Origin: Candidatus Rokuibacteriota bacterium
Lineage (GTDB): Bacteria; Methylomirabilota; Methylomirabilia; Rokubacteriales; CSP1-6
Reading direction: 5' to 3'
NCBI GenBank assembly: GCA_003220495.1
Contig: QHSP01000041.1
Span: 6,925 to 70,924 of the forward strand
Length of the DNA: 64,000 bases
Below are positions 1 through 64,000 of this stretch, piece by piece. The translations under genes were made by a program, and so were the position numbers. The number at the start of each line of letters is the position of its first letter. The stretch's first letter is position 1. The notes beneath the pieces are model-generated. The model saw nothing but the letters and a program-made list of their open reading frames with translations, was not told the origin of the DNA and searched no databases.

Positions 1-1139
1 AAGACGCGCGCGGGGTTCTCGGCCATCACGCGGGCCAGCCATGGGGCGGGCAGCCCGCGCTTCGCGATCCCTTCGCTGAAGGCGAGTGGCGCGAGCGTCT
101 CGAGCGACGGCGCGCCGAAGGGAATCGGCTTGCCCTGCGCATCGACGAAGATGTTCTTGCGGCCCGGCTCCTTCGCCGCGGGCACGCGGGGCGAGTGATC
201 GCTGGCGAGGTTGGCGATGAAGCCCTGGGCCGAGCCTTCCCAGAGCGCCGCGCGGTCAGGACCGTCGGCGGGCCTGAGCGGCGGCCCGATCTTGGCGAAC
301 GGCCCCAGCCGCTCCATCTCCTTGTCGGTGAGGAGCAGATATTGCGGGCAGGTCTCGCACCACACGCGCTGGCCCTCGGCCTGGGCGCGCTTGATGCGCT
401 CGAGACCGAGCCGCGTCGACAGGTGCACGACGTACACGGGACACCCGGTGAGCCGTCCGATGAGGATCGCGCGGTTGATCGCCTCTTCTTCCGTCCAGTC
501 CGGGCAGGTCGGCGGAAAGTCGGTCGGCGCGGTACGGCCCTCGGCGATCGCCTTGTCCTCGAGATAGCAGAGGACGTCGCCGTTCTCGCAGTGGAGCTGG
601 CAGAGCCCGCCGAGCTGGGCGAGCTTCTCCATCGTCTTGGCGATGAACTCGTCGGAGACCATGCGCTTGCCGCGCTTTTTGTAGGTCATGAAGAGCTTGA
701 TCGACGACACGCCCATGCGGAACGCTTCGGGGATGCCCTCCAGGATGTAGGGCTCGTGGTTCAGGATGAAGTGGAAGCCGAAGTCGAGGACGGAGCGCGA
801 CTCCGCATCTTCGCGCAGCCGGGCGGTCGCCTTTGGCAAGGTCTCCCCCTCGTCGTAGGTGACGAAAGGCAGGAGCGTCGTCAGCCCCGTGCGCGCGGCC
901 GCGAGCGGCGCCGTGCGCCAGTCGTCGTACTCCGGGCCGATGTGCAGGTGGCAGTCGATCAGACCGGGCAGCACGAGCTTGCCGGAGGCATCGATCACGC
1001 GGTCGGCCTTGGGCAGGAGCGAATCGGGGCCGATCGCGACGATCTTGTCGTCGCGGATGGCGACGGCCGCCTCGACCACGTCCGTGCTCGTCACGACCCG
1101 GCCGCCGCGGACGACGACGTCGACGCCGGTGGCGCTCAT
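1..1139 (-). CDS. D-hydantoinase/dihydropyrimidinase-type cyclic amidohydrolase (C-terminal end runs off the window start)
   Basis: Own minus-strand translation from ATG at 1139-1137: MSATGVDVVVRGGRVVTSTDVVEAAVAIRDDKIVAIG...LVLPGLIDCHLHIGPEY...SSIKLFMTYKK...QLHCENGD...VYVVHLST. This is the amidohydrolase HxH plus Lys/His/His/Asp pattern of hydantoinases. It is missing from the ORF track because no stop lies inside the window. The 195..1184 + ORF is its antisense shadow. ATGA overlap with the upstream gene. Confidence 0.8.
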   Translation of the reverse strand, partial: MSATGVDVVVRGGRVVTSTDVVEAAVAIRDDKIVAIGPDSLLPKADRVIDASGKLVLPGLIDCHLHIGPEYDDWRTAPLAAARTGLTTLLPFVTYDEGETLPKATARLREDAESRSVLDFGFHFILNHEPYILEGIPEAFRMGVSSIKLFMTYKKRGKRMVSDEFIAKTMEKLAQLGGLCQLHCENGDVLCYLEDKAIAEGRTAPTDFPPTCPDWTEEEAINRAILIGRLTGCPVYVVHLSTRLGLERIKRAQAEGQRVWCETCPQYLLLTDKEMERLGPFAKIGPPLRPADGPDRAALWEGSAQGFIANLASDHSPRVPAAKEPGRKNIFVDAQGKPIPFGAPSLETLAPLAFSEGIAKRGLPAPWLARVMAENPARV

Positions 1140-2026
1140 CGATGGGGCTCCCGCTCGGTGACGGGCTTGAGCATCTCGCCGTAGTGCTGCGGCTGTCGCC
1201 GCCCGAGGAAGTTCCAGCGCTTGCGGAGCGGTCCCATCTGGTCGAAGTCGATCCGCGCCACGACGAGCTCGTCGCCGCGCGTCGCCGCCTTCGCCAGCAC
1301 CTGACCCTGAGGATCGATGATGCACGAGCCGGCGATCAGCTCGACGCCGTCCTCCAGGCCCGCCTTGGCGACGCCGACCACGAAGCAGAGGTTCGCGTAG
1401 GCGCCGGCGCGCATGCAGAGCTCGTTGAGGTCGAGCGCCAGGGCCGAGATTGGCGTGTTGTACCCGATCACGATGATCTCGGCGCCTTGCAGCGCGAGCG
1501 CGCGATAGCTCTCGGGATAGCGGCGGTCCTGGCAGATCGCGACGCCGACCTTGGCGCCGGCCGCGTCGAACACGCGATAGCCCGTGTCGCCGTGGGCGAA
1601 GTAGTAGGGCTCGTACACCTGCGCGAAGCCGTCGGCCGCCTTCGTGCCGGGCAGGTGGATCTTGCGGAACGTGCCACAGAGCCGCCCGTCGCGGTCGGTC
1701 AGCAGCGCGGTGTTGAAGTACTGGCCGTCCGCCTTCTCGCAGAAGCCCACGTGCACGGCCACGCGCGCGGCGGCGGCGCGGCGCAGCAGCGGCTCGAGCG
1801 CCTTCGGCGGCACCTCGGTCTCGAAGAACTGGTCGAAGTCGGAGCGGATCCGCTTGGGAAAGTACGTCGTCAGCGCCATCTCCGGGTAGACGATCAGCTC
1901 CACGCCGTCGCGCGCGGCCCCATCGAGGAGCGCCAGCATCCGCTCGACGATCGCCTCGCGCGGTGTCCCGTCCTGATTCGGCCCCATCTGGGCGGCGGCG
2001 ACTTTCAGATAGCGCGGCATGGCCAT
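1136..2026 (-). CDS. N-carbamoyl-D-amino-acid hydrolase (nitrilase/CN-hydrolase superfamily)
   Basis: 296-aa ORF: MAMPRYLKVAAAQMGP...LIVYPEMALTTYFP...FRKIHLPG...GVAICQDRRYPE (Glu-Lys-Cys triad context). Its stop overlaps the hydantoinase ATG (ATGA), the classic hydantoinase-process pair. Confidence 0.8.
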   Translation of the reverse strand: MAMPRYLKVAAAQMGPNQDGTPREAIVERMLALLDGAARDGVELIVYPEMALTTYFPKRIRSDFDQFFETEVPPKALEPLLRRAAAARVAVHVGFCEKADGQYFNTALLTDRDGRLCGTFRKIHLPGTKAADGFAQVYEPYYFAHGDTGYRVFDAAGAKVGVAICQDRRYPESYRALALQGAEIIVIGYNTPISALALDLNELCMRAGAYANLCFVVGVAKAGLEDGVELIAGSCIIDPQGQVLAKAATRGDELVVARIDFDQMGPLRKRWNFLGRRQPQHYGEMLKPVTEREPHR

Positions 2027-2087
2027 CCTCCTCCTGGTGCGATCAAGGTCGGATTCTACCGGAGCCGTGTACGCCTTTGCACGCCAT

Positions 2088-2103
2088 CTGCAAGAACTTG
2101 CAG
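2088..2103. promoter_or_regulatory. Inverted repeat CTGCAAG-AA-CTTGCAG, candidate enhancer/operator site
   Basis: 7-bp perfect arms in the divergent intergenic region, about 125 bp upstream of the sigma-54-like promoter at 2220. That position fits a bEBP upstream activating sequence. It could equally be an operator for the divergent carbamoylase operon. Confidence 0.3.
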
Positions 2104-2219
2104 CCTCGACACGATACCCGGAATCCAGCGTCGGCCCTTGTCCGACACAACCGTCGGAAGATTGTGCCCTTGTGAGCGGGCAGGGCTGGCTCGCGCTCTG
2201 AGCTCAATCGCGGAGCGTG

Positions 2220-2235
2220 TGGCACAGATCTTGCC
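2220..2235 (+). promoter_or_regulatory. Sigma-54 (RpoN) -24/-12 promoter
   Basis: TGGCACagatcTTGCC exactly fits TGGCAC-N5-TTGC. It lies about 40 nt upstream of the ATG at 2275, which has a GAGGAGG Shine-Dalgarno. Confidence 0.55.
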
Positions 2236-2274
2236 AATTTCGCGATCAGACAGACGACGCATCGAGGAGGCCGA

Positions 2275-2727
2275 ATGAAAATCGTGCGCGGTTGGGTTCC
2301 CGTTCTCGTGATGGCCAGCGTCCTGGTAGCGCTGGTGCAGGCCGACGCCGCCCATCTCAAGGAGAGCGCGCGTAAGCACAAGATCGTCTACCAGCTCGAC
2401 GACGCGGGCATCGACAAAGCGAAGTTCGTCCTGGGGAACATCCGCAATCACATTTCGGGAGTCGGCGGATCGCAGAACATCGAATCCCTCGAGCTCGTGG
2501 TCTTCGGGCCGGCGCTGAAGTCGTTCGTTCAGATGGAGCCGGCGCTCCTGCAGATGCTGGACGCCCTGCAGCTACAGGGCATGACCTTCGGCGCGTGCGG
2601 GAACACGATGAAGAATTTCAGCATTACGGCGGAGCAGCTGCCGCCCAAGTCGCTCATTCTGCCGCAGGGTGGCGTTGTCCGGATCATGGAGCTCCAGGAG
2701 CAGGGATACATTTATATGCGGCCCTGA
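2275..2727 (+). CDS. Secreted DsrE/DsrF-like family protein (COG1416-like)
   Basis: 150 aa with an N-terminal signal-like hydrophobic segment (VPVLVMASVLVALVQADA), then KIVYQLDD...LELVVFGPA...FGACGNTM, typical of DsrE-like small proteins. Confidence 0.65.
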   Translation: MKIVRGWVPVLVMASVLVALVQADAAHLKESARKHKIVYQLDDAGIDKAKFVLGNIRNHISGVGGSQNIESLELVVFGPALKSFVQMEPALLQMLDALQLQGMTFGACGNTMKNFSITAEQLPPKSLILPQGGVVRIMELQEQGYIYMRP

Positions 2728-2750
2728 TCGGTGTTATTGGAGGACAGACG

Positions 2751-3596
2751 ATGCGTGGATGCCCACTGACGATTTCGAGCGTATTCATCGCAATCTTGTT
2801 GACGGCTCCCGCCGCGGTGCTCGCGCATCCCCATGGGGCCGAGCCGATCATCATCGGTATCGCGCCGCAGCAAGAGCCGGAGAAGGTGCGCGCGATGTGG
2901 CAGCCCTTCCTCCGCTATCTCGAGAAGGAAGTCGGCCACGCGTTCGCGTTCGAGACCGCGTCGTCGATCGAAGAGTTTCAGCAGCGCGTCCTCGAAGGAC
3001 GATACGACATCTGGTGGGGCAACCCGCTGACGTATATCCAGGCGAGCAAGCGGCTCGGCTACATGGCGATCGCGCGGGATACCACGCGGATCGCCGGGCT
3101 GCTCGTCACGCTCAAGGATGGCGAGGTGAAGTCGCCCAAGGAGCTGACGGGCAAGAAGATCGCCTACTCGGCCCCCGACGCGATCGGCGGAACCTTGCTC
3201 GTGCAGAGCTACCTGGCCCGTGTCGGCGTCGCGCCCGATCAAGTCGAGACCATGTACACCGGCTCCCACGACGCGGCCTATCGCGCGGTCCTGGACGGCA
3301 AGGCGGCGGCGGCCGGCGGCGTCCCCCGGAGCTTCAACGCGCTCGATCCGGCGCAGCGCGAGAAGCTGGTCGTTCTCACGCGAACCGAGGAAGTCGCGCC
3401 TCAGCCCTTCGCCGTCCATCCGCGCGTCTACCGGAGCGTCGTCACCAAGATCCAGCGGGCGCTGCTCAAGCTCAACTGGGCTCCCGAGGGAAAGGACATT
3501 CTCGCGTCGATTCAGTACAAGGAGATCGTCGTCTCGAACGACTTCGACTACGACATCCACCGCGACGTGGCGCAGCGCCTGAAGATTCCCTATTGA
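2751..3596 (+). CDS. PhnD/SsuA-type periplasmic substrate-binding protein (phosphonate-ABC-like)
   Basis: Start chosen at ATG 2751 (GGAGGA 6 nt upstream): MRGCPLTISSVFIAILLTAPAAVLA signal, then IIIGIAPQQEPEKVRAMWQPFLRYLEKEVG...RYDIWWGNPLTY, resembling PhnD-like binding proteins. The track ORF from 2595 is an out-of-context N-extension overlapping the previous gene. Confidence 0.75.
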   Translation: MRGCPLTISSVFIAILLTAPAAVLAHPHGAEPIIIGIAPQQEPEKVRAMWQPFLRYLEKEVGHAFAFETASSIEEFQQRVLEGRYDIWWGNPLTYIQASKRLGYMAIARDTTRIAGLLVTLKDGEVKSPKELTGKKIAYSAPDAIGGTLLVQSYLARVGVAPDQVETMYTGSHDAAYRAVLDGKAAAAGGVPRSFNALDPAQREKLVVLTRTEEVAPQPFAVHPRVYRSVVTKIQRALLKLNWAPEGKDILASIQYKEIVVSNDFDYDIHRDVAQRLKIPY

Positions 3597-3639
3597 GTCA
3601 TCGCACGGAAGCGGGCACGAGCTCCGCCGAGGCACCGGC

Positions 3640-5820
3640 ATGAGCAGTGACGTCGGCGAACGCACGCACGTCGGCCGGCGGGTTCGGGGTCGCTACCGGA
3701 TCGTCGGTGAGCTGGGGTCCGGCGCCTTCGGGACCGTGTGCGTCGCCGAAGACGAGACGACCGCGCAGCGCGTCGCGATCCGATTCCTCCCGCGCGAGCT
3801 CGCCGCCTCGCGCCACGTCGTCCGCGCGGTCCAGAGCATGGGGCGGTCGATCGCCGCCGCGTCGGCGGGCCACCCGGGGCTCGTCCGAGTCCTGGAGCTC
3901 GGGGAGGCCGAGCCCGGTCAGCCCTACGCGGTCATGGAGCTCCTCGAGGGCCGCCTTCTGAGCGACGCCATGACCGGGAGCCGGCCCCTCGACGTCGGGA
4001 GGGCGCGACGCTGGGCAGTCGGTCTCGGCGGCGCGGTCGAGGCGCTCCACAACGTCGGCCTCGTCCACGGCAGACTCCGCCCCCGCAACGTGATGGTCCT
4101 CCCCGATGGCCGGGTCAAGCTCATGGACGTGGAGCTGACCGGTCTCTTCGGCACGTCCGCGCCGCAGAACGTTCCGGCGGAGTATCTCGCGCCCGAGGAG
4201 ATTCGCCGAGCGCCGGTGACCGAGAAGACGGATATCTATGCGTTCGCGGCGATCGTCTACGAGATGTTTTCCGGCGCGCCGCCCTTCCAGGCACCGACCC
4301 GCGATGCCGTGATCGCGAAGCACCTTTCCGAGCCGCCGCCGCCCATGGCCCGCGGACGCGCGTCGGCCTCGGCGGAGCGAGTCGTCATGCACGCGCTCGA
4401 GAAGAATCCAGAGCTCAGGCCCTGGATGCACGACCTGCTCAACGGGCTCTGGGAAGAGACGAGCGCCCCGGAGACGACACGCGGATGGAAACGCCCGGCC
4501 GCTGTCGGAGCCGGCGTTGCCGTCGCCGCGTCGATCGCCGCCCTCGGGATCTGGGGGTTGCTGGCACCTCGGCAGCCGGCTGTTCACTCGTCGGTGCGGC
4601 CGACGGCGCCGCCAGCGGAAATGGCGCCGACCGGCGCGCGCACGATCGCGAGCCCGGCGCCCGCGCTGGCGCGCACGGAATCGGCGGCCAGGCCATCGGC
4701 GCCGGTGATGGTCTCCGCACCGGTGATGACGGTGCCGCCTCCGTCCGTGCCACAGACGCCGCCGGCGCGCTCGACGCCGAGTGCGCCTGCCGCCGAGCTC
4801 CGTGTTGCGCCCGTCCCGGCCACACCGCCCTCACCCCCGCAGGTCCCGACCGAGCCGGTGAAGGCGACACCACCGGCGGCGCCGCCTTCACCGCGGGTTG
4901 CCGCGGTCACGTCCGGTGGCGTCGGCTCGAGGTCGGTGTCGGCCGAGGTGCAACCTCACCGGAGAACGTACCGGGTGGGTTGGCTGGATTCCGGCCGGGC
5001 CACCGCCCAGTATCAAGAGATCGTCAAGCAAGCCCTCGTCGGCTATCCCCGTGAGGTCGCGTTCGAGTACCGATCCGCCGACGGACAGACGGCCCGGCTC
5101 CAGGGCTTCGCGGCCGAGCTCGTGCAGCTCAACGTCGATGTCGTGTTCGCCGTGGGAAACCAGGCGATCCAGGCGGCGAAGCAGGCGACCACCACGATCC
5201 CGATCGTCATGCTCGGTTCCGACGCCGTACGACGCGACGAATCCAACGCCAACATGACGGGCGTGACTTATTCGTCGGCGGACCTGGCGCGCGGCTGGCT
5301 GAGCTTGCTGAAGGAGATCCGCCCACTCTCTCGCGTGGCCGTGGTTTCGGGCGCGGACCCGGCGAGTCGCGCGGAATTGACGAATCTCCAGACCGCCGCC
5401 GCGAATGCGGGCGCGAAGATCCAGCCCTATGCCGTTCAAGACGGCGACGCGCTGGGCGGCCTGTTCGCGGGGCCGCCGACCGAGCGGGCCGAGGCGATCA
5501 TCGTACTGGGCGGTCCCGTGACGCTGGCCCACCTGCCACGGATCGTGGATCTGGCCGGCCGGGCCAGGGTGCCGACGATCTACGGCTCCAGTGAGTTCGT
5601 GGAGGCGGGCGGCCTCCTCGCGTACGGGCCGAGTACTCCCGCCCTGTACCGCCGCGCGGGCGCCTATATCGGCAAGATCCTCGGCCCGACGAATCCGCGG
5701 GACCTCCCGATCGAGCAGCCGTCCCGGTTCGAGCTCGTCGTCAATCTCAAGACCGCCCGGGCGCTCGGGCTCACGCTTCCTTCGTCGCTGGTCCTTCGAG
5801 CCGACCGCGTCCTGCAGTGA
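3640..5820 (+). CDS. Membrane-anchored Ser/Thr-kinase-fold protein (predicted pseudokinase) fused to an ABC_sub_bind-type periplasmic binding domain
   Basis: N-terminal Hanks kinase fold (GSGAFGTV, YLAPEE), one TM segment (AAVGAGVAVAASIAALGIWGLL) and a Pro/Ala-rich linker. The C-terminal domain (YRVGWLDSG...IPIVMLGSD...LLAYGPS...ELVVNLKTARALGLTLP) is typical of PF04392-like binding proteins. Catalytic motifs are degenerate; see the findings. Confidence 0.85.
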   Translation: MSSDVGERTHVGRRVRGRYRIVGELGSGAFGTVCVAEDETTAQRVAIRFLPRELAASRHVVRAVQSMGRSIAAASAGHPGLVRVLELGEAEPGQPYAVMELLEGRLLSDAMTGSRPLDVGRARRWAVGLGGAVEALHNVGLVHGRLRPRNVMVLPDGRVKLMDVELTGLFGTSAPQNVPAEYLAPEEIRRAPVTEKTDIYAFAAIVYEMFSGAPPFQAPTRDAVIAKHLSEPPPPMARGRASASAERVVMHALEKNPELRPWMHDLLNGLWEETSAPETTRGWKRPAAVGAGVAVAASIAALGIWGLLAPRQPAVHSSVRPTAPPAEMAPTGARTIASPAPALARTESAARPSAPVMVSAPVMTVPPPSVPQTPPARSTPSAPAAELRVAPVPATPPSPPQVPTEPVKATPPAAPPSPRVAAVTSGGVGSRSVSAEVQPHRRTYRVGWLDSGRATAQYQEIVKQALVGYPREVAFEYRSADGQTARLQGFAAELVQLNVDVVFAVGNQAIQAAKQATTTIPIVMLGSDAVRRDESNANMTGVTYSSADLARGWLSLLKEIRPLSRVAVVSGADPASRAELTNLQTAAANAGAKIQPYAVQDGDALGGLFAGPPTERAEAIIVLGGPVTLAHLPRIVDLAGRARVPTIYGSSEFVEAGGLLAYGPSTPALYRRAGAYIGKILGPTNPRDLPIEQPSRFELVVNLKTARALGLTLPSSLVLRADRVLQ

Positions 5821-5859
5821 GCGAGCGCGGCCTTCGCCGATTCGCCGGACGACCCCGCT

Positions 5860-6552
5860 CTATTCCGCAGCCAGCCGATAGCCGACACCGGACTCCGTGA
5901 GCAGATAGCGCGGTCGGGCCGGCTCCGCCTCGAGCTTGTGCCGCAGGTGCGCCATGTAGACCCGCGCGTAGTGGGCCTGCTCGGTGTGCGCCGGCCCCCA
6001 CACCTCGCGAAGCAGCTGCTGGTGCGTGACGACCTTACCCGCGTGACGCACCAGGGTCGTCAGAAGCTTGTACTCGATCGGCGTCAGATGCATTTCTTTG
6101 TCGCCGACGAACACCTGGCGGCGCACGAGATGGACGCGTAGCTCGCCCACCCTGAAGACGGCGTCGTCACCCTCATGCGACGCGCCGGCGGTGTGGCGGA
6201 GCGCCACGCGGATTCGCGCGAGCAGCTCGCCGGCGCCGAACGGTTTGCTCATGTAGTCGTCGGCGCCCGCGTCGAGCGCCGTGACCTTGTCGCGCTCCTG
6301 ACCGCGCGCCGACAGCACGATCACGGGCACGGCGGTCCATTCGCGTACGCGACGGATCACGTCCAGGCCATCCATGTCGGGCAGGCCGAGGTCGATGATG
6401 ACGACGTCCGGCTGACGGGAGCTGACCTCGACCACGCCATCGGCTCCGGTCGTCGCCTCGAAGAGCCGATAGCCCTGCCCCTCGAGCGTGGCCCGGAGGA
6501 ATTTGCGGATCTGGGGCTCGTCCTCGATGACGACGACGACAGGGTCAGGCAT
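5860..6552 (-). CDS. kdpE: OmpR-family response regulator KdpE
   Basis: MPDPVVVVIEDEPQIRKFL...IIDLGLPDMDG...SARGQERDKV..DAGADDYMSKPF, plus a winged-helix C-terminus (LTPIEYKLL...GVGYRL). Start taken at ATG 6552, 8-nt overlap with the kdpD stop. The track N-extension to 6750 overlaps kdpD. Confidence 0.9.
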   Translation of the reverse strand: MPDPVVVVIEDEPQIRKFLRATLEGQGYRLFEATTGADGVVEVSSRQPDVVIIDLGLPDMDGLDVIRRVREWTAVPVIVLSARGQERDKVTALDAGADDYMSKPFGAGELLARIRVALRHTAGASHEGDDAVFRVGELRVHLVRRQVFVGDKEMHLTPIEYKLLTTLVRHAGKVVTHQQLLREVWGPAHTEQAHYARVYMAHLRHKLEAEPARPRYLLTESGVGYRLAAE

Positions 6553-9265
6553 CCGCGGGCACGGAGGCGGGCGCCTTGCCGGCGAGCGGCAGCGTGAAGA
6601 GGAACGCCACGCCGCCCTCGGGCAGATTCTGCGCCCAGATGTGCCCGTCGTGCGCCTTGACGATGCCCTGCGAGATCGCGAGGCCGAGCCCGGCGCCCCG
6701 ACCGCCGGGCAGCCCGCGATAGAACTTCTCGAAGACCTTGTCTTCATCACCGCGCGGCAGGCCCGGCCCGTGGTCGGCGACCTCGACCGTCACCGCCTCG
6801 TCGGTCGACGTCGCCAGGATGCGGATTGGACTCGAGGTTGGCGTGTACTTGATCGCGTTGTCGAGGAGGTTGACCAGCACCTGCTCGATCAGGACGTCGT
6901 CGATCGGCACCAGCGGCAGATCGGCCGGCACGTGGGTGTCCACGCGTCGGTCGGCGAGCTCCTTGCCGAGACGGCTCAGCGCCGCGCCGATGACCTCCTC
7001 GAGCGGATGCCATTCCTTGCGGAGCTGCAGTGCGCCGGACTCGAGCCGGGTCATCTCGAGGAGGTTCTGGACGAGACGGTTGAGCCGATCGGCTTCCTCG
7101 CGCACCGACTCCAGCAGCTCCTGGCGCGTCGGCGCGTCGAGCTTCGAGCCGCTGTCCAGCATGGTCGTGGCCGCGCCCTTGATCGTGGCCAGCGGCGTTC
7201 GCAAGTCGTGCGAGACCGAGCTGAGCAACGAGTTGCGCAGCCGTTCGGTCTCGATGCGCACCTGGGCCTGCTGCGCCTCGTCGGCCAGATGCGCGCGCTC
7301 GATCGCGAGCGCGGTCTGGTTGGAGAAGGTCTCGAGCTGGTGGAGCTGATCGGGAGAATCGAGCGCGTGGCGATCGGCGGGCCGAATGCCGAGCACACCG
7401 ACGGGCCCGCGCGGCGCCTGAAGCGGCAGGTACAGCGCGGCGGCACCGGGGAGAGTGGAGGTGCCGAGACCCGCGGGCTGATGGTGCTCATGCACCCACT
7501 TGGCCACGCCGAGCTCGTTCGAGTCGAGGGTGAACTGGCCGCCGGGCGAGGACACCAGGCTCTCGCCGCCGGCGCCGGGGAGGAGCACGACGATCTGGCT
7601 TCGAAAGACCTCGCTGATGTGCCGCACCGCAATCGTCAGGAGCTCGTCGAGGCCGCGCGTGCTCGCGAGCTCTCGGCTCATCGCGTAGAGCGCCGCCGTC
7701 CGCTGCTCGCGCTGGCGGGCGGCCTCCGCTTGCATGCGGATCCGCGCGGCCAGGCCGCTGGTGACGAGCCCGACGATCAGCATCACCACGAAGGTGAAGA
7801 GATACCGGACGTCGGAGACCGCGAACGTGAAGACGGGCGGCACGAAGAGGAAGTCGAGGACGGCGACGCTCAGGATCGAGGCCATGAGCGATGGACCCCG
7901 GCCGTAGCGCGTGGCGACGACGACGATGCCGAGCAGGTACACCATGACCTGATTGGCGAGCTCGAAGAACGGCAACGTGAGCCACGCGGCGCCGGTGGCC
8001 AGCGCGACGACGGCCATCGCCCAGGCGTAGGGCGCCAAGTCTGACGGAATCGCCCGGCGGCCCGCCGGCGCCGGCGGCACCCCCTGCGGCTCGCGCTCGG
8101 CGCTGATGACGTAGATGTCGATGTCGCCGCTACCCAGCACGAGCGCGTCGACGATCGAGCCGATCAGAATCCGCGTCCAGAGCCGGCGCCGCGGCTTGCC
8201 CACCACGATCTTCGTCACGTTGCGGTCGTGCGCAAAGCCGAGGATCGCCTCGCTCATCTTCTGTCCCGGCAGCCTGACTGTCTCGGCGCCCAGCTGTTCG
8301 GCCAGCCGGAGCGTCTGCGTCACGCGGTCGCGGACCTGGGGCGGAAGCCGGAGCTGCGCCGGAGTCTCCACATAGGCGGCAACCCACGGCGCGCCGAGCC
8401 GGTCGGCCATCCGCCTCCCCGCGCGCACGAGCCGCGCCGATTCCGGTCCGGGACTAATGCACACCAGGAGCCGCTCCGCCGTCGGCCAGGCCTTGCCGAT
8501 CGCGTGCTCGTGCATGTAGACGCGCATCTGCGCGTCGACCCGTTCGGCGGTGCGGCGCAGGGCGAGCTCGCGCAGCGCGATCAGGTTGCCCTTGCGGAAG
8601 AAATTCTTGACGGCCTCCTGGGCCTGCTCGGGCATGTACACCTTGCCGTCCTTGAAGCGCTCCAGGAGCTCGTCGGGAGGCAGGTCGATCAGCTCGACCT
8701 CGTCGGCCTGCTCGAACACCGAGTCCGGCACCGTCTCGCGCACCACGACGCCCGTGATCTTGGCGACGACGTCGTTGAGAGTCTCGAGGTGCTGGACGTT
8801 CATGGTGGTGTAGACGTTGATGCCGGCGTCGAGCAGCTCGACCACGTCTTGCCAGCGCTTGGCGTGTCGCAAGCCGGGCGCGTTGGTGTGCGCCAGCTCG
8901 TCGACGAGGATGAGCGTGGGGTGGCGCGCGAGCGCGGCGTCGAGTTCGAACTCGCGCAGCGTCGTGCCGCGATAGTCGACCGTCATCGGGTGGAGGGTCT
9001 CGAGGCCCGCGAGCAGCGCGTCGGTCTCGGCCCGGCCGTGAGTCTCGACATACCCGACGACCGTGTCGACCCCGTCGGCCTTCTGCTCTCGCACGGCTTC
9101 GAGCATCGAGTACGTCTTGCCGACCCCGGCGGCGGCGCCGAGGAATATCTTCAGCTTTCCTCGACGCTGACGTGCTTCCTCCGCCTTGACGCGAGCCAGG
9201 AGCGCTTCGGGGTCTGGCCGGTCGGTGCCCACGGCCCTAGTGTAGCGCCAGGGGCTCGCCCGCAC
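6545..9265 (-). CDS. kdpD: Sensor histidine kinase KdpD
   Basis: 906 aa with the KdpD N-terminal P-loop domain (KIFLGAAAGVGKTYSML), a Usp-like region, 4 TM, a GAF-like region, the HisKA H-box (SVSHDLRTPL) and an HATPase_c domain (DNAIKY...DHGPGLP...GLGLAI). Confidence 0.9.
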   Translation of the reverse strand: MRASPWRYTRAVGTDRPDPEALLARVKAEEARQRRGKLKIFLGAAAGVGKTYSMLEAVREQKADGVDTVVGYVETHGRAETDALLAGLETLHPMTVDYRGTTLREFELDAALARHPTLILVDELAHTNAPGLRHAKRWQDVVELLDAGINVYTTMNVQHLETLNDVVAKITGVVVRETVPDSVFEQADEVELIDLPPDELLERFKDGKVYMPEQAQEAVKNFFRKGNLIALRELALRRTAERVDAQMRVYMHEHAIGKAWPTAERLLVCISPGPESARLVRAGRRMADRLGAPWVAAYVETPAQLRLPPQVRDRVTQTLRLAEQLGAETVRLPGQKMSEAILGFAHDRNVTKIVVGKPRRRLWTRILIGSIVDALVLGSGDIDIYVISAEREPQGVPPAPAGRRAIPSDLAPYAWAMAVVALATGAAWLTLPFFELANQVMVYLLGIVVVATRYGRGPSLMASILSVAVLDFLFVPPVFTFAVSDVRYLFTFVVMLIVGLVTSGLAARIRMQAEAARQREQRTAALYAMSRELASTRGLDELLTIAVRHISEVFRSQIVVLLPGAGGESLVSSPGGQFTLDSNELGVAKWVHEHHQPAGLGTSTLPGAAALYLPLQAPRGPVGVLGIRPADRHALDSPDQLHQLETFSNQTALAIERAHLADEAQQAQVRIETERLRNSLLSSVSHDLRTPLATIKGAATTMLDSGSKLDAPTRQELLESVREEADRLNRLVQNLLEMTRLESGALQLRKEWHPLEEVIGAALSRLGKELADRRVDTHVPADLPLVPIDDVLIEQVLVNLLDNAIKYTPTSSPIRILATSTDEAVTVEVADHGPGLPRGDEDKVFEKFYRGLPGGRGAGLGLAISQGIVKAHDGHIWAQNLPEGGVAFLFTLPLAGKAPASVPADA

Positions 9266-9380
9266 TCTAAACGCTGTGGACGTTTTGAACCTGGAGCCGG
9301 TGTCTCGTTGCGCGGCGTCGAGCGCAGCGCTCCCTGACTCGGCGGACGTCTTGACGGGTCCTTAACGTCCCGGCGCGGGA

Positions 9381-9399
9381 TCTTGACGGTTTCTTGAGA
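9381..9399 (+). promoter_or_regulatory. Direct repeats TCTTGAcggtt-TCTTGAgat (11-bp phasing), candidate KdpE box
   Basis: Two TCTTGA hexamers one helical turn apart, upstream of the kdpF-like/kdpF genes in the kdpD-kdpF divergent region. A third copy, TCTTGACGG, lies at 9349-9357. OmpR-family regulators bind such tandem repeats. No clean -35/-10 could be placed. Confidence 0.3.
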
Positions 9400-9434
9400 T
9401 GGCTGGGCGCTATCGTTCTCAGTGGAGGTTCAGC

Positions 9435-9524
9435 ATGGACTGGGCTGATTTTCTCTATGTCGGACTGAGCGTGCTCTTCTTCGGCCTCACCTGGGCGTTC
9501 GTCAGGCTCTGCGAGCGCGTGTAG
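9435..9524 (+). CDS. 29-aa hydrophobic peptide, divergent KdpF-like paralog
   Basis: Found by own reading (too short for the track): GGAGG-N6-[32 protein letters not shown]. One TM helix, and the tail FVRLCERV echoes the KdpF ALLxPExF tail. Confidence 0.35.
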
Positions 9525-9533
9525 GAGGTCGCC

Positions 9534-9626
9534 GTGCCACTGCTCTACATCGTCGGCGGTCTCGTCTCACTGGGCCTGTTGATCTACCTCGTGCTGGCGC
9601 TGCTCAAGCCGGAGCTCTTTGCATGA
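9534..9626 (+). CDS. kdpF: K+-transporting ATPase subunit F
   Basis: Own reading: AGGAGG-N5-[33 protein letters not shown], which matches the KdpF signature (..YLxxALLxPExF). Its TGA overlaps the kdpA ATG (ATGA). Confidence 0.7.
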
Positions 9627-11416
9627 CAGCCAACGGCGTTCTTCAGCTCGTTTTCTATATGGTGGTTCTGCTGGTGCTAGCCAAGCCGCTCGGCGCGTAC
9701 ATGGCTCGCGTCTACGAGGGCCGGCCGATCGTGCTCGACCGGGTGCTCGGCTGGCTCGAGCGTCTGGTCTACAGGGCATCGGGCGTCACACCGGAGCTCG
9801 AGATGGGCTGGAAGACCTACGCCTTGACGATGCTCCTCTTCAATCTCGCCGGGGTCCTGGCGGCATACGCGCTCCAGCGTCTCCAGGGCGTGTTGCCGCT
9901 CAATCCGGCCGCGCTCGGCGCGGTCTCGCCCGACTCCTCGTTCAACACCGCCGTGAGCTTCGCGACGAACACGAACTGGCAGGGCTACGGCGGCGAGACG
10001 ACCATGAGCTATCTCACGCAGATGCTCGCCCTGACCGTGCAGAACTTCGTGTCGGCGGCGACGGGCATGGCGGTCGCGGTCGCGTTGATCCGAGGTTTCG
10101 CGCGCCGCTCCGCCGAGACGATCGGCAACTTCTGGGTCGATCTCACGCGAACCACGCTCTACATCCTGCTGCCGCTGTCGTTCGTCTTCGCGCTCGTGCT
10201 CGTCTCTCAGGGCGTCGTGCAGACGTTCAGTCCGTACGCGAAGGTCGCGGTGGTGCAGCCGACCGAGTACGACGAGCCGGTGACCGACAAGGACGCCAAG
10301 CCGGTCCTCGACGAGAAAGGCCAGCCGAAGACGAAGAAATCCACCCTGACCGAGCAGGTCATCGCGGTGGGGCCGGCGGCCTCGCAGATCGCGATCAAGC
10401 AGCTCGGTACGAACGGCGGCGGCTTCTTCAACGTGAACTCGGCCCACCCGTTCGAGAACCCGACGCCGCTCTCGAACTTTCTCGAGCTGCTGGCGATTTT
10501 GCAGATCTCGGCCGCGCTCTGCTACACGTTCGGCGTCATGGTCGGCGACACCCGCCAGGGATGGGCGGTGCTCGCCGCCATGACCGTCATCTTCGTGGCG
10601 CTTCTCGTCGTGTGCGTGGTCGCCGAGCAGAACGGCAGCGTCTTCGTGAAGCAGGGGGTCGACCACACCGCGAGCGCCCTGCAGTCCGGCGGGAACATGG
10701 AGGGCAAGGAAGTCCGGTTCGGCATCGCGAACTCAGCCTTGTGGGCCACCGCGACAACCTCGGCGTCGAATGGGTCGGTGAACTCGATGCACGACTCGTT
10801 CACTCCCATCGGTGGCCTCGTACCCATGTGGCTGATCCAGCTCGGTGAGGTCATCTACGGCGGTGTCGGCTCCGGCCTCTACGGAATGCTCATGTTCGCG
10901 ATCATCGCGGTCTTCGTGGCCGGGCTGATGGTCGGTCGCACGCCGGAGTATCTCGGGAAGAAGATCGAATCCTACGAGATGAAGATGTCCTCGCTGGTCA
11001 TCTTGATCACCCCCGCGCTCGTGCTTATCGGGACGTCGATCGGCGTGGTCACCGCGGCCGGAAAGGCCGGCATCGCGAACCCGGGCATCCACGGATTCAG
11101 TGAGATCCTGTACGCCTTCTCGTCAGCGTCCAACAACAACGGAAGCGCCTTCGCCGGCCTCTCGGCGAACACGCCCTTCTACAACACGGCGCTTGGCCTC
11201 TGCATGCTCTTCGGCCGCTACTGGCTGGCCGTGCCGGTGCTGGCGATCGCCGGTGCCCTGGCGCGCAAGAAGATCGTGCCGGTCGGCGCCGGCACCTTGC
11301 CGACGCACACGCCGCTCTTCGTAGGGCTGCTGGTCGGCGTCGTGCTCCTCGTCGGCGCGCTGACGTTCGTTCCAGCGCTGGCGCTCGGGCCGATCGTCGA
11401 GCATCTCACATGGTAG
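9623..11416 (+). CDS. kdpA: K+-transporting ATPase subunit A
   Basis: 597 aa: [33 protein letters not shown]...[10 protein letters not shown]...[14 protein letters not shown]; the selectivity-filter-like motifs of KdpA. Confidence 0.95.
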
Positions 11417-11578
11417 TGCGAGCCGCAGGCCGTCGCGGGGCTGGGGACCCGCCGGCCGAGGCGAGCTTATTAGAAGGAGTGCGAGCCGCAGGCCGTCGCG
11501 GGGCTGGGGACCCGCCGGCCGAGGCGAGCTCGAGCCGCAGGCCGTCGCGGGGCTGGGGACCCGCCGGCCGAGGCGAGC
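11415..11578 (+). repeat. Three tandem copies of an approximately 50-nt GC-rich REP-like hairpin element
   Basis: AGTGCGAGCCGCAGGCCGTCGCGGGGCTGGGGACCCGCCGGCCGAGGCGAGC occurs at 11415-11466, 11478-11529 and (lacking the first nt) 11531-11578. It fills the kdpA-kdpB gap, and the unit is an imperfect palindrome. Confidence 0.85.
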
Positions 11579-11616
11579 GATGAAGAATGATCGCCGGGAA
11601 ATGAGGTGATAGAGCC

Positions 11617-13689
11617 ATGGCTGGCACGGTAAAGGCGCGCTCATTGTTCGATGCGACGATCGTGCGGCAAGCGATCGTCGACTCCTTCCGCAAGCTGACG
11701 CCTCGCCGCCAGGTTCGGAACCCTGTCATGTTCGTCGTCTACGTGGGCTCGATCCTGACCACGCTCCTGTGGGCGCAAGCGGTCGTCGGCGACGGCGAGG
11801 CGCCCGGCTGGTTCATCTTGTGGGTGTCCGTATGGCTCTGGTTCACGGTGCTGTTCGCGAACTTCGCCGAGGCGATGGCCGAGGGGCGCGGCAAGGCGCA
11901 GGCGGCGTCGCTCCGCAAGGCGCGGCGCGATCTCCAGGCCAAGCGGCTGTCGCGGCCCGAGCGCGCCGCTCGATTCGAGCTCGTCCCGGCTTCGAGCCTC
12001 CGAAAAGGACAGCACGTGCTCGTCGAGGCCGGGGATTTCGTCCCGGCCGACGGGACGGTCGTGGAAGGCGTCGCGTCGGTGAACGAGTCGGCGATCACCG
12101 GCGAGAGCGCGCCGGTCATCCGCGAGAGTGGCGGCGACCGCAGCTCGGTCACCGGGGGTACGCAGGTGCTGTCGGACTGGCTTATCGTCGAGGTCACCGC
12201 GGATCCGGGCGAAGCGTTCCTCGACCGCATGATCTCGCTGGTCGAGGGCGCCAAGCGGCAGAAGACGCCGAACGAGATCGCCCTCGACATCCTGCTGGCG
12301 GCGATGACCATCATCTTTCTCCTGGCGACCGCCACCTTGCTGCCGTTCTCGCTCTACAGCGTGGGCTCCGCCGGTCAGGGGACGCCGGTGACCGTGACGG
12401 TCCTGGTGGCCTTACTCGTGTGCCTGATCCCGACGACGATCGGGGCGCTCCTCTCGGCGATCGGCATCGCCGGCATGGACCGAATGATCCAGAAGAACGT
12501 CATCGCCATGTCCGGTCGAGCCGTCGAGGCGGCGGGAGACGTGGACGTGCTGCTGCTCGACAAGACCGGCACGATCACGCTCGGCAACCGTCAGGCGACC
12601 GCCTTCTACCCTGCCGATGGCGTGACCGAGGCCACGTTGGCCGACGCAGCTCAGCTCGCATCACTGGCCGATGAGACGCCCGAGGGGCGCAGCATCGTCG
12701 TGCTGGCCAAGGAGAAGTACCGCATCCGCGAGCGCGAGGTTGAAAAGATGGGCGCGACGTTCGTCGCGTTCACGGCGCAAACGCGGATGAGCGGCGTCAA
12801 CCTGAACGGCCGCCAGATCCGGAAGGGCGCCGCCGACGCGATCGAGGCCCACGTGAGGCGGCTCGGCGGCACCGTGCCGGCCGGCGTCCGCGGCACGGTC
12901 GACCGGATCGCGAAGGAGGGCGCGACGCCGCTCGTGGTCGCCGATGGCGCCAACGTTGTCGGCGTCATCCAGCTCAAGGACATCGTGAAGGGCGGCATCC
13001 ACGAGCGGTTCACCGAGCTCCGCCGCATGGGCATCAAGACGGTCATGATCACCGGCGACAACCCGCTCACCGCGGCGGCGATCGCGGCGGAGGCCGGCGT
13101 CGACGAGTTCCTGGCCGAGGCGACGCCCGAGGCCAAGCTGAAGCTCATCCGGGAGACGCAAGCCCAGGGACGGCTGGTGGCGATGACCGGCGACGGCACC
13201 AACGACGCCCCAGCGCTCGCTCAGGCCGACGTGGCCGTCGCCATGAACACGGGGACGCAGGCGGCCAAGGAAGCCGGCAACATGATCGACCTCGACTCGA
13301 ATCCGACGAAGCTCCTCGAGGTCGTCGAGACCGGCAAGCAGATGCTGATGACGCGCGGCGCGCTGACGACCTTCAGCATCGCCAATGACGTCGCCAAGTA
13401 CTTCGCGATCATCCCGGCGGCGTTCGCCACGACGTATCCGGTGCTCGAGACGCTCAACATCATGCACCTGGCGACGCCCCAGAGCGCGATCCTGTCCGCC
13501 GTCATCTTCAACGCGCTCATCATCATCGCCCTGATCCCGCTGGCGCTGAAGGGCGTCCGCTACCGTGCGATCGGCGCCGCGGCCGTGCTGCGCCGTCACG
13601 TCTGGATCTACGGCGTCGGCGGCATCATCATCCCGTTCCCAGGCATCAAGCTGGTCGACATGATTCTGGTGGCCCTTCACCTTGTGTAG
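11617..13689 (+). CDS. kdpB: K+-transporting P-type ATPase subunit B
   Basis: 690 aa with DKTGTIT phosphorylation motif, TGDN and [13 protein letters not shown] motifs. Confidence 0.95.
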
Positions 13690-13719
13690 GGCCGCGGCTA
13701 TGAAGAGGGAGCTGACACC

Positions 13720-14289
13720 ATGCTGACTCATGTGCGCGCCGCGATCGCCTCGCTCGTCGTCTTCACGGTGGTCACCGGCGTCGCCTACCCGGTGCTCGTG
13801 ACGCTGATCGCCCAGCTCGTCTTTCCGCACCAGGCGAACGGCAGCCTGATCGTCAAGGGCGGCAAGACCGTCGGCTCGACGCTCATCGGGCAGCCCTTCG
13901 ATGCCCCGACATATTTCTGGGGTCGTCCGTCGGCAACCAGCCCGTTCGGCTACAACGCGGGCTCCTCGGGCGCGTCGAATCTCAGCCCGACGAACGCCGA
14001 TCTGGTCAAGTCGGTGCAAGGGCGCGTCGATGCCCTCCGGGCCGCCGATCCCGGCAATACGGCGCCGGTGCCGGTGGACCTCGTAACCGCCTCGGGCAGC
14101 GGCCTCGATCCGCACATCAGTCCGGCGGCTGCCCTCTATCAGGTGGGCCGCGTGGCCAAGACGCGCAAGCTCGATGAGAGCATCGTGCATGGCCTGGTCG
14201 CGCAGCACACCGAGGGCCGGCTGTTCGGCGCGCTCGGCGAGCCTCGGGTGAACGTGCTCGAGCTCAATCTCGCGCTCGATTCGCGGTAG
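13720..14289 (+). CDS. kdpC: K+-transporting ATPase subunit C
   Basis: 189 aa with an N-terminal TM, then [10 protein letters not shown]...GRPSA...[10 protein letters not shown]...[13 protein letters not shown], typical of KdpC. Confidence 0.9.
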
Positions 14290-14348
14290 ACCGGGCCCGA
14301 CCTCTCGGGAGCGCTCGGCGTAGCGAATCACGCGACCGGGCGTACCCT

Positions 14349-15710
14349 GTGGCTATGAGCGACCAGGATCAGGATCAGGAGCGGCTGTTCGACTCCGCGC
14401 GACGCCTGCTCGAAGGTGGCAAGGACGGCCGCGACGACCAGGCGTTCGAGGCCGCCCACCCGTCGGACATCGCCGCGATCCTCCAGCACCTGCCCCTCGA
14501 GCAGCAAGTCGTGCTCTTCCGGCGGCTCTCCGCCGAGCGCGCCGGTGACGTCCTCCCGGCCCTCGACGACACGACCCTGCTGGCGCTCGTCCGCGCCCTC
14601 GACGAGGTCGAGGTCTCACGCATCCTCGACGAGATGCCCCCGGAGCACGCCGCCGACGTCGTGAAAGAGCTCCCCCGGGACGAGGCCGAAAAAATCCTCG
14701 ACCTCATGGAGGAAGAGCACTCCGAGGACGTTCAGGAGGTCCTCGAGTATCCGGAGCATTCGGCCGGCCGGTTGATGTCGCCGGACTTCGTCGCCGTGCG
14801 CGAGGACGCGACCGTGGAGGAGGCGATCAAGCACATCCGTGACTCCGTCGCGAGCGAGCGCGCCTTCGAGCTCTACGTCGTCGACAGTCATCGCCACCTG
14901 GTGGGCACGGTGCCGCTGCGCCGCTTGCTGATCGCCGACCCGGCGACCGCGGTGCTCGCGATTCGTGACGAGAACGTCGTCAGCGTGCCGACGGGGTTGG
15001 ATCAAGAGGAGGTCGCGCGCGTGGTGGCCAAGTACGACCTCGTGGCCGTGCCGGTCGTCGACGGACGCCACCATCTGGTCGGCACCATCTCCGCCGACGA
15101 CGTGGTCGACATCGTCGGCGAGGAGGCCACGGAGGACATCTTTCGCATGGCCGGCTCGGACGCCGCCGAGCTCGAACGGCGCTCGCCGCCCCAGATCGCC
15201 CTCATGCGGCTACCGTGGGTGATGGCCACCCTGATCATCGAGCTCGGGGCGGGCGCGGTCATCCACTACTTCGATCAGACGCTCGGCAAGGTCATTCTCC
15301 TCGCGTCCTTCATGCCCGTGATCCAGGCGATCTCGGGCAACACGGGGCTTCAGTCGGTGACGATGGTCGTCCGCGGCCTCGCGACCGGTCAGGTGCAGCT
15401 GAGCCGCTGGTGGGAGCCGCTCCGCCGGCAGGTCCAGACCTCGAGCATCCTGGGCGGCGTGTGCGCGCTCGTGGTCGGCTCGGTCGGCTGGCTCTGGCAC
15501 TCGGCGGCCTTCGCGCTCGTGGTGGCCGTCTCGATGTTCACCTCGGTGAACCTCTCGGGCTTCGCCGGGACGATGATCCCCATGCTCTCCAAGCGCCTCG
15601 GCTTCGATCCGGCGATCACCGCCGGCCCCTTCGAGACCGCCCTGCAGGACGTGCTCGGCGTCACGATCTTCCTGTCACTGGCGACCGCGCTCCTGCACTG
15701 GATCAGCTGA
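14349..15710 (+). CDS. mgtE: Magnesium transporter MgtE
   Basis: 453 aa with an N-domain (HPSDIAAILQHLP), tandem CBS domains, and a C-terminal TM domain (PVIQAISGNTGLQS...GPFETALQDVLGV). Confidence 0.9.
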   Translation: MAMSDQDQDQERLFDSARRLLEGGKDGRDDQAFEAAHPSDIAAILQHLPLEQQVVLFRRLSAERAGDVLPALDDTTLLALVRALDEVEVSRILDEMPPEHAADVVKELPRDEAEKILDLMEEEHSEDVQEVLEYPEHSAGRLMSPDFVAVREDATVEEAIKHIRDSVASERAFELYVVDSHRHLVGTVPLRRLLIADPATAVLAIRDENVVSVPTGLDQEEVARVVAKYDLVAVPVVDGRHHLVGTISADDVVDIVGEEATEDIFRMAGSDAAELERRSPPQIALMRLPWVMATLIIELGAGAVIHYFDQTLGKVILLASFMPVIQAISGNTGLQSVTMVVRGLATGQVQLSRWWEPLRRQVQTSSILGGVCALVVGSVGWLWHSAAFALVVAVSMFTSVNLSGFAGTMIPMLSKRLGFDPAITAGPFETALQDVLGVTIFLSLATALLHWIS

Positions 15711-15731
15711 GCGTCAGCCTCGAAAGGGCGG

Positions 15732-16100
15732 CTAGCGCGCGACCTCTTCCAGGGTGGTTTCCACCGGCGCCGCGTCGCCCGGCTTCCACGCGCCGGCACG
15801 TCGTGTGCGCGCGGGCTCCTCGCGATCAGATGGGATCACGCGCATGGTCACCCGTGAGCTCGCGCAGGGGCACCAATCCAGGTGATCGAGCGCGGCGCGG
15901 TTGCGGCGCGTCCACTGGACCATCGCGGTGAAGCCACCGAAGACCAGCCCACACTGGAGCACGGTGCGCTCGACTCCGACCGCGACGAGAACCTGCACCA
16001 GCAGCAGCGCGCACAGCATGAGCCCGGCCAGCGCGTAGAGCCCGCGCCAGCCCGGTCGCGGGGGCGTCGTCGACCCTGAGGGGCGCTCGGTCATGCACAT
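15732..16100 (-). CDS. Hypothetical two-TM membrane protein
   Basis: 122-aa ORF with high third-position G+C and two hydrophobic helices (LYALAGLMLCALLLVQVLVAV, LQCGLVFGGFTAMV). No recognisable family. Confidence 0.45.
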   Translation of the reverse strand: MCMTERPSGSTTPPRPGWRGLYALAGLMLCALLLVQVLVAVGVERTVLQCGLVFGGFTAMVQWTRRNRAALDHLDWCPCASSRVTMRVIPSDREEPARTRRAGAWKPGDAAPVETTLEEVAR

Positions 16101-16123
16101 CGCGGCACCAACTCTGTATGGTT

Positions 16124-16171
16124 GCGCCTCGGCCGCGGGGCCCCAGCCCCGTGACGACCTGCGGCGCGCAC
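16124..16171 (-). repeat. Single copy of the REP-like hairpin element (inverted orientation)
   Basis: GCGCCTCGGCCGCGGGGCCCCAGCCCCGTGACGACCTGCGGCGCGCAC is the reverse complement of the 11415/21667 unit with a few substitutions. Intergenic. Confidence 0.7.
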
Positions 16172-16297
16172 GACATCACCGTGACACGGCGAGCCTCAAA
16201 CCCGCGTCAAGAGACAGGGGCCGCGCGTTAAAAACGCGTAAAAATCGCGGCGAAGCGGCATCAGTCGGCTCGGGCGGGCGTAGAGTCGGACGACGAT

Positions 16298-18124
16298 ATG
16301 CGACTGGTGCTCGTCAAACGCCTGCTGCTCGGCGCGCCAATGCCGCTCGCTCAAGCGCGGCACGAGCGCCTCAACAAGACGGTCGCCCTCGCGGTGTTCG
16401 CTTCGGACCCGCTGTCCTCGGTGGCGTACGCGACCGAGGAAATCCTGCTGGTGCTCATGCTCGGTGGCGCCGCGGCGCTCAGCTATTCGTTGCCGGTCGC
16501 TCTCGGGATCGCTGCGCTCCTGGCGGTAGTGGTCGTCTCGTACCGCCAGACGGTCGCGGCGTACCCCCAGGGAGGCGGCGCCTATCTCGTCGCGAAGGAC
16601 AACATCGGACAGTATCCGGCGCTCATCGCCGCTGCGGCCCTGCTGGTGGACTACGTGCTGACGGTGTCGGTCTCCGTCGTCGCCGGCATTGCGGCCTTGA
16701 CGTCCGCGGTGTCCTGGCTGCACCCGTACCGCATCGGCCTCAGCGTCCTCGCGGTGGTCGGGATCGCGCTCGGCAACCTTCGCGGTGTGCGGGAGTCCGG
16801 CCGGCTGTTCGCGGCGCCGACCTACTTCTTCGTGCTGAGCATTCTCGGCACGATCTCGTACGGCCTCCTCGGCGCGCTCTTCGATTGGCTGCCCGAAGCT
16901 CCGTACCAGCCCCACCCGCCGGGTCTCGAAGGCCTCGGCCTGTTCCTGCTCCTGCGAAGCTACGCGGCCGGGTGCACCGCGCTGACGGGGGTCGAAGCGG
17001 TGTCCAACGGCGTCCAGGCGCTCAAGCCTCCCGAGGGGCGCAACGCCCAGACCGTCATGACCGCGCTCGGCATCATCTCGATCGTGATGTTCCTGGGCAT
17101 CACGTACCTTGCCTACGACTTCGGGATAGTCCCGGGCGGCGACGAGACGGTCGTGTCGAAGATCGCTCACCGGGTCTGGGGCGACGGCGTGGGTTATTAC
17201 CTGGTCCAGGCCTCGACCTTGCTCATCCTCGTCCTCGCCGCCAACACCTCGTACGCCGACTTTCCGCGGCTCTCGTCGATTCTCGCGCGAGACCGCTACG
17301 TGCCGCGGCAGTTCGCGAACCAGGGTGACCGCCTCGTCTTCTCCAACGGCATCATGATCCTCAGCGGGTTCGCCGTCCTCTTGATCGTCGTCTTCCAGGG
17401 CGACACGCACGCGCTCCTGCCGCTCTACGCGATCGGCGTCTTCATCTCGTTCACGATCTCGCAGAGCGGCATGGTGCGGCGCTGGCTGCGCCTTCGCGAG
17501 AAGGGCTGGCAGTGGCGGATGTGGGTCAATGGAATCGGGGCGGTGGTCACCGGCGTCGTGCTCCTGACGCTCGCGGTGACGAAGTTCGTCGAAGGCGCTT
17601 GGATCGTGGTCGTCGTCATTCCTCTCCTGGTCGCTACATTCGTCGTCATGCACCGCCACTACGAGGAGGTCGCGCACGAGCTGTCGCTCGAAGGCCTCGA
17701 GCGGCCGCCGGAGTTTCAGCACACGGTCCTGGTGCTGATCGGCGACGTCCATCGGGGCGTCGTCCGGGCGGTGCAGTACGCCCGGACGCTCGCGCCGACC
17801 GCGGTGGTGCGTGCCGTGTACGTCGAGACGGACCCGACGCGCACGGGCCGGCTCGAAGAGAAGTGGGGCAAGTGGGGGCTCGGGGTGCCGCTGGTCGTCC
17901 TGACGTCGCCGTACCGCTCGCTCCTGCGCCCGCTCCTGGACTATCTCGACCAGGTCCAGTCGCGCGGTGACGAGCAGATGGTCACGATCGTGCTCCCGGA
18001 GTTCCTGCCGCGCCACTGGTGGCAGCACGCCTTGCACAACCAGACCGCGCTCCTGGTCAAGGGCGCGCTGCTCTTCCGGAGGAACACGGTCGTCGCCGAC
18101 GTGCCCTACCTCCTGAAGCGCTGA
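16298..18124 (+). CDS. APC-superfamily permease with C-terminal cytosolic domain, KimA-like K+/H+ symporter candidate
   Basis: 608 aa. The N-terminus KRLLLGAPMPLAQARHERLNKTVALAVFASDPLSSVAYATEEIL...YRQTVAAYPQGGGAYLVAKDN...LLVDYVLTVSVS closely parallels the Bacillus KimA N-terminus as I remember it. About 12 TM plus a roughly 150-aa soluble tail. Confidence 0.75.
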   Translation: MRLVLVKRLLLGAPMPLAQARHERLNKTVALAVFASDPLSSVAYATEEILLVLMLGGAAALSYSLPVALGIAALLAVVVVSYRQTVAAYPQGGGAYLVAKDNIGQYPALIAAAALLVDYVLTVSVSVVAGIAALTSAVSWLHPYRIGLSVLAVVGIALGNLRGVRESGRLFAAPTYFFVLSILGTISYGLLGALFDWLPEAPYQPHPPGLEGLGLFLLLRSYAAGCTALTGVEAVSNGVQALKPPEGRNAQTVMTALGIISIVMFLGITYLAYDFGIVPGGDETVVSKIAHRVWGDGVGYYLVQASTLLILVLAANTSYADFPRLSSILARDRYVPRQFANQGDRLVFSNGIMILSGFAVLLIVVFQGDTHALLPLYAIGVFISFTISQSGMVRRWLRLREKGWQWRMWVNGIGAVVTGVVLLTLAVTKFVEGAWIVVVVIPLLVATFVVMHRHYEEVAHELSLEGLERPPEFQHTVLVLIGDVHRGVVRAVQYARTLAPTAVVRAVYVETDPTRTGRLEEKWGKWGLGVPLVVLTSPYRSLLRPLLDYLDQVQSRGDEQMVTIVLPEFLPRHWWQHALHNQTALLVKGALLFRRNTVVADVPYLLKR

Positions 18125-18377
18125 GCGTTGTTTTGGCCGCCGGCGCGAGGCGCCATATAGTGGAGAGGCGATCGACAGAGAGCCTCTCGCCACGACACCC
18201 GATTCGCTGGCCCGCCGGATCGCGCCACTCGCGATCGCGGCGATCACCTTCGCGGTCTTTTCGCCCGCGCTCCAGTACGGCTTCATCCTCTGGGACGACG
18301 ATCGCAACTTCCTGAACAACCCCGCCTATCGCGGCCTCGGCTGGGCTCAGGTCCGCTTTGCCTTCACGAGCGCGCTC

Positions 18378-19925
18378 ATGGGCCACTGGATCCCGGTCAC
18401 GTGGCTCAGCTTCGGCATCGACCACGCGCTCTGGGGGATGAACGCATTCGGCTATCACCTCACGAACATCCTGCTGCACGCCGCCAACGCCGCGCTCGTC
18501 TGCCTGCTGGCGCTTCGCCTGTTGCGGCTCGGCTTGACGACGGCGAGCCCGCGCGCGATCTCGCTCGGAGCCGTCGTGGCCGCACTGTTCTTCGCCGTCC
18601 ATCCGTTGCGAGTCGAGTCGGTCGCCTGGATCACCGAGCGGCGCGACGTGCTGTCGGCGCTGTTCTACCTCCTCACGGTGCTGGCATACCTGAAGGCGTG
18701 CGCGGCGGATGGCCCCTCGCGCAGGCGCTGGTATCTCGCGTCGATCGCCGCCTACGCGCTCGGGCTGCTCTCGAAGTCGCTGATCATGTCGCTCCCGTTC
18801 GTCCTGCTGGTGCTCGACGTCTACCCGTTGCGTCGAGCGCGCGCGAGCTGGCGGCGAGTCCTTCTCGAGAAGCTTCCGTATCTGCTCCTGGCGATCGCGG
18901 CCGCGGCGATCTCGCTGCTGGTCGTGATCGCCAAGGTCGGCCTTACCTCACCCTCGGCGTATCCGCCGACCGCACGCGCGGCGATGGCGCTCTACAGCCT
19001 CGTCTTCTACCTCTGGAAGACGCTCGTGCCGCTGCTGCTGTCGCCGATGTACGAGCTGCCCGCCCGGGTCGAGCTGACGAGCCTCCGGTTCCTGGCCCCC
19101 GCGGTCTTCGCCGTCGGGCTGACGGTCGGACTCCTGCTCGCGCGGCGGTCGTGGCCGGCGGCGCTGGCCGTGTGGCTCGTCTACGGGCTCACGCTCGCGC
19201 CCGTCAGCGGCATCGTTCACAACGGCCCCCAGCTCGTCGCCGATCGCTACAGCTATCTCTCGTGCCTCGGCATCGCGGTCCTCGTGGGGGCGGGGATCGC
19301 CGCCACGGTCTCGAGCGCGGCGGTGACGGGGCCCGTGCGCGCGGGGGCCGTCCTCGCCGGCTTCGCCTGGATCGTCGGGCTCGCGGCCCTGACCTTCCAG
19401 CAGCTGCCGGTCTGGCGCGACGCCGACGAGATCTGGCGCCGCGGCCTGGACGTCGACCCCGACTGCGCCTTCTGCCACGGGCAGACGGGCGCGCTCGCCG
19501 GCAACCGTGGCGACCTCGGCTCCGCCATCGCTCACTTCGAGCGCGTCGTGGCGCTCCGGCCGGGCAACGTCCACCACCGGAGAAACCTTGGGCTGGCGTT
19601 GCTCAAGGCAGGACGGCCGGCCGAAGCCACCGCGCAGTTCGAGCGGATCCTCGCCAGGGAGCCGACCGACGCCGAGACGCGGACTCGGCTCGGGCTCGCG
19701 CTCGCGAAGCAAGGCAAGCTCGGCGAGGCTAGTCGCGAGTTCGAGCGCGCCAGCCGGGACGATCCGCGTCACGTCGGCGCGTTGACGCAGCTCGGTGTTT
19801 CGTTGATCGAGCTCGGTCGTTCTGCCGAGGCCATTCCGTATCTCGAGAAGGCAGTGAGCCTGGACCCGGCGTCGGGCCTCGCGCGGGGGGCGCTGGCGCG
19901 GGCGCGAAGTGCGCCCGCTCGCTGA
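18378..19925 (+). CDS. GT-C-type membrane glycosyltransferase-like protein with C-terminal TPR repeats (TMTC/PMT_2-like)
   Basis: Multi-TM N-half, and a C-terminal TPR half (AIAHFERVVALRPGNVHHRRNLGLALLKAGRPAEA...). Coordinates use the first canonical start. The frame is open from 18117 and encodes a further TM plus the ILWDDDRNFLNNP loop upstream, so the true start is probably earlier; see the findings. Confidence 0.75.
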   Translation: MGHWIPVTWLSFGIDHALWGMNAFGYHLTNILLHAANAALVCLLALRLLRLGLTTASPRAISLGAVVAALFFAVHPLRVESVAWITERRDVLSALFYLLTVLAYLKACAADGPSRRRWYLASIAAYALGLLSKSLIMSLPFVLLVLDVYPLRRARASWRRVLLEKLPYLLLAIAAAAISLLVVIAKVGLTSPSAYPPTARAAMALYSLVFYLWKTLVPLLLSPMYELPARVELTSLRFLAPAVFAVGLTVGLLLARRSWPAALAVWLVYGLTLAPVSGIVHNGPQLVADRYSYLSCLGIAVLVGAGIAATVSSAAVTGPVRAGAVLAGFAWIVGLAALTFQQLPVWRDADEIWRRGLDVDPDCAFCHGQTGALAGNRGDLGSAIAHFERVVALRPGNVHHRRNLGLALLKAGRPAEATAQFERILAREPTDAETRTRLGLALAKQGKLGEASREFERASRDDPRHVGALTQLGVSLIELGRSAEAIPYLEKAVSLDPASGLARGALARARSAPAR

Positions 19926-19991
19926 TCGCGCGGGCCTCGGCCGTATCGTCGCCGGCGGTTTCGGCTACGATGAGCTCCGCGGAGGGAAGGC

Positions 19992-20486
19992 ATGCCGAGC
20001 ATCGACGAGTACGCACGCCGTCCGCGCGAGGAGCGGCTGGCGCGGATCGGGCGCACGCCCGATGAGCTGACCGACGTGGTGCAAGGTGCGGACGCGGCGC
20101 TCCTGGTCCGCCGCCCCGCTCCGAAGAGCTGGGCGCCGACCGAGGTGATCTGTCATCTGCGGGATAACGAAGAGTGGTTCCTCGAACGGATGCGATTCAT
20201 CGTGGCGATGGACCTGCCGCGGTTCGTCGCCACCAATCCCGATCGCTGGGCGGACGAGCGTCAGTACCTCACGAACGACGCCGCCGTCGCGCTCGCCGCG
20301 TTCGTCCGCAGGCGTCGCGAGACCCTCGAGTTCCTGCGGCAGCTCGAGCCCGACGCGTGGGCGCGCGCCGGAGTCCACGTCGATTCGCGGGGCCGGCGGA
20401 CGATCAACGAGTTCCTATCCGTGATGGCCTGGCACGACGACAACCACCTCGACCAGCTCAGACGCGCGCTGGACGGTCGGCCGTGA
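19992..20486 (+). CDS. DinB-family (DinB_2) metal-dependent protein
   Basis: 164 aa: WAPTEVICHLRDNEEWF...INEFLSVMAWHDDNHLDQL, the His triad pattern of the DinB/YfiT fold. Confidence 0.75.
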   Translation: MPSIDEYARRPREERLARIGRTPDELTDVVQGADAALLVRRPAPKSWAPTEVICHLRDNEEWFLERMRFIVAMDLPRFVATNPDRWADERQYLTNDAAVALAAFVRRRRETLEFLRQLEPDAWARAGVHVDSRGRRTINEFLSVMAWHDDNHLDQLRRALDGRP

Positions 20487-21633
20487 GGGCTTCCCGCATC
20501 CGATCGAGCGCCTTCGCGAGCATCGAGCGCGGGCAGCCGAAGTTGAGCCGGACATGTCCCGCGCCGCCCGGGCCGAAGAGGGCCCCATCGTGCAGGGCGA
20601 CGCGCGCCTTGTCCAGGAAGAAGGTGAACGGATCGCCCCCCGGAATCCTCGCGTTCCGGCAGTCGAGCCACGCCAGATACGTCGCTTCGGGCGGCGCGAC
20701 CACCACGCCGGGCATGTGCGTGCGTACGGACTCGATGACGAAGTCACGATTGGCCTCGAGATATCGCAGCAGCCCGTCGAGCCACGGCTGGCCGTCGCGG
20801 TACGCGGCGAAGGCGGCGGTATAGCCGAACACGTTCACCGTCTGGACGAGGTCGATGCGGCCGGCGATGAACTTCTCGCGCAGCGCGGCGCTCGGGATGA
20901 CCGCCACCGAGCACTTGAGCCCGGCCAGATTGAAGGTCTTGCTCGGCGCCATGAGCGTGATCGTCCGCTCGGCGATCTCCGGGTCGAGCGACGCGATCGG
21001 CGTGTGGCGATTGCCTCCGAGAGTCAGCTCGCAGTGGATCTCGTCGGCGACGATCCCGAGCCCGCGGCGCAGGCACACCTGGGCCAGGCTCGTCAGCTCG
21101 TCGCGCGTGAAGACGCGGCCGACCGGGTTGTGCGGGTTGCAGAGCAGGAAGAAGCGCGTCCGCTCGCGGATCCCTGCCGTGAAGGCGTCGATGTCGACGG
21201 CGTAGCGCCCGTCCGCCTGGCGCGCCAGCGGGGCCTCCTCGCGCGTCAGCCCGATGCTGCTGGCGGCGCGAAGGATCGGCGGGTAGACGGGTGTCTGGAG
21301 GATCAGCCCGTCCCCGGGCGCCGCGAGAATCCGGCCGGCCACGTTGAATCCAGGAATCACCCCCGGGATGAGCACCACCGCGTCCGGGGAGACGCGCCAG
21401 CCGTAGCGCTTCAGGAGCCGGTCGGCGAACAGCTCGTGGAACTCGGGCTGCTCGAGGGCCAGGTAGCCGAACACGCCGTGCTCGACCCGCTCGCGGAGCG
21501 CTCGGATCACCGGCTCGGGCGACTGGAAATCCATGTCCGCCACCCAGAGCGGCACGACGTCCGGACCGTACTTCTGCCACTTGGAGCTGTCGGTGTGTCG
21601 CCGGTCGACGAGACGATCGAAGTCGTAGGCCAT
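20458..21633 (-). CDS. PLP-dependent C-S lyase / aminotransferase class I-II (PatB/MalY-type cystathionine beta-lyase)
   Basis: MAYDFDRLVDRRHTDSSKWQKYG...VPLWVADMDFQSPEPV...LCNPHNPVGRVF...APSKTFNLAGL. The hallmark N-terminus and the PLP-Lys motif SKTFN. Confidence 0.85.
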   Translation of the reverse strand: MAYDFDRLVDRRHTDSSKWQKYGPDVVPLWVADMDFQSPEPVIRALRERVEHGVFGYLALEQPEFHELFADRLLKRYGWRVSPDAVVLIPGVIPGFNVAGRILAAPGDGLILQTPVYPPILRAASSIGLTREEAPLARQADGRYAVDIDAFTAGIRERTRFFLLCNPHNPVGRVFTRDELTSLAQVCLRRGLGIVADEIHCELTLGGNRHTPIASLDPEIAERTITLMAPSKTFNLAGLKCSVAVIPSAALREKFIAGRIDLVQTVNVFGYTAAFAAYRDGQPWLDGLLRYLEANRDFVIESVRTHMPGVVVAPPEATYLAWLDCRNARIPGGDPFTFFLDKARVALHDGALFGPGGAGHVRLNFGCPRSMLAKALDRMREALTADRPARV

Positions 21634-21666
21634 CGCGGTTCAAGTTATCATGCTCCGGCCAAAGGC

Positions 21667-21724
21667 AGTGCGCGCCGCAGGCCGTCGCGGGGCTGGGGCC
21701 CCGCCGGCCGAGGCGCGCTTATTA
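21667..21724 (+). repeat. Single copy of the REP-like hairpin element
   Basis: AGTGCGCGCCGCAGGCCGTCGCGGGGCTGGGGCCCCGCCGGCCGAGGCGCGC followed by TTATTA (the same tail as copy 1 at 11467). Intergenic between the C-S lyase and panE-like genes. Confidence 0.75.
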
Positions 21725-21738
21725 TCGGGAGGGGACCC

Positions 21739-22779
21739 ATGGCGATGCGGATCGGAATCATCGGGGCCGGAGCCATCGGAAGCGTCGTCGGCGGCATGCT
21801 GACCAAGGCCGGGCATGACGTGACCTTGATCGATCAGTGGCCGGAGCACATCGAGACGATGCGGAAGAGCGGCCTGCGCCTCAGCGGGACATGCGGGGAC
21901 CACACGATCCGCGTCAAGGCGCTCCACATCTACGAAGCGCAGGCCATCAGCGAGCCGTTCGACGCGGTCTTCATCTCGGTCAAGTCGTACGACACCGAGT
22001 GGGCCACGTCGCTCGGCATCCAGTACCTCAAGAAGCCGAACGGCGTGGTGGTCGACTTCCAGAACGGGATCAACGACGAGCGCGTTGCCGCGATCGCCGG
22101 GCGCGAGCGCACGCTCGGCAGCGTGATCACGATCGGCGCCGGGATGTACGAGCCGGGCCACGCGATGCGCACCGACACGGGGGCGATCGGATTCAAGATC
22201 GGCGAGCTCGACGGCAAGGACACCGAGCGCGCCCGCGAGCTGGCCAAGATCATGAGCGACGTCGCGGTGACGAAGGTGACGACGAACCTGTTCGGCGAGC
22301 GGTGGTCGAAGCTGACCGTGAACTGCATGGCGAATCCGCTGGCCGGGCTCTCCGGTCTCGGGACCGCCGAGGTGCGCACTCGTCCGGAGCCGCGGCTGAT
22401 CGCGATCTACGTGGGCGGCGAAGTCGTGAAGGTCGGACGGGCCTGCGGCTACGAGGTCGAGCCGATCTACGGCATCGCGTCGCAGCGGTTCGTCGACGCG
22501 TACGAAGGCCGCGGGCTCGCCGAGGTCGAGGCGGACGTCGCCGCGGAAGGCGCGCGCCGGGGCGGCGGACGGCCCTCGCTGCTTCAGGACGTGATGCGCG
22601 GACGCCGAACGGAGATCGACTACCTGAACGGCTACGTCTGCGACCAGGGGCGTCGCCGCGGCGTCAAGACGCCGGTCAACGACGCCGTCGTCGAGGCCGT
22701 TCGCAGCTACGGCGTCGGCCAGCTCAAGCCCGACCCGAAGAACCTGGAGCCGATCCTGAAGGCCCTGCCGAAGCGATAG
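21739..22779 (+). CDS. 2-dehydropantoate 2-reductase family (ApbA/PanE) oxidoreductase
   Basis: Start at ATG 21739 after GGGAGGGGA: MAMRIGIIGAGAIGSVVGGML (Rossmann GxGxxG)...NGI...WSKLTVNCMANP...SLLQDVMRGRRTEIDYLNG. The track ORF from 20554 is an antisense-derived N-extension. Confidence 0.8.
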   Translation: MAMRIGIIGAGAIGSVVGGMLTKAGHDVTLIDQWPEHIETMRKSGLRLSGTCGDHTIRVKALHIYEAQAISEPFDAVFISVKSYDTEWATSLGIQYLKKPNGVVVDFQNGINDERVAAIAGRERTLGSVITIGAGMYEPGHAMRTDTGAIGFKIGELDGKDTERARELAKIMSDVAVTKVTTNLFGERWSKLTVNCMANPLAGLSGLGTAEVRTRPEPRLIAIYVGGEVVKVGRACGYEVEPIYGIASQRFVDAYEGRGLAEVEADVAAEGARRGGGRPSLLQDVMRGRRTEIDYLNGYVCDQGRRRGVKTPVNDAVVEAVRSYGVGQLKPDPKNLEPILKALPKR

Positions 22780-22843
22780 TCAGCGGCGCGGCGCCGGCGG
22801 CGGATCACGTCGTCGGCGCCGACGGCACGTTCAGACGGCGACT

Positions 22844-23029
22844 TCAGCCGACGAAGCCGGTCGGTGACACTGCGATCGACGGAAAAGCGACGAGAACCTG
22901 CCGATCCGCCGTGACGAACGGCACCCGCAGATCTTGCGCGAGCGCGACGCACTCACAGTCGTAGGCGGAGCACCTGGAGCGGATCGCCAGCCCAAGCATC
23001 TGCTGCGAAGTCACGCTGTGAGGACTCGG
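22844..23029 (-). pseudogene. C-terminal remnant of a PIN-domain (VapC-type) toxin
   Basis: Own translation: ..SVTSQQMLGLAIRSRCSAYDCECVALAQDLRVPFVTADRQVLVAFPSIAVSPTGFVG*. This matches the VapC C-terminal block (..YDAxYVALAxxLgvPLvTaDrxl). It is only 61 codons between stops, with no N-terminal PIN half and no antitoxin upstream. Confidence 0.4.
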
Positions 23030-23130
23030 TCAGTGAGGCGCGACCGTGCGGGCTTCTGTCGAATCTCCCGTACGCGTGCGAGGAGCGAGTCCGTGTCTGC
23101 CCACGTACCGGCCCGTCACCGACGAGCGAA

Positions 23131-24177
23131 TCAGAAGATGAACACGCCCTTGCCGGTCGTCTGCGTGTCGAAGAGCCGGTAGGCCTCGTCCGCCTGCTCC
23201 AGGCGGAACCGATGCGTGAGCAGACGCCCCAGCGCCACGCGCCGGTCAGCGATGAAGCGGGCGCACTCCGCCTGGCCCACGCTCGAGAAGGTCCACGAGG
23301 CGTGGATCGTGAGCTGCCGGCGGATCATGTCCTGGCTGACGTCGAAGGTCGTCGGGTTGCCCTCGCCGACGAACGCGACACGGCCCCAGGTGGCGGCGCT
23401 CCGGACCGCGGCCACGCGCGCGTCGGGATTGCCGGTGCAGTCCATCGCGGTCTCGACGCCCTCGCCGTGCGTGAGCTCGCGCAGCGCCGCGACCGGATCC
23501 GTCTGCCTCGCGTTGACGACCGCCTCGGCGCCGAATTCCCGGGCGAGCGCCAGCCGCTCGGGAGCGACGTCGACCGCGATCACGCGCGCGCCCATCGCGC
23601 GGCCGAGCATCGTGGCGCTGAGCCCAACCGGGCCCTGGCCGAAGACCGCGAGCGTATCGCGGCCGGAGACGTCCAGACGCTTCAGCGCGCCGTAGGCGGT
23701 GCCGGTGCCGCAGGAGATCGCCGCGCCTTCCTCGAAGGAGAGCGAGTCGGGCAGAGGAACGAGCGTGTACGCGGGCACGGTCATATAGGCCGCGTGACCG
23801 CCGTGGCCCGTCATGCCGTAGACCACGATGCCCTGGCGGCAGAGCTGCGCCCAGCCGACCTTGCAGTGCTTGCAGCGCCCGCAGCCCTTGTAGTGGTGGA
23901 CCATCACGCGCTGCCCCGTCGGCGCGTCGGCTTCGCTGACGCCGGCGCCGCGCGCGGCAACCACGCCGCACGGCTCGTGGCCGGCGACGACGGGCCCGCC
24001 GCCTCCACCGAGGCCGAGCGCCGCGGCCGCGTTGCCGACGGCGCGGTAGGGATGGAGATCGCTCCCGCACATCCCCGAAGCTTTCATGGCGACGACGACC
24101 TCGCCGGGGCCCGGCGTCGGGTCAGGGTATTCACGCAGCTCGAGCTTGCGGCCACCGAGGAAAACTACGCCACGCAT
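23131..24177 (-). CDS. Zn-dependent medium-chain alcohol dehydrogenase family protein
   Basis: 348 aa: GEVVVAMKASGMCGSDLH...GHEPCGVV...C..C..C......C structural Zn motif (CGRCKHCKVGWAQLC)...VFGQGPVGL. Confidence 0.85.
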   Translation of the reverse strand: MRGVVFLGGRKLELREYPDPTPGPGEVVVAMKASGMCGSDLHPYRAVGNAAAALGLGGGGGPVVAGHEPCGVVAARGAGVSEADAPTGQRVMVHHYKGCGRCKHCKVGWAQLCRQGIVVYGMTGHGGHAAYMTVPAYTLVPLPDSLSFEEGAAISCGTGTAYGALKRLDVSGRDTLAVFGQGPVGLSATMLGRAMGARVIAVDVAPERLALAREFGAEAVVNARQTDPVAALRELTHGEGVETAMDCTGNPDARVAAVRSAATWGRVAFVGEGNPTTFDVSQDMIRRQLTIHASWTFSSVGQAECARFIADRRVALGRLLTHRFRLEQADEAYRLFDTQTTGKGVFIF

Positions 24178-24236
24178 ATCCAGAACCTCCTGAAGTGCTT
24201 GAAGTTACAGCGGCACATGTGGCGATCAGAGGTCGC

Positions 24237-25697
24237 TCATGGCTCGACCTGTTGTGACCTCCAGCCCAGCTGCCGATTCAGCTGCCCGGCGGCACGGTAT
24301 GCTGCACGCCCGATGATGCCCGCGTACGTCGGAAACGAGAGAGGAATCTGTGCGAGCTCCTCGACCTTCAGTCCGGCGGCGATCGCGATCGCCACGACCT
24401 GCACGATCTCGACCGCTCGCTCGCCGACGACATGGCAGCCCAGGATAGTCGCCGTCGCCCGGTCGGCGATCAGCTTGCAGAATCCGCTGGTCCGACCGTC
24501 GACAATCGTGCGCGTCGTCTCGTCGAAGTGCACAACGGCCACGACCACGTCGTGGGCTTTCCGGGCCTGCGCTTCGGTCAGGCCGACCTGGGCATACTCT
24601 GGATCGGTGAAGCTGCCGACCGGACTCACCTCGTCCCCCCGCGCCGTCGTGGCGCCCTGCACGGCGTTGGTCCCCGCGACGAACCCGTCGTTGATCGCCT
24701 GAGGCACGAGCATCAAGCGCCCAGTTATGTCGCCCGCTGCGAAGATATGCGGTGCGGAAGTACGGAGGTACGGATCGACTCGGACGAAGCCTCGAACCGA
24801 GGTCTCGACACCTGCCGCCGCCAGGTTCAATTCGGCGGTGTCGGCTGCCCAGCCGACCGCCACCACCGCAAGCGCAGCCTCTGCGCTGTGCCGGTCACCG
24901 TTCTTTGAGAAGATCATTCGCACGCCGCCGGGCATCGTTTCGAACGATTCGATGGTCCCGAAGCTCTCGCGCACCACGATACCCGCCGCGCGGAACGCCG
25001 CCGCCACGGCAGCCGACACGTCTTCATCCTCGGTGGGCAAGATGCGAGGCCCGCTCTGGAATAGCTCGACCTTCGAGCCGAAGGCGTTGAAAATCGAGGC
25101 GACTTGCACTCCGGTCGCGCCTGCGCCGACGACCAGCATCGATGGCGGGACCGTGCTTAAGCTCCAGGCCTCGCTATGTGTGGCGGTCAGCTCGGCGCCG
25201 GGCACTGTGAGCCGCCGGCTCATGCCGCCGGCGCACAGGATGATCCGGTCGGCCTGGAGCCGTAGTCCGCTGTCGGTTGCGACGGTATGAGGGTCGACGA
25301 ACCGCGCCTTGCCGGCGTCCTCGCAGAGTCTCACACCGAGGCGGTCGATGTGCTCGCGCAGCGTCGAATGTCGGCGCACGTCATTGACGACCGCGCGCAC
25401 GCGCGCAAGGAGCCGTGGATACTCCAGGACGGGGTCGGTCACGGCGATGCCATACTGACCGAGTTGGCGAGCCTCGCGAAGGAGCCTGGCCGCGTGGGCG
25501 AGCGTCCTCACCGGTACCGGTCCGTCATTCGCCGCCATGCCGCCGAACTTGGCCCGCGTCACGAGAACCGTCCGCGCGCCCAACTCTGCGGCGCGCAGCG
25601 CCGCGAGCACGCCCGCAGGTCCCGCACCGACGACGACGACGTCCATCATGCTCCTCCGTGTTGCGGCGATCGCTTCGCTGCGTGTCCAGGGAGTCAT
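24237..25697 (-). CDS. Class-I pyridine-nucleotide-disulfide-oxidoreductase-fold flavoprotein lacking the redox disulfide (LpdA/Rv3303c-like)
   Basis: Start taken at ATG 25697 (MTPW..; the alternative MMDVVVVGAGPAG lies 17 codons in). FAD motif DVVVVGAGPAG, NAD motif MLVVGAGATG, and a dimerisation domain. The CxxxxC region reads GGMAANDGPVPVRT and the C-terminal HPTxxE reads FPTYAG. The track N-extension to 26051 overlaps the porin gene. Confidence 0.8.
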   Translation of the reverse strand: MTPWTRSEAIAATRRSMMDVVVVGAGPAGVLAALRAAELGARTVLVTRAKFGGMAANDGPVPVRTLAHAARLLREARQLGQYGIAVTDPVLEYPRLLARVRAVVNDVRRHSTLREHIDRLGVRLCEDAGKARFVDPHTVATDSGLRLQADRIILCAGGMSRRLTVPGAELTATHSEAWSLSTVPPSMLVVGAGATGVQVASIFNAFGSKVELFQSGPRILPTEDEDVSAAVAAAFRAAGIVVRESFGTIESFETMPGGVRMIFSKNGDRHSAEAALAVVAVGWAADTAELNLAAAGVETSVRGFVRVDPYLRTSAPHIFAAGDITGRLMLVPQAINDGFVAGTNAVQGATTARGDEVSPVGSFTDPEYAQVGLTEAQARKAHDVVVAVVHFDETTRTIVDGRTSGFCKLIADRATATILGCHVVGERAVEIVQVVAIAIAAGLKVEELAQIPLSFPTYAGIIGRAAYRAAGQLNRQLGWRSQQVEP

Positions 25698-25713
25698 CGG
25701 CCCGGCGACCGCG

Positions 25714-27072
25714 CTAGTCTCCCGGTTTGCCGCGCGCGGGCCCCAGAATGTTCCATTCCCAGTTGAGGATGACGTGGATCTGGCGGGCGAGCCGCTGGCC
25801 GTCTCCCTGGTCGTAGAGCGAGGCACGCACCGTGAGAGCGAGGCCCCTGAGGACAGTGGGCCCGAGCCAGGGAGGGCGATAGTCGATCTTGAGATTGAAC
25901 TCGTTCTGGTTCGGTGCTCCCATATGTGTCTTGGGATCGGTGGCGTCTGTCCCCCTCGCGAAGTTGAAGTTGCCGACCAGCCCAAACAGCCCCAGCGCCG
26001 AGAAGTCGTAGGCCGCCCCGATGAGCCATCCTTTCTCGTTCGCACGGGCAAAGTTCTGAGAGGCTGGCGCGTCGATCAGGGCCAGAAAGCCCGGATAGGT
26101 CCCCCACGGGTTCTGGATCGTGTTGCCCGCGCCGGTAATCGAGAACGCCCCGGTGAGCGTCAGAGGCCGGTAGATCAGCTGAACGCGCGCCCCGCCGACC
26201 TGAGTGGCCCAGTTCCTGACAGCCGCTCCTGCCGCGAGGGCGGCACCCACGGCGCGCTGGTCGGTGAATTCCGCGCCGAAGCCGAGGGCCCACTCGTCGG
26301 TAAGCGGGTACCGGGAATCCACCTTCGCATACACGGTATTGAAGGTATCGACGCCATATTGATCGCTGACATCGATGTAAAGTCCAGGCCACGGTCTCAG
26401 CTGGACTCCGAGCGATCCGACCCCTCCGTTGCTGCCCTTTGCACCGGCTTGCTCAGCCATGCTGACGAAAGTGTCCGCGTTCCGCGGCTTGATCTTCCAG
26501 AGGTATCCAGCGAGGTACTGGACGACATCCATCTTGCCTCCGACGGTTACTCCTTCGAAGGTGTAAGGGGTCATCCGAATATCCGAAGGGTTGATGTAGC
26601 CCTGGTCGACCTGCTGGCGGTAGCCCTTCAGGACCGCATAATCGTCGTATCGGAGCGCCGCCCACGCTTCACCCGGCACGTAGTAGCCCTTCTGCCCCGG
26701 CGCGAGAAGCAGAGTGCCGTCCTTATCCGCCGGCGCATATAACGGCGCGGAACCGTAGAGCGTCGCGCCCATCGCGAACGTATCGAAGAGCCACCCCGAT
26801 CGGTAGCTGAGCCACCCACCGCCTGCCCATGCCTCGTTCTCGGCGCCCGTGCTCTGGGTGCCGTCGAAGTAGAACGTTCGCAGATGCAGGGTCAGCGTGG
26901 TGTCCCTCACGAAGGCCGCCACGGGCCCCGTTTCTACGGCAGGCTCGTGAGAGGACTCGTCCTGCGAGGGCGCAGGTGATGGCGCCGTTGTTTCGGCACT
27001 GGCGCCAGTGAGATTGAGCCCGACGATCAGGGCAAGAGCGACCAGCCCCGTACGCGACCACCACGATGGCAT
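25714..27072 (-). CDS. OprD-family outer-membrane porin
   Basis: 452 aa with a signal peptide (GLVALALIVGLNLTGASA), then FVRDTTLTLHLRTFYFDG....GGWLSYRSGW.., alternating beta-strand pattern and the aromatic C-terminal strand region typical of OprD-like porins. Confidence 0.7.
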   Translation of the reverse strand: MPSWWSRTGLVALALIVGLNLTGASAETTAPSPAPSQDESSHEPAVETGPVAAFVRDTTLTLHLRTFYFDGTQSTGAENEAWAGGGWLSYRSGWLFDTFAMGATLYGSAPLYAPADKDGTLLLAPGQKGYYVPGEAWAALRYDDYAVLKGYRQQVDQGYINPSDIRMTPYTFEGVTVGGKMDVVQYLAGYLWKIKPRNADTFVSMAEQAGAKGSNGGVGSLGVQLRPWPGLYIDVSDQYGVDTFNTVYAKVDSRYPLTDEWALGFGAEFTDQRAVGAALAAGAAVRNWATQVGGARVQLIYRPLTLTGAFSITGAGNTIQNPWGTYPGFLALIDAPASQNFARANEKGWLIGAAYDFSALGLFGLVGNFNFARGTDATDPKTHMGAPNQNEFNLKIDYRPPWLGPTVLRGLALTVRASLYDQGDGQRLARQIHVILNWEWNILGPARGKPGD

Positions 27073-27142
27073 CGCGGCGCGAGACCGATCTCACGTGCCG
27101 CGATCGGGGAGGGTACTCACGCGCCGCATCGACCTCCCGGGT

Positions 27143-28165
27143 TCACCCGATGACAGCAAGATTTTTCCAGAAGCGCTCCAGGCTCTCGTCGCCGCCGAAC
27201 AAGGTACTGAAGATTGTCGAGTCGGCCATCAGGATGTGGCCCGCCCGGGCCCCACTCGGGGGCATCCAGACGAACATGTTGAACTCTCGGTTGCCCGCCT
27301 CGGTGAAGGGATGCGGCCGGGAGAGGTCGATCGGCTGTCTCGCCAGCACGTGGATCGATTTCGTATCGTCGGTCGTGATCGCATAGTGGGGCAGATGCAT
27401 GTGGAAGTTGAAGTTAGTGACCCCGTGGAGCCAGCCGCAGGTATCCAGGTCCCTCATGGCCGACAACGGCGTGATGCGGTTTGTTCCGGAGATCGATGCG
27501 GGACGGAGACCGTAGCGGTTCTCGACGGGCACTCCGAGCCCCCGCATCAGGCCACACGTGTACGTGCCGAAGCGTTGCTGGCGGGGTACCAGCGCGTCGC
27601 CGTGGTGAGCGTATTCCATGTCACGCTCCTTCAAATCGGACGAAGCGCCGACGTCGTGGTGTGGCCCGATGATCAGACACGTGCCTTCGCGCGTGAGAAA
27701 CTGCCGCACAGCCTCGATTTCCTCCGGCGCGGTTTCCTGCTGTGTGACCATGTGGTCCAGGCCGAACACGAGCAGCGTATCCGTGTCGGCGAGGACGCGC
27801 TCATCGAGTGGAAGTTTGGTGCCGGCCTGGTCGACCCGCTGATAGACAGCGACCGGATGCCCCGTGATCTCGCCGACGACCTGCTGAAACGGCACCCACG
27901 CTAGGAAGAACAGTTCCAGCGATCCGGCGATACCGCGCTGGAACAGCAACGGATCCGAAAAGCGTGGCGCTTCGAACGCGGGCCAGCCCACCCTGCGCAC
28001 CTCGAGCATGGTGGAGAAGCGATTGTCCAGCTCGGTCACGTCCCGGTTGGCTTCTCCGGGAAAGCTCCACGAAATATAAATGCTGAAGCGCCGCTTACCC
28101 GGCGTGTGACGTCGCGGCACGTGGGTCTGGTTGTAGGTCCGCCCGAGTTGGCTCGAAGTGCTCAT
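27143..28165 (-). CDS. Hypothetical cytoplasmic protein (no family recognised)
   Basis: 340-aa ORF, the only long ORF in this interval, co-directional and 35 nt downstream of the DyP gene. No signal peptide. The segment TLLVFGLDH..EIEAVRQFLTREGTCLIIGPHHDVG is faintly reminiscent of ThuA/class-I-amidotransferase-like folds. Confidence 0.6.
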   Translation of the reverse strand: MSTSSQLGRTYNQTHVPRRHTPGKRRFSIYISWSFPGEANRDVTELDNRFSTMLEVRRVGWPAFEAPRFSDPLLFQRGIAGSLELFFLAWVPFQQVVGEITGHPVAVYQRVDQAGTKLPLDERVLADTDTLLVFGLDHMVTQQETAPEEIEAVRQFLTREGTCLIIGPHHDVGASSDLKERDMEYAHHGDALVPRQQRFGTYTCGLMRGLGVPVENRYGLRPASISGTNRITPLSAMRDLDTCGWLHGVTNFNFHMHLPHYAITTDDTKSIHVLARQPIDLSRPHPFTEAGNREFNMFVWMPPSGARAGHILMADSTIFSTLFGGDESLERFWKNLAVIG

Positions 28166-28200
28166 CTCACGACCGTCCCTTCGTCATCGTTCACAAAAAT

Positions 28201-29544
28201 TCAGCTCTGGCGACCATCGCCGAGCGTTGCAAGGTATCGAAGCGCTTTGAGTCCGGGCAGAAAGAAGTAAGCGCCCCCCCGCGCACGAGTGAAGGCCGGC
28301 AGGCCCGTGATCTTCTTCCGGATCGGACGCTTGGGGATTTTGTATTCCAGCGTGCCGTCCTGATTGCCAATGATCGGATCACGCTCGTTGCCGAGCTCGT
28401 GAAAGTTCTTGTCGTTCGCCCAGACATTTTGTGCGAACTCGAACTGGCGGATCAGGCTCGCACAGATCACGAAGGCCGCGATGCCACGCTCCACGCCATC
28501 CTCGGAGGCGTCGTCCGGAAGGTGTGTGCCGTAGGTCGCGCCGCGGCGGATCATTCTCCTCCGGTTCATGTTGGCGGCGGTGTCCCGTGGATTCATGCGG
28601 CGGCAATGGGAGCCGAGCGGCACGGCATACCCGTGCGGGTCCATTTCCTTGTAGTTGAAGTCGTTGTTCCGCTGCATGTCCGCCCCGAGCGCCGGATCGT
28701 CTTTGTCGGGCGCCAGCACCAATGGCGCGCCGCTGCGCCAACGCCCCATGAGCTTCGCGGCCACCAGCTCTTGCTCCTCGGGCGTCCGTCCGTGCTGACG
28801 CAGGAAATCACGAAACGCGCCGACGTGCTCCTGCAGCCGGCGATAGGCCATGTAGCTGCCATTGCGGGAGAGGATCTCGGGCTGTGGAAGGTTCGCCGGC
28901 GGACCATCTTCGTCGGGGTAGCCCAGGATGAACTCGCCGGGCTTCAGCGGCGCGCCGGAGCCGGGCGTCGGCTCCTCGCCCGATCCTTCGATGATCGGCT
29001 GCGAGAGCCGGTCGCGGTAGCCAAAGTGATCGTGCGCGTAGTCGAAAGGAGGCGTTGCCTCGAGGTCCAAGGACGAGAGCACCGTGACTCCGTTCAACTG
29101 CGCGATGAGTTTTTGGTGCTCTGACCGAGACCGCTCGCGCTCTACGGCGTCCCGAGCGAACAAAATGACGATCGCGTGAAGCTCCGGGCTGGCGAGGCCC
29201 CCGACCCAGGTATCAGGATGATTCGCGCCGGTATCGCCGAGGATCTCCGCGCGGGCCGTCATGCCCTGCCGGAACTCCTCGGGAAACGTGGCCAGCGACG
29301 CCACATTCAACCCAAGCGCGCGCAAGCCATTCCAGGTGAATGCGACGGACACCCATCGCTTATTCGTCTCAACCGATGCACGGGCCTGTTGCGCCGATTG
29401 CACCTTTTCTCGAATCGCGGCCACCCAGGCCCGTCCGGCGGCCGCGTTGCGGAACGACAGAAATTCGTATCGTCCCGTGAGCGCCGGCACGCGCGTCAAG
29501 AGAATGTGCTGGATGTCGTCGAACGCAAGCACGTCGCGCCTCAC
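28201..29544 (-). CDS. Dye-decolorizing (DyP-type) heme peroxidase, long form
   Basis: 447 aa: FDDIQHILL...HAIVILFA...DHFGYRDRLSQP...PLGSHCRRMNPRD (proximal His motif)...RRG..YG...GI.F.C....I..QFEF.Q..W. Confidence 0.85.
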   Translation of the reverse strand: MRRDVLAFDDIQHILLTRVPALTGRYEFLSFRNAAAGRAWVAAIREKVQSAQQARASVETNKRWVSVAFTWNGLRALGLNVASLATFPEEFRQGMTARAEILGDTGANHPDTWVGGLASPELHAIVILFARDAVERERSRSEHQKLIAQLNGVTVLSSLDLEATPPFDYAHDHFGYRDRLSQPIIEGSGEEPTPGSGAPLKPGEFILGYPDEDGPPANLPQPEILSRNGSYMAYRRLQEHVGAFRDFLRQHGRTPEEQELVAAKLMGRWRSGAPLVLAPDKDDPALGADMQRNNDFNYKEMDPHGYAVPLGSHCRRMNPRDTAANMNRRRMIRRGATYGTHLPDDASEDGVERGIAAFVICASLIRQFEFAQNVWANDKNFHELGNERDPIIGNQDGTLEYKIPKRPIRKKITGLPAFTRARGGAYFFLPGLKALRYLATLGDGRQS

Positions 29545-30107
29545 TGCATCTGGTCGAGCATGTCGGAGAGCGCCGCCTTCACCCTGAGGGCCTTCTTGAT
29601 CTCATCGGCGCTGACCCAGGGATATTCGCCGTACTCCAAGAAGCTCGGCCGCTGATGATCGCGCATGAACTTGATAAAGGCCGGAACGTTCGTTCGCCAG
29701 TCCTCGGGGAAGCCCTCGAGATTGACGAAGACGGTGGTGATGCCGGTCTTCGAGAAAAGGGCGACGGCGTCTTCGGTGTACTTGTCGAAGTCCGTATCGA
29801 AGATGCCCTGATACATGAAGTACGTGTCGCCCTTGATTTCGAAGAGGACCCAGCGCAGGTAGTGGAGCTTGAGCACCTCGAGGCAGTGTGGATCCCCCGC
29901 GACGGCCGCCTCGATGCTCTTACCGTAGTCGCGGACCGCTTGCTCGCGGCCAGGCTTCACCTTCGCGATGATCGTGAAGCCATGGCACGCGGGGGTACGA
30001 GGATAGAGTGGACCGTATCGTCCCTGTTCAAGCTTAAGGTATCCCTCCTTCGGAATCGCCGTCGCCGCGGGTCTCGACCAGTCGCGCTGTTGAGCTGTGT
30101 CGGTCAT
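29541..30107 (-). CDS. Hypothetical protein translationally coupled to DyP
   Basis: Start chosen at ATG 30107 (GGGAGA 5 nt upstream): MTDTAQQRDW... The track TTG start at 30140 is less likely. 188 aa, with its stop overlapping the DyP start by 4 nt. The alpha+beta pattern (HGFTIIAKVKPGREQAV...YFMYQGIFDTDFDKY...) suggests a ferredoxin-like barrel. No family assigned. Confidence 0.6.
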   Translation of the reverse strand: MTDTAQQRDWSRPAATAIPKEGYLKLEQGRYGPLYPRTPACHGFTIIAKVKPGREQAVRDYGKSIEAAVAGDPHCLEVLKLHYLRWVLFEIKGDTYFMYQGIFDTDFDKYTEDAVALFSKTGITTVFVNLEGFPEDWRTNVPAFIKFMRDHQRPSFLEYGEYPWVSADEIKKALRVKAALSDMLDQMQ

Positions 30108-30158
30108 GTCTGTCTCCCTTTCTTTTCGTTCTACGATCAACGCCGTCCGGGTTGCGTT

Positions 30159-30989
30159 CTAGTCACGCGCCAGCATCCGCGAGAGCGGCATGAGAACGAA
30201 CAAACCGACAATCGCGACGACGACGACCATGACGACCACTTTGGGGTCGCGGAAACTCTGGCTGCCCACAACGAGCGCGGCGGCAATATTACGCTGCGCG
30301 GTGCCCAGGGCCAGGACCCGCCGAGTCTCGGCGCCTGGGCCTCCCAACAACCACCCCACGCCAAAACCGATGGCGATGAAGAGCAGCCCGGCCAAGATGC
30401 CGCGCGTGCCGAAGAAGGCCAGCACGTTGCTGACGTTCGCCACGGTGATCAGCACCACCAGCAGAATCAGACTCAGGCTGGACACTCGATCGAGCACGGG
30501 TTTCACGCGCGAGGCGGCTATCGCGAAACGGGCCCTGACGGCTAACGCAGCGGCAAGCGGAAGCAGCATGAGCAGAAACAGCGAACGGGCGATCTTCGCC
30601 GGATTCACAGAAACTCCCGGCAGCAGGAACGGCAGCACGAGCGGTAAGTAGCCCACCGTGACCACCATCAACAGCACCATGGACCCGACGGCGAAGGCCA
30701 GGTCGCCATCTGCAATCTGCGCCAATTTCGGCAGAAACGGCGCGCCGGCCGCGCAGCCCAGAAGCAACAGGCCTACGCCGAGCGGCTGGTCGAGCCTCAA
30801 CAACGTGGCGAGCGCAACGGCACCGAGCGGCATCAAGACAAAATTCGCCAGCAGCGATAGCGCCACCAATCGAGCACTGCGGAGCGGCGCGACGATTTGG
30901 GCGAGCGTGAGACCTAAACCGATCGCCAGCATGCTGGAGAGCACGAAGGCAAGCATTGCGACGGTGGCCGCCTTCTGAATCAACTCCAT
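30159..30989 (-). CDS. Bile acid:Na+ symporter (BASS/SBF) family transporter
   Basis: 276 aa, about 8-9 TM: LSSMLAIGLGLT...LLANFVLMPL...LLLLGCAAGAPF...LGTAQRNIAAAL. Confidence 0.85.
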   Translation of the reverse strand: MELIQKAATVAMLAFVLSSMLAIGLGLTLAQIVAPLRSARLVALSLLANFVLMPLGAVALATLLRLDQPLGVGLLLLGCAAGAPFLPKLAQIADGDLAFAVGSMVLLMVVTVGYLPLVLPFLLPGVSVNPAKIARSLFLLMLLPLAAALAVRARFAIAASRVKPVLDRVSSLSLILLVVLITVANVSNVLAFFGTRGILAGLLFIAIGFGVGWLLGGPGAETRRVLALGTAQRNIAAALVVGSQSFRDPKVVVMVVVVAIVGLFVLMPLSRMLARD

Positions 30990-31260
30990 GGATGCCTCTT
31001 ATCAGGGCCGGGTTGCCCTAGGCTATAGGACCTTGGGCCTGCGCCCAACCCACTTCGATCGCCACGGTGCATACAACGGGGCAACGTTTGCGCGCGACCG
31101 GATTCAACTCCCCACCACGCACACGCCCGTTGCTCAGCGTCGGCGACCGCGCGCTACATTCCCGTAGTCGTGATGCGTAACATCCTGCTTTTCCGGGACG
31201 TAGGCGGTACGCCACGCATACGGACCTCCTTTGCGGCTACCCTAGCACTGATTCATAGTC

Positions 31261-31305
31261 GCGCCTCGGCCGGGGGGCCCCAGCCCCGCGACGGCCTGGA
31301 GCGCG
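31261..31305 (-). repeat. Single copy of the REP-like hairpin element (inverted orientation)
   Basis: GCGCCTCGGCCGGGGGGCCCCAGCCCCGCGACGGCCTGGAGCGCG matches the reverse complement of the 21667 unit. Intergenic between the BASS leader and the MBL gene. Confidence 0.65.
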
Positions 31306-31329
31306 TATAACGAACGGGGAGGTACGGCG

Positions 31330-32196
31330 ATGCAGACGATGAAGCTCGGCGAGGTGAGGATTTCCCGTGTGATCGAGATCGATCGGTCGTCGTTTCCGAC
31401 CGCGTCCATGCTGCCCGGCTCGAACGCCGACGTGATCGCCGGTCATCACCGCTGGCTCAAGCCGCACTTCTTCGATGAGCGGACGGGCGACCTCGCCTCG
31501 CGCATCCAGACCTACGTCGTGCGGACGCCGCGTCACACGATCCTCATCGACACGGGCGTCGGCAACGACAAGGCGCGGACCCTCGCGCCCGCCTGGAACA
31601 TGAGGACCGGCACCTATCTCGACGACCTCGCCGCGCTCGGCGTCACGCCCGAGCAGGTGGACTTCGTCGTGTGCACCCATCTGCACGTCGACCACGTCGG
31701 CTGGAACACGCGCTGGAAGGAGGGGCGCTGGGTGCCGACCTTCCCGAAGGCGAAGTACGTCATCGCCGGCGCGGAGTGGGAGTTCTGGAAGTACGAGAAC
31801 GACTCCGGCAAGGAAGAATCCGGATGCATCGCCGACAGCGTCGTGCCGGTGGTCGAGGCGGGCCAGGCGCTGCTCGTCGACAGCGACTTCAAGATCGGCG
31901 AGCACCTCCGCTTCGAGCCGTGGGTCGGCCACACGCCCGGCCACGTGTGCGTGCGCCTCACGACGTCGGCCGGGAGCGCTGTCTTCTCCGGCGATCTCAT
32001 GCACCGCACGGTGCAGGTCGCCGAGCCCCAGTGGTCGAGCCGCTTCTGCTACGACCCGGCCCAGGCGCGCGACACGCGGCGCGCGTTCGTCGAGCGTCAC
32101 GCGGATTCGGGCACGATGATCCTGGCCGGGCACTTCCCGCATCCCGGCTTCATCGTCAAGGAGGGTGGCGGCTACCGCTTCAGGCTTCCGGGCTGA
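31330..32196 (+). CDS. MBL-fold metallo-hydrolase (lactonase-like)
   Basis: 288 aa: ILIDTGVG...VVCTHLHVDHVGWN (HxHxDH)...GHTPGH... Confidence 0.8.
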   Translation: MQTMKLGEVRISRVIEIDRSSFPTASMLPGSNADVIAGHHRWLKPHFFDERTGDLASRIQTYVVRTPRHTILIDTGVGNDKARTLAPAWNMRTGTYLDDLAALGVTPEQVDFVVCTHLHVDHVGWNTRWKEGRWVPTFPKAKYVIAGAEWEFWKYENDSGKEESGCIADSVVPVVEAGQALLVDSDFKIGEHLRFEPWVGHTPGHVCVRLTTSAGSAVFSGDLMHRTVQVAEPQWSSRFCYDPAQARDTRRAFVERHADSGTMILAGHFPHPGFIVKEGGGYRFRLPG

Positions 32197-32275
32197 CGCG
32201 ATCGTCAGGACGCGAGCGCGGGCTTGCGCTCGAACCACGGGCGCGCCGCTTCCAGCGGGCCCATGTGCGAGCATA

Positions 32276-33577
32276 ATGAGCCGATCCTCCATGAGCAATC
32301 TCCAGGAGATCGACCGCCACAGTCACAATCCGCTCGTCCGCTATTTCAGGATTCTCGGGCCGGGGCTCGTGACCGGCGCGGCGGACGACGATCCGAGCGG
32401 GATCACGACGTATTCGGTCGCGGGCGCCTCGCTGGGGTACGGAATGCTCTGGATGGCGCTGGCGACGTTTCCGCTGATGGCGGCCGTGCAGCTCATCTGC
32501 GCGCGGATCGGCCTCGTCACCGGCCGCGGCCTGGCGGGCGCGATCCGTCAGCACTACCCGCGTCCATTCCTCTATCTCGCGTGCCTGCTGCTGCTGGTCG
32601 CCAACGTGTTCAACATCGCCGCCGATCTGTCGGGCATGGCCGACGTCACGCACATGCTGATCGGCGTGCCTCCCCTCGTCTCCGTGCCCGTGCTCGGGCT
32701 CGCCATCCTGCTCACGACGATCTATGCGACCTACGCGACCTTCGCTCAGTACCTCAAGTGGCTGACCGCTGCACTGTTCGCCTACGTGGTGACCGCGTTC
32801 CTCGCAAGACCCGACTGGCGGCAGGTCGCCCTCGCGACTCTCGAGCCGCGGCTCAGCTGGGACCCGCTCTACGTGACGACCATGGTCGCCGTGCTCGGGA
32901 CGACCATCTCGCCGTATCTCTTCTTCTGGCAGGCGTCGCAGGAGGTCGAGGAGGAGAAGGCCCTGGGCCGGCGCACTGTGACCCAGCGGCGCGGCGCAAC
33001 CGCGCACGAGCTGGCCGACGCACGACTCGATGTCGCCACGGGCATGTTCTTCTCCAACCTCGTCATGTTCTTCATCATCCTCGCGACCGCCGGGACCTTG
33101 CACGCCGCCGGACAGACTCAGATCGAGAGCGCGCGGCAGGCTGCGGAGGCGCTACGGCCGCTGGCTGGGGACGGCGCGTATCTCCTCTTCGCGATCGGAC
33201 TGATCGGCACGGGGCTTCTGGCCGTGCCCGTCCTGGCCGGATCCGCGTCGTTCGCGATCGCGGAGCTTTTTCGCTGGCGCGCGGGACTCGACCTGACGCC
33301 CCGGCGCGGTCGGCGCTTCTACCTGCTCTTCGCCGGCGCCGTGGTCGCGGGCATGGCGCTGAACCTCACGGGAGCGAATCCGATCCGCATGCTCTTTCTC
33401 TCCGCCGTGCTCAACGGGCTCCTGGCGCCGCCGCTCCTCCTGCTCGTGATGCTGGTCGGCAACAACAAGGCGATCATGGGCGAGCACGCCAACGGCCGCT
33501 GGCTCAACCTGCTCGGCTGGCTGGCGACCGCCGTCATGTTCTTCGCGGCGATCGCCTTCTTCGCGACCGTGCTCTGA
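32276..33577 (+). CDS. Nramp-family divalent cation transporter with non-canonical metal-site motifs
   Basis: MSRSSMSNLQEIDRH...LGPGLVTGAADDDPSGITTYS...; 11-12 TM. The TM1 motif reads DPSG (canonical DPGN) and the TM6 motif reads ISPY (canonical MPH). The start could also be ATG 32291. Confidence 0.85.
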   Translation: MSRSSMSNLQEIDRHSHNPLVRYFRILGPGLVTGAADDDPSGITTYSVAGASLGYGMLWMALATFPLMAAVQLICARIGLVTGRGLAGAIRQHYPRPFLYLACLLLLVANVFNIAADLSGMADVTHMLIGVPPLVSVPVLGLAILLTTIYATYATFAQYLKWLTAALFAYVVTAFLARPDWRQVALATLEPRLSWDPLYVTTMVAVLGTTISPYLFFWQASQEVEEEKALGRRTVTQRRGATAHELADARLDVATGMFFSNLVMFFIILATAGTLHAAGQTQIESARQAAEALRPLAGDGAYLLFAIGLIGTGLLAVPVLAGSASFAIAELFRWRAGLDLTPRRGRRFYLLFAGAVVAGMALNLTGANPIRMLFLSAVLNGLLAPPLLLLVMLVGNNKAIMGEHANGRWLNLLGWLATAVMFFAAIAFFATVL

Positions 33578-33591
33578 CGGCCCCTGAGCCT

Positions 33592-34119
33592 ATGACGGCG
33601 ACGGAGAATCGGTCGGCGCTCTTCGTGATCGGCGGTATCTCGCTCGCGGTCGTGCTGGTCGTCGGCTACCTGCTGCTCGGCCACCGGGCCGAGCCCGGCG
33701 CCGGCGCCCTCGTGGTCGGCCTGCCGCTGCTCAACGCGTGCCTCAACGCGACGAGCGCCGCCTTGCTCACCGCGGGCTGGTTCTTCATCCGGCGCCGGCG
33801 CGTGACCGCCCACAAGACGTGCATGGTCTCGGCGCTCGCGGTCTCGATCGTGTTCCTGGTCTCCTACGTGACCTATCACTCCCTCGCCGGCTCGCGCCCC
33901 TTCGCCGGAACGGGGTGGATCCGCCTCGTGTACTATCCGATGCTCGTCTCGCACATCGTGCTGGCCGCGGCGATCGCTCCGCTGGCGCTCACGACTGTCT
34001 ACCGCGCGCTCCAGGGGAGCTTCGCGCGACACGTGCGGATCGCCCGCTGGACCTTGCCGATCTGGCTCTACGTGTCGGTGACCGGCGTGCTCGTCTACTG
34101 GATGCTCTACCGGCTCTGA
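33592..34119 (+). CDS. DUF420-family membrane protein
   Basis: 175 aa, 4 TM: ..NACLNATSAALLTAGWFFIRRRRVTAHK...YHSLAG...MLVSHIVLAA...IARWTLPIWLYVSVTGVLVYWMLY. Confidence 0.7.
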   Translation: MTATENRSALFVIGGISLAVVLVVGYLLLGHRAEPGAGALVVGLPLLNACLNATSAALLTAGWFFIRRRRVTAHKTCMVSALAVSIVFLVSYVTYHSLAGSRPFAGTGWIRLVYYPMLVSHIVLAAAIAPLALTTVYRALQGSFARHVRIARWTLPIWLYVSVTGVLVYWMLYRL

Positions 34120-34246
34120 GCGTCGATCCACTCGCCCGTGCGATCTCCGGTGAGGAGGCCGCTCTTGGTGTGAAACCGCGCCTGCTGGCCCGAGGGCAGG
34201 TGCCGACCTGCGTGATCCGGAGGCTCACGGGTGCTAGAGTCCAGGC

Positions 34247-35410
34247 ATGATCGCCGCCGGAACCGGTCTCGCCGTCGGCGGCGCGGCCGACAACGCCGCC
34301 CTCGAGGCCTCGCTCGAAGCGATCGAGCGAAGCGGAGCCGCCCGCGCCGACCTCGCGCTGGTCTTCGTCACCGGCGACGCCCACACGCGCGCGCACGAGG
34401 CCCTTCACGCCGTCCGTCGCGTGACCGGCGCGCCCATCGTCGTCGGCTGCAGCGGGACGGGGATCCTGACCGAGCGGCGCGAAGTCGAGGACGACCTGGC
34501 GGTCGCGGTGCTCGCGGTGCGCTGCGAGCGTCTGGTCGCGACGCCATTTTCGTTCGAGCGCCAGGGCGAGCGGCGGGACCTCGGCGCCGAGCTCGCCCAG
34601 CGGATCGGCCCGACCGTCGCCGAAGGCGGGTGCGCGCTCGTGCTGCCGGACGCCATGGGCTGCAATCCGCCGGCGCTCCTCACTCAGCTTCACGATGCGC
34701 TCGGCTTCCTGCCGGTGCTCGGCGCGGTCGCGGCGGGCGCCCCGATGTTCGAGCTGTACAACACCGACGCCGTCGAGGGCGCGCTCGTCGGGGTCGCGCT
34801 CTCGGGGCTCGCGCCGGTCATCGGCGTGACGCAGGGCTGCACGCCGATCGGCGAGCCGTACGTCATCACGCACGCCGAGGCGAACGTGATCCAGCGAATC
34901 GGCAGCCGCCCGGCGCTGGAGATGCTCTCCGAAGCCATCCGCGCCAATCCGGAGACGGAAGCGCGCATCCGTCAGGCCGGCGTGTTCGCGGGACTCGCGA
35001 TGGATCCCGCCAAATCCCCGCTCGAGCGCGGTGACTTCCTCGTGCGCAATCTCGTGGGCGCCGACCAGTCGAACGGCGCGCTCGCGGTCGCCGAGCGCGT
35101 GCGAGTCGGACAGACGCTGCAGTTCCAGATCCGCGACGCCCAGGCGTCGCGCGAGGACCTCCGCGAGATGCTCGACGAGCTGGCGGAACGCCTCCACGGT
35201 CGGCGACCGGCCTTCGGCTGCTACTTCGACTGCGCCGGTCGTGGCCGCGGGCTCTTCGGCGTGCCCGATCACGACGTGACGCTGGTCCGCGAGCGCCTCG
35301 GCGAATTTCCGCTCGTCGGATTCTTCGGCAACGGTGAGTTCGCGCCGGTCGGCCGCCGGAACTTCTTCCACAACTACACGGGCGCGCTCGTGATCTTCCC
35401 CGAGGCTTGA
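34247..35410 (+). CDS. FIST-domain (FIST_N + FIST_C) putative sensor protein
   Basis: 387 aa: DLALVFVT....IVGCSGTGIL...GVTQGCTPIG...RNLVG...GQTLQFQIRD...FDCAGRG..LFG..DHD...GFFGNGEF. Confidence 0.8.
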   Translation: MIAAGTGLAVGGAADNAALEASLEAIERSGAARADLALVFVTGDAHTRAHEALHAVRRVTGAPIVVGCSGTGILTERREVEDDLAVAVLAVRCERLVATPFSFERQGERRDLGAELAQRIGPTVAEGGCALVLPDAMGCNPPALLTQLHDALGFLPVLGAVAAGAPMFELYNTDAVEGALVGVALSGLAPVIGVTQGCTPIGEPYVITHAEANVIQRIGSRPALEMLSEAIRANPETEARIRQAGVFAGLAMDPAKSPLERGDFLVRNLVGADQSNGALAVAERVRVGQTLQFQIRDAQASREDLREMLDELAERLHGRRPAFGCYFDCAGRGRGLFGVPDHDVTLVRERLGEFPLVGFFGNGEFAPVGRRNFFHNYTGALVIFPEA

Positions 35411-35998
35411 GTGCGCGGCCTCGAGCAGATCCCGTGGCTCTACGACGGGCTCTGCGCGGTGCTGGAGCGCACGGGTCTGGGCCCGTGGCGTCGGTGGCTG
35501 GCGGGCGGCGCGCGCGGGCGAACGCTCGACGTCGGGTGTGGAACCGGTCGCGGGCTGCCGCTCTACGGCCCGGACGTGCGGGCGATCGGCCTCGATCCGG
35601 GGTGGGATTCGCTCGGTCGCGCGCGCCGTCGAGCGCCCGGTGTGCCGCTGGTGCAGGGGCGCGCCGAGGCCTTACCGTTTCGGGGCGGGACGTTCGACAC
35701 GGTCGTCGCGAGCCTGGTCTTCTGCAGCGTGGCCGAGCCCGCGCGCGGGCTTGCCGAGGTCAAGCGCGTGCTGCGGCCCGATGGCCGGTTGCGAATGCTC
35801 GAGCACGTTCGCTCGCGCCGGGCGTGGAAGGCGGCGCTCCAGGACCGCGTGCAGCCGATCTGGACGTGGGCCAGCGGCGGCTGCCACCCCAATCGCGACA
35901 CCGAGCGAGCGGTGGAGGCCGCCGGCTTCGTGATCGACGCCGAAGATCGAGCCGAGCTGGCCGACCTGCGGCGGTTCTCGGCGCACGCGTTCGACTAG
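35411..35998 (+). CDS. Class I SAM-dependent methyltransferase
   Basis: GTG start immediately after the FIST stop. LDVGCGTGRGL (motif I)...FDTVVASLVFCSV...VLRPDGRLRMLEH. Confidence 0.8.
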   Translation: MRGLEQIPWLYDGLCAVLERTGLGPWRRWLAGGARGRTLDVGCGTGRGLPLYGPDVRAIGLDPGWDSLGRARRRAPGVPLVQGRAEALPFRGGTFDTVVASLVFCSVAEPARGLAEVKRVLRPDGRLRMLEHVRSRRAWKAALQDRVQPIWTWASGGCHPNRDTERAVEAAGFVIDAEDRAELADLRRFSAHAFD

Positions 35999-36015
35999 AG
36001 CCGCGCCGGGCTCTT

Positions 36016-37602
36016 CTAGAGATCGTTCCCGGAGTAGGAGAGGTTGAAGGACTTGTTACAGAGGGGAAAGTCCGGGACGATGTTCTTCAGCACGGCGTAC
36101 TCGAGCGCGGGCCAGTTTCGGAAGGACGGATCGACGACCTTCACGCGGCCGAGGGTCGAGGGTCCGCCGGCTACGACCCAGTGCCACACCGGTCCGCGCC
36201 ACGCTTCGACGAGACCGAGCGCGTGGGCGCCCGGGGTGAGCGGTGGTATCTGGGCGCGCGCCGCCCCCGGGGCATCGAGACGCGCCGCCTCGCGAACCAG
36301 GCGCGCGGCCTCGCGCGCCTCGTCGAGGCGCACCATCGTGCGGGCCCAGACGTCGCCCGTCCCGTAGACCGACACGTTCACGCCCGTCTCGGCGTACGCC
36401 GCGAAGGGCGCATCGCGCCGCAGGTCGGCGTCGATCCCGCTCGCCCGCCCCACGAGCCCGACGACCTGCATCTCCGTCGCCGTCTGCTCGGTCAGCCGCC
36501 CCGTGCCCTGGAGGCGTTCGAGCACCGTCGTGTTGTCGAGGCAGAGTCGCGCGATCCCGGCGAACTCGGCGACGAGGGTCTCCGCCCTCGTGGCGGCCTC
36601 GGCCAACCGCGCCGTCGTGATCGGCCCGGTCACGCCGCCCGGCACCACCGCGCCGCGGAGCAGCCGATGCCCGGTGAGACGCTCGTTGAGTCGAAGGAGC
36701 TCCTCGCGGATCCGGAAGCAGTGCGCGTGCCCGAAGGCGAAGCCGGTGTCGTTGACGATCATGCCCACGTCACCGACGTGGTTGTAGATCCGCTCGAGCT
36801 CGAGCAGGACGACTCGCAGCCGCGCGGCCCGCGCCGGCACCGTGCAGCCCGCGAGCGTCTCGAGCGCCTGGCAGTACGCGAGGACGTGGCCGACGCTCGT
36901 GTCGCCCGAGATGCGCTCGGCGAGCGCGGGCGCCCGGTCGAAGGCCAGGCCCTCGAAGAGCTTCTCCGTGCCCTTGTGCACGAAGCCGAGACGCGTCTCG
37001 AGGTTCACGATCGTCTCGCCCTCGACGCTGAAGCGGAAGTGCCCGGGCTCGATGATTCCGGCGTGGACGGGCCCCACGGTGATCTCGAAGATGCCCTCGC
37101 CCTCCACGCGCCGGAACGGGAACGGCTCACCCGTGTCGACGAAGTCCGTGCGTGGCACGGCGTCGCGGCGCAGCGGGTGATAGCCCTCCGGCCAGTACTG
37201 ATGGAGCGCGAGCCGTCGTCGATCCGGATGCCCCTGGGGGACCAGGCCGAACAGGTCGTGGATCTCGCGCTCGAAACGGCTGGCCGCGAACGAGCGCGTC
37301 GCGAGCGAGGCGAAGCGGGCCGTCCCGGCCGGGACGGCGACGAGCACGGTCACCGACGGCGCGAGCTGCGGCGGCGCGAAGACGTAGGCCAGCGTGAAGT
37401 CGCCGCCGGTGGCGCGCGTGTCGGCGGCGGCGAGGAATTGGCAGCGCGCGCCGAGCGGCGCCAGACGATCCGCGAGCGTGGGAATCTCCCAGGCGGGCAA
37501 CCGGCAGCGGATGCCGCTCGGGGACGACGAGGCGACGTCCGCGGCGCCGGCCCGTGTGGCGGCGTGGCGCAGCGAGTCGAGCGTGAGGGTCGCCGGCTGC
37601 AT
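36016..37602 (-). CDS. NuoC-NuoD/HycE-like fused large subunit lacking NiFe cysteines (EhrL-like)
   Basis: Start ATG 37602, 1 nt after the preceding stop. N-terminal 30-kDa/NuoC-like domain (FEREIHDLFG), then the HycE/NuoD fold (GPVHAGIIEPGHFRF). The L1 motif reads ERISGDTSVGH, not RxCGxCxxxH. The C-terminus reads CNKSFNLSYSGNDL, not DPCxxCxxR. Confidence 0.85.
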   Translation of the reverse strand: MQPATLTLDSLRHAATRAGAADVASSSPSGIRCRLPAWEIPTLADRLAPLGARCQFLAAADTRATGGDFTLAYVFAPPQLAPSVTVLVAVPAGTARFASLATRSFAASRFEREIHDLFGLVPQGHPDRRRLALHQYWPEGYHPLRRDAVPRTDFVDTGEPFPFRRVEGEGIFEITVGPVHAGIIEPGHFRFSVEGETIVNLETRLGFVHKGTEKLFEGLAFDRAPALAERISGDTSVGHVLAYCQALETLAGCTVPARAARLRVVLLELERIYNHVGDVGMIVNDTGFAFGHAHCFRIREELLRLNERLTGHRLLRGAVVPGGVTGPITTARLAEAATRAETLVAEFAGIARLCLDNTTVLERLQGTGRLTEQTATEMQVVGLVGRASGIDADLRRDAPFAAYAETGVNVSVYGTGDVWARTMVRLDEAREAARLVREAARLDAPGAARAQIPPLTPGAHALGLVEAWRGPVWHWVVAGGPSTLGRVKVVDPSFRNWPALEYAVLKNIVPDFPLCNKSFNLSYSGNDL

Positions 37603-37603
37603 C

Positions 37604-39037
37604 TCAGGGGACCACGATCGCGACGATGCGGGCGAGGACGTCGGCGAGGCCCGGCGGCCACGCGAGCCCGGTGAGCACGAGCAGCGCGAGCGGGGCGGCG
37701 ACCGGCAAGGCCGAGCGCCACCCGAAAGCCTCCTCGGCCGGCTCGCGCACGGGCGGTCCATACAAGATCGCGTGGACGCCCCGGAGGAGGCCCGCGAAGG
37801 CGATCACGAGCAGAAACAACGCGACCCCCGCGACGGCCGCAAACCCCTGCGCGAAGCCGGCGCCGAAGATCATCACCTCGCTGACGAACAGTCCGAACGG
37901 CGGCAACCCGACGAGGGCCAGCATCGCCGCCAGGAACGCCGCGCCGGTCCGCGGCATGCTGCGCATCAGCCCGCCGACGGCCGCGATCTCGGCCGACCCG
38001 TACGCGGCGCGGATGCGGCCCGAGATCAGAAAGCCAGTCGACTTGGCCAGGGCATGGTTGGCGACGTGCAGGAGCGCACCGGAGGTGCCCAGGGTTCCGC
38101 CGAAGCCGAGCCCGAGGCAGACGAGACCGATGTGCTCGACACTCGAGTACGCGAGCATGCGCTTGTAGTTGGGCGAGGTCCACAGGAATGCCGCGGCCAC
38201 GGCGACGGACAGCACGCCGAGCGAAAGCAAGATGCCGCGCGCGAAGCCGGGCCCGGCCGCCGCGTCCACGGCGGGCTTGAATCTCAGGACCGCGTAAACG
38301 CCGACGCTCAGCAGCACGCCCGACATGAGGGCGCTCACCGGCGCCGGCGCCTCGCTGTGGGCGTCGGGCAGCCACGTGTGCATCGGCGCCAGCCCGGCCT
38401 TCGTGCCATAGCCGACCACGAGGAACACGAACGCGAGCTCGATGACTCGCGGCGCCAGCCCGGGCGCCAGCCGCAGGAGCGTCGTCCACCGAAGGGCGTG
38501 GACCTCGTCGCCGAACTGCTGGATGCCGGCGAAATACACCAGGACAGTCCCGAGGAACGCGATGGCGATGCCCACCGAGCAGATCAGCAGATACTTGTAG
38601 GACGCCTCGAGCGAGGCGCGCGTGCGCTCGAAGTTGACGAGGAAGACCGACGCGAGCGTGGTGCCCTCGACCGCGACCCACATGAGCCCGACGTCGTCGG
38701 TCGAGACGGCGAGCAGCATCGTGAACACGAACAGGTGGAAGAGCGGATAGAAGCGGCCCGGCGTCGCGTGCGCGACGTAACGGGGCGCTTCCGACGCGGC
38801 CAGCGCGCCGACGATGCCGATGAGGGCGATCATCCACGCCGACAGGGCGTCGGCGCGAAGCAACCCGTCGAACGCCGCCAGCGGCTCGCCGCGGTTCACC
38901 GTCACGGCCACGGCGAGGGCGCCCACCAGGGTCAGCGCCGCCGTCACGGCGTGGAGCGTCGCCGCGAGCCGGCCGACCGCGCGCCACGAGAGCGCGGCCC
39001 CGACGAGCGGGACCGCCAGGACGAACACCAGCATCAT
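37604..39037 (-). CDS. NuoM/N / HyfF-like antiporter-type membrane subunit (EhrD-like)
   Basis: 477 aa: ..VAVEGTTLASVFLV..., GTKAGLAPMHTWLPDAHSEAPAPVSALMSG (Proton_antipo_M signature). ATGA overlap with the upstream gene. Confidence 0.85.
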   Translation of the reverse strand: MMLVFVLAVPLVGAALSWRAVGRLAATLHAVTAALTLVGALAVAVTVNRGEPLAAFDGLLRADALSAWMIALIGIVGALAASEAPRYVAHATPGRFYPLFHLFVFTMLLAVSTDDVGLMWVAVEGTTLASVFLVNFERTRASLEASYKYLLICSVGIAIAFLGTVLVYFAGIQQFGDEVHALRWTTLLRLAPGLAPRVIELAFVFLVVGYGTKAGLAPMHTWLPDAHSEAPAPVSALMSGVLLSVGVYAVLRFKPAVDAAAGPGFARGILLSLGVLSVAVAAAFLWTSPNYKRMLAYSSVEHIGLVCLGLGFGGTLGTSGALLHVANHALAKSTGFLISGRIRAAYGSAEIAAVGGLMRSMPRTGAAFLAAMLALVGLPPFGLFVSEVMIFGAGFAQGFAAVAGVALFLLVIAFAGLLRGVHAILYGPPVREPAEEAFGWRSALPVAAPLALLVLTGLAWPPGLADVLARIVAIVVP

Positions 39038-39675
39038 CCTCGAAGCTCCCGCAGACGGTCGACGTCGATCGAGTCGTGCTCGCGGCGGACCTGGACGACC
39101 ACGGCTTCCATGATGAGGACGATCACCAGCACATCGAGAAAGACCCCCGCCTCCACGATGCCGGGCAGGCCGTAGGTCGCCAGGATCGCCAGGCCGAAGA
39201 TCCCGTTCTCGAAGACGAGGAAGCCGAGGATGTGGCCCAGCGCATCGCGGCCGGTGACGCAGAGCGCGAGCCCGATCAGCGCCATCGCGAACGCCAGGGG
39301 GATCGCGCCCTCGGTCGGCAGCTCCACCGACGAGGTGACCGGCAGCATGATCACGTAGGCCGCGACGACGAGCCCGCCCGCCACCAGGAGCGTGATTCCC
39401 GAAGAGCGGCCGGGCGCGATGGGTCGCACGGGAGCCCCCGATCCGATCCGGGCGAGCACGCGCGGGATCACCAACCCCTTGACCACGATGACGACGGCGG
39501 CCACCAGCACAAGGCCGCGGCGCTGCGCCAGCACACCGACGGTGCTCGCCAGGGCCGCGAGCAGGAGCGATTGCGCCGCGAAGAGCCGTAACCGCGCCGG
39601 CCAGCTCTGTCGCCAGACGATCAGCAGGGTGACCACCAGCCCCAGAAACGCCAGGAGGTTCGACGCGGTCGTCAT
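39034..39675 (-). CDS. HyfE-like small membrane subunit (EhrC-like)
   Basis: Start ATG 39675 (ATGA overlap). 213 aa, about 6 TM, ending ...LGFLVFENGIFGLAI...VLVIVLIMEAVV as in HyfE/NuoK-related subunits. Confidence 0.75.
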   Translation of the reverse strand: MTTASNLLAFLGLVVTLLIVWRQSWPARLRLFAAQSLLLAALASTVGVLAQRRGLVLVAAVVIVVKGLVIPRVLARIGSGAPVRPIAPGRSSGITLLVAGGLVVAAYVIMLPVTSSVELPTEGAIPLAFAMALIGLALCVTGRDALGHILGFLVFENGIFGLAILATYGLPGIVEAGVFLDVLVIVLIMEAVVVQVRREHDSIDVDRLRELRG

Positions 39676-40616
39676 CGAACGAGGAAGACCGCCATGAGCG
39701 AGAGGAAGGCGAGCGCGAACGATCCGGCGAGCAGCTCGGGAACGCGGAACAATCTCAGCTTCGCCACCGCGGTCTCGAGCACCGCGACGGCTATGGTGAG
39801 AAGGGCGAGCTTGCCGGTCAGCGCCAGGAGGCCCCGGAGCACGGCAACGGGTCCGCTGGGCTCCGTCAGGCCCCACGGCACGAAGAGGTTCGCTAGCAAG
39901 GTCATGAACAGAAACAGCTTCATCGCCGACGCCCACTCGACGAGCGCGAGATGTCGGCCCGAGTACTCGAGCACCATCGCCTCGTGGATCATGGTCAGCT
40001 CGAGGTGGGTCGCCGGGTTGTCGACCGGAAGCCGCCCGGTCTCAGCCAGCATGACGATGAAGAACGCCGCGAACGCGAGGAGGTGCGCCGGGTTGGCCGC
40101 CAGCCACGGCTCGCCGCCGAAACGCTCGACGATGCGCCCGAGGTCGATCGTATCGGCGCGCAGCGCGAGCGCGAACACCGCGACGATGACCGTCGGCTCG
40201 GCGAGCGCGGCGACGGCTACCTCCCGACTGGAGCCCATGCCACCGAACGCGCTGCCCGCGTCCAATCCCGCCAGCGCGAGGAAGAACGTGCCGAGCATGA
40301 AGAGGTACACGAGCAGGATGATGTTGCCCGCGAACGTCAGCGGCGGCCGCACCGTCACCACCGGCACCACGAGCGCGGTGACCAGCAGGGTCGCCACGAG
40401 GATGTACGGCGTGGCGCGGAACACCCAGGAGGTCGTCGTCGACACGACCGCCTCTTTCGCGAGCAGCTTGCGGAAATCGGCATAGGGCTGCCACGGGCTC
40501 GGCCCGCGGCGTCCCACGAGGCGCGCCTTGAGCGTCCGGAGCGCGCCGACCAGGAGGGGCGCTCCGGCTCCGACGATCACGACCTGCACGATCGCCAGGG
40601 CGATGCCGGCGATCAC
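39672..40616 (-). CDS. NuoH/HycD-like membrane subunit (EhrB-like)
   Basis: GTG start 40616 (GTGA overlap). LKARLVGRRGPSPWQPYADFRKLLAKE...AETGRLPVDNPATHLELTMIHEAMVLEYSG, the diagnostic NuoH/HycD loop motifs. Confidence 0.85.
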   Translation of the reverse strand: MIAGIALAIVQVVIVGAGAPLLVGALRTLKARLVGRRGPSPWQPYADFRKLLAKEAVVSTTTSWVFRATPYILVATLLVTALVVPVVTVRPPLTFAGNIILLVYLFMLGTFFLALAGLDAGSAFGGMGSSREVAVAALAEPTVIVAVFALALRADTIDLGRIVERFGGEPWLAANPAHLLAFAAFFIVMLAETGRLPVDNPATHLELTMIHEAMVLEYSGRHLALVEWASAMKLFLFMTLLANLFVPWGLTEPSGPVAVLRGLLALTGKLALLTIAVAVLETAVAKLRLFRVPELLAGSFALAFLSLMAVFLVR

Positions 40617-42520
40617 GCGAGCACCAGCATCAGCAGGAGGGCGACCAGGATGTAGGCCAGATATTGGTTCGCGCTGCCCGACTGCAGCGCTCCGACGGCG
40701 CGCGCCCCGGCGTGGAGGAGGTCGAGCGCGGGCCGGTAGAGCCAGTCGTCGAAGATCGAGCGCGTCGGGTTCTCGTATTCGATCCGTTCGACGAAGAAGC
40801 GCGACTCCGGGTGGAACTCGATGTCGAGGCGCTTCGTGGGCCGATAGAAGAAGTCGAAGACGCGCTTGAACGGGTTGGCGAACGCGGTCGCCGTGTACTC
40901 CATCCGCGCGGTCTGCACGATACGGCCGCAGCCCCACGTCTCGTAACCGCGTGTCCGGCGCGACGCGCCCACGAGCCGGAGGGCCGCGAGGGGGACGAGG
41001 AACGACGCGGCAAGGACGACGGCGATCGCCGCCGTGGAGAGGCTCGCAAACTCGCCCGACACGCGGAGCGTCAGCCAGTCCCCTCCGGTCGCCTGCGGCG
41101 CCGTGCGCAAGACAGCGGCGGCGACGGCCCCGAACACCGGAACGACGAGCGTCGGTCCCAGCCCGAGCGCGACGCACGCGGCCGCCAGCGCGAGCATGGC
41201 CAGACGCATCGGCGGGCTCGCCTCGTGGGCGCCGGCCGCGGCGTCGCTCCGAGGCAGGGCCAGGAACGTGATGCCGAACGCCTTGACGAAGCACGCCATC
41301 GCCAGACCGCCGGTCAGCGCGAGACTCGCGATGCCGAGGGTGAAGACCAGATTCTGTCCGACCGACTCGAGACGCATGTTTTGGAACAGCGCCAGAAACG
41401 TGAGCCATTCGCTCACGAACCCGTTGAGCGGCGGCAGCGCGGCGATCGCGGCCGAGCCGATCAGGAAGCAGGCGGCGGTCCACGGCATCCGCTTGATGAG
41501 CCCGCCCATCGCCTCCATGTTCCTGGTGCCCGTCGCGTGGACGACGGCGCCGGCGCCCAGAAAGAGCAGCGCCTTGAACGCCGCGTGATTGACGGTGTGA
41601 TAGAGCGCCGCGATCAATCCGAGCAACGCGAGCGCGTCGAGGCCGGCGACCCGGTAGAGCGCCGCGCTCCCGATGCCCAGGAGAATGATGCCGATGTTCT
41701 CGATGCTGTGGAACGCCAGAAGCCGCTTGAGATCGTGCTCGACGAGCGCGTAGAGCACTCCGATCACCGACGAGGCGGCGCCCGCGATCAGCAGCGCGGC
41801 GCCCCACCAGGGCGGACCGACCCCGAGCCAGTCGAGGCTCACGCGCAGAAGCCCGTAGATGCCGAGCTTGATCATGACCCCCGACATGAGCGCCGACACG
41901 TGGCTCGGCGCGGCCGGGTGGGCGAGCGGCAGCCAGACGTGCAGCGGAATCACGCCGGCCTTGCCCGCGAAGCCGAGCGCCAGCAGGACGAAGGCCGCGT
42001 CGCGCGTCGTGGGCGCGAGCGCCGACGCCGCCGCGCGCCAGTCCGCGAACCGCGGGCTCCCGACATCGGCGCCGAGCAGGAGCATGCCCGCGAGCAAGCA
42101 GGCGAGGCCGGCATGGGTCATGACGGCGTAGACCCAGGCGGCGCGGATCGACTCCCTGGACTCCCGGTCGCGCAGAACCAGAAAGTAGGACGCCAGCGAC
42201 ATCAGCTCCCACGCGATCAGGAAGGTCATCGTGTTCGCGGCGAGCGGCACGACGCACATCGACGCGACGAAGACGAAGTACGCGAATCGCCCAGTGTCGC
42301 CGTCGGGATAGCCCAGGGCGTAGACCGACGCCGGCACTACGGCGAGGCCGATCAGTGCGAGGAAGAGCCCGCCGAGCGGATCGAGCGTCAGCTCGATCCC
42401 GCCCAGAGGCACCAGCCACGTCAGCCGTAGCGTGCCGGCGCCGCCCGCGACGCCGTAGCCGCCGAGGCCGGCGGCGGCAATGCCGATGAGGATGACCGAT
42501 CCGTACGCGAGCCGGGTCAT
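40613..42520 (-). CDS. NuoL/HyfB/HycC-like antiporter-type membrane subunit (EhrA-like)
   Basis: Start ATG 42520 (ATGA overlap). 635 aa: IAWELMSLASYFLV...GKAGVIPLHVWLPLAHPAAPSHVSALMSGVMIK..., plus a C-terminal extension. Confidence 0.85.
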   Translation of the reverse strand: MTRLAYGSVILIGIAAAGLGGYGVAGGAGTLRLTWLVPLGGIELTLDPLGGLFLALIGLAVVPASVYALGYPDGDTGRFAYFVFVASMCVVPLAANTMTFLIAWELMSLASYFLVLRDRESRESIRAAWVYAVMTHAGLACLLAGMLLLGADVGSPRFADWRAAASALAPTTRDAAFVLLALGFAGKAGVIPLHVWLPLAHPAAPSHVSALMSGVMIKLGIYGLLRVSLDWLGVGPPWWGAALLIAGAASSVIGVLYALVEHDLKRLLAFHSIENIGIILLGIGSAALYRVAGLDALALLGLIAALYHTVNHAAFKALLFLGAGAVVHATGTRNMEAMGGLIKRMPWTAACFLIGSAAIAALPPLNGFVSEWLTFLALFQNMRLESVGQNLVFTLGIASLALTGGLAMACFVKAFGITFLALPRSDAAAGAHEASPPMRLAMLALAAACVALGLGPTLVVPVFGAVAAAVLRTAPQATGGDWLTLRVSGEFASLSTAAIAVVLAASFLVPLAALRLVGASRRTRGYETWGCGRIVQTARMEYTATAFANPFKRVFDFFYRPTKRLDIEFHPESRFFVERIEYENPTRSIFDDWLYRPALDLLHAGARAVGALQSGSANQYLAYILVALLLMLVLA

Positions 42521-43029
42521 CGCGCCAGCCGGCCGATCGCCTCGAGCAGGCCGGCGAGCAGCGCCGCCGGCGAGGGGGGACACCCGGGGATGACCGCGTC
42601 GACCGGCACCACGTCGGCCACACCGCCCACGATCGCGTAGGATCCGCGGAAGACACCGCCGTCCCGTCCGCAGTCGCCCACGGCCACGACGAACTTCGGA
42701 TCCGGCGTCGCGTGCCACGTGCGCCGCAGCGCTTCGGCCATGTTGCGGGTCACCGGGCCGGTCACCAGCAGGCAATCGGCGTGGCGCGGCGAGGCGACGA
42801 AATGCACCCCGAACCGCTCGAGATCGTAGTGCGGTCCGGTGAGGCCGGTGATCTCGAGCTCGCAGCCGTTGCAGGAGCCGGCGTCGACCTGCCGGATCGC
42901 GAGCGAGCGGCCGAAGTGCCGCGCGACCTCCGAGGCCAGGCGCTCGCCGATCCGCTCGAGCTCGCCGGCGGGGACGACCGGCTCGGTGACGATTCCCGTG
43001 CGGAGCGCGGTCCGAAGCTGGCGAAACAC
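42517..43029 (-). CDS. NuoB/HycG-like small subunit with one 4Fe-4S site (EhrS-like)
   Basis: GTG start 43029, 1 nt after the arsR stop. VDAGSCNGCELE...SPRHADCLLVTGPVT...AVGDCGRDGG...IPGCPPSP. The four cluster cysteines are retained. The track ORF to 43386 reads through arsR in another frame. Confidence 0.85.
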   Translation of the reverse strand: MFRQLRTALRTGIVTEPVVPAGELERIGERLASEVARHFGRSLAIRQVDAGSCNGCELEITGLTGPHYDLERFGVHFVASPRHADCLLVTGPVTRNMAEALRRTWHATPDPKFVVAVGDCGRDGGVFRGSYAIVGGVADVVPVDAVIPGCPPSPAALLAGLLEAIGRLAR

Positions 43030-43030
43030 G

Positions 43031-43390
43031 TCAGCGCCGCGCCGGCCGGCGCGTTTCCTGACGGAGCTCGCGCAACATGGTCTGGGTGCCAGCCAGCTGG
43101 TTGTTGAAGATCCGCCGCGCCACGTCGAGGAGGTCGCCGACGAGCGGATCGCGGATCTCGTAGCGCACCGTCGTGCCCTCCTTGCGCGCGGCCACGATGT
43201 TCTTGGCGCGCAAGACGGCGAGCTGCTGCGACACGGTGGACTGGTCGAGGTCGAGGCGGGTCTGGAGCTCCTGGACGCTCCGCTCGCCGGCGCGCAGAAT
43301 TTCGAGGATCCTGATGCGGATCGGGTGGGCCAGCGCCTTGAAGAACTCGGCCTTGAACGACTGGAGGTGGGGCGAGGGCGCTGCACTCAC
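43031..43390 (-). CDS. ArsR/SmtB-family transcriptional regulator
   Basis: 119 aa, GTG start: FFKALAHPIRIRILEILRAGERSVQELQTRLDLDQSTVSQQLAVLRAKNIV (wHTH). Confidence 0.85.
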   Translation of the reverse strand: MSAAPSPHLQSFKAEFFKALAHPIRIRILEILRAGERSVQELQTRLDLDQSTVSQQLAVLRAKNIVAARKEGTTVRYEIRDPLVGDLLDVARRIFNNQLAGTQTMLRELRQETRRPARR

Positions 43391-43397
43391 GACGATC

Positions 43398-43425
43398 AGA
43401 ATATCAAAATATCTCTATATTCCAA
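43398..43425 (-). promoter_or_regulatory. Candidate promoter (TTGGAA-N16-TATTCT) with embedded inverted repeat GAATAT-N12-ATATTC; would give a near-leaderless arsR mRNA
   Basis: An AT-rich 30-nt patch in an otherwise GC-rich context. The -10 ends 7 nt before the GTG at 43390, and there is no Shine-Dalgarno. The inverted repeat 43399-43422 overlaps the spacer, like ArsR/SmtB operators. Confidence 0.4.
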
Positions 43426-44497
43426 GAAGACCGCGGTACACCGCGGTCGTGCGGGTCATCGTCGCGTCGATCGTGTAGCGCTCCCGCACCATCGCCTGGC
43501 CGGCCCGGGCCATCGCCCGCGCGCGCTCGGGCTCGCGGAGCAGCGCCAGGATCGCGTCGGCCAGGGCGCGGGCGTCGCCCGGGGGCACGAGGCGGCCATT
43601 CTCCCCGTCGCGGATCAGCTCGGGACTGCCGCCGACGGTCGAGGCCACGACCGGTGTGCCGACGGCCAGCGCCTGGGGGATCACCTGCGGGATCGCTTCG
43701 GACCTGATCGACGGCAGCACCAGCACGTCGAGGGCCGCCATCACCTCGGGAATGTCCCGGCGAAATCCGGTGAGGCGCACGCTCGTGTCGAGGCTCATCT
43801 CGCGAACTCGTCGCGACACCTCGTCGAAGCCGACCCCGTCGCCGACGATCAAGAAACGCGCGTCGGGCTTGCTCACGAGCACCGCGCGCGCCGCCTCGAG
43901 GAAGACGTTGTGGCCCTTCGAGCCGCGCACGTTGGCGACGAGCCCAACGACCGGCGCCTCGTCCAGGCCCAGCTCGGCGCGAACCGGCCTGCCGGATACC
44001 CCCGCGTGAAACTGGTCGCCATCGACCCCCGCGGAGATCGCCACGACCCGCTCGGGCGCGATGCCCGCCGCGATGACGATCGATCGGACCCCTTCGCCGC
44101 TGGTGATGACGCGATCGGCGAGCCGGTAGACGAGGGCGCGGCGCCGGCGGATCGGGATCGAGACGTGCCGGCTGCGCACGACGGGGCGCCCGAGCGATTT
44201 CGCCGCGACGCCGGCGAGCCAGCTGTCGATAGAGCTATGGGTGTGGACGAGGCTGACGTCGCGGTCCCGGATGAGCCGGCGCAGACGGAGGATCCCGCCG
44301 ACGTCGGTCGCGCTTCGCATTCGCAGGGGCTCGACCGGGATCGCCGATGCCCTCGCCTCGGCGAAGAGGGGGCTATCGGGTTGACAGGCGATCAGCGCTC
44401 CCCAGCCGTGGCCGAGGAGCCAGCGCACCTCGGCGAGCGTACGGATCTCCTGACCGCCGTGGCCGCCGGACGACTCGGTGTGCAGGACGGTCGGCAT
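43415..44497 (-). CDS. GT4-family (GT-B) glycosyltransferase
   Basis: 360 aa: GGHGGQE...VHTHSS...; C-terminal LPSIRSEAIPQVIPQALAVGTPVVAS..GG.PE.I.DG.NG (E-x7-E region). Confidence 0.85.
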   Translation of the reverse strand: MPTVLHTESSGGHGGQEIRTLAEVRWLLGHGWGALIACQPDSPLFAEARASAIPVEPLRMRSATDVGGILRLRRLIRDRDVSLVHTHSSIDSWLAGVAAKSLGRPVVRSRHVSIPIRRRRALVYRLADRVITSGEGVRSIVIAAGIAPERVVAISAGVDGDQFHAGVSGRPVRAELGLDEAPVVGLVANVRGSKGHNVFLEAARAVLVSKPDARFLIVGDGVGFDEVSRRVREMSLDTSVRLTGFRRDIPEVMAALDVLVLPSIRSEAIPQVIPQALAVGTPVVASTVGGSPELIRDGENGRLVPPGDARALADAILALLREPERARAMARAGQAMVRERYTIDATMTRTTAVYRGLLGI

Positions 44498-44556
44498 GAA
44501 GGCAGACTACCGCCCCGCGCGCTCGAGCGAGAAAACGCTAGGGAATGTGAGCTGCG

Positions 44557-44907
44557 TTACCAGCGACCGCCGCGGGAGCCCCCGCGGCCGGCGCCACCGC
44601 CGCCGCCGAAGCCACCGCGACCGCCGCCACCGCCGCCGCGCCGGTCGCCGCCGCCTGAGCCTGGGGCCTTCGCCTTCTCGACCTGAATCGTCCGGCCGTC
44701 GAGGTTCGTGCCGTTGAGGCGGCTAATGGCCTGCTCGGCTTCCTCGGGAGTCGCCATTTCGACGAACCCGAAGCCGCGCGATCGGCCGGTGTCCCGGTCG
44801 GTCACGACACTCGCAGATTCGACGCTGCCGACCGCCGCGAAAGCTTCGCGCAGGCGCTCGTTAGAGGTGGAGAAAGACAGACCGCCTACGAAGAGTTTGA
44901 CCGCCAT
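44557..44907 (-). CDS. RRM-type RNA-binding protein with Gly/Arg-rich tail
   Basis: KLFVGGLSF (RNP-2)...RSRGFGFVEM (RNP-1)..., then GGGDRRGGGGGGRGGFGGGGGAGRGGSRGGRW. GAAGGAG Shine-Dalgarno and a TATACT -10-like box upstream. Confidence 0.9.
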   Translation of the reverse strand: MAVKLFVGGLSFSTSNERLREAFAAVGSVESASVVTDRDTGRSRGFGFVEMATPEEAEQAISRLNGTNLDGRTIQVEKAKAPGSGGGDRRGGGGGGRGGFGGGGGAGRGGSRGGRW

Positions 44908-45092
44908 GGAAGGGCTCCTTCTGACCGCACAGGACTATCGAAGTATACACTGGTCATTATCTTCCGGAAACCGAATCTTGCCCGAGGTGCGATCTGGTCG
45001 TTTCGCTCATCGAGCAGCTTGGCTACGTCGGCCTGTTCCTCGTACTTTTCCTCGCCGGCCTCGGGGTCCCCGTCCCCGAGGAGCTGCCGATC

Positions 45093-45584
45093 GTGACCGG
45101 CGGGATCCTGTCTCACCAGCTCGTTCTGAGATGGTGGATCACGCTGCCGGTTTGCGTCGCAGGGGTGCTTTCGGGCGACATTGCCCTCTATTGGGTCGGA
45201 CACCACTGGGGGGAGCGGGTCCTCGGCTGGCGTCCCGTCCGTTGGGTCCTGAGCCCCGCCCGTGAGGAACAGCTCAAGGCCGGCTACCGGAGCCACGGCG
45301 TCAAGATCGTCTTCACGGCGCGACACGTGATGGGGCTGAGGGCTGCGGCCTTCCTCACGGCCGGGATCGCCCGCGTCCCGTTCTGGAAGTTCCTGGCGGC
45401 CGACACCGTGGCCGCGCTCGTGAGCGTGCCGTTTGGCTTCTTCCTCGCGTTCCTCTTCGCGGACCAGGTCGAACAAGTCATCACCGACGTTCACCGCGTC
45501 GAGCGCTGGCTGGTCCTGGTGGCGCTCGTCATCGTCGGGGTGTGGGTCGCCGTCGCCGTTCGGCGCCGCGGCCAGCGGCCCTGA
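45093..45584 (+). CDS. DedA/SNARE-associated family membrane protein (N-terminus probably longer)
   Basis: The first canonical start (GTG 45093) gives 163 aa. The same frame is open from 44925 and encodes the conserved DedA N-terminus DLVVSLIEQLGYVGLFLVLFLAGLGVPVPEELPIV upstream; see the findings. Confidence 0.8.
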   Translation: MTGGILSHQLVLRWWITLPVCVAGVLSGDIALYWVGHHWGERVLGWRPVRWVLSPAREEQLKAGYRSHGVKIVFTARHVMGLRAAAFLTAGIARVPFWKFLAADTVAALVSVPFGFFLAFLFADQVEQVITDVHRVERWLVLVALVIVGVWVAVAVRRRGQRP

Positions 45585-45613
45585 TTGGCCGCAATGCTAT
45601 AGTCGGCGTGACG

Positions 45614-46921
45614 ATGGCCGTGATCGCCGCCGAGCGAAAAGCGTGGTACGCCAGCTTTCGGCTGCTGGAGCGTGACGAGCGTGTTTTTGCGGTCCTGCTG
45701 GCCGTCGTGATGGTCGGCGGCCTGGCAGCTCTGGGCTTCTTCCCGCTGCGCCCCCGCTATCGCGACATCGACCTCTACTGGCTCGTCTTCTGTTTCGCCG
45801 CCTACAAAGTCGGCATCTTCGCCCTGGTGACGGTCAACCCGCGCGCGACGCGCGCCTACTTCATCGGCGCGCTCGCGATCGACCTGCTCCTGGTCTTCGT
45901 CCTGCTGTGCCTCACGGGGGCTGGCGACAGCGTCTTCTATCTCCTGTTCTTCCCGCTGGTGGCGGTGAACGCGTACTACTTCGGGCCCTGGGTCGGGCTG
46001 GGGGCCGCGGTGGTGGCGGGGGGGCTCTACGCGTGGTCGACGGTGCTCGTGCCCCCGTGGGTCGGCTGGACGCCGCACTTGATTCTCGCCGCGCTGGCCG
46101 GGCTGCCCGCGGTCACTCTCGGTCTCGTCGCCGACCGCGAACGCCGGGCGCGCGGCGAGGTGGAGCGGCTGAACGACGAGCTCACGGGGACGTTGAGCCG
46201 GCTCCAGACGGCCCAGCAGGAGCTCGTGGTGGCCGAGCGCATGGCGACGGTGGGCCGCCTCTCGCTCCGGATCGCCCACGAGGTACGCAACCCGATCAGC
46301 GCCATCGAGCTCAACGCCGAGATGCTCGAGGACATCGTGCGCGAGCGGAGCGACGCCGACATGAAGGAAGCGGCGGGCCTCGTCAGCGCGATTCGCGACC
46401 AGGTCACCACGCTCGACGCGCTGACCGAAGAATATCTCGCCTTCGCGCGATTTCCGCGCCCCCACTTCGAGGAAGAGTCGATCAACCATCTCGTGCAGGA
46501 GCTCGCGGACTTCGTGCGCCCGGTCGCGACGCGGCAGGGGCTCACGCTCCGGGTGGAAGTCGATCCGAACGTTCCGATGATGGAGATCGATCGAGGTCTC
46601 CTGCGCCAGGCGGTGCTGAACATCGTCAAGAACGGGCTCGAAACGTTGTCGAGCGGCGGTGAATTGACGATCGCCAGCCGCTTCGACGGCGAGGCGGTCG
46701 AGATCGCCGTTTCGGACACCGGCGGTGGCATCCCCGAGGACGTCGGCCCCCGGCTCTTCGAGCAGTTCTTCACCACGAAGCCGCAGGGCACCGGCCTTGG
46801 CCTCTCGATCACGCGGCAGATCGCCGAGGAGCACGGCGGTGAGGTCACCTGGACGAACCGTGCGCCGCTGGGCGCGATGTTCACGATCCGGCTGCCGATC
46901 AAGCGAGTGACGGATGGCTGA
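45614..46921 (+). CDS. Membrane sensor histidine kinase
   Basis: Start ATG 45614 (the track start 45542 overlaps dedA). About 6 TM, an H-box (RIAHEVRNPISAI) and an HATPase_c domain (NIVKNGLE...DTGGGIP...GTGLGLSI). Confidence 0.85.
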   Translation: MAVIAAERKAWYASFRLLERDERVFAVLLAVVMVGGLAALGFFPLRPRYRDIDLYWLVFCFAAYKVGIFALVTVNPRATRAYFIGALAIDLLLVFVLLCLTGAGDSVFYLLFFPLVAVNAYYFGPWVGLGAAVVAGGLYAWSTVLVPPWVGWTPHLILAALAGLPAVTLGLVADRERRARGEVERLNDELTGTLSRLQTAQQELVVAERMATVGRLSLRIAHEVRNPISAIELNAEMLEDIVRERSDADMKEAAGLVSAIRDQVTTLDALTEEYLAFARFPRPHFEEESINHLVQELADFVRPVATRQGLTLRVEVDPNVPMMEIDRGLLRQAVLNIVKNGLETLSSGGELTIASRFDGEAVEIAVSDTGGGIPEDVGPRLFEQFFTTKPQGTGLGLSITRQIAEEHGGEVTWTNRAPLGAMFTIRLPIKRVTDG

Positions 46922-48296
46922 GCCCGCGACCCTGCTGGTCGCCGACGATGATCCCGGGCTGCGCGAGAGCCTCGAGCGCACCTTGACCCGCGAAGGCTAT
47001 CGGGTGGTGCTCGCCTCGGACGGACGGGCGGCGCTGGAGCGCGTTCAAGCCGGCGGTGTCGATCTCATCGTGACCGACCTCCGGATGCCGGGCCTGACCG
47101 GGCTCGAGCTCCTCCGGGCGGCGAAGGCGATCATGCCCGACGTCGACGTGATCTTGCTGACCGCCTTCGGCACGGTCGAGGAGGCCGTGAAGGCGATGAA
47201 GGACGGCGCCTACGACTTCCTGACCAAGCCGTTCCGCCGCGAGCAGCTCATCAAGCTGGTCGACAAGGCCCTCGAGCGCCGCGACCTGATCGAGCAGAAC
47301 AAGGCGCTCAAGAAGCAGCTGGAAGACATCCGGGCCAAGGGACAGATGATCGGCGCGAGCCCCGCGTTCCGGCGGATGCTCACGCTCATCGAGCAGATCG
47401 CCGACAGCTCCGCGACGATTCTCATCCAGGGCGAGAGCGGCGCCGGTAAGGAGCTGGTGGCGCGCACGATCCACGAGCGTTCGGGCCGGCGCGCCGGCCC
47501 GTTCGTGGCCGTCAACTGCGCGGCGCTTCCAGAGACGCTCCTCGAGTCCGAGCTGTTCGGCTACGAGAAAGGCGCCTTCACCGGGGCGGCCGGGCGCAAG
47601 GAAGGCCGCTTCGAGCTGGCGAACGGCGGCACGCTCTTCCTCGACGAGGTCGCCGATCTCTCGCTGGTCACGCAGCCCAAGATCTTGCGGGTGCTCCAGG
47701 AGGGCGAATTCGAGCGCCTGGGGGGGACGCGCACGCTCCAGGTCGACGTCCGAATCGTGACGGCGACCAATCAGGACCTGGCCGAGATGGTGAAGGAGAA
47801 GCGCTTCCGCGAGGACCTCTATTACCGGCTCAACGTCATCACCGTCCGCGTGCCGCCGTTGCGCGAGCGCCACGAGGACATCCGGGTCCTCGCCCAGCAC
47901 TATCTGCGGGTCTACTCCGCCAAGAACGGCCGGAAGCTCGACGGCTTCTCGAACGAAGCGCTCGAGCGCCTCGAATCGTATGCGTGGCCGGGCAACGTGC
48001 GCGAGCTCGAGAATCTGATCGAGCGCACCGTGCTGCTCGCCCGGAAGGATCGCATCGACGCGGAAGATCTGCCCGAGGAGGTCGCGGGCGTGAAGCGTCC
48101 GCCGCGCGACGCGATCCTCGAATTGGTCGGCACGCCGCTCGCGGAGATCGAGCAGCGACTGCTCGACGAGACCCTCCGCATCACCGGCGGCAACAAGACG
48201 CAGGCGGCCAAGCTTCTGGGCATCGACGTGCGCACCGTCGCGCGGAAGCTCGAGCGTCGCGAGGACGATCAGGCGGAGGGCACCGACCGCTCGTGA
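46914..48296 (+). CDS. Sigma-54-dependent NtrC-family response regulator
   Basis: REC domain (LLVADDDP...DLIVTDLRMPG), AAA+ domain (GESGAGKE...GAFTGA...LFLDEV...RVLQEG), and a C-terminal Fis-type HTH. 8-nt overlap with the kinase gene. Confidence 0.9.
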   Translation: MAEPATLLVADDDPGLRESLERTLTREGYRVVLASDGRAALERVQAGGVDLIVTDLRMPGLTGLELLRAAKAIMPDVDVILLTAFGTVEEAVKAMKDGAYDFLTKPFRREQLIKLVDKALERRDLIEQNKALKKQLEDIRAKGQMIGASPAFRRMLTLIEQIADSSATILIQGESGAGKELVARTIHERSGRRAGPFVAVNCAALPETLLESELFGYEKGAFTGAAGRKEGRFELANGGTLFLDEVADLSLVTQPKILRVLQEGEFERLGGTRTLQVDVRIVTATNQDLAEMVKEKRFREDLYYRLNVITVRVPPLRERHEDIRVLAQHYLRVYSAKNGRKLDGFSNEALERLESYAWPGNVRELENLIERTVLLARKDRIDAEDLPEEVAGVKRPPRDAILELVGTPLAEIEQRLLDETLRITGGNKTQAAKLLGIDVRTVARKLERREDDQAEGTDRS

Positions 48297-49468
48297 AAGC
48301 CCTTCTCTTGACCCGCGAATATCCGCCACACATCTACGGCGGCGCGGGAGTCGTCGTCGGACAGCTCGCCGAGGCGCTCGGCCGGCTCATGCCGGTGGAG
48401 GTCCGCTGCTTCGGCGAGCGCGCCGCGACCGAGTCGACGAATCGCATCGCGCTGCGCGGCTACACGCCCTGGGACCGGGTCGGCCCCGGCCCGGACAAGC
48501 CGCTCTACGCGCCGGCCCTCGAGACGCTCTCGATCGCGCTCGCGATGGCCCGCGATCCCGTCGACGCGCAGGTGGCTCACGCGCACACGTGGTACGCCGA
48601 CATGGCGGGTCTCTGGATCCGCACGCTCCACCGGATCCCGCTCTGCGTGACGCTTCACAGCATGGAGCCCCTGCGGCCGTGGAAGGCCGATCAGCTCGGC
48701 AGCGGCTACCTCCTCTCGAGCTGGATCGAGAAGACGGCGGTGGAGGCGGCCGACCGGGTCATCGCGGTCTCCCGGCGGATGCGCGACGACATCCTCGAGC
48801 ACTTCAAGGTCGATCCGGAGCGCGTGGTCGTCATCCACAACGGCATCGATCCGGACAAGTTCCGGCGGACGGAGGCGCGCGAGGTGCTGGCGCGCCGCGG
48901 CGTCCGTGAGCCCTACGTGCTCTTCGTCGGACGCATCACCGACCAGAAGGGAATCTTCCATCTGCTGGACGCGGCATCGAAGCTCCCGCCGGGCGTCCAG
49001 GTGGTCCTCTGCGCCTCCGCGCCCGACACGCCGGAAATCGAGGCGCGACTCAAGCGCGCGGTGCCGGAGCACCCGAACGTCCGGTGGATCGGCGAGATGG
49101 TCCCCGTGAGCGAGGTCGTGCAGCTCTACAGCCACGCGGCGGTCTTCGCGTGCCCGTCGGTCTACGAGCCGTTCGGCCTCATCAACCTGGAGGCGATGGC
49201 GTGCGAGACGCCGGTCGTCGCCTCGGCGGTCGGCGGCATTCTCGAGGTGGTCGAGGACGGCAAGACCGGCCTGCTCGTCGAGCCCGGCCGCCCCGAGGCG
49301 CTGGCCGCCGCGATCCGCTCGGTGCTCGGCGACCCCGCGCGCGCCCGCGCGATGGGGCGCGCCGGACGGCTCCGCGTCGAGGCGCAGTTCAGCTGGGCCA
49401 GCGTTGCCGAGCGGACGCGCGACGTGTACGCCGCCGCGATCGACGACTTCGCGCGAACAGAGGTCTAG
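48293..49468 (+). CDS. GT4 glycosyltransferase, actinobacterial-type glycogen synthase / GlgM-like
   Basis: GTG 48293 overlaps the ntrC stop (GTGA). VKALLLTREYPPHIYGGAGVVV...HAHTWY...LFVGRITDQKG...PSVYEPFGLINLEAMACETPVVASAVGG..EVV.DG.TG. Confidence 0.75.
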   Translation: MKALLLTREYPPHIYGGAGVVVGQLAEALGRLMPVEVRCFGERAATESTNRIALRGYTPWDRVGPGPDKPLYAPALETLSIALAMARDPVDAQVAHAHTWYADMAGLWIRTLHRIPLCVTLHSMEPLRPWKADQLGSGYLLSSWIEKTAVEAADRVIAVSRRMRDDILEHFKVDPERVVVIHNGIDPDKFRRTEAREVLARRGVREPYVLFVGRITDQKGIFHLLDAASKLPPGVQVVLCASAPDTPEIEARLKRAVPEHPNVRWIGEMVPVSEVVQLYSHAAVFACPSVYEPFGLINLEAMACETPVVASAVGGILEVVEDGKTGLLVEPGRPEALAAAIRSVLGDPARARAMGRAGRLRVEAQFSWASVAERTRDVYAAAIDDFARTEV

Positions 49469-49473
49469 CACTC

Positions 49474-50262
49474 GTGCCCGCACCGAATCTGTCGACGCTT
49501 CGCGGCTTCGTCTTCGACCTCGACGGATGCGTCTGGAGCGGCGACGTCCTCAACCCCGGCGCGGCCGAGACGCTCGCCGCGCTCCACCGGAGTGGTCGCG
49601 CGCTCGCCTTCGTGTCGAACAACTCGCGCGCGACCGGCGGCGAGCTGCGCGAGCGGCTGCATCGCCTCGGCGTCGGCGTCGCGGAGCACGTCCTGACTCC
49701 GCTCGAGATCATCGGCGAGGTGATCCGCGAGCGGTGCGGGCTCTCACGCGTCCTGGCCATCGGCGCGCCCGAGATGAGCGCCGTCATCGCGCGGGCCGGC
49801 CACGAGCTGGTGGACGTGAAGGACTATCGCGCGGCCACGGTCGTCGCGGTCGGCAACGACTTCGATCTGAGCTACGAGCGCCTGACCGCCGCGGCGCGGG
49901 CCGCCGCGCGCGGTGCGCCGCTGGTGACGCCGAACGTGGATCCGCGCCTGCCGATCGAGGGCGGCGACTTTCTGCCGGGATGCGGCTCGGTCGTTCAAGC
50001 CGTCGCCGTCGCGGCGGGCGTCCGTCCGATCGTCGTCGGCAAGCCCGAGCCCCCGCTCTTCCGGATGGCGCTCGCGCGGCTCGGCCTCACGGCGGCCGTG
50101 ACCGCGATGGTCGGCGACAGCATTCCGTCGGACATCCGCGGCGCCCAGGCGGTCGGCATGCCGGCCGTGCTCTACGCCCCGGCCGGAGGCGCGCCCGCCG
50201 AAGCGGCGGACGTCGTCGTGAGCTCGTTCGCGGAGCTCGCGAGGCTCGCCGGGGTCGGTTAG
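49474..50262 (+). CDS. HAD-superfamily subfamily IIA phosphatase (NagD-like)
   Basis: GTG start 5 nt after the previous stop. GFVFDLDGCVW (DxDG motif I)...FVSNNS (motif II)...GKPEPP...VGDSIPSDIRGA (motif IV). Confidence 0.8.
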   Translation: MPAPNLSTLRGFVFDLDGCVWSGDVLNPGAAETLAALHRSGRALAFVSNNSRATGGELRERLHRLGVGVAEHVLTPLEIIGEVIRERCGLSRVLAIGAPEMSAVIARAGHELVDVKDYRAATVVAVGNDFDLSYERLTAAARAAARGAPLVTPNVDPRLPIEGGDFLPGCGSVVQAVAVAAGVRPIVVGKPEPPLFRMALARLGLTAAVTAMVGDSIPSDIRGAQAVGMPAVLYAPAGGAPAEAADVVVSSFAELARLAGVG

Positions 50263-50291
50263 CCTCGGAGCGCGTGTTACTCTAGGCCGCG

Positions 50292-50756
50292 ATGTTCGAC
50301 ATCGGTTTTCAGGAGATGCTCGTCATCGGGGTGCTGGCCCTGTTGGTCTTCGGCCCCGGAAAGCTCCCCGAGCTCGGACGGATGATCGGACGTGCCCTCC
50401 GCGAGTTCCGCCGGGCGAGCGACGAGTTCAGGTCGACCGTCGAGACGAACCTGCATCTCAACGATCCCGATCCGATCATGCCGCCGGCGGCTGCTCCCAT
50501 CGATCCGTCGCCGGTGGCGACGTTGCCCGCTGAAACCGGCGCCGTGAGCACCTCAGTCGAGTCGGCACCCGCCGTCGCGGTCGAGCCCGGCGAGCCGTAC
50601 TGCGCCCAGCGGACCTCGCGCCTGTTCCACAAGAGCGACTGTGCCTGGGTCGCGCGCATTCCCGAGGCGGAGCGAGCCTATTTCAAGCACGTCGCGGAGG
50701 CTCGCGAGCAGGGGTTCACGACGTGTCCCGTCTGCGAGCCCTGGGAGCCGGCGTAG
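50292..50756 (+). CDS. TatA/TatB-family twin-arginine translocase component fused to a C-terminal Ada-like Zn-binding domain
   Basis: N-terminus [42 protein letters not shown] (Tat A/B TM plus amphipathic helix). A Pro/Ala linker follows. The C-terminus [48 protein letters not shown] parallels the Ada N-terminal Zn domain (..FCRPSC....V.F....EA.AAGFRPCKRC.P). Confidence 0.75.
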
Positions 50757-50805
50757 TCCGAATCCGGTGATCGAGTTTGGAGGGCGTGTCAGGGCACTCG
50801 CTTTT

Positions 50806-50821
50806 TGTTGACTAGTCAACA
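50806..50821. promoter_or_regulatory. Perfect 16-bp palindrome TGTTGACTAGTCAACA overlapping a TTGACT -35; candidate LexA operator
   Basis: Located 37 nt upstream of the lexA ATG. TTGACT(50808-13)-N17-TAATAC(50831-36) gives a plausible sigma-70 promoter. GGAGGAAGAGG Shine-Dalgarno follows. Confidence 0.45.
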
Positions 50822-50857
50822 CCAGTTGAGTAATACTGCCGGCCACGGAGGAAGAGG

Positions 50858-51502
50858 ATGCGTGAGCTGACGAGCCGGCAGCGGGAAGTGCTGAGCTTCA
50901 TGCGCAGCTTCCAGTCCAAGCACGGTGTGCCGCCGACCGTGCGCGAGCTCGGCGAGCGGTTCAGGATCACCCCGCGCGCCGCGTTCGATCACCTGCGGGC
51001 GCTCGAGCGCAAGGGAGAGCTGCAGCGGCGCCCGAGCGCGGGCCGGACCTCGAGGGCCCTGAGGCTTCCCGACGTGGCCGGGCTGGGGCGAGCCCATCAC
51101 GCCGTGCCGATCCTCGGCCGGATCGCCGCGGGCACGCCGCTCCTGGCCCAGGAGAATCGCGAGGGCGAAGTGCCGATTGCCGCGGCGTCGTTGCCCGGGC
51201 GCGGCGACGACGTCTTCGCGCTCCGCGTCCGGGGCGAGTCGATGATCGAGGCCCACATCTGCGACGGCGATCTCGTGCTCGTCCGGCGGCAGGACTCGGC
51301 GCAGCCGAACGACATCGTCGTCGCGATGGTCGAGTCCGACGCGGGCGGTGAGAGCGAGGCGACGGTGAAGCGGTTCATGCGCGACGGATCGCGTGTCGTG
51401 CTCAAGCCCGAGAATCAGACCATGGCGCCGATCGTCGTCGATCCGTCCCGGCGCGCGGTGACCATTCTGGGCAAGGTCATCGGCCTGCTCCGCGGTTTCT
51501 AG
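50858..51502 (+). CDS. lexA: LexA repressor (S24 peptidase)
   Basis: 214 aa with an N-terminal wHTH (LTSRQREVLSFM..GVPPTVRELGERF), a cleavage-site region (ILGRIAAGTP), catalytic Ser (RVRGESM) and Lys (TVKRF). Confidence 0.9.
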   Translation: MRELTSRQREVLSFMRSFQSKHGVPPTVRELGERFRITPRAAFDHLRALERKGELQRRPSAGRTSRALRLPDVAGLGRAHHAVPILGRIAAGTPLLAQENREGEVPIAAASLPGRGDDVFALRVRGESMIEAHICDGDLVLVRRQDSAQPNDIVVAMVESDAGGESEATVKRFMRDGSRVVLKPENQTMAPIVVDPSRRAVTILGKVIGLLRGF

Positions 51503-51624
51503 TACGGCTGTAACAGGGAGCCGCGCTCGCTTCGCCGAGCTAGATTCCGACGCCGAGTGAACTCGGTGGGAGGAATTCGGGGGGAGCGGCGATCGCTTCC
51601 CCGATGTCAATCAAGGAGGTCGAG

Positions 51625-51804
51625 ATGAGCTCGCACGCAGTGACGTACGCGTTGCTTCACCGTCGTGGATCGCGCGCGTTTTTTTTGGCGCGGACTACTC
51701 AACACGTGCCGAGTCTACGAGCCGCCCGAGAGGTCCTGCGGGCGCTCGTCGCGCTCGGCGCCGTCATCGCATGGGGTGGCGTCTGTCTGATGCTGCGGGG
51801 CTGA
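51625..51804 (+). CDS. Hypothetical 59-aa protein with C-terminal TM helix
   Basis: AAGGAGG-N5-ATG at 51625: MSSHAVTYALLHRRGSRAFFLARTTQHVPSLRAAREVLRALVALGAVIAWGGVCLMLRG. It overlaps the 3' end of the convergent HD-GYP gene by 41 nt and contains a T8 run, so coding status is uncertain. Confidence 0.3.
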   Translation: MSSHAVTYALLHRRGSRAFFLARTTQHVPSLRAAREVLRALVALGAVIAWGGVCLMLRG

Positions 51805-53725
51805 CGGCCGGGACCTGCGCCTGCTCGTAGATCTTCGCGTCCACGAATACGTCGAGCAGCGCGCCGTCGAGGTGTCCGGCCCGTCGCTCGTGCTCGAGGA
51901 TCCCCAGCGCCTCGGCCGGCGCGATGCCCTTCTTGTAGGGACGATCGCCTGCGGTGAGCGCGTCGTAGATGTCGGCGATCGTCATCATCCTCGACTGGAC
52001 GGGGATCTCCTCGCCCTCGCGCCCCTCGGGGTAGCCGGTGCCGTCGAGCTTCTCGTGGTGCGAGCGGGCGATCGCGGGGATACCTCGGAACTCGCGCGTC
52101 CACGGGATGCGCGTGAGGAATTCGTAGGTGTGGATCACGTGGGACTGGATTTCCTTGAACTCCGCCGGCGTGAGGCTGCCCCGGGGAATCGCCAGGATCT
52201 CCGCCTCCTCGCGCGTGATGACGGTCTCGCGATTTCCCAGGTGATCCTCGAAGACGTCGAGCGCCAGCCGCTCGATACCCGCCGCGAAGTCGCGCGGCAG
52301 CACGGCCGGCTCATTGGCCGCGACGATGTGGGCGATGCTCTGGTCGAGCATGGCGACGTACGCCGCGAGCTCGGCGTCGAAGGTCGCGGCCTGCCTCGCG
52401 TAGCCCCGCCGGCCCTTCGCGAACAGGTGCTCGATCTTCTTGCCGGCGTAGCGCAGCTCCAGGCCGCGCCTGATCAGCTCCACGCGCTGGCGGATGCGGT
52501 CCAGCTCGCCGGGTAGGAGCTTCTTGGCCTTCACGAGGACCTGCTCGCGGACCCCGACCTTGCCGAAATCGTGCAGGAGCGCGGCGTAGCGGAGCTCCGT
52601 CATCTCCTCGGCGGTGAAGCGCAGCGTCTGGTACGGTCCGGTGACGCCGCGATCGATCGCGGTGGCGAGCCCGACGGTCATGTTCGCGACGCGGGCGGAG
52701 TGGCCGGACGTCGTCGGGTCGCGCGACTCGATCGCGGTGACCGATGCCTTCACGAAGCCTTCGAAGAGGTCGCGGATGCTCTCGTAGAGCCGCCGATTCT
52801 GGATCGCCACCGCCGCCTGCGAGGCGAGGGAGCCGGCGAGCTGCTCGTGGCGCGCGGTGAATCGCTGAACCATCTGCTCGGTCGGGTCGCCCGGTCTCAG
52901 TCGCGCCGCGAAGTCGGGCTTGCAGTTGATCAGCTGCAGCGCCCCGATCGTCTCGCCCTCGGGCGTGCGCATCGGCACCACGAGCATCGACCGGGTGCGA
53001 TAGCCGGTCTCCTCGTCGAACGACCGGTTGATGTGGAACGGCGCGCCGGCCGGTGGGCTGTAGGCGTCCTCGAGGTTGAGGATAGCGCCGGTCAGCGCCA
53101 CGTGCCCCGCGACGCTCTCGCTGGTGAGCGGGAGCCGCGCGGCGTGGAACGGAAGGTCCACGGAGTCGTTCTGGGCGAGGACGAAGCGAAGGTCGCGCGT
53201 GCCGTCGGGCTCTTCCTCGACCAGGTAGAGCGAGCCGGCGTCGCTCTGCGTGATCTCGCGCGCCTTGGTCAGGATGGTCTCGATGAGGTCTCGCGGGTTG
53301 CGCTCGGCCGAGAGCCGGATGCCGATCGCGTTCAGCTCGGAGAGCTCGCGGTCCAGTCGCGCCATCTCGGCCGCTCGATCGAGATCGGCGAAGGCCTTGT
53401 CGATCGCGCGCGCGAGCATCGCCGCGCTCACGCCCTCCGGGAGGACCGAGTACCAGTGCGCGGGCCACGGCCCAGCGCCGCCGCCATCGACCAGCGCGAC
53501 GACGCGAAGCGGCGCCCCGCCCCAACGCGAATCGGTGGCATCGCGGCCGACCAGGACGACGACGGGCCCGTCGGCGGTCGGGTCTGCTGCGACGGACAGC
53601 CCCGCCACGTCGAAATCGCCACGGAGACTTTCGGCGGCGGTCGCCGCCGCGCGCGAAGTCGCGTCGTAGAGGACACGGCGGCGACGCATGAAACGAAAGT
53701 AGGGCCGCAGCGGAGGCCAAGTCAA
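51764..53725 (-). CDS. GAF-domain HD-GYP phosphodiesterase-family protein
   Basis: N-terminal degenerate receiver-like region and a GAF domain (SDAGSLYLVEE...MLVVPM). The HD-GYP domain is split by an insertion (SGHSARVA...LLHDFGKVG ... SHHEKLDGTGYP...IADIYDALT). The start may be ATG 53689. Confidence 0.85.
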   Translation of the reverse strand: MTWPPLRPYFRFMRRRRVLYDATSRAAATAAESLRGDFDVAGLSVAADPTADGPVVVLVGRDATDSRWGGAPLRVVALVDGGGAGPWPAHWYSVLPEGVSAAMLARAIDKAFADLDRAAEMARLDRELSELNAIGIRLSAERNPRDLIETILTKAREITQSDAGSLYLVEEEPDGTRDLRFVLAQNDSVDLPFHAARLPLTSESVAGHVALTGAILNLEDAYSPPAGAPFHINRSFDEETGYRTRSMLVVPMRTPEGETIGALQLINCKPDFAARLRPGDPTEQMVQRFTARHEQLAGSLASQAAVAIQNRRLYESIRDLFEGFVKASVTAIESRDPTTSGHSARVANMTVGLATAIDRGVTGPYQTLRFTAEEMTELRYAALLHDFGKVGVREQVLVKAKKLLPGELDRIRQRVELIRRGLELRYAGKKIEHLFAKGRRGYARQAATFDAELAAYVAMLDQSIAHIVAANEPAVLPRDFAAGIERLALDVFEDHLGNRETVITREEAEILAIPRGSLTPAEFKEIQSHVIHTYEFLTRIPWTREFRGIPAIARSHHEKLDGTGYPEGREGEEIPVQSRMMTIADIYDALTAGDRPYKKGIAPAEALGILEHERRAGHLDGALLDVFVDAKIYEQAQVPAVSPAASDRRHPMR

Positions 53726-53736
53726 GAATACTTATA

Positions 53737-55311
53737 ATGATTTTCGGAATGACCGAGCTCGCCCGGCTCGCCGATCTCTGCCAGCGGCTGCGTACGAGCC
53801 CCGGACGGCTCGGAAAGCTCGCGCTGCTCGCGGATTATCTGCGGGCGCTGCCTCCCGATACCGTGGCCACCGCCGTCGCGTTCCTGACCGGGCGACCGTT
53901 TCCCCAGTCGGACCCGCGCGTGCTCGGGGTCCGCTGGCTGCCGTCGGTCGACGAGGCGCCAGCCGCGGGATCGCCGTTGACGCTCGCGGACGTCGCGGCG
54001 GCATTCGCCGACATCGCCAAGGCGAGCGGCGCGGGCGCGCGCCGGACGCGCGACGAGCTGCTCCGCGCGCTGGCGAGCCGGGCGTCAGCCGAAGAACGCG
54101 AGACGATCCAGCGGATCGTCGTCGGCGAGATGCGCACCGGAGTGTCCGACGGGCTCGTGCTCGAGGCCATCGCGCGCGCCTTCGCGGCGCCGCTGGAGAG
54201 CACGCGCCGCGCGGCGCTCCGGCTCGGCGACCTCTCCGCGGTGGCGGCGCTGGCCGCGCGCGGCGGGGCCGCGGCGCTCACCGCGGCGAGCGTACGCGCG
54301 GGTGTCCCCCTCTTGCCGATGCTGGCGCAGATCGCGGAGGATTTCGATGAGGTGCTCGAGGCCCACGGCGGGGCCTCCGCGCTCGAGTACAAGTACGACG
54401 GCGCGCGCATCCAGCTCCACCGCGACGGCGATCGAGTCGGGATCTGGACGCGCCGCCTCTCCGACGTCACCCGGAGCCTGCCCGACGTCGTCGAGACGGC
54501 GCGACGCGAGCTCGCGGCCGCTCCGTTCATCCTGGACGGCGAAGTCCTGGCACTCGACGGCGCCGGGCGGCCGCTGCCCTTCCAGGAGCTGATGCGGCGG
54601 TTCCGCCGGGTCCACGAGGTGGAGCGGCTCGTCCGCGAGATGCCGCTGACCCTCTGCTTCTTCGACTGCCTCATGGCCGACGGGCGCTCGCTGATCGACG
54701 AGCCCTACGCGCGCCGCTGGGAGGCGCTGACCGCCGTCACTGGAGGCCGTCACCTCGCCGAGCGTGCGCTGGTGACCTCGGCCGAGGCGGCGCGGGAGTT
54801 CCAGGCCAGGGCGCTCGCCGCCGGCCACGAGGGTGTCGTCGCGAAGGATCTGCGCTCCACGTACGATCCGGGCGGCCGAGGCAAGCGGTGGTTCAAGCTG
54901 AAGGTCGCCGAGACGGTCGACTGCGTCATCGTCGCCGTCGACCGCGGCTCCGGGCGGCGGAGCAAGTGGCTCTCCAACTACCACCTCGCGGTTCGCGACG
55001 GGGACGACTTCGCGGACGTCGGCAAGACGTTCAAGGGATTCACCGACCGGCAGTTCGTCGAGATGACCGAGCGTCTCTGGGCGCTCGCGACGAGCGACGA
55101 CGGCTACACCGTGCGGGTGCGGCCGGACGTCGTCGTCGAGGTCGCCTACAACGAGATCCAGAAGAGCCCGACCTATCGCTCGGGCATGGCGCTCCGCTTC
55201 GCGCGCATCACGCGGATCCGCGACGACAAGGCGCCCGGCCAGGCCACGACGCTCGAGGAGCTGCGCCTCCTCTACGAGCGGCAATTCGCGACCAAAGGCC
55301 GCTCGGTGTAG
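53737..55311 (+). CDS. ATP-dependent DNA ligase (three-domain LigB / Lig1-like)
   Basis: 524 aa with an N-terminal DNA-binding domain, an adenylation domain with motif I EYKYDGARIQ, motifs FILDGEVL and HEGVVAKD, and an OB domain (WFKLK). A perfect TATAAT lies at 53733-53738; the alternative start is ATG 53749. Confidence 0.9.
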   Translation: MIFGMTELARLADLCQRLRTSPGRLGKLALLADYLRALPPDTVATAVAFLTGRPFPQSDPRVLGVRWLPSVDEAPAAGSPLTLADVAAAFADIAKASGAGARRTRDELLRALASRASAEERETIQRIVVGEMRTGVSDGLVLEAIARAFAAPLESTRRAALRLGDLSAVAALAARGGAAALTAASVRAGVPLLPMLAQIAEDFDEVLEAHGGASALEYKYDGARIQLHRDGDRVGIWTRRLSDVTRSLPDVVETARRELAAAPFILDGEVLALDGAGRPLPFQELMRRFRRVHEVERLVREMPLTLCFFDCLMADGRSLIDEPYARRWEALTAVTGGRHLAERALVTSAEAAREFQARALAAGHEGVVAKDLRSTYDPGGRGKRWFKLKVAETVDCVIVAVDRGSGRRSKWLSNYHLAVRDGDDFADVGKTFKGFTDRQFVEMTERLWALATSDDGYTVRVRPDVVVEVAYNEIQKSPTYRSGMALRFARITRIRDDKAPGQATTLEELRLLYERQFATKGRSV

Positions 55312-55322
55312 AATCGGCGGCC

Positions 55323-56210
55323 GTGACTCCGCGCGTCTCGACCGGCATGGCCAAGCTCGACGCGATGCTCGACGGCGGTCTCTTGCCCGGCACGCTCACC
55401 GTGGTCTACGGCGCCACCGGGATCGGCAAGACCCATCTCGGGCTCACGTTCGCCGATCATGGACGGATCGCCGACGGCGCGCGCGGCATCGTCCTCGACC
55501 TGAACGGGCGCGGCGACTCGCAACAGCACGACGAGTACGCGGCCCGGCTCTTCGGCTGGTCGCTGACGCCGTGGACGCACACCGTCACGCCGATGACCGA
55601 TCCGTATCCGCCGCCGGGGCAGATGGACGCGAGCTACTCCAACACGCTCAAGTGGGTGGGGCGCGTGCGCGACTATCAGGTGCCGACACAAGACGGCGGG
55701 TGGGAGTTCGACTGGAGCTGGAAAGCGGCCTACAACCATGCCCTCTACACGGTGAGGCCGTTCGTCTATTTCCACTGCGCGGCCGGCACGCGGCGCCTCG
55801 TGGTCGACGGCGTCGAGCCGATGGATTCGCCCGCGGACTCGATCCAGTTCTTCGTGTTCGACGAGCTCTACCGGAAGACCATCCACCGGGACGCCGAGAC
55901 GCTCGGGATGGAGATCTGCCTGCCGGTGTGGAAGCACCGCGAGTTCATCGACTCGCATCTCTACGACCACACCGCGCTCACGACCTTGCTCCTGGTGACG
56001 ACGGAGGAGACACGGCTGGAGGACCTGCTGGCGCGCAAGGTCGCCGCCGGCGACGTCGGCGCCACCGCGAACACGATCCTGGCCCTGGGCAGCGAGCGCG
56101 TCGGCAATCGCCTGGCCCGCATGCTCTGCGTCGTCAAGCACCGGGGCAGCGCCATGAGCGATGAGATCGTCGAGTACCGGATCGGAGCTCGAGGCATCGA
56201 GCTCGGGTAG
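55323..56210 (+). CDS. KaiC/RadA/RecA-superfamily ATPase (COG0467-like), single domain with insertion
   Basis: GTG start 11 nt after the ligase stop. RVSTGMAKLDAMLDGGLLPGTLTVVYGATGIGKT (Walker A), RRLVVDGVEP (Walker B-like), and the C-terminal LCVVKHRGSAMSDEIVEYRIGARGIEL typical of KaiC-like domains. Confidence 0.7.
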   Translation: MTPRVSTGMAKLDAMLDGGLLPGTLTVVYGATGIGKTHLGLTFADHGRIADGARGIVLDLNGRGDSQQHDEYAARLFGWSLTPWTHTVTPMTDPYPPPGQMDASYSNTLKWVGRVRDYQVPTQDGGWEFDWSWKAAYNHALYTVRPFVYFHCAAGTRRLVVDGVEPMDSPADSIQFFVFDELYRKTIHRDAETLGMEICLPVWKHREFIDSHLYDHTALTTLLLVTTEETRLEDLLARKVAAGDVGATANTILALGSERVGNRLARMLCVVKHRGSAMSDEIVEYRIGARGIELG

Positions 56211-56213
56211 CGC

Positions 56214-57716
56214 GTGGCTGGCGTGCATCGCCGCCGGCCCCGGCGACCTCGTGTGACCCCGGTCGTCTTCACGCTCGAGCGCCTCGCCCCGCCCGCCCGC
56301 GCGTTGCTGCGCGCCGTCCAGTCGGCCGCGGGTCGCTCGCGCTCGCCGATGCTCGTGGGGGGCGCGGTGCGCGATACGCACCGCGAGTCGGCCAGACGGG
56401 CGGGGCCGGCCGATCTCGACATCGCGGTCGAATCGGGCGCGCTCGAGCTCGCCGCCCGCGTGGCCGCGCGCCTCGGCGGCGCGTTCGTGCCGCTCGACCC
56501 CGAGCGGGGCGCGGCGCGCGTGCTCGCGCGCGGGATGTGCCTCGACGTGACGGACTGGCGGGCGCCGACGCTCGAGGACGACCTGGCGGCGCGCGATTTC
56601 ACCGTGAACGCCCTGGCGGTCTCGGTGCGCGAGCTCTTGAGTCGAGGCCGGGCCGGGATCGTCGATCCCACCGGCGGGCTCGCCGATCTCCGGGCGCGCC
56701 GGCTCCGCGTCCACGACCCGCGCGTCCTGACCGAGGATCCGCTCCGCACGCTGCGCGGCGTTCGGCTCGAAGCGGCTCTCGGATTCCGGCTGACCGCGAA
56801 GACGGCGCGGGCGATCCGATCCGCCGGGCCGGCGCTGGCCGGAGTCGCCGCCGAGCGGGTGCGCGACGAGCTGCTCGCGCTGCTCGCGCTGCCGCGCGCC
56901 GCGCGCGCCCTGCGCCGACTCGACGCGCTCGGTCTCCTTCGCGTGATCGTGCCGGAGGTCGAGGCGATGCGCAGCTCGACGCAGCCGGCGCCGCATCGGT
57001 TTGCGGTGCTCGAGCACTCGCTCCGGGCGGTCTGGGGAGCCGACACCTTGCTGGAGCACCTGCGCGAGCTCCGGCCGTTCGGGGACGAGCTCGCGGCGCA
57101 CGTGGTCGAGGAGCTCGGCGGCGGGGTGCAGCGTGGCCAGATCCTCAAGCTTGCGGCGCTGCTCCACGACGTCTCCAAGCCCGAGACGCGCCGGCTGGTC
57201 GACGGCCGCATCCGCTTCTTCGAGCACGACGTGCGGGGCGCGGCGCGGGCGCGCGACATCGCCGAGCGGCTCCGGCTGCCGGCGCGCGCTCGTGGGGTCC
57301 TCGAGCGACTCGTTCGCCATCACCTGCGCCCCGGGCACCTGGCCGCTGCCGGCGGGGTTACGCCGCGCGCGCGCTATCGCTTCTACCGGGATCTCGGCGA
57401 GGACACACGGGATCTGCTGCTGCTGACCCTGGTGGACGCGGCGGCCGTGACGGGGGTGTCACCGCGCTCGGTCTGGCGCCGGGCCGCCGTCGTGCGCGAC
57501 CTCCTGCGGGGATGGGAGGAGACTTCGCGCGCCGGCGCCGAGGCCTCGCCACTGGTGCGGGGCGAAGACGTCATGGCTCGCTTCGGTATTCCCCCCGGGC
57601 CCGAGGTCGGCCGCCTGCTCGAGCGCGCGCGCGAGGCGCAAGGCCTCGGCCTCGTCACCACCCGCGAAGAGGCGCTCGCCTACCTTGACTCACCCGCGAG
57701 CGAGCCCCTAGAGTAG
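56214..57716 (+). CDS. CCA-adding enzyme / poly(A) polymerase-family nucleotidyltransferase with C-terminal HD domain
   Basis: LVGGAVRD...DLDIAV (pol-beta NTase motifs), RDFTVNALA, EDPLRTLRGVRL, and an HD region (LHDVSKPET...FEHD). The true start may be downstream of 56214. Confidence 0.8.
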   Translation: MAGVHRRRPRRPRVTPVVFTLERLAPPARALLRAVQSAAGRSRSPMLVGGAVRDTHRESARRAGPADLDIAVESGALELAARVAARLGGAFVPLDPERGAARVLARGMCLDVTDWRAPTLEDDLAARDFTVNALAVSVRELLSRGRAGIVDPTGGLADLRARRLRVHDPRVLTEDPLRTLRGVRLEAALGFRLTAKTARAIRSAGPALAGVAAERVRDELLALLALPRAARALRRLDALGLLRVIVPEVEAMRSSTQPAPHRFAVLEHSLRAVWGADTLLEHLRELRPFGDELAAHVVEELGGGVQRGQILKLAALLHDVSKPETRRLVDGRIRFFEHDVRGAARARDIAERLRLPARARGVLERLVRHHLRPGHLAAAGGVTPRARYRFYRDLGEDTRDLLLLTLVDAAAVTGVSPRSVWRRAAVVRDLLRGWEETSRAGAEASPLVRGEDVMARFGIPPGPEVGRLLERAREAQGLGLVTTREEALAYLDSPASEPLE

Positions 57717-57771
57717 CGGGACCTTGAGGAATCTTAACCTTCCGTTCCGGGAGGCTTCGGGGAGGCTCTCG

Positions 57772-59322
57772 ATGATCGCGTGGAAAACCATCCTAGCCGT
57801 CGCCGTCCTTCTGCTGCCGCTGACGGCGGGCGCCGCACCGGCCGGTAAGGTCGTCATCGCGCAGGGCGTCGATCCGACGACGCTCGACATGGCCAATCAG
57901 TCCGAGAGCCCGGCGTCGAACGTCGGGCGCCACATCTTCGACACGCTCTACGAGCGCGACCAGAATCTCAAGGTCGTGCCGAACCTCGCCACCGAGATGC
58001 CGAAGTTCGTGCCGCCCTCGGCGTGGGAGGTCAAGCTGCGCCGTGGCGTGAAGTTCCACAACGGCGAGGAGTTCAACGCCGACTCGGCGAAGTTCACCCT
58101 CGAGCGGCTGGGGCAGGGGCAGGGCAAGCTCCGCGGCGCCACGTTCTTCTCGCCCATCGACCGGGTGGAGATCGTGGACCCGTACACGATCAAAGTCCAC
58201 ACGAAGAAGCCCTGGCCGCTGTTCACTGCCTCGATGACCTTCACGCAGAGCGGGATGCTGCCGCCCAAGGAGTCGGCTGGGAAGGAGACCGCCGATCTCT
58301 CGAAGAAGCCGATCGGCACCGGGCCCTACAAGTTCGTCCGCTGGTCGAAGGACGAGGAGATCGTGCTCGAGGCCAACGACGCCTACTGGCGGGGGGCGCC
58401 GCAGATCAAGACGGTGGTCTTCAAGCCGATCCCTGACGACGCGGTGCGTGTCGCCGCGCTGCAGAACGGCGAGATCGACCTGGCGGTGAACATCCCGCCG
58501 CATCTTGGCGCGATCATCGACAAGCACCCCAAACTCTTCCTGTCGACGGCGCCGTCGATCCGCACGATCCAGCTCATGTTCTACACGCATCAGATGGACG
58601 CGCAGCACAAGGCGACCGGCCCCTACAACGGGCCCACCGCCGACAAGCGCGTTCGCCAGGCGATCGCCTACGCGATCGATGCCGACGAGCTCATCAAGAC
58701 CGTGCTCGACGGCAAGGGCGTGCGCGTCGCGACGATGCTGCCGTCGATGCACTTCGGCTTCGATCCGAAGCTCTCACCGATCAAGTTGGACGTCGCGAAG
58801 GCCAAGAAGCTCCTGGCCGACGCCGGCTTCGCGAACGGCGTCGAGATCACCCTGCACGGCCCGCGCGGCCGCTACGTGCGCGACGCCGAGGTGGCCGAGG
58901 CGGTCACCGGCCAGCTCACCAAGGCCGGAATCAAGACGACGCTCCGCACGTACGACTTCGTGACGTACCTGAACAACATGGTCTACGTGCACAAGGCGGG
59001 GCCGGTGTGGCTGATCGGCTGGGGGACGGGCACGATGGACGCCGAGACGGTCTACGTGCCGCTCTTCAGGTCGCCCGGGATCTTCGTGAACTGGCTGAAC
59101 GAGGACTTCAACCGGATGATCGACGAGGCGCAGACGATCATGGACGAAAAGAAGCGCCTCGAGCAGTACCACCGCATCAATCGGCTCTGGGTCGAGGAGA
59201 TGCCGGCGGTGCCGCTCTACCAGCAGATCGATCTCTACGGCGTCGCCAAGCGACTCAACTGGAAGGCGCGGAGCGACGAGGTGCTCCAGGCGTACAACAT
59301 GTCGCTCAAGGACGGGAAATAG
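57772..59322 (+). CDS. ABC transporter substrate-binding protein, family 5 (peptide/nickel type)
   Basis: Start ATG 57772 after GGGGAGG. Signal peptide MIAWKTILAVAVLLLPLTAGAA, then KVVIAQGVDPTTLD...LYERD..LKVVP.LA...KFHNGEEF.A.D. No cognate permease or ATPase genes are adjacent. Confidence 0.85.
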   Translation: MIAWKTILAVAVLLLPLTAGAAPAGKVVIAQGVDPTTLDMANQSESPASNVGRHIFDTLYERDQNLKVVPNLATEMPKFVPPSAWEVKLRRGVKFHNGEEFNADSAKFTLERLGQGQGKLRGATFFSPIDRVEIVDPYTIKVHTKKPWPLFTASMTFTQSGMLPPKESAGKETADLSKKPIGTGPYKFVRWSKDEEIVLEANDAYWRGAPQIKTVVFKPIPDDAVRVAALQNGEIDLAVNIPPHLGAIIDKHPKLFLSTAPSIRTIQLMFYTHQMDAQHKATGPYNGPTADKRVRQAIAYAIDADELIKTVLDGKGVRVATMLPSMHFGFDPKLSPIKLDVAKAKKLLADAGFANGVEITLHGPRGRYVRDAEVAEAVTGQLTKAGIKTTLRTYDFVTYLNNMVYVHKAGPVWLIGWGTGTMDAETVYVPLFRSPGIFVNWLNEDFNRMIDEAQTIMDEKKRLEQYHRINRLWVEEMPAVPLYQQIDLYGVAKRLNWKARSDEVLQAYNMSLKDGK

Positions 59323-59357
59323 CGCGGGATCGATCGGTGTAGTATAGGGGCCGCCGG

Positions 59358-59432
59358 GCGGCCGTAATTCAGTGGCAGAATGCCAGCTTCCCAAGCTGGA
59401 CGTCGCCGGTTCGAATCCGGTCGGCCGCTCCA
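59358..59432 (+). tRNA. tRNA-Gly (anticodon CCC), CCA encoded
   Basis: Hand-folded cloverleaf: acceptor GCGGCCG/CGGCCGC, D stem ATTC/GAAT, anticodon stem CCAGC/GCTGG with loop TTCCCAA, variable loop ACGTC, T stem GCCGG/CCGGT with TTCGAAT loop, discriminator T, then CCA. Confidence 0.9.
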
Positions 59433-59437
59433 AAAAC

Positions 59438-59905
59438 TCAAGGGGTTACGGGGAGACCCGTAACCCCTTGGCTGCGTCGAGTGACCATCCAGTGACCACG
59501 GCTGCCGTCACAGTCCCTCGTCCGCGAGCCCTTCGCCGCAAGCGCCCCGTCCCGCCCACGTAGGTTCGGAATGAAGCGGTGGTATCGGCGATAGACCATC
59601 TCGGCATTGGTGTGCCCCAGTTGCGTTGCTACCCACCCCCGGGGATTCTCCTAGCTCCAACATGAGCGTGGCGAACGTGTGCCGTGTCTGGTACAGCGTG
59701 CGCGCGCGGAGCTTCGCTCGCCGAAGCGCTGGCCGCCAGACACGCTCGCGCAGATTCGTGATGTCGAGGGGCCCGCCGTCGCGGTTCGAGAACACCCATG
59801 GGCTCCGTACCGGACTCGCGGCCCGCTGCCCGCGAAGCGCCCGCTCGACGATCGCGAGCATCTGGACGGTCCGCTTCGACTCCACTGTCTTCGTCGGACC
59901 CGTCC
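59438..59905 (-). mobile_element. Decayed tyrosine-recombinase (phage-integrase family) gene: C-terminal catalytic fragment with frameshift
   Basis: ..SPWVFSNRDGGPLDITNLRERVWRPALRRAKLRARTLYQTRHTFATLMLELGESPG, then after a +1 shift at the G5 run (about 59637-59641) WVATQLGHTNAEMVYRRYHRFIP (the HxxR, His and catalytic Tyr blocks). The N-terminal half, including the first Arg box, is absent. It lies next to the tRNA 3' end. Confidence 0.65.
59440..59469 (-). terminator. 13-bp perfect hairpin; followed by T5 on the minus strand
   Basis: AAGGGGTTACGGG-gaga-CCCGTAACCCCTT. On the minus strand it is followed by gagTTTTT, a rho-independent shape closing the integrase-remnant transcript. It directly abuts the tRNA 3' end. 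Confidence 0.5.
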
Positions 59906-60407
59906 CGAAGCGACTGACCGAACGTCGGACGAGGAGCATGATGTGTCGCAGGGGAAGCACGGCCGTGATCGCGGCGAGCTGGAGTTCGCCCTGAACGCCG
60001 CAGCCCACGATGGTCGCCGTGCGTGCGTCGGGGCGGGCCAGGAATTTCGCGGCCACCGCGGTTGCGGCACCCGTGCGAAGCGCCGTCACACTTCCGGAGT
60101 CCATGATGGCGAGCGGCGTGCCGTTGGCCGCATCGGCCAGCACGATCGTACCCAGGATCGTCGGCAGCCCCCACCGTCGCGGGTTGTCTGAGAAGTTGGC
60201 ATTGGTCTTCGTGGCGAAATAGCTGCGTTCACCCACCAAGCCCGCGGCCTTGATATGGAAGCCTCAGCCCGAAGCCGGCACGCCCAGCACGCCCGGGCCC
60301 AGGGTGCGTCCTTCGGCGTGCAGGCGAAATGCACGCTCAACGGCGTCGATGCACTCCGGAGGCGACAGCAGCTCGACCACATCGGTGCGCGAGAGGATCA
60401 GGGTCAT
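59906..60407 (-). pseudogene. Ornithine cyclodeaminase/mu-crystallin-family gene, disrupted (in-frame TGA, 3' truncation)
   Basis: From ATG 60407: MTLILSRTDVVELLSPPECIDAVERAFRLHAEGRTLGPGVLGVPASG-TGA(60266-60264)-GFHIKAAGLVGERSYFATKTNANFSDNP...LAIMDSGSVTALRTGAATAVAAKFLARPDA..IVGCGVQG... Homology stops after about 160 codons, where the sequence runs in-frame into the integrase fragment. The boundary coordinate is approximate. Confidence 0.6.
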
Positions 60408-61360
60408 GATGCGCCCCTCCGCGACGTGGTGGCATAGAGCCCTTCGAACAGGGCCATTCCCTGCGCGAGAACCTGGTGATCATCGGCTGAGGCGGCGAGC
60501 AACGCGCGTACCGCGACATCGATGCCGCGCGCCTCCTCGCGGGGATACTTCCCGTCACGCAGGTCGGCCTCGTGCACGACTTCCGCCAGCCGAACGAGCC
60601 GCCGATCCCGCAGGCGTGCCCGCTTGAGCAAGGTCTCGAACGTGCAGTCCTCGCCCTGATGGCTCAGCTCGACACCGGGCGCATCGAACGGGATCGCGTC
60701 CCGTGGAAACTCCGCGGGCGGCGCGAAGACGAACTGCGCGTCGGGATCGATGAATCGCTTGATCAGCCACGCCGACGCGATGCGATCGATGTGCGGACGT
60801 GGGCGCGTCACCCATCGCCGACTTTGCAGTTTCGTGAGATCGAGGGTCGGCCGGTCCTCACGGCGCACCGGTTCCGGACGTCGAGTACGCATAGCGACGA
60901 CCTCCTCGAGACGCCGCACCTCGGCTCCGCCCGGGGCACCGAAGAAGTCGACGTCACGAATGCGTTGGTGATCCTTGGCAAGACGCGCCAGCTCTTCCTG
61001 CACCCGCGGGCTCTTCGCCGATGACTTCTGCTCTAGCTTCTTGAGAACTTTCCGATAGCGCGCGGCCAGCTGTCGATAGTCGAGATCGCGAGGCTCGTGG
61101 AGCAGGCGTAGTACGTCGTCCTGACTGACATTCTCGATCTGCTGGACCCGAATGAGCGTCGCATCTCCACCCTCGCGCTGGATCTCTTGCACGAGCCACT
61201 GGAAGTCTTCGTACCGCTCCGGCGTGTCGGGCAAGAGATAGGCGGAGCGTTTGAGCGGCACCGCGCCGAGCGACCGCAAGCGGCGCCACACGCGCACGCG
61301 CAAGCTCGACGGGGTGGGCGGGACCCCAACCAGCAGCAGGAGGAGCGGCGCGGGCTCCAT
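60404..61360 (-). CDS. chrB: ChrB-family chromate-resistance regulator-like protein
   Basis: Start ATG 61360: MEPAPLLLLLVGVPPTPSSLRVRVWRRLRSLGAVPLKRSAYLLP (ChrB N-domain)... RWVTRPRPHIDRIASAWLIKRFIDPDAQFVF (Chrome_Resist C-domain). Its stop overlaps the OCD ATG. Confidence 0.8.
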   Translation of the reverse strand: MEPAPLLLLLVGVPPTPSSLRVRVWRRLRSLGAVPLKRSAYLLPDTPERYEDFQWLVQEIQREGGDATLIRVQQIENVSQDDVLRLLHEPRDLDYRQLAARYRKVLKKLEQKSSAKSPRVQEELARLAKDHQRIRDVDFFGAPGGAEVRRLEEVVAMRTRRPEPVRREDRPTLDLTKLQSRRWVTRPRPHIDRIASAWLIKRFIDPDAQFVFAPPAEFPRDAIPFDAPGVELSHQGEDCTFETLLKRARLRDRRLVRLAEVVHEADLRDGKYPREEARGIDVAVRALLAASADDHQVLAQGMALFEGLYATTSRRGAS

Positions 61361-61368
61361 GCGTTCAT

Positions 61369-61444
61369 GAAACACTAGTTTCATCATAGTGTCAAGTGAT
61401 GCATCACACGACGATCCCTTGACAAGAGCAGAAACTATTGTTTC
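61369..61444. promoter_or_regulatory. AT-rich divergent control region with two GAAAC-N4-GTTTC sites and a 12-bp palindrome GTGATGCATCAC
   Basis: Sites GAAACactaGTTTC (61369-61382) and GAAACtattGTTTC (61431-61444) are 62 bp apart. GTGATGCATCAC (61396-61407) and a TTGACA (61419-61424) lie between them. Clearly lower G+C than the surroundings. Confidence 0.35.
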
Positions 61445-61483
61445 ATGTAGTAACAAGAAGATGCGAAGAAGGAGGGGGTGCTC

Positions 61484-61720
61484 ATGGACATAGACGTCTA
61501 CTTGGCTGAGCACATGATTCGCGATCGGCTCGCCGAAGCTCGGGCGAGAGCCGAGTTCGCAGCGCGCCTTGGCTCGCTACCCGCGAACGGGCTCGGGCGC
61601 CGGCTTCTCGAGCTCGGGAGGTCGCTTGTGACGAGGCGCAGACGAAAGGCGGTCGGCACTCGACGGCCGCTCGAAGGAGGGACGCTCGATGACCTACACA
61701 GTGAAACCACTGTCCTGTGA
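61484..61720 (+). CDS. Hypothetical Arg-rich small protein
   Basis: GAAGGAGGGG-N6-ATG: MDIDVYLAEHMIRDRLAEARARAEFAARLGS... 78 aa. It overlaps the SOD-like gene start by 32 nt. Coding status is uncertain. Confidence 0.3.
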   Translation: MDIDVYLAEHMIRDRLAEARARAEFAARLGSLPANGLGRRLLELGRSLVTRRRRKAVGTRRPLEGGTLDDLHSETTVL

Positions 61721-62321
61721 CCCGACGACGCTGAAGGGGCTCTCGGAGAAGCTCATCCTCAGCCACTGGGAGAACAACTACGGAGGCGCTGTACGGCGGC
61801 TGAACGCCATCGCGACACAGCTCGGGGAGCTCGACTTCGCCAAGGCGCCCGTGTTCGTGATCAACGGCCTGAAGCGAGAGGAGCTGATCGCCACCAACTC
61901 GATGATCCTGCACGAGCTGTACTTCGACGGCCTCGGCGGTGACGGCATTTCTGGCGGCGCCATCGACGAGGCGCTGAAACGCGACTTCGGGAGCGTCGAT
62001 CGGTGGCGGGCCGAGTTCGTCGGCACGGGGAAGGCGCTCCGGGGCGGATCGGGCTGGGTCCTCCTGAGCTACTCACATCGCGATCGGCGCCTCGTGAATC
62101 AATGGGCGGCCGATCATACGCACGCGCTCGCCGGCGGAGCGCCGATCCTCGCGCTCGACATGTACGAGCACTCCTATCAGCTCGATTACGGCGCCTCCGC
62201 GGAGCGGTATGTCGACGCGTTCATGGACAACATCAACTGGGCACACGTCTCGCGGCTTCACCAGGCTCACGCGCCCCGCGAACCGGAATCAGAGTTTCAG
62301 GTATGGAGGGCTATCCGATGA
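61689..62321 (+). CDS. Fe/Mn superoxide-dismutase-family protein (divergent, ChrC-like)
   Basis: 210 aa: LSHWENNYGGAV (in place of HH.KHH..YV), LHELYF, GSGWVLL, and LALDMYEHSY (the D..H metal ligands). GGAGGGA Shine-Dalgarno. Confidence 0.8.
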   Translation: MTYTVKPLSCDPTTLKGLSEKLILSHWENNYGGAVRRLNAIATQLGELDFAKAPVFVINGLKREELIATNSMILHELYFDGLGGDGISGGAIDEALKRDFGSVDRWRAEFVGTGKALRGGSGWVLLSYSHRDRRLVNQWAADHTHALAGGAPILALDMYEHSYQLDYGASAERYVDAFMDNINWAHVSRLHQAHAPREPESEFQVWRAIR

Positions 62322-63487
62322 CCAAGCACGAGTCGACCGCGGTCGAGCAGAACACGACCAGACGCCGAGGGGTAGGCTTGCGGGCGCTCAACCCAGAGCG
62401 CGCCTCTCCCGGGTTCACCCTCTTTTCTCCGCTCATCTGGGGAGACGGAAAAGTCTACCTCGTCGACCTTCACGGCAACGTCGTCCACACCTGGAATATG
62501 AGGTACCCGCCGGGCCTGTCCGGCTATCTCACCGAGCGCGGGACGCTGTTCTACAACGGGCGCACATCCGAGGACAGCTTTCTGAGTCGCTTTCCGTTCA
62601 AGGGCGGCGTGGTTCTGGAGGCCGACTGGAACGGCAAGGTGCTCTGGGAGGTCCGCCATCCGGACCACCATCACCACGGCATCCTGCTGCGCAACGGAAA
62701 CGTGTTGCTCAATTGCATGGGCCGGGTGCCCGACGAGATCGCCCGGCGTGTCAAAGGTGGCGTCGAGGAGGACCGCTTTCCCTCCGGCCAGTACGCTCCC
62801 CGGCAGGAAGCTGATGCCGGCAAGATGTACTCCGACTACCTGGCCGAGGTGACGCCTGCAGGGAAGACGGTCTGGGAATGGCGCACCTGGGAGCATCTCG
62901 ATCCCGTCGAAGACGGCATCACCGAGATCCAGGCGCCTCGGACCTTGTGGGCTCAGGGCAACAGTGTCCTCGAGCTCCCTGATGGCGACATCCTCACGAG
63001 CTATCGACCCACCTCGACCGTGCTCCGCATCTCCCGGAAGACAGGCAAGATCGTCTGGAAGCTAAGCTCTCCGACTGTCGCCGGTCAGCATGCGCCGACT
63101 CCGTTGGGGAACGGCAACATCCTGATCTTCGACAACGGCGTCCATCGCCTCGATGACTCGATGCCGTTTTCGCGGGTGATCGAGGTTGATCCAGCGTCGA
63201 ACAAGATCGCGTGGAAGTACCAGGACAGACCGGCGTGGAACTTTTTCTCGCCACGCATGGGCAACGCGCAGCGCCTGCCGAACGGCAACACGCTCGTCTG
63301 CGAGTCTTCGTTCGGCCGCTTCTTCGAAGTCACCGCGGAAGGAGAGATCGTCTGGGAGTACGTGAATCCGTTTTTCGGTAGGCCTTTTTTTGCCGGCGAG
63401 CCGACCACGCAGGGCAACCTGGTCTTCCGAGCGCTCCGTTACAGCGCGGACGAGATCGGCCGGGCCAAGGCGACGGCCCGCGCGTGA
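62318..63487 (+). CDS. Arylsulfotransferase (ASST)-family beta-propeller protein
   Basis: ATG 62318 overlaps the SOD stop (ATGA). GFTLFSP...VYLVDLHGNVVHTW...LLRNGNVLL...VWEW..WEHLDP....LPDGDIL.S.R....V..I...TGKIVWK...GNILIFDNG...RLPNGNTLVCES..GR.FEVT..GEIVWEY. Confidence 0.7.
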   Translation: MTKHESTAVEQNTTRRRGVGLRALNPERASPGFTLFSPLIWGDGKVYLVDLHGNVVHTWNMRYPPGLSGYLTERGTLFYNGRTSEDSFLSRFPFKGGVVLEADWNGKVLWEVRHPDHHHHGILLRNGNVLLNCMGRVPDEIARRVKGGVEEDRFPSGQYAPRQEADAGKMYSDYLAEVTPAGKTVWEWRTWEHLDPVEDGITEIQAPRTLWAQGNSVLELPDGDILTSYRPTSTVLRISRKTGKIVWKLSSPTVAGQHAPTPLGNGNILIFDNGVHRLDDSMPFSRVIEVDPASNKIAWKYQDRPAWNFFSPRMGNAQRLPNGNTLVCESSFGRFFEVTAEGEIVWEYVNPFFGRPFFAGEPTTQGNLVFRALRYSADEIGRAKATARA

Positions 63488-63537
63488 AGACCACGAGAGA
63501 TGGCGAGCAACAAAACCAAGGAGAGAAGGAGAACGAC

Positions 63538-64000
63538 CATGCAGCAGGAGATCACGCCGATCGCGGTACGCCCATGGACACTCAACGGAATCTCGGAGCG
63601 AATGCTGGTGAGTCACTACGAGAACAACTACGGCGGAGCAGTGCGTACGCTCAATGCGGTTCGCGCCGATCTCGCGGCCCTCGATGCCGGGGCGCCTGGT
63701 TATCGGCTCCGTGCGCTAAAGCGTGAGGAGATCATCGCGATGGGCTCGGTCACGCTCCACGAGCTCTATTTCGGAAATCTCGGAGGCGAAGGCAACAAGA
63801 TCCCGGACCGGGCGCGCACCATCCTCGAGGAGCACTTTGGAAGTGTCGGCGCGTGGCGCCGGGAATTCGTCGGTACCGCCCGGTCACTCGCCGGTGGGTC
63901 GGGCTGGGTCTTGCTGACGTATTCCCGCCGGCAGAGACGGTTCTGGAACCAGGTGGCGACGAATCACACGCAGGCCGCTGTCGACGCGGCGCCGGTGCTC
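63538..64000 (+). CDS. Second Fe/Mn superoxide-dismutase-family paralog (3' end beyond window)
   Basis: AAGGAGAGAAGGAG then ATG: MQQEITPIAVRPWTLNGISERMLVSHYENNYGGAVRTLN...LHELYFGNLGG...GSGWVLLTYS... It has the same divergent motif set as the 61689 gene. Confidence 0.8.

Follow-up and report, generated by a model that had tools for sequence, protein, structure and literature searches.

A small-subunit-first, ArsR-headed Ehr operon in Rokubacteria of the same type as Rv0081–Rv0087 of Mycobacterium tuberculosis

The seven-gene locus described here lies in a 64-kb window (the whole stretch of Rokubacteria DNA that was analysed) and is almost certainly an operon of the Ehr ("energy-converting hydrogenase related") class, small-subunit-first and headed by an arsR gene, of the same type as Rv0081–Rv0087 of Mycobacterium tuberculosis. 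The encoded complex is best explained as a functional redox-coupled ion translocator, to which we assign a probability of roughly 0.55–0.6, while any specific pair of donor and acceptor is a good deal more doubtful. To our knowledge, no Ehr complex has been biochemically characterised. An earlier sequence-only reading of this DNA had called the function of the class unassigned, as it still is in the literature (PMC10284858, PMC10432482, PMC13194489).

The genes occupy positions 36016–43390 of the window, all on the minus strand, in the order arsR, ehrS, ehrA, ehrB, ehrC, ehrD and ehrL:

43031–43390, minus strand: arsR, Rv0081-type ArsR/SmtB regulator, GTG start, 119 aa
42517–43029, minus strand: ehrS, NuoB/HycG-like small subunit, GTG start, 170 aa
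40613–42520, minus strand: ehrA, HyfB/HycC/NuoL-like antiporter-type subunit, 635 aa
39672–40616, minus strand: ehrB, HycD/NuoH-like subunit, 314 aa
39034–39675, minus strand: ehrC, HyfE-like small membrane subunit, 213 aa
37604–39037, minus strand: ehrD, HyfF/NuoM-like antiporter-type subunit, 477 aa
36016–37602, minus strand: ehrL, NuoC-NuoD/HycE-like fusion without NiFe cysteines, 528 aa

Read from the sequence in this order, the junctions are TGA-C-GTG (1-nt gap), ATGA, GTGA, ATGA, ATGA and TGA-G-ATG (1-nt gap), and the family assignments of all seven proteins agree with Pfam and NCBIfam. The motif CxxCxxCxxxC[P/A] occurs 0 times in the six reading frames of the window, and a Pfam scan of about 40 further window ORFs revealed no hyp, fdh, nuoEFG or nuoI/hycF gene. 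Both the seven genes joined by overlaps or 1-nt gaps and the absence of these partners had been claimed in the sequence-only reading and stand after these searches. Its placement of the complex as Ehr-like, neither hydrogenase nor complex I, is upheld by the same absences together with the missing NiFe cysteines and quinone tyrosine.

All four NiFe cysteines, previously described as lost from the large subunit, are indeed replaced in the alignment of EhrL to HycE (7z0s_E, E = 1.2e-67), where RVCGICGFAH corresponds to RISGDTSVGH (residues 230–239; C to S, C to T) and DPCYSCTD to NLSYSGND (residues 520–527; C to S, C to G). The protein stops at GNDL, its residues 516–528 reading NKSFNLSYSGNDL. 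The replaced pocket itself is strongly conserved across 77 cysteine-less relatives from many phyla, including archaeal ones. The first cysteine has become serine in 73/77, with G233 in all 77 and D234 in 76, whilst the third and fourth are serine and glycine in 77/77, with N526 in 69/77; the aspartates D285 (75/77) and D491 (69/77) are peculiar to the cysteine-less clade. Since the replacement residues are almost invariant across phyla, the cysteine loss does not look like decay. The predicted EhrL fold also has HycE (7z0s_E) as its best match, in a model of only moderate quality, with pLDDT below 50 at residues 128–212 and 494–528. Because this single-chain model is poor around the pocket, it is homology only that suggests the signature residues may cluster in three dimensions.

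The small subunit EhrS, as had been claimed, keeps all four [4Fe-4S] ligands, C53 and C56 (GSCNGCE), C120 (GDCGRDGG) and C150 (GCPP), which align with the cluster ligands of HycG (7z0s_G, E = 7.8e-42) and MbhJ (6cfw_J, E = 4.9e-40). They are kept in 64–69 of 70 relatives in the cysteine-less clade, and the motifs are lost in a small subclade (L024, L025, L030, L052 and L053). Among the membrane subunits, EhrA (best solved relative 7z0s_C, E = 9.7e-68) has E105, K187, K218, K316 and E371, all but K218 being recorded in 63/63 relatives, and scores 652.6 bits against NF005086 "hydrogenase 4 subunit B" (cut-off 667). EhrB (7z0s_D, E = 5.1e-48) carries E192 and E212, found in 65/65 relatives, and D199 and E217 (64/65). 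EhrC hits NF008556 HyfE under the cut-off (E = 4.1e-22) and has a weak NuoK-like match (E = 3.5e-4). In EhrD, E124 is present in 71/72 relatives, K213 and K332 in 72/72 and E387 in 67/72. The TM8 position of EhrD is Ser244 instead of lysine (other family members have N, S or A there), and we count this missing lysine against the best explanation. The membrane subunits also match Mrp antiporter subunits (7qru, 6z16). Values of dN/dS, obtained against the Rokubacteria loci L006–L008, are 0.12–0.36 for all seven genes and, taken with the conservation of the pocket, the FeS ligands and the charged membrane residues, point to a working complex and not to a relic.

A scan of species genomes gave at least 600 related stretches. 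The small subunit comes last, in the Geobacter-type order, in 33 fetched loci, and arsR lies immediately upstream in 27 of the 42 small-subunit-first loci; all of the latter lack HycF/NuoI, and their flanks hold no conserved partner gene except arsR. Among the cysteine-less relatives, many have retained a 2x[4Fe-4S] ferredoxin subunit. By neighbour joining, the loci with arsR at the head and the small subunit first fall into a single clade that unites those of Actinomycetota with those of Rokubacteria, Chloroflexi and Binatia. The Ehr class was defined in Geobacter sulfurreducens (ehrABCDLS), according to the accounts of Coppi 2005 and Marreiros et al. 2013 given in PMC13194489, PMC6349859 and PMC4758237. 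Geobacter Ehr and the window complex have the same six subunit families and large subunits without the NiFe CxxC pairs. Their gene orders differ, the Geobacter type, A-B-C-D-L-S to judge by the gene names in PMC13194489, having the small subunit last, whereas in the window it is first with arsR ahead of it.

The best solved homologue of EhrL, EhrA, EhrB and EhrS is the E. coli FHL-1/Hyf-type group-4a complex (7z0s), which shares with the window complex the NuoC-NuoD fusion and the hydrogenase-type beta1-beta2 loop IIEPGHFRF. The window complex, however, is without NiFe cysteines, HycF, HycB/FdhF and the C-terminal maturation peptide, and EhrA has a TM7 lysine that is missing in E. coli HycC. 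Respiratory complex I (NuoB, NuoCD, NuoH, NuoL/M/N) shares the module architecture, the Glu/Lys relay of the antiporter-like subunits and, by alignment, the quinone-site Asp139 of Thermus thermophilus Nqo4, which corresponds to D285. In contrast, the quinone tyrosine Tyr87 of Nqo4 is replaced by G233, there is no equivalent of His38, NuoI, NuoEFG and NuoA/J are missing, and EhrL scores far weaker to complex I (E = 1e-37) than to FHL. The Pyrococcus furiosus MBS/Mbx complex (6u8y), whose chemistry is that of polysulfide, offers a precedent of a hydrogenase-derived complex in which H2-making was lost and the scaffold reused for another acceptor, still pumping ions. EhrL matches it only distantly (6u8y_L, E = 1.1e-23), and MBS possesses, besides many Mrp-like subunits, one that is NuoI-like.

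In M. tuberculosis the corresponding locus consists of Rv0081 (ArsR), Rv0082, Rv0083, hycD, hycP, hycQ and hycE, is described as a "predicted formate hydrogenlyase" and as part of the hypoxia/DosR response. Its seven genes have the order and single strand of the window locus, which is collinear throughout with an M. tuberculosis-complex contig (L003) and with M. riyadhense (L001), at identities of 47–49% for ArsR, 58–61% for S, 41% for A, 50% for B, 38% for C, 44–45% for D and 45% for L. The large-subunit motifs of M. tuberculosis, AERISGDTSAAH and NKSFNQSYAGNDL, share the cysteine-less replacements with EhrL, and both loci keep the FeS cysteines of the small subunit, lack HycF and begin with a cysteine-free, metal-site-free ArsR that has a repeat element upstream. 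They differ in phylum (Methylomirabilota/Rokubacteria against Actinomycetota), in the upstream motif (GAATAT/ATAT-rich in the window, CTGATAAnTTCTTCAA in mycobacteria) and in their flanking genes, which are unrelated, an Rv0088-like SRPBCC gene lying downstream in M. tuberculosis only. It should not be taken for granted that DosR or MprA controls the window locus. The M. tuberculosis hyc genes have already been equated with Ehr (PMC6728331).

The window ArsR has Rv0081 as its best solved relative (PDB 6jmi, E = 5e-22), is 47–49% identical to mycobacterial Rv0081 orthologues and retains the SQQL recognition-helix residues. Rv0081, for which a crystal structure exists (10.1101/465575), is an autorepressor without metal sites that acts via an inverted repeat upstream of its own locus (10.1101/465575, PMC6177252). 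The window protein likewise has zero cysteines, and the metal ligands of alpha3 and alpha5 are missing from it, so metal or thiol-redox effectors of the kind envisaged in the sequence-only reading are unlikely; 25 of the 28 operon-linked ArsR proteins in the alignment are also cysteine-free. The view that coupling to ArsR gives a rare experimental handle has to be given up, as Rv0081–Rv0087 is collinear, Rv0081 is a known autorepressor and arsR heads 27 of the 42 loci mentioned above. The operator-like repeat described earlier is indeed there, together with a putative promoter:

43399–43422, unstranded: operator-like inverted repeat GAATAT-N12-ATATTC (6-12-6), inside the A+T-rich island 43391–43425
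43398–43425, minus strand: putative promoter-like hexamers TTGGAA (43420–43425) and TATTCT (43398–43403), 16-nt spacer

Over its 35 nt the island is 71% A+T, and the window contains just one other stretch of that length that reaches 70%. The two hexamers each share bases with a different arm of the repeat, the arms being only 6 nt long. A related element, TTGAC-TATATA-N-ATAT-N-GATAT, precedes arsR in L006–L008, where the hexamer positions recur. A strict sigma-70 scan reported no promoter upstream of arsR, the 8/12 score of the hexamers being under its threshold. TATTCT ends 7 nt ahead of the arsR GTG, a spacing that hints at a transcript with hardly any leader or, probably, none. Most likely, the operon is autorepressed by its metal-independent Rv0081-type ArsR, a dimer of which, by homology, would bind the A+T-rich dyad overlapping both hexamers and repress the whole coupled transcript. 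The sub-threshold hexamers, the short arms and the differing mycobacterial motif were counted against this regulation model.

As a working model, the six Ehr proteins would form an L-shaped membrane complex in which the single EhrS cluster exchanges electrons with a donor docking directly on the EhrS/EhrL cap, possibly a soluble low-potential carrier, e.g., ferredoxin, or a dehydrogenase partner with genes at another site. The cluster would pass the electrons on to an acceptor seated where the NiFe site used to be, in a remodelled and acidic pocket between EhrS, EhrL and EhrB that is putatively formed by S232, D234, T235, D285, D491, S522, D527 and the carboxylate of the C-terminus. Our leading guess for this acceptor is a small molecule, of the quinone type or another, the guess being weakened as to quinone by the replaced Tyr87 and the missing His38 equivalent. 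Charge changes in the pocket may then, in the manner of FHL, MBH and complex I, drive proton or cation translocation via EhrB, EhrA and EhrD, and the reverse run, with the membrane potential pushing electrons uphill, would be equally possible. Redox turnover is unproven, since no electron-input module is encoded and arsR is the only conserved flank partner.

That same lack, in the window and in conserved flanks, would suit a redox-independent, membrane-potential-driven cation/proton antiporter of the Mrp kind, in which the EhrS/EhrL cap and the FeS cluster would have a structural or at most a redox-gating role; the Mrp matches of the membrane subunits and the subclade without small-subunit cysteine motifs also favour it. 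A purely structural cap, however, can hardly explain why cluster ligands are kept in 64–69/70 relatives and the adjacent polar/acidic pocket in 73–77/77, across bacterial and archaeal phyla, and the ferredoxin subunit of many cysteine-less relatives indicates that electrons are transferred in this family, so we regard this antiporter as unlikely. Similarly improbable is that Ehr is only the membrane part of a bigger enzyme, to which a docking dehydrogenase encoded elsewhere (e.g., an FDH with NuoE/F-like subunits) supplies the electrons. Such an FDH-Ehr association has been proposed for Margulisbacteria and Saganbacteria (PMC6349859) and would fit a complex without its own input module, but no such gene is found in the window or recurs beside small-subunit-first loci, and the missing HycF-like connecting ferredoxin leaves this ArsR-headed type without the usual FDH docking chain.

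The view of a decaying, non-functional hydrogenase relic under relaxed selection, held for Geobacter Ehr (PMC13194489), can appeal to the vanished NiFe ligands and to a function never demonstrated; seven intact, tightly translationally coupled frames, the low dN/dS and near-invariant replacement and coupling residues in no fewer than 77 sequences spanning many phyla make it strongly disfavoured and very improbable. Automatic names (JGI: "Ni,Fe-hydrogenase III large subunit") and the M. tuberculosis literature would instead have this complex evolve H2 as a true formate hydrogenlyase or Ni,Fe-hydrogenase 3/4, and the top sequence and fold matches are E. coli FHL subunits. This is barely credible for a complex with all four NiFe cysteines replaced and no HycF, FdhF or hyp genes in the window, when equally distant relatives that are true hydrogenases (L029, L039, L046, L058, L072 and L082) keep RICGxC...H and CYxCxDR and illustrate the make-up of an active member.

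The locus is thus not a novelty but a member of the known Ehr family, the copy of the Rv0081–Rv0087 operon in a soil bacterium of the Rokubacteria. It has descended from an FHL/Hyf-like group-4 [NiFe]-hydrogenase, has shed both the NiFe site and the ferredoxin subunit (HycF/NuoI) of that ancestor, and retains the proximal [4Fe-4S] cluster and the entire membrane coupling apparatus.

The locus is a contiguous run of seven minus-strand genes, and its coordinates, junctions and families (start and stop positions, Pfam and NCBIfam) all agree with the sequence-only reading of an ArsR gene followed by six complex-I/hydrogenase-like genes. These genes and the two features found upstream of them are listed here from the arsR side.

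43415-44497, minus strand: GT4 glycosyltransferase, stop codon 24 nt before arsR
43399-43422: inverted repeat GAATAT-N12-ATATTC (6-12-6), candidate operator dyad
43031-43390, minus strand: arsR
42517-43029, minus strand: ehrS, small subunit
40613-42520, minus strand: ehrA, HyfB-like
39672-40616, minus strand: ehrB, HycD/NuoH-like
39034-39675, minus strand: ehrC, HyfE-like
37604-39037, minus strand: ehrD, HyfF-like
36016-37602, minus strand: ehrL, NuoC-NuoD/HycE-like fusion

From arsR to ehrL the junctions read TGA-C-GTG, ATGA, GTGA, ATGA, ATGA and TGA-G-ATG, so that the genes are contiguous and translationally coupled, and Pfam, NCBIfam and structure-homologue matches identify NuoB-like, NuoH-like and antiporter-like membrane subunits co-encoded with EhrL. 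The claimed absence of NuoI/HycF, NuoEFG, formate dehydrogenase and hyp genes from the window was upheld by a motif search and Pfam scans, as no CxxCxxCxxxC[P/A] motif occurs in the six reading frames of the 64-kb window, no hyp, fdh, nuoEFG or nuoI gene among its ~40 further ORFs, and no HycF/HyfH 2x[4Fe-4S] subunit, FdhF/HycB input module or hyp maturation gene within its 64 kb.

The large subunit EhrL (matching PF00346 and PF00329) is a homologue of the large subunits of group-4 [NiFe]-hydrogenases and of NuoD, as indicated by its Pfam families, its fold and its HMMER alignment to Escherichia coli HycE (7z0s_E, E = 1.2e-67). In this alignment RVCGICGFAH of HycE faces RISGDTSVGH and DPCYSCTD faces NLSYSGND, and the protein ends at GNDL; all four NiFe cysteine positions are therefore replaced (S232, T235, S522 and G525) and both CxxC pairs of L1 and L2 are gone, just as had been claimed. 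Across 77 cysteine-less large subunits the residues standing in for the cysteines are themselves conserved.

Conservation of EhrL positions among 77 cysteine-less large subunits
S232: 73/77
G233: 77/77
D234: 76/77; A or V in true hydrogenases
Position 235: T, S, E or N
S522: 77/77
G525: 77/77
N526: 69/77
D527: 75/77
L528 (terminal): 69/77

Two further aspartates mark out the cysteine-less clade: D285, in 75/77 where hydrogenases have G, and D491, in 69/77 where they have S. The hydrogenase-type beta1-beta2 loop VGPVHAGIIEPGHFRF is unaltered. No solved structure closer to EhrL than E. coli FHL came out of the sequence and fold searches. The AlphaFold2 model of EhrL, built on a shallow 21-sequence alignment (mean pLDDT 65.8, pocket-forming segments <50), was used for the fold search only, and retrieved HycE first and then NuoCD.

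The FeS cysteines of the small subunit are kept, in agreement with what had been read from the sequence: C53, C56, C120 and C150 of EhrS fall on the positions of the cluster ligands in HycG and MbhJ, and each is present in 64-69 of 70 relatives. In the membrane arm, E105, K187, K316 and E371 of EhrA, E124, K213, K332 and E387 of EhrD, and E192, D199, E212 and E217 of EhrB are invariant or nearly so among relatives, while the TM8 position of EhrD is Ser instead of Lys, as is usual within the family. The small-subunit cysteine motifs are also gone in a small clade of five relatives (L024, L025, L030, L052 and L053) hosted by Bdellovibrionales, two CPR MAGs, Thermoleophilia and one unclassified MAG; no FeS cluster would be left in these versions.

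The window locus has all the testable features that define Ehr complexes, and the Ehr assignment holds; the same is true of the testable features that define the Rv0081-Rv0087 operon type of Mycobacterium tuberculosis. We fetched mycobacterial contigs with the Rv0081 sequence as query; an M. tuberculosis complex contig (L003) and Mycobacterium riyadhense (L001) carry ArsR-S-A-B-C-D-L on one strand in an order identical to that of the window, with identities of 47-49% for ArsR, 58-61% for S, 41% for A, 50% for B, 38% for C, 44-45% for D and 45% for L. The M. tuberculosis large subunit reads AERISGDTSAAH and NKSFNQSYAGNDL at the two motifs. In the literature Rv0081-Rv0088 goes under the name of a "predicted formate hydrogenlyase" operon, and Rv0081, a hub of the hypoxic response without metal site or cysteines, is reported there to autorepress the operon at an upstream inverted repeat (10.1101/465575, PMC6177252). 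The mycobacterial hyc genes have already been called EHR-complex homologues unable to be hydrogenases (PMC6728331). This link to Rv0081-Rv0087 is the key point that the sequence-only reading missed, and the ArsR connection, presented there as a rare experimental handle, was already known in mycobacteria, where Rv0081 heads an operon of the same order. Autorepression at an inverted repeat and hypoxia induction (DosR, MprA) belong to the mycobacterial type, whereas the window shows a candidate dyad only. Another M. tuberculosis complex contig (L004, Logan SRR7851365) has at 9875-10245 a NuoH-like gene (Rv0084 homologue) that ends after 74 residues and is directly followed by an Rv0088-like Polyketide_cyc2 gene, the Rv0085-Rv0087 homologues being absent; this looks like a natural deletion of ~3.8 kb taking out most of the Ehr operon.

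On the other hand, the window locus fails the defining features of [NiFe]-hydrogenases/FHL, complex I and metal-sensing ArsR proteins. Group-4 hydrogenases and FHL (Hyc, Hyf) have the cysteines of L1 RxCGxCxxxH and L2 DPCxxCxxR/H, which are absent from EhrL. Complex I (Nuo/Nqo) has the NuoD quinone-site residues Tyr87 and His38, absent here, and in the pairwise alignment with Thermus thermophilus Nqo4 the invariant G233 faces Tyr87, D285 being the equivalent of Asp139 and the only counterpart of a quinone-site residue; the NuoI, NuoEFG and NuoA/J/K subunits of complex I are also lacking in the window.

The window ArsR satisfies the ArsR/SmtB fold and HTH definitions (NF033788, 91.4 bits against a cut-off of 55), and its best solved relative is M. 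tuberculosis Rv0081 (6jmi, E = 5e-22). Like Rv0081, it has no cysteine, and thus no alpha3(N) Cys motif, and lacks the alpha5 Asp/His/His/Glu ligands: D104/H106/H117/E120 of SmtB correspond to D81/L83/F94/Q97 (6jmi alignment and 10.1101/465575). A metal or thiol effector is unlikely for these reasons. Taken together, the operon-linked ArsR proteins make up a coherent subfamily, almost free of cysteine, with the common motifs KAEFFK.L.HP.RIR and LSQQL.VLR.

The operator-like repeat claimed for the arsR upstream DNA was located as the 6-12-6 dyad at 43399-43422. The glycosyltransferase stop and the arsR GTG are 24 nt apart, and this gap is part of a 35-nt island of 71% A+T, one of only two 35-nt stretches of at least 70% A+T in the 64-kb window. 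The other, at ~53718, marks the junction between the stop-to-stop ORFs of a minus-strand HD-GYP/GAF gene and a plus-strand gene for an ATP-dependent DNA ligase; it may be a divergent promoter region serving both. On the coding strand the sequence upstream of arsR reads TTGGAA-16 nt-TATTCT-7 nt-GTG (window 43388-43425), with one arm of the inverted repeat overlapping each promoter-like hexamer, an arrangement that would fit autorepression by promoter occlusion. A strict sigma-70 consensus scan of 35800-43700 gave no promoter; the proposed hexamers score 8/12 and rest on conservation in three close Rokubacteria (L006-L008). Rokubacteria orthologues have TTGAC-TATATA-N-ATAT-N-GATAT at the equivalent place, 7-9 nt from the start codon, and mycobacterial loci a different upstream motif, CTGATAAnTTCTTCAA. 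The -10-like hexamer 7 nt from the GTG, the same spacing in the Rokubacteria orthologues and the lack of a visible Shine-Dalgarno sequence before the GTG together suggest a leaderless or near-leaderless mRNA starting at this codon.

A one-genome-per-species collection yielded at least 600 matching stretches, and metagenome catalogues >7,900 related proteins; carriers include Rokubacteria, Actinomycetota (with the tuberculosis bacillus), Nitrospira and ammonia-oxidising archaea. Soil metagenomes supply the closest large-subunit proteins (up to 95% identity), the named ones belonging to Candidatus Rokubacteria/Methylomirabilota. The seven window proteins were mapped onto the best 80 of the matching loci, among which two architectures appear. 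The small-subunit-first type, [ArsR]-S-A-B-C-D-L, is found in Rokubacteria, Actinomycetota, Chloroflexi, Binatia and a few others, with arsR directly upstream on the same strand in 27 of 42 loci and nearby in five more. The small-subunit-last type, A-B-C-D-L-(x)-S, is found in Nitrospirota, Bacillota, Acidobacteriota, Thaumarchaeota, Methanomassiliicoccales and others, often with a gene for a 2x[4Fe-4S] ferredoxin separating L from S, also in cases where L is cysteine-less. Such a HycF/NuoI-like ORF follows an L without NiFe cysteines in eight loci (L021, L022, L027, L031, L034, L062, L070 and L080), so the NiFe site and the ferredoxin subunit were lost in separate events. Two complete Ehr clusters stand in tandem in two Nitrospirota loci (L066 and L075), a Fibrobacteria locus (L050) has a second, partial cluster, and several loci (L014, L027, L031) have two HyfB-like genes in succession.

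In a coarse neighbour-joining tree of 83 sequences EhrL groups with large subunits that likewise lack the cysteines, beside the group 4a/4f hydrogenases. The loci headed by arsR make up a single clade, split into an Actinomycetota half and a Rokubacteria/Chloroflexi/Binatia half that includes the window. The ArsR-headed operon is ancient and common to at least four phyla. Six loci (L029, L039, L046, L058, L072 and L082) keep RICGxC...H and NKSFELCYxCxDR and are true hydrogenases at the same distance (40-46% identity); in this midpoint-rooted, distance-based tree they fall inside the cysteine-less diversity. The single replacement motif common to the cysteine-less sequences argues for one loss event.

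The flanks of the window operon are syntenic only in close Rokubacteria (L005-L008). Beyond the glycosyltransferase, the arsR side has an RRM protein, a VTT/DedA protein, a histidine kinase and an NtrC-type regulator, and the ehrL side a convergent Methyltransf_11 gene, a FIST protein, a DUF420 protein and an Nramp transporter. The convergent methyltransferase (35411-35998) was considered as a counterpart of Rv0089 and rejected, as tblastn gave no match to the M. tuberculosis locus at 1e-8 and the restricted synteny speaks further against it. A Rokubacteria MAG (VGLJ01000027, L026:7225-8517) has a solitary cysteine-less EhrL-like gene comprising the NuoD part only, with AERISGDTTVGH and NKSFNQSYSGNDL and no other Ehr subunit within 7 kb upstream, which adjoins DUF72 and window-type GT/VTT/HK/NtrC neighbours on the opposite strand. 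Elsewhere the window has a region at 24200-31250 with a G+C of 0.62-0.67 against ~0.70 in the remainder, which may be acquired DNA (minus-strand genes for an OprD-like porin, a DyP-like protein, an SBF transporter and two ORFs without Pfam match), and at 3583-5820 (plus strand) one ORF of ~745 aa joining a Ser/Thr protein kinase domain to an ABC-transporter substrate-binding domain (PF04392). A complete kdp system occupies 5860-14289.

5860-6789, minus strand: kdpE response regulator
6545-9361, minus strand: kdpD sensor kinase
9449-14289, plus strand: kdpA, kdpB and kdpC, divergent from kdpD/kdpE; MgtE transporter next

What the locus encodes is a hydrogenase-derived six-subunit complex without NiFe site and without ferredoxin subunit. 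In our main reading a redox event at the EhrS cluster and the EhrL pocket would still be coupled to ion translocation, or the reverse, electrons being delivered directly by a soluble carrier or by a partner whose genes lie at another locus. Quinone is the leading guess for the acceptor, and the missing Tyr/His ligands argue against a quinone site of the complex-I kind. A bolder reading, held tentatively with a probability of roughly 0.3, is that the NiFe pocket has been rebuilt as a new conserved site and that Ehr is a third functional class, alongside hydrogenases and complex I. The site would be lined by S232, D234, T/S235, D285, D491, S522, N526, D527 and the C-terminal carboxylate, would bind a polar acceptor, a hard metal ion or a cofactor of another kind, and would belong to an ion pump run by a single FeS cluster and a further redox couple.

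A membrane module of a larger dehydrogenase is an unlikely reading; an FDH-Ehr complex has been proposed (PMC6349859), and all-against-all ORF clustering of the flanks of 43 small-subunit-first loci gave no conserved redox partner, ArsR being the only recurring family and the remaining clusters noise from spurious high-GC ORFs. An Mrp-like antiporter working independently of redox chemistry would draw on the antiporter-like subunits and leave the retained EhrS cysteines aside, and we consider it improbable. The EhrS cluster ligands, the coupling residues and the acidic EhrL pocket are all under purifying selection, and all seven genes have dN/dS values of 0.12-0.36 when compared with three Rokubacteria orthologues; that the operon is a relic is very improbable. 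A true hydrogenase, for all the homology to HycE, is the least probable of these readings, the four NiFe cysteines being replaced. If the rebuilt-site reading is true, the class would be a widespread one, present in mycobacteria as well as in soil bacteria, nitrifiers and ammonia-oxidising archaea.

The observation stands and was correctly read; in mycobacteria the ArsR link is old knowledge. Ehr complexes are very common, and the earlier claim that no biochemical work defines their donor, acceptor or ion is in line with the literature of 2014-2026, in which we found no biochemical or structural work on Ehr or Rv0082-Rv0087 (PMC10432482, PMC10284858, PMC13194489). Ehr complexes stand along the evolutionary route that links membrane hydrogenases with respiratory complex I, and the copy in the tuberculosis bacillus belongs to its hypoxia response (10.1101/465575, PMC6177252). 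The window locus, from an uncultured host, opens the Ehr question no further than the mycobacterial or Streptomyces copies do. It is the comparison across phyla that sharpens it, with an ancient ArsR-headed operon, constrained cluster ligands and coupling residues, and an acidic pocket signature that supplies concrete residues for mutation; the interest lies in the question of what the family does and in this residue-level signature.
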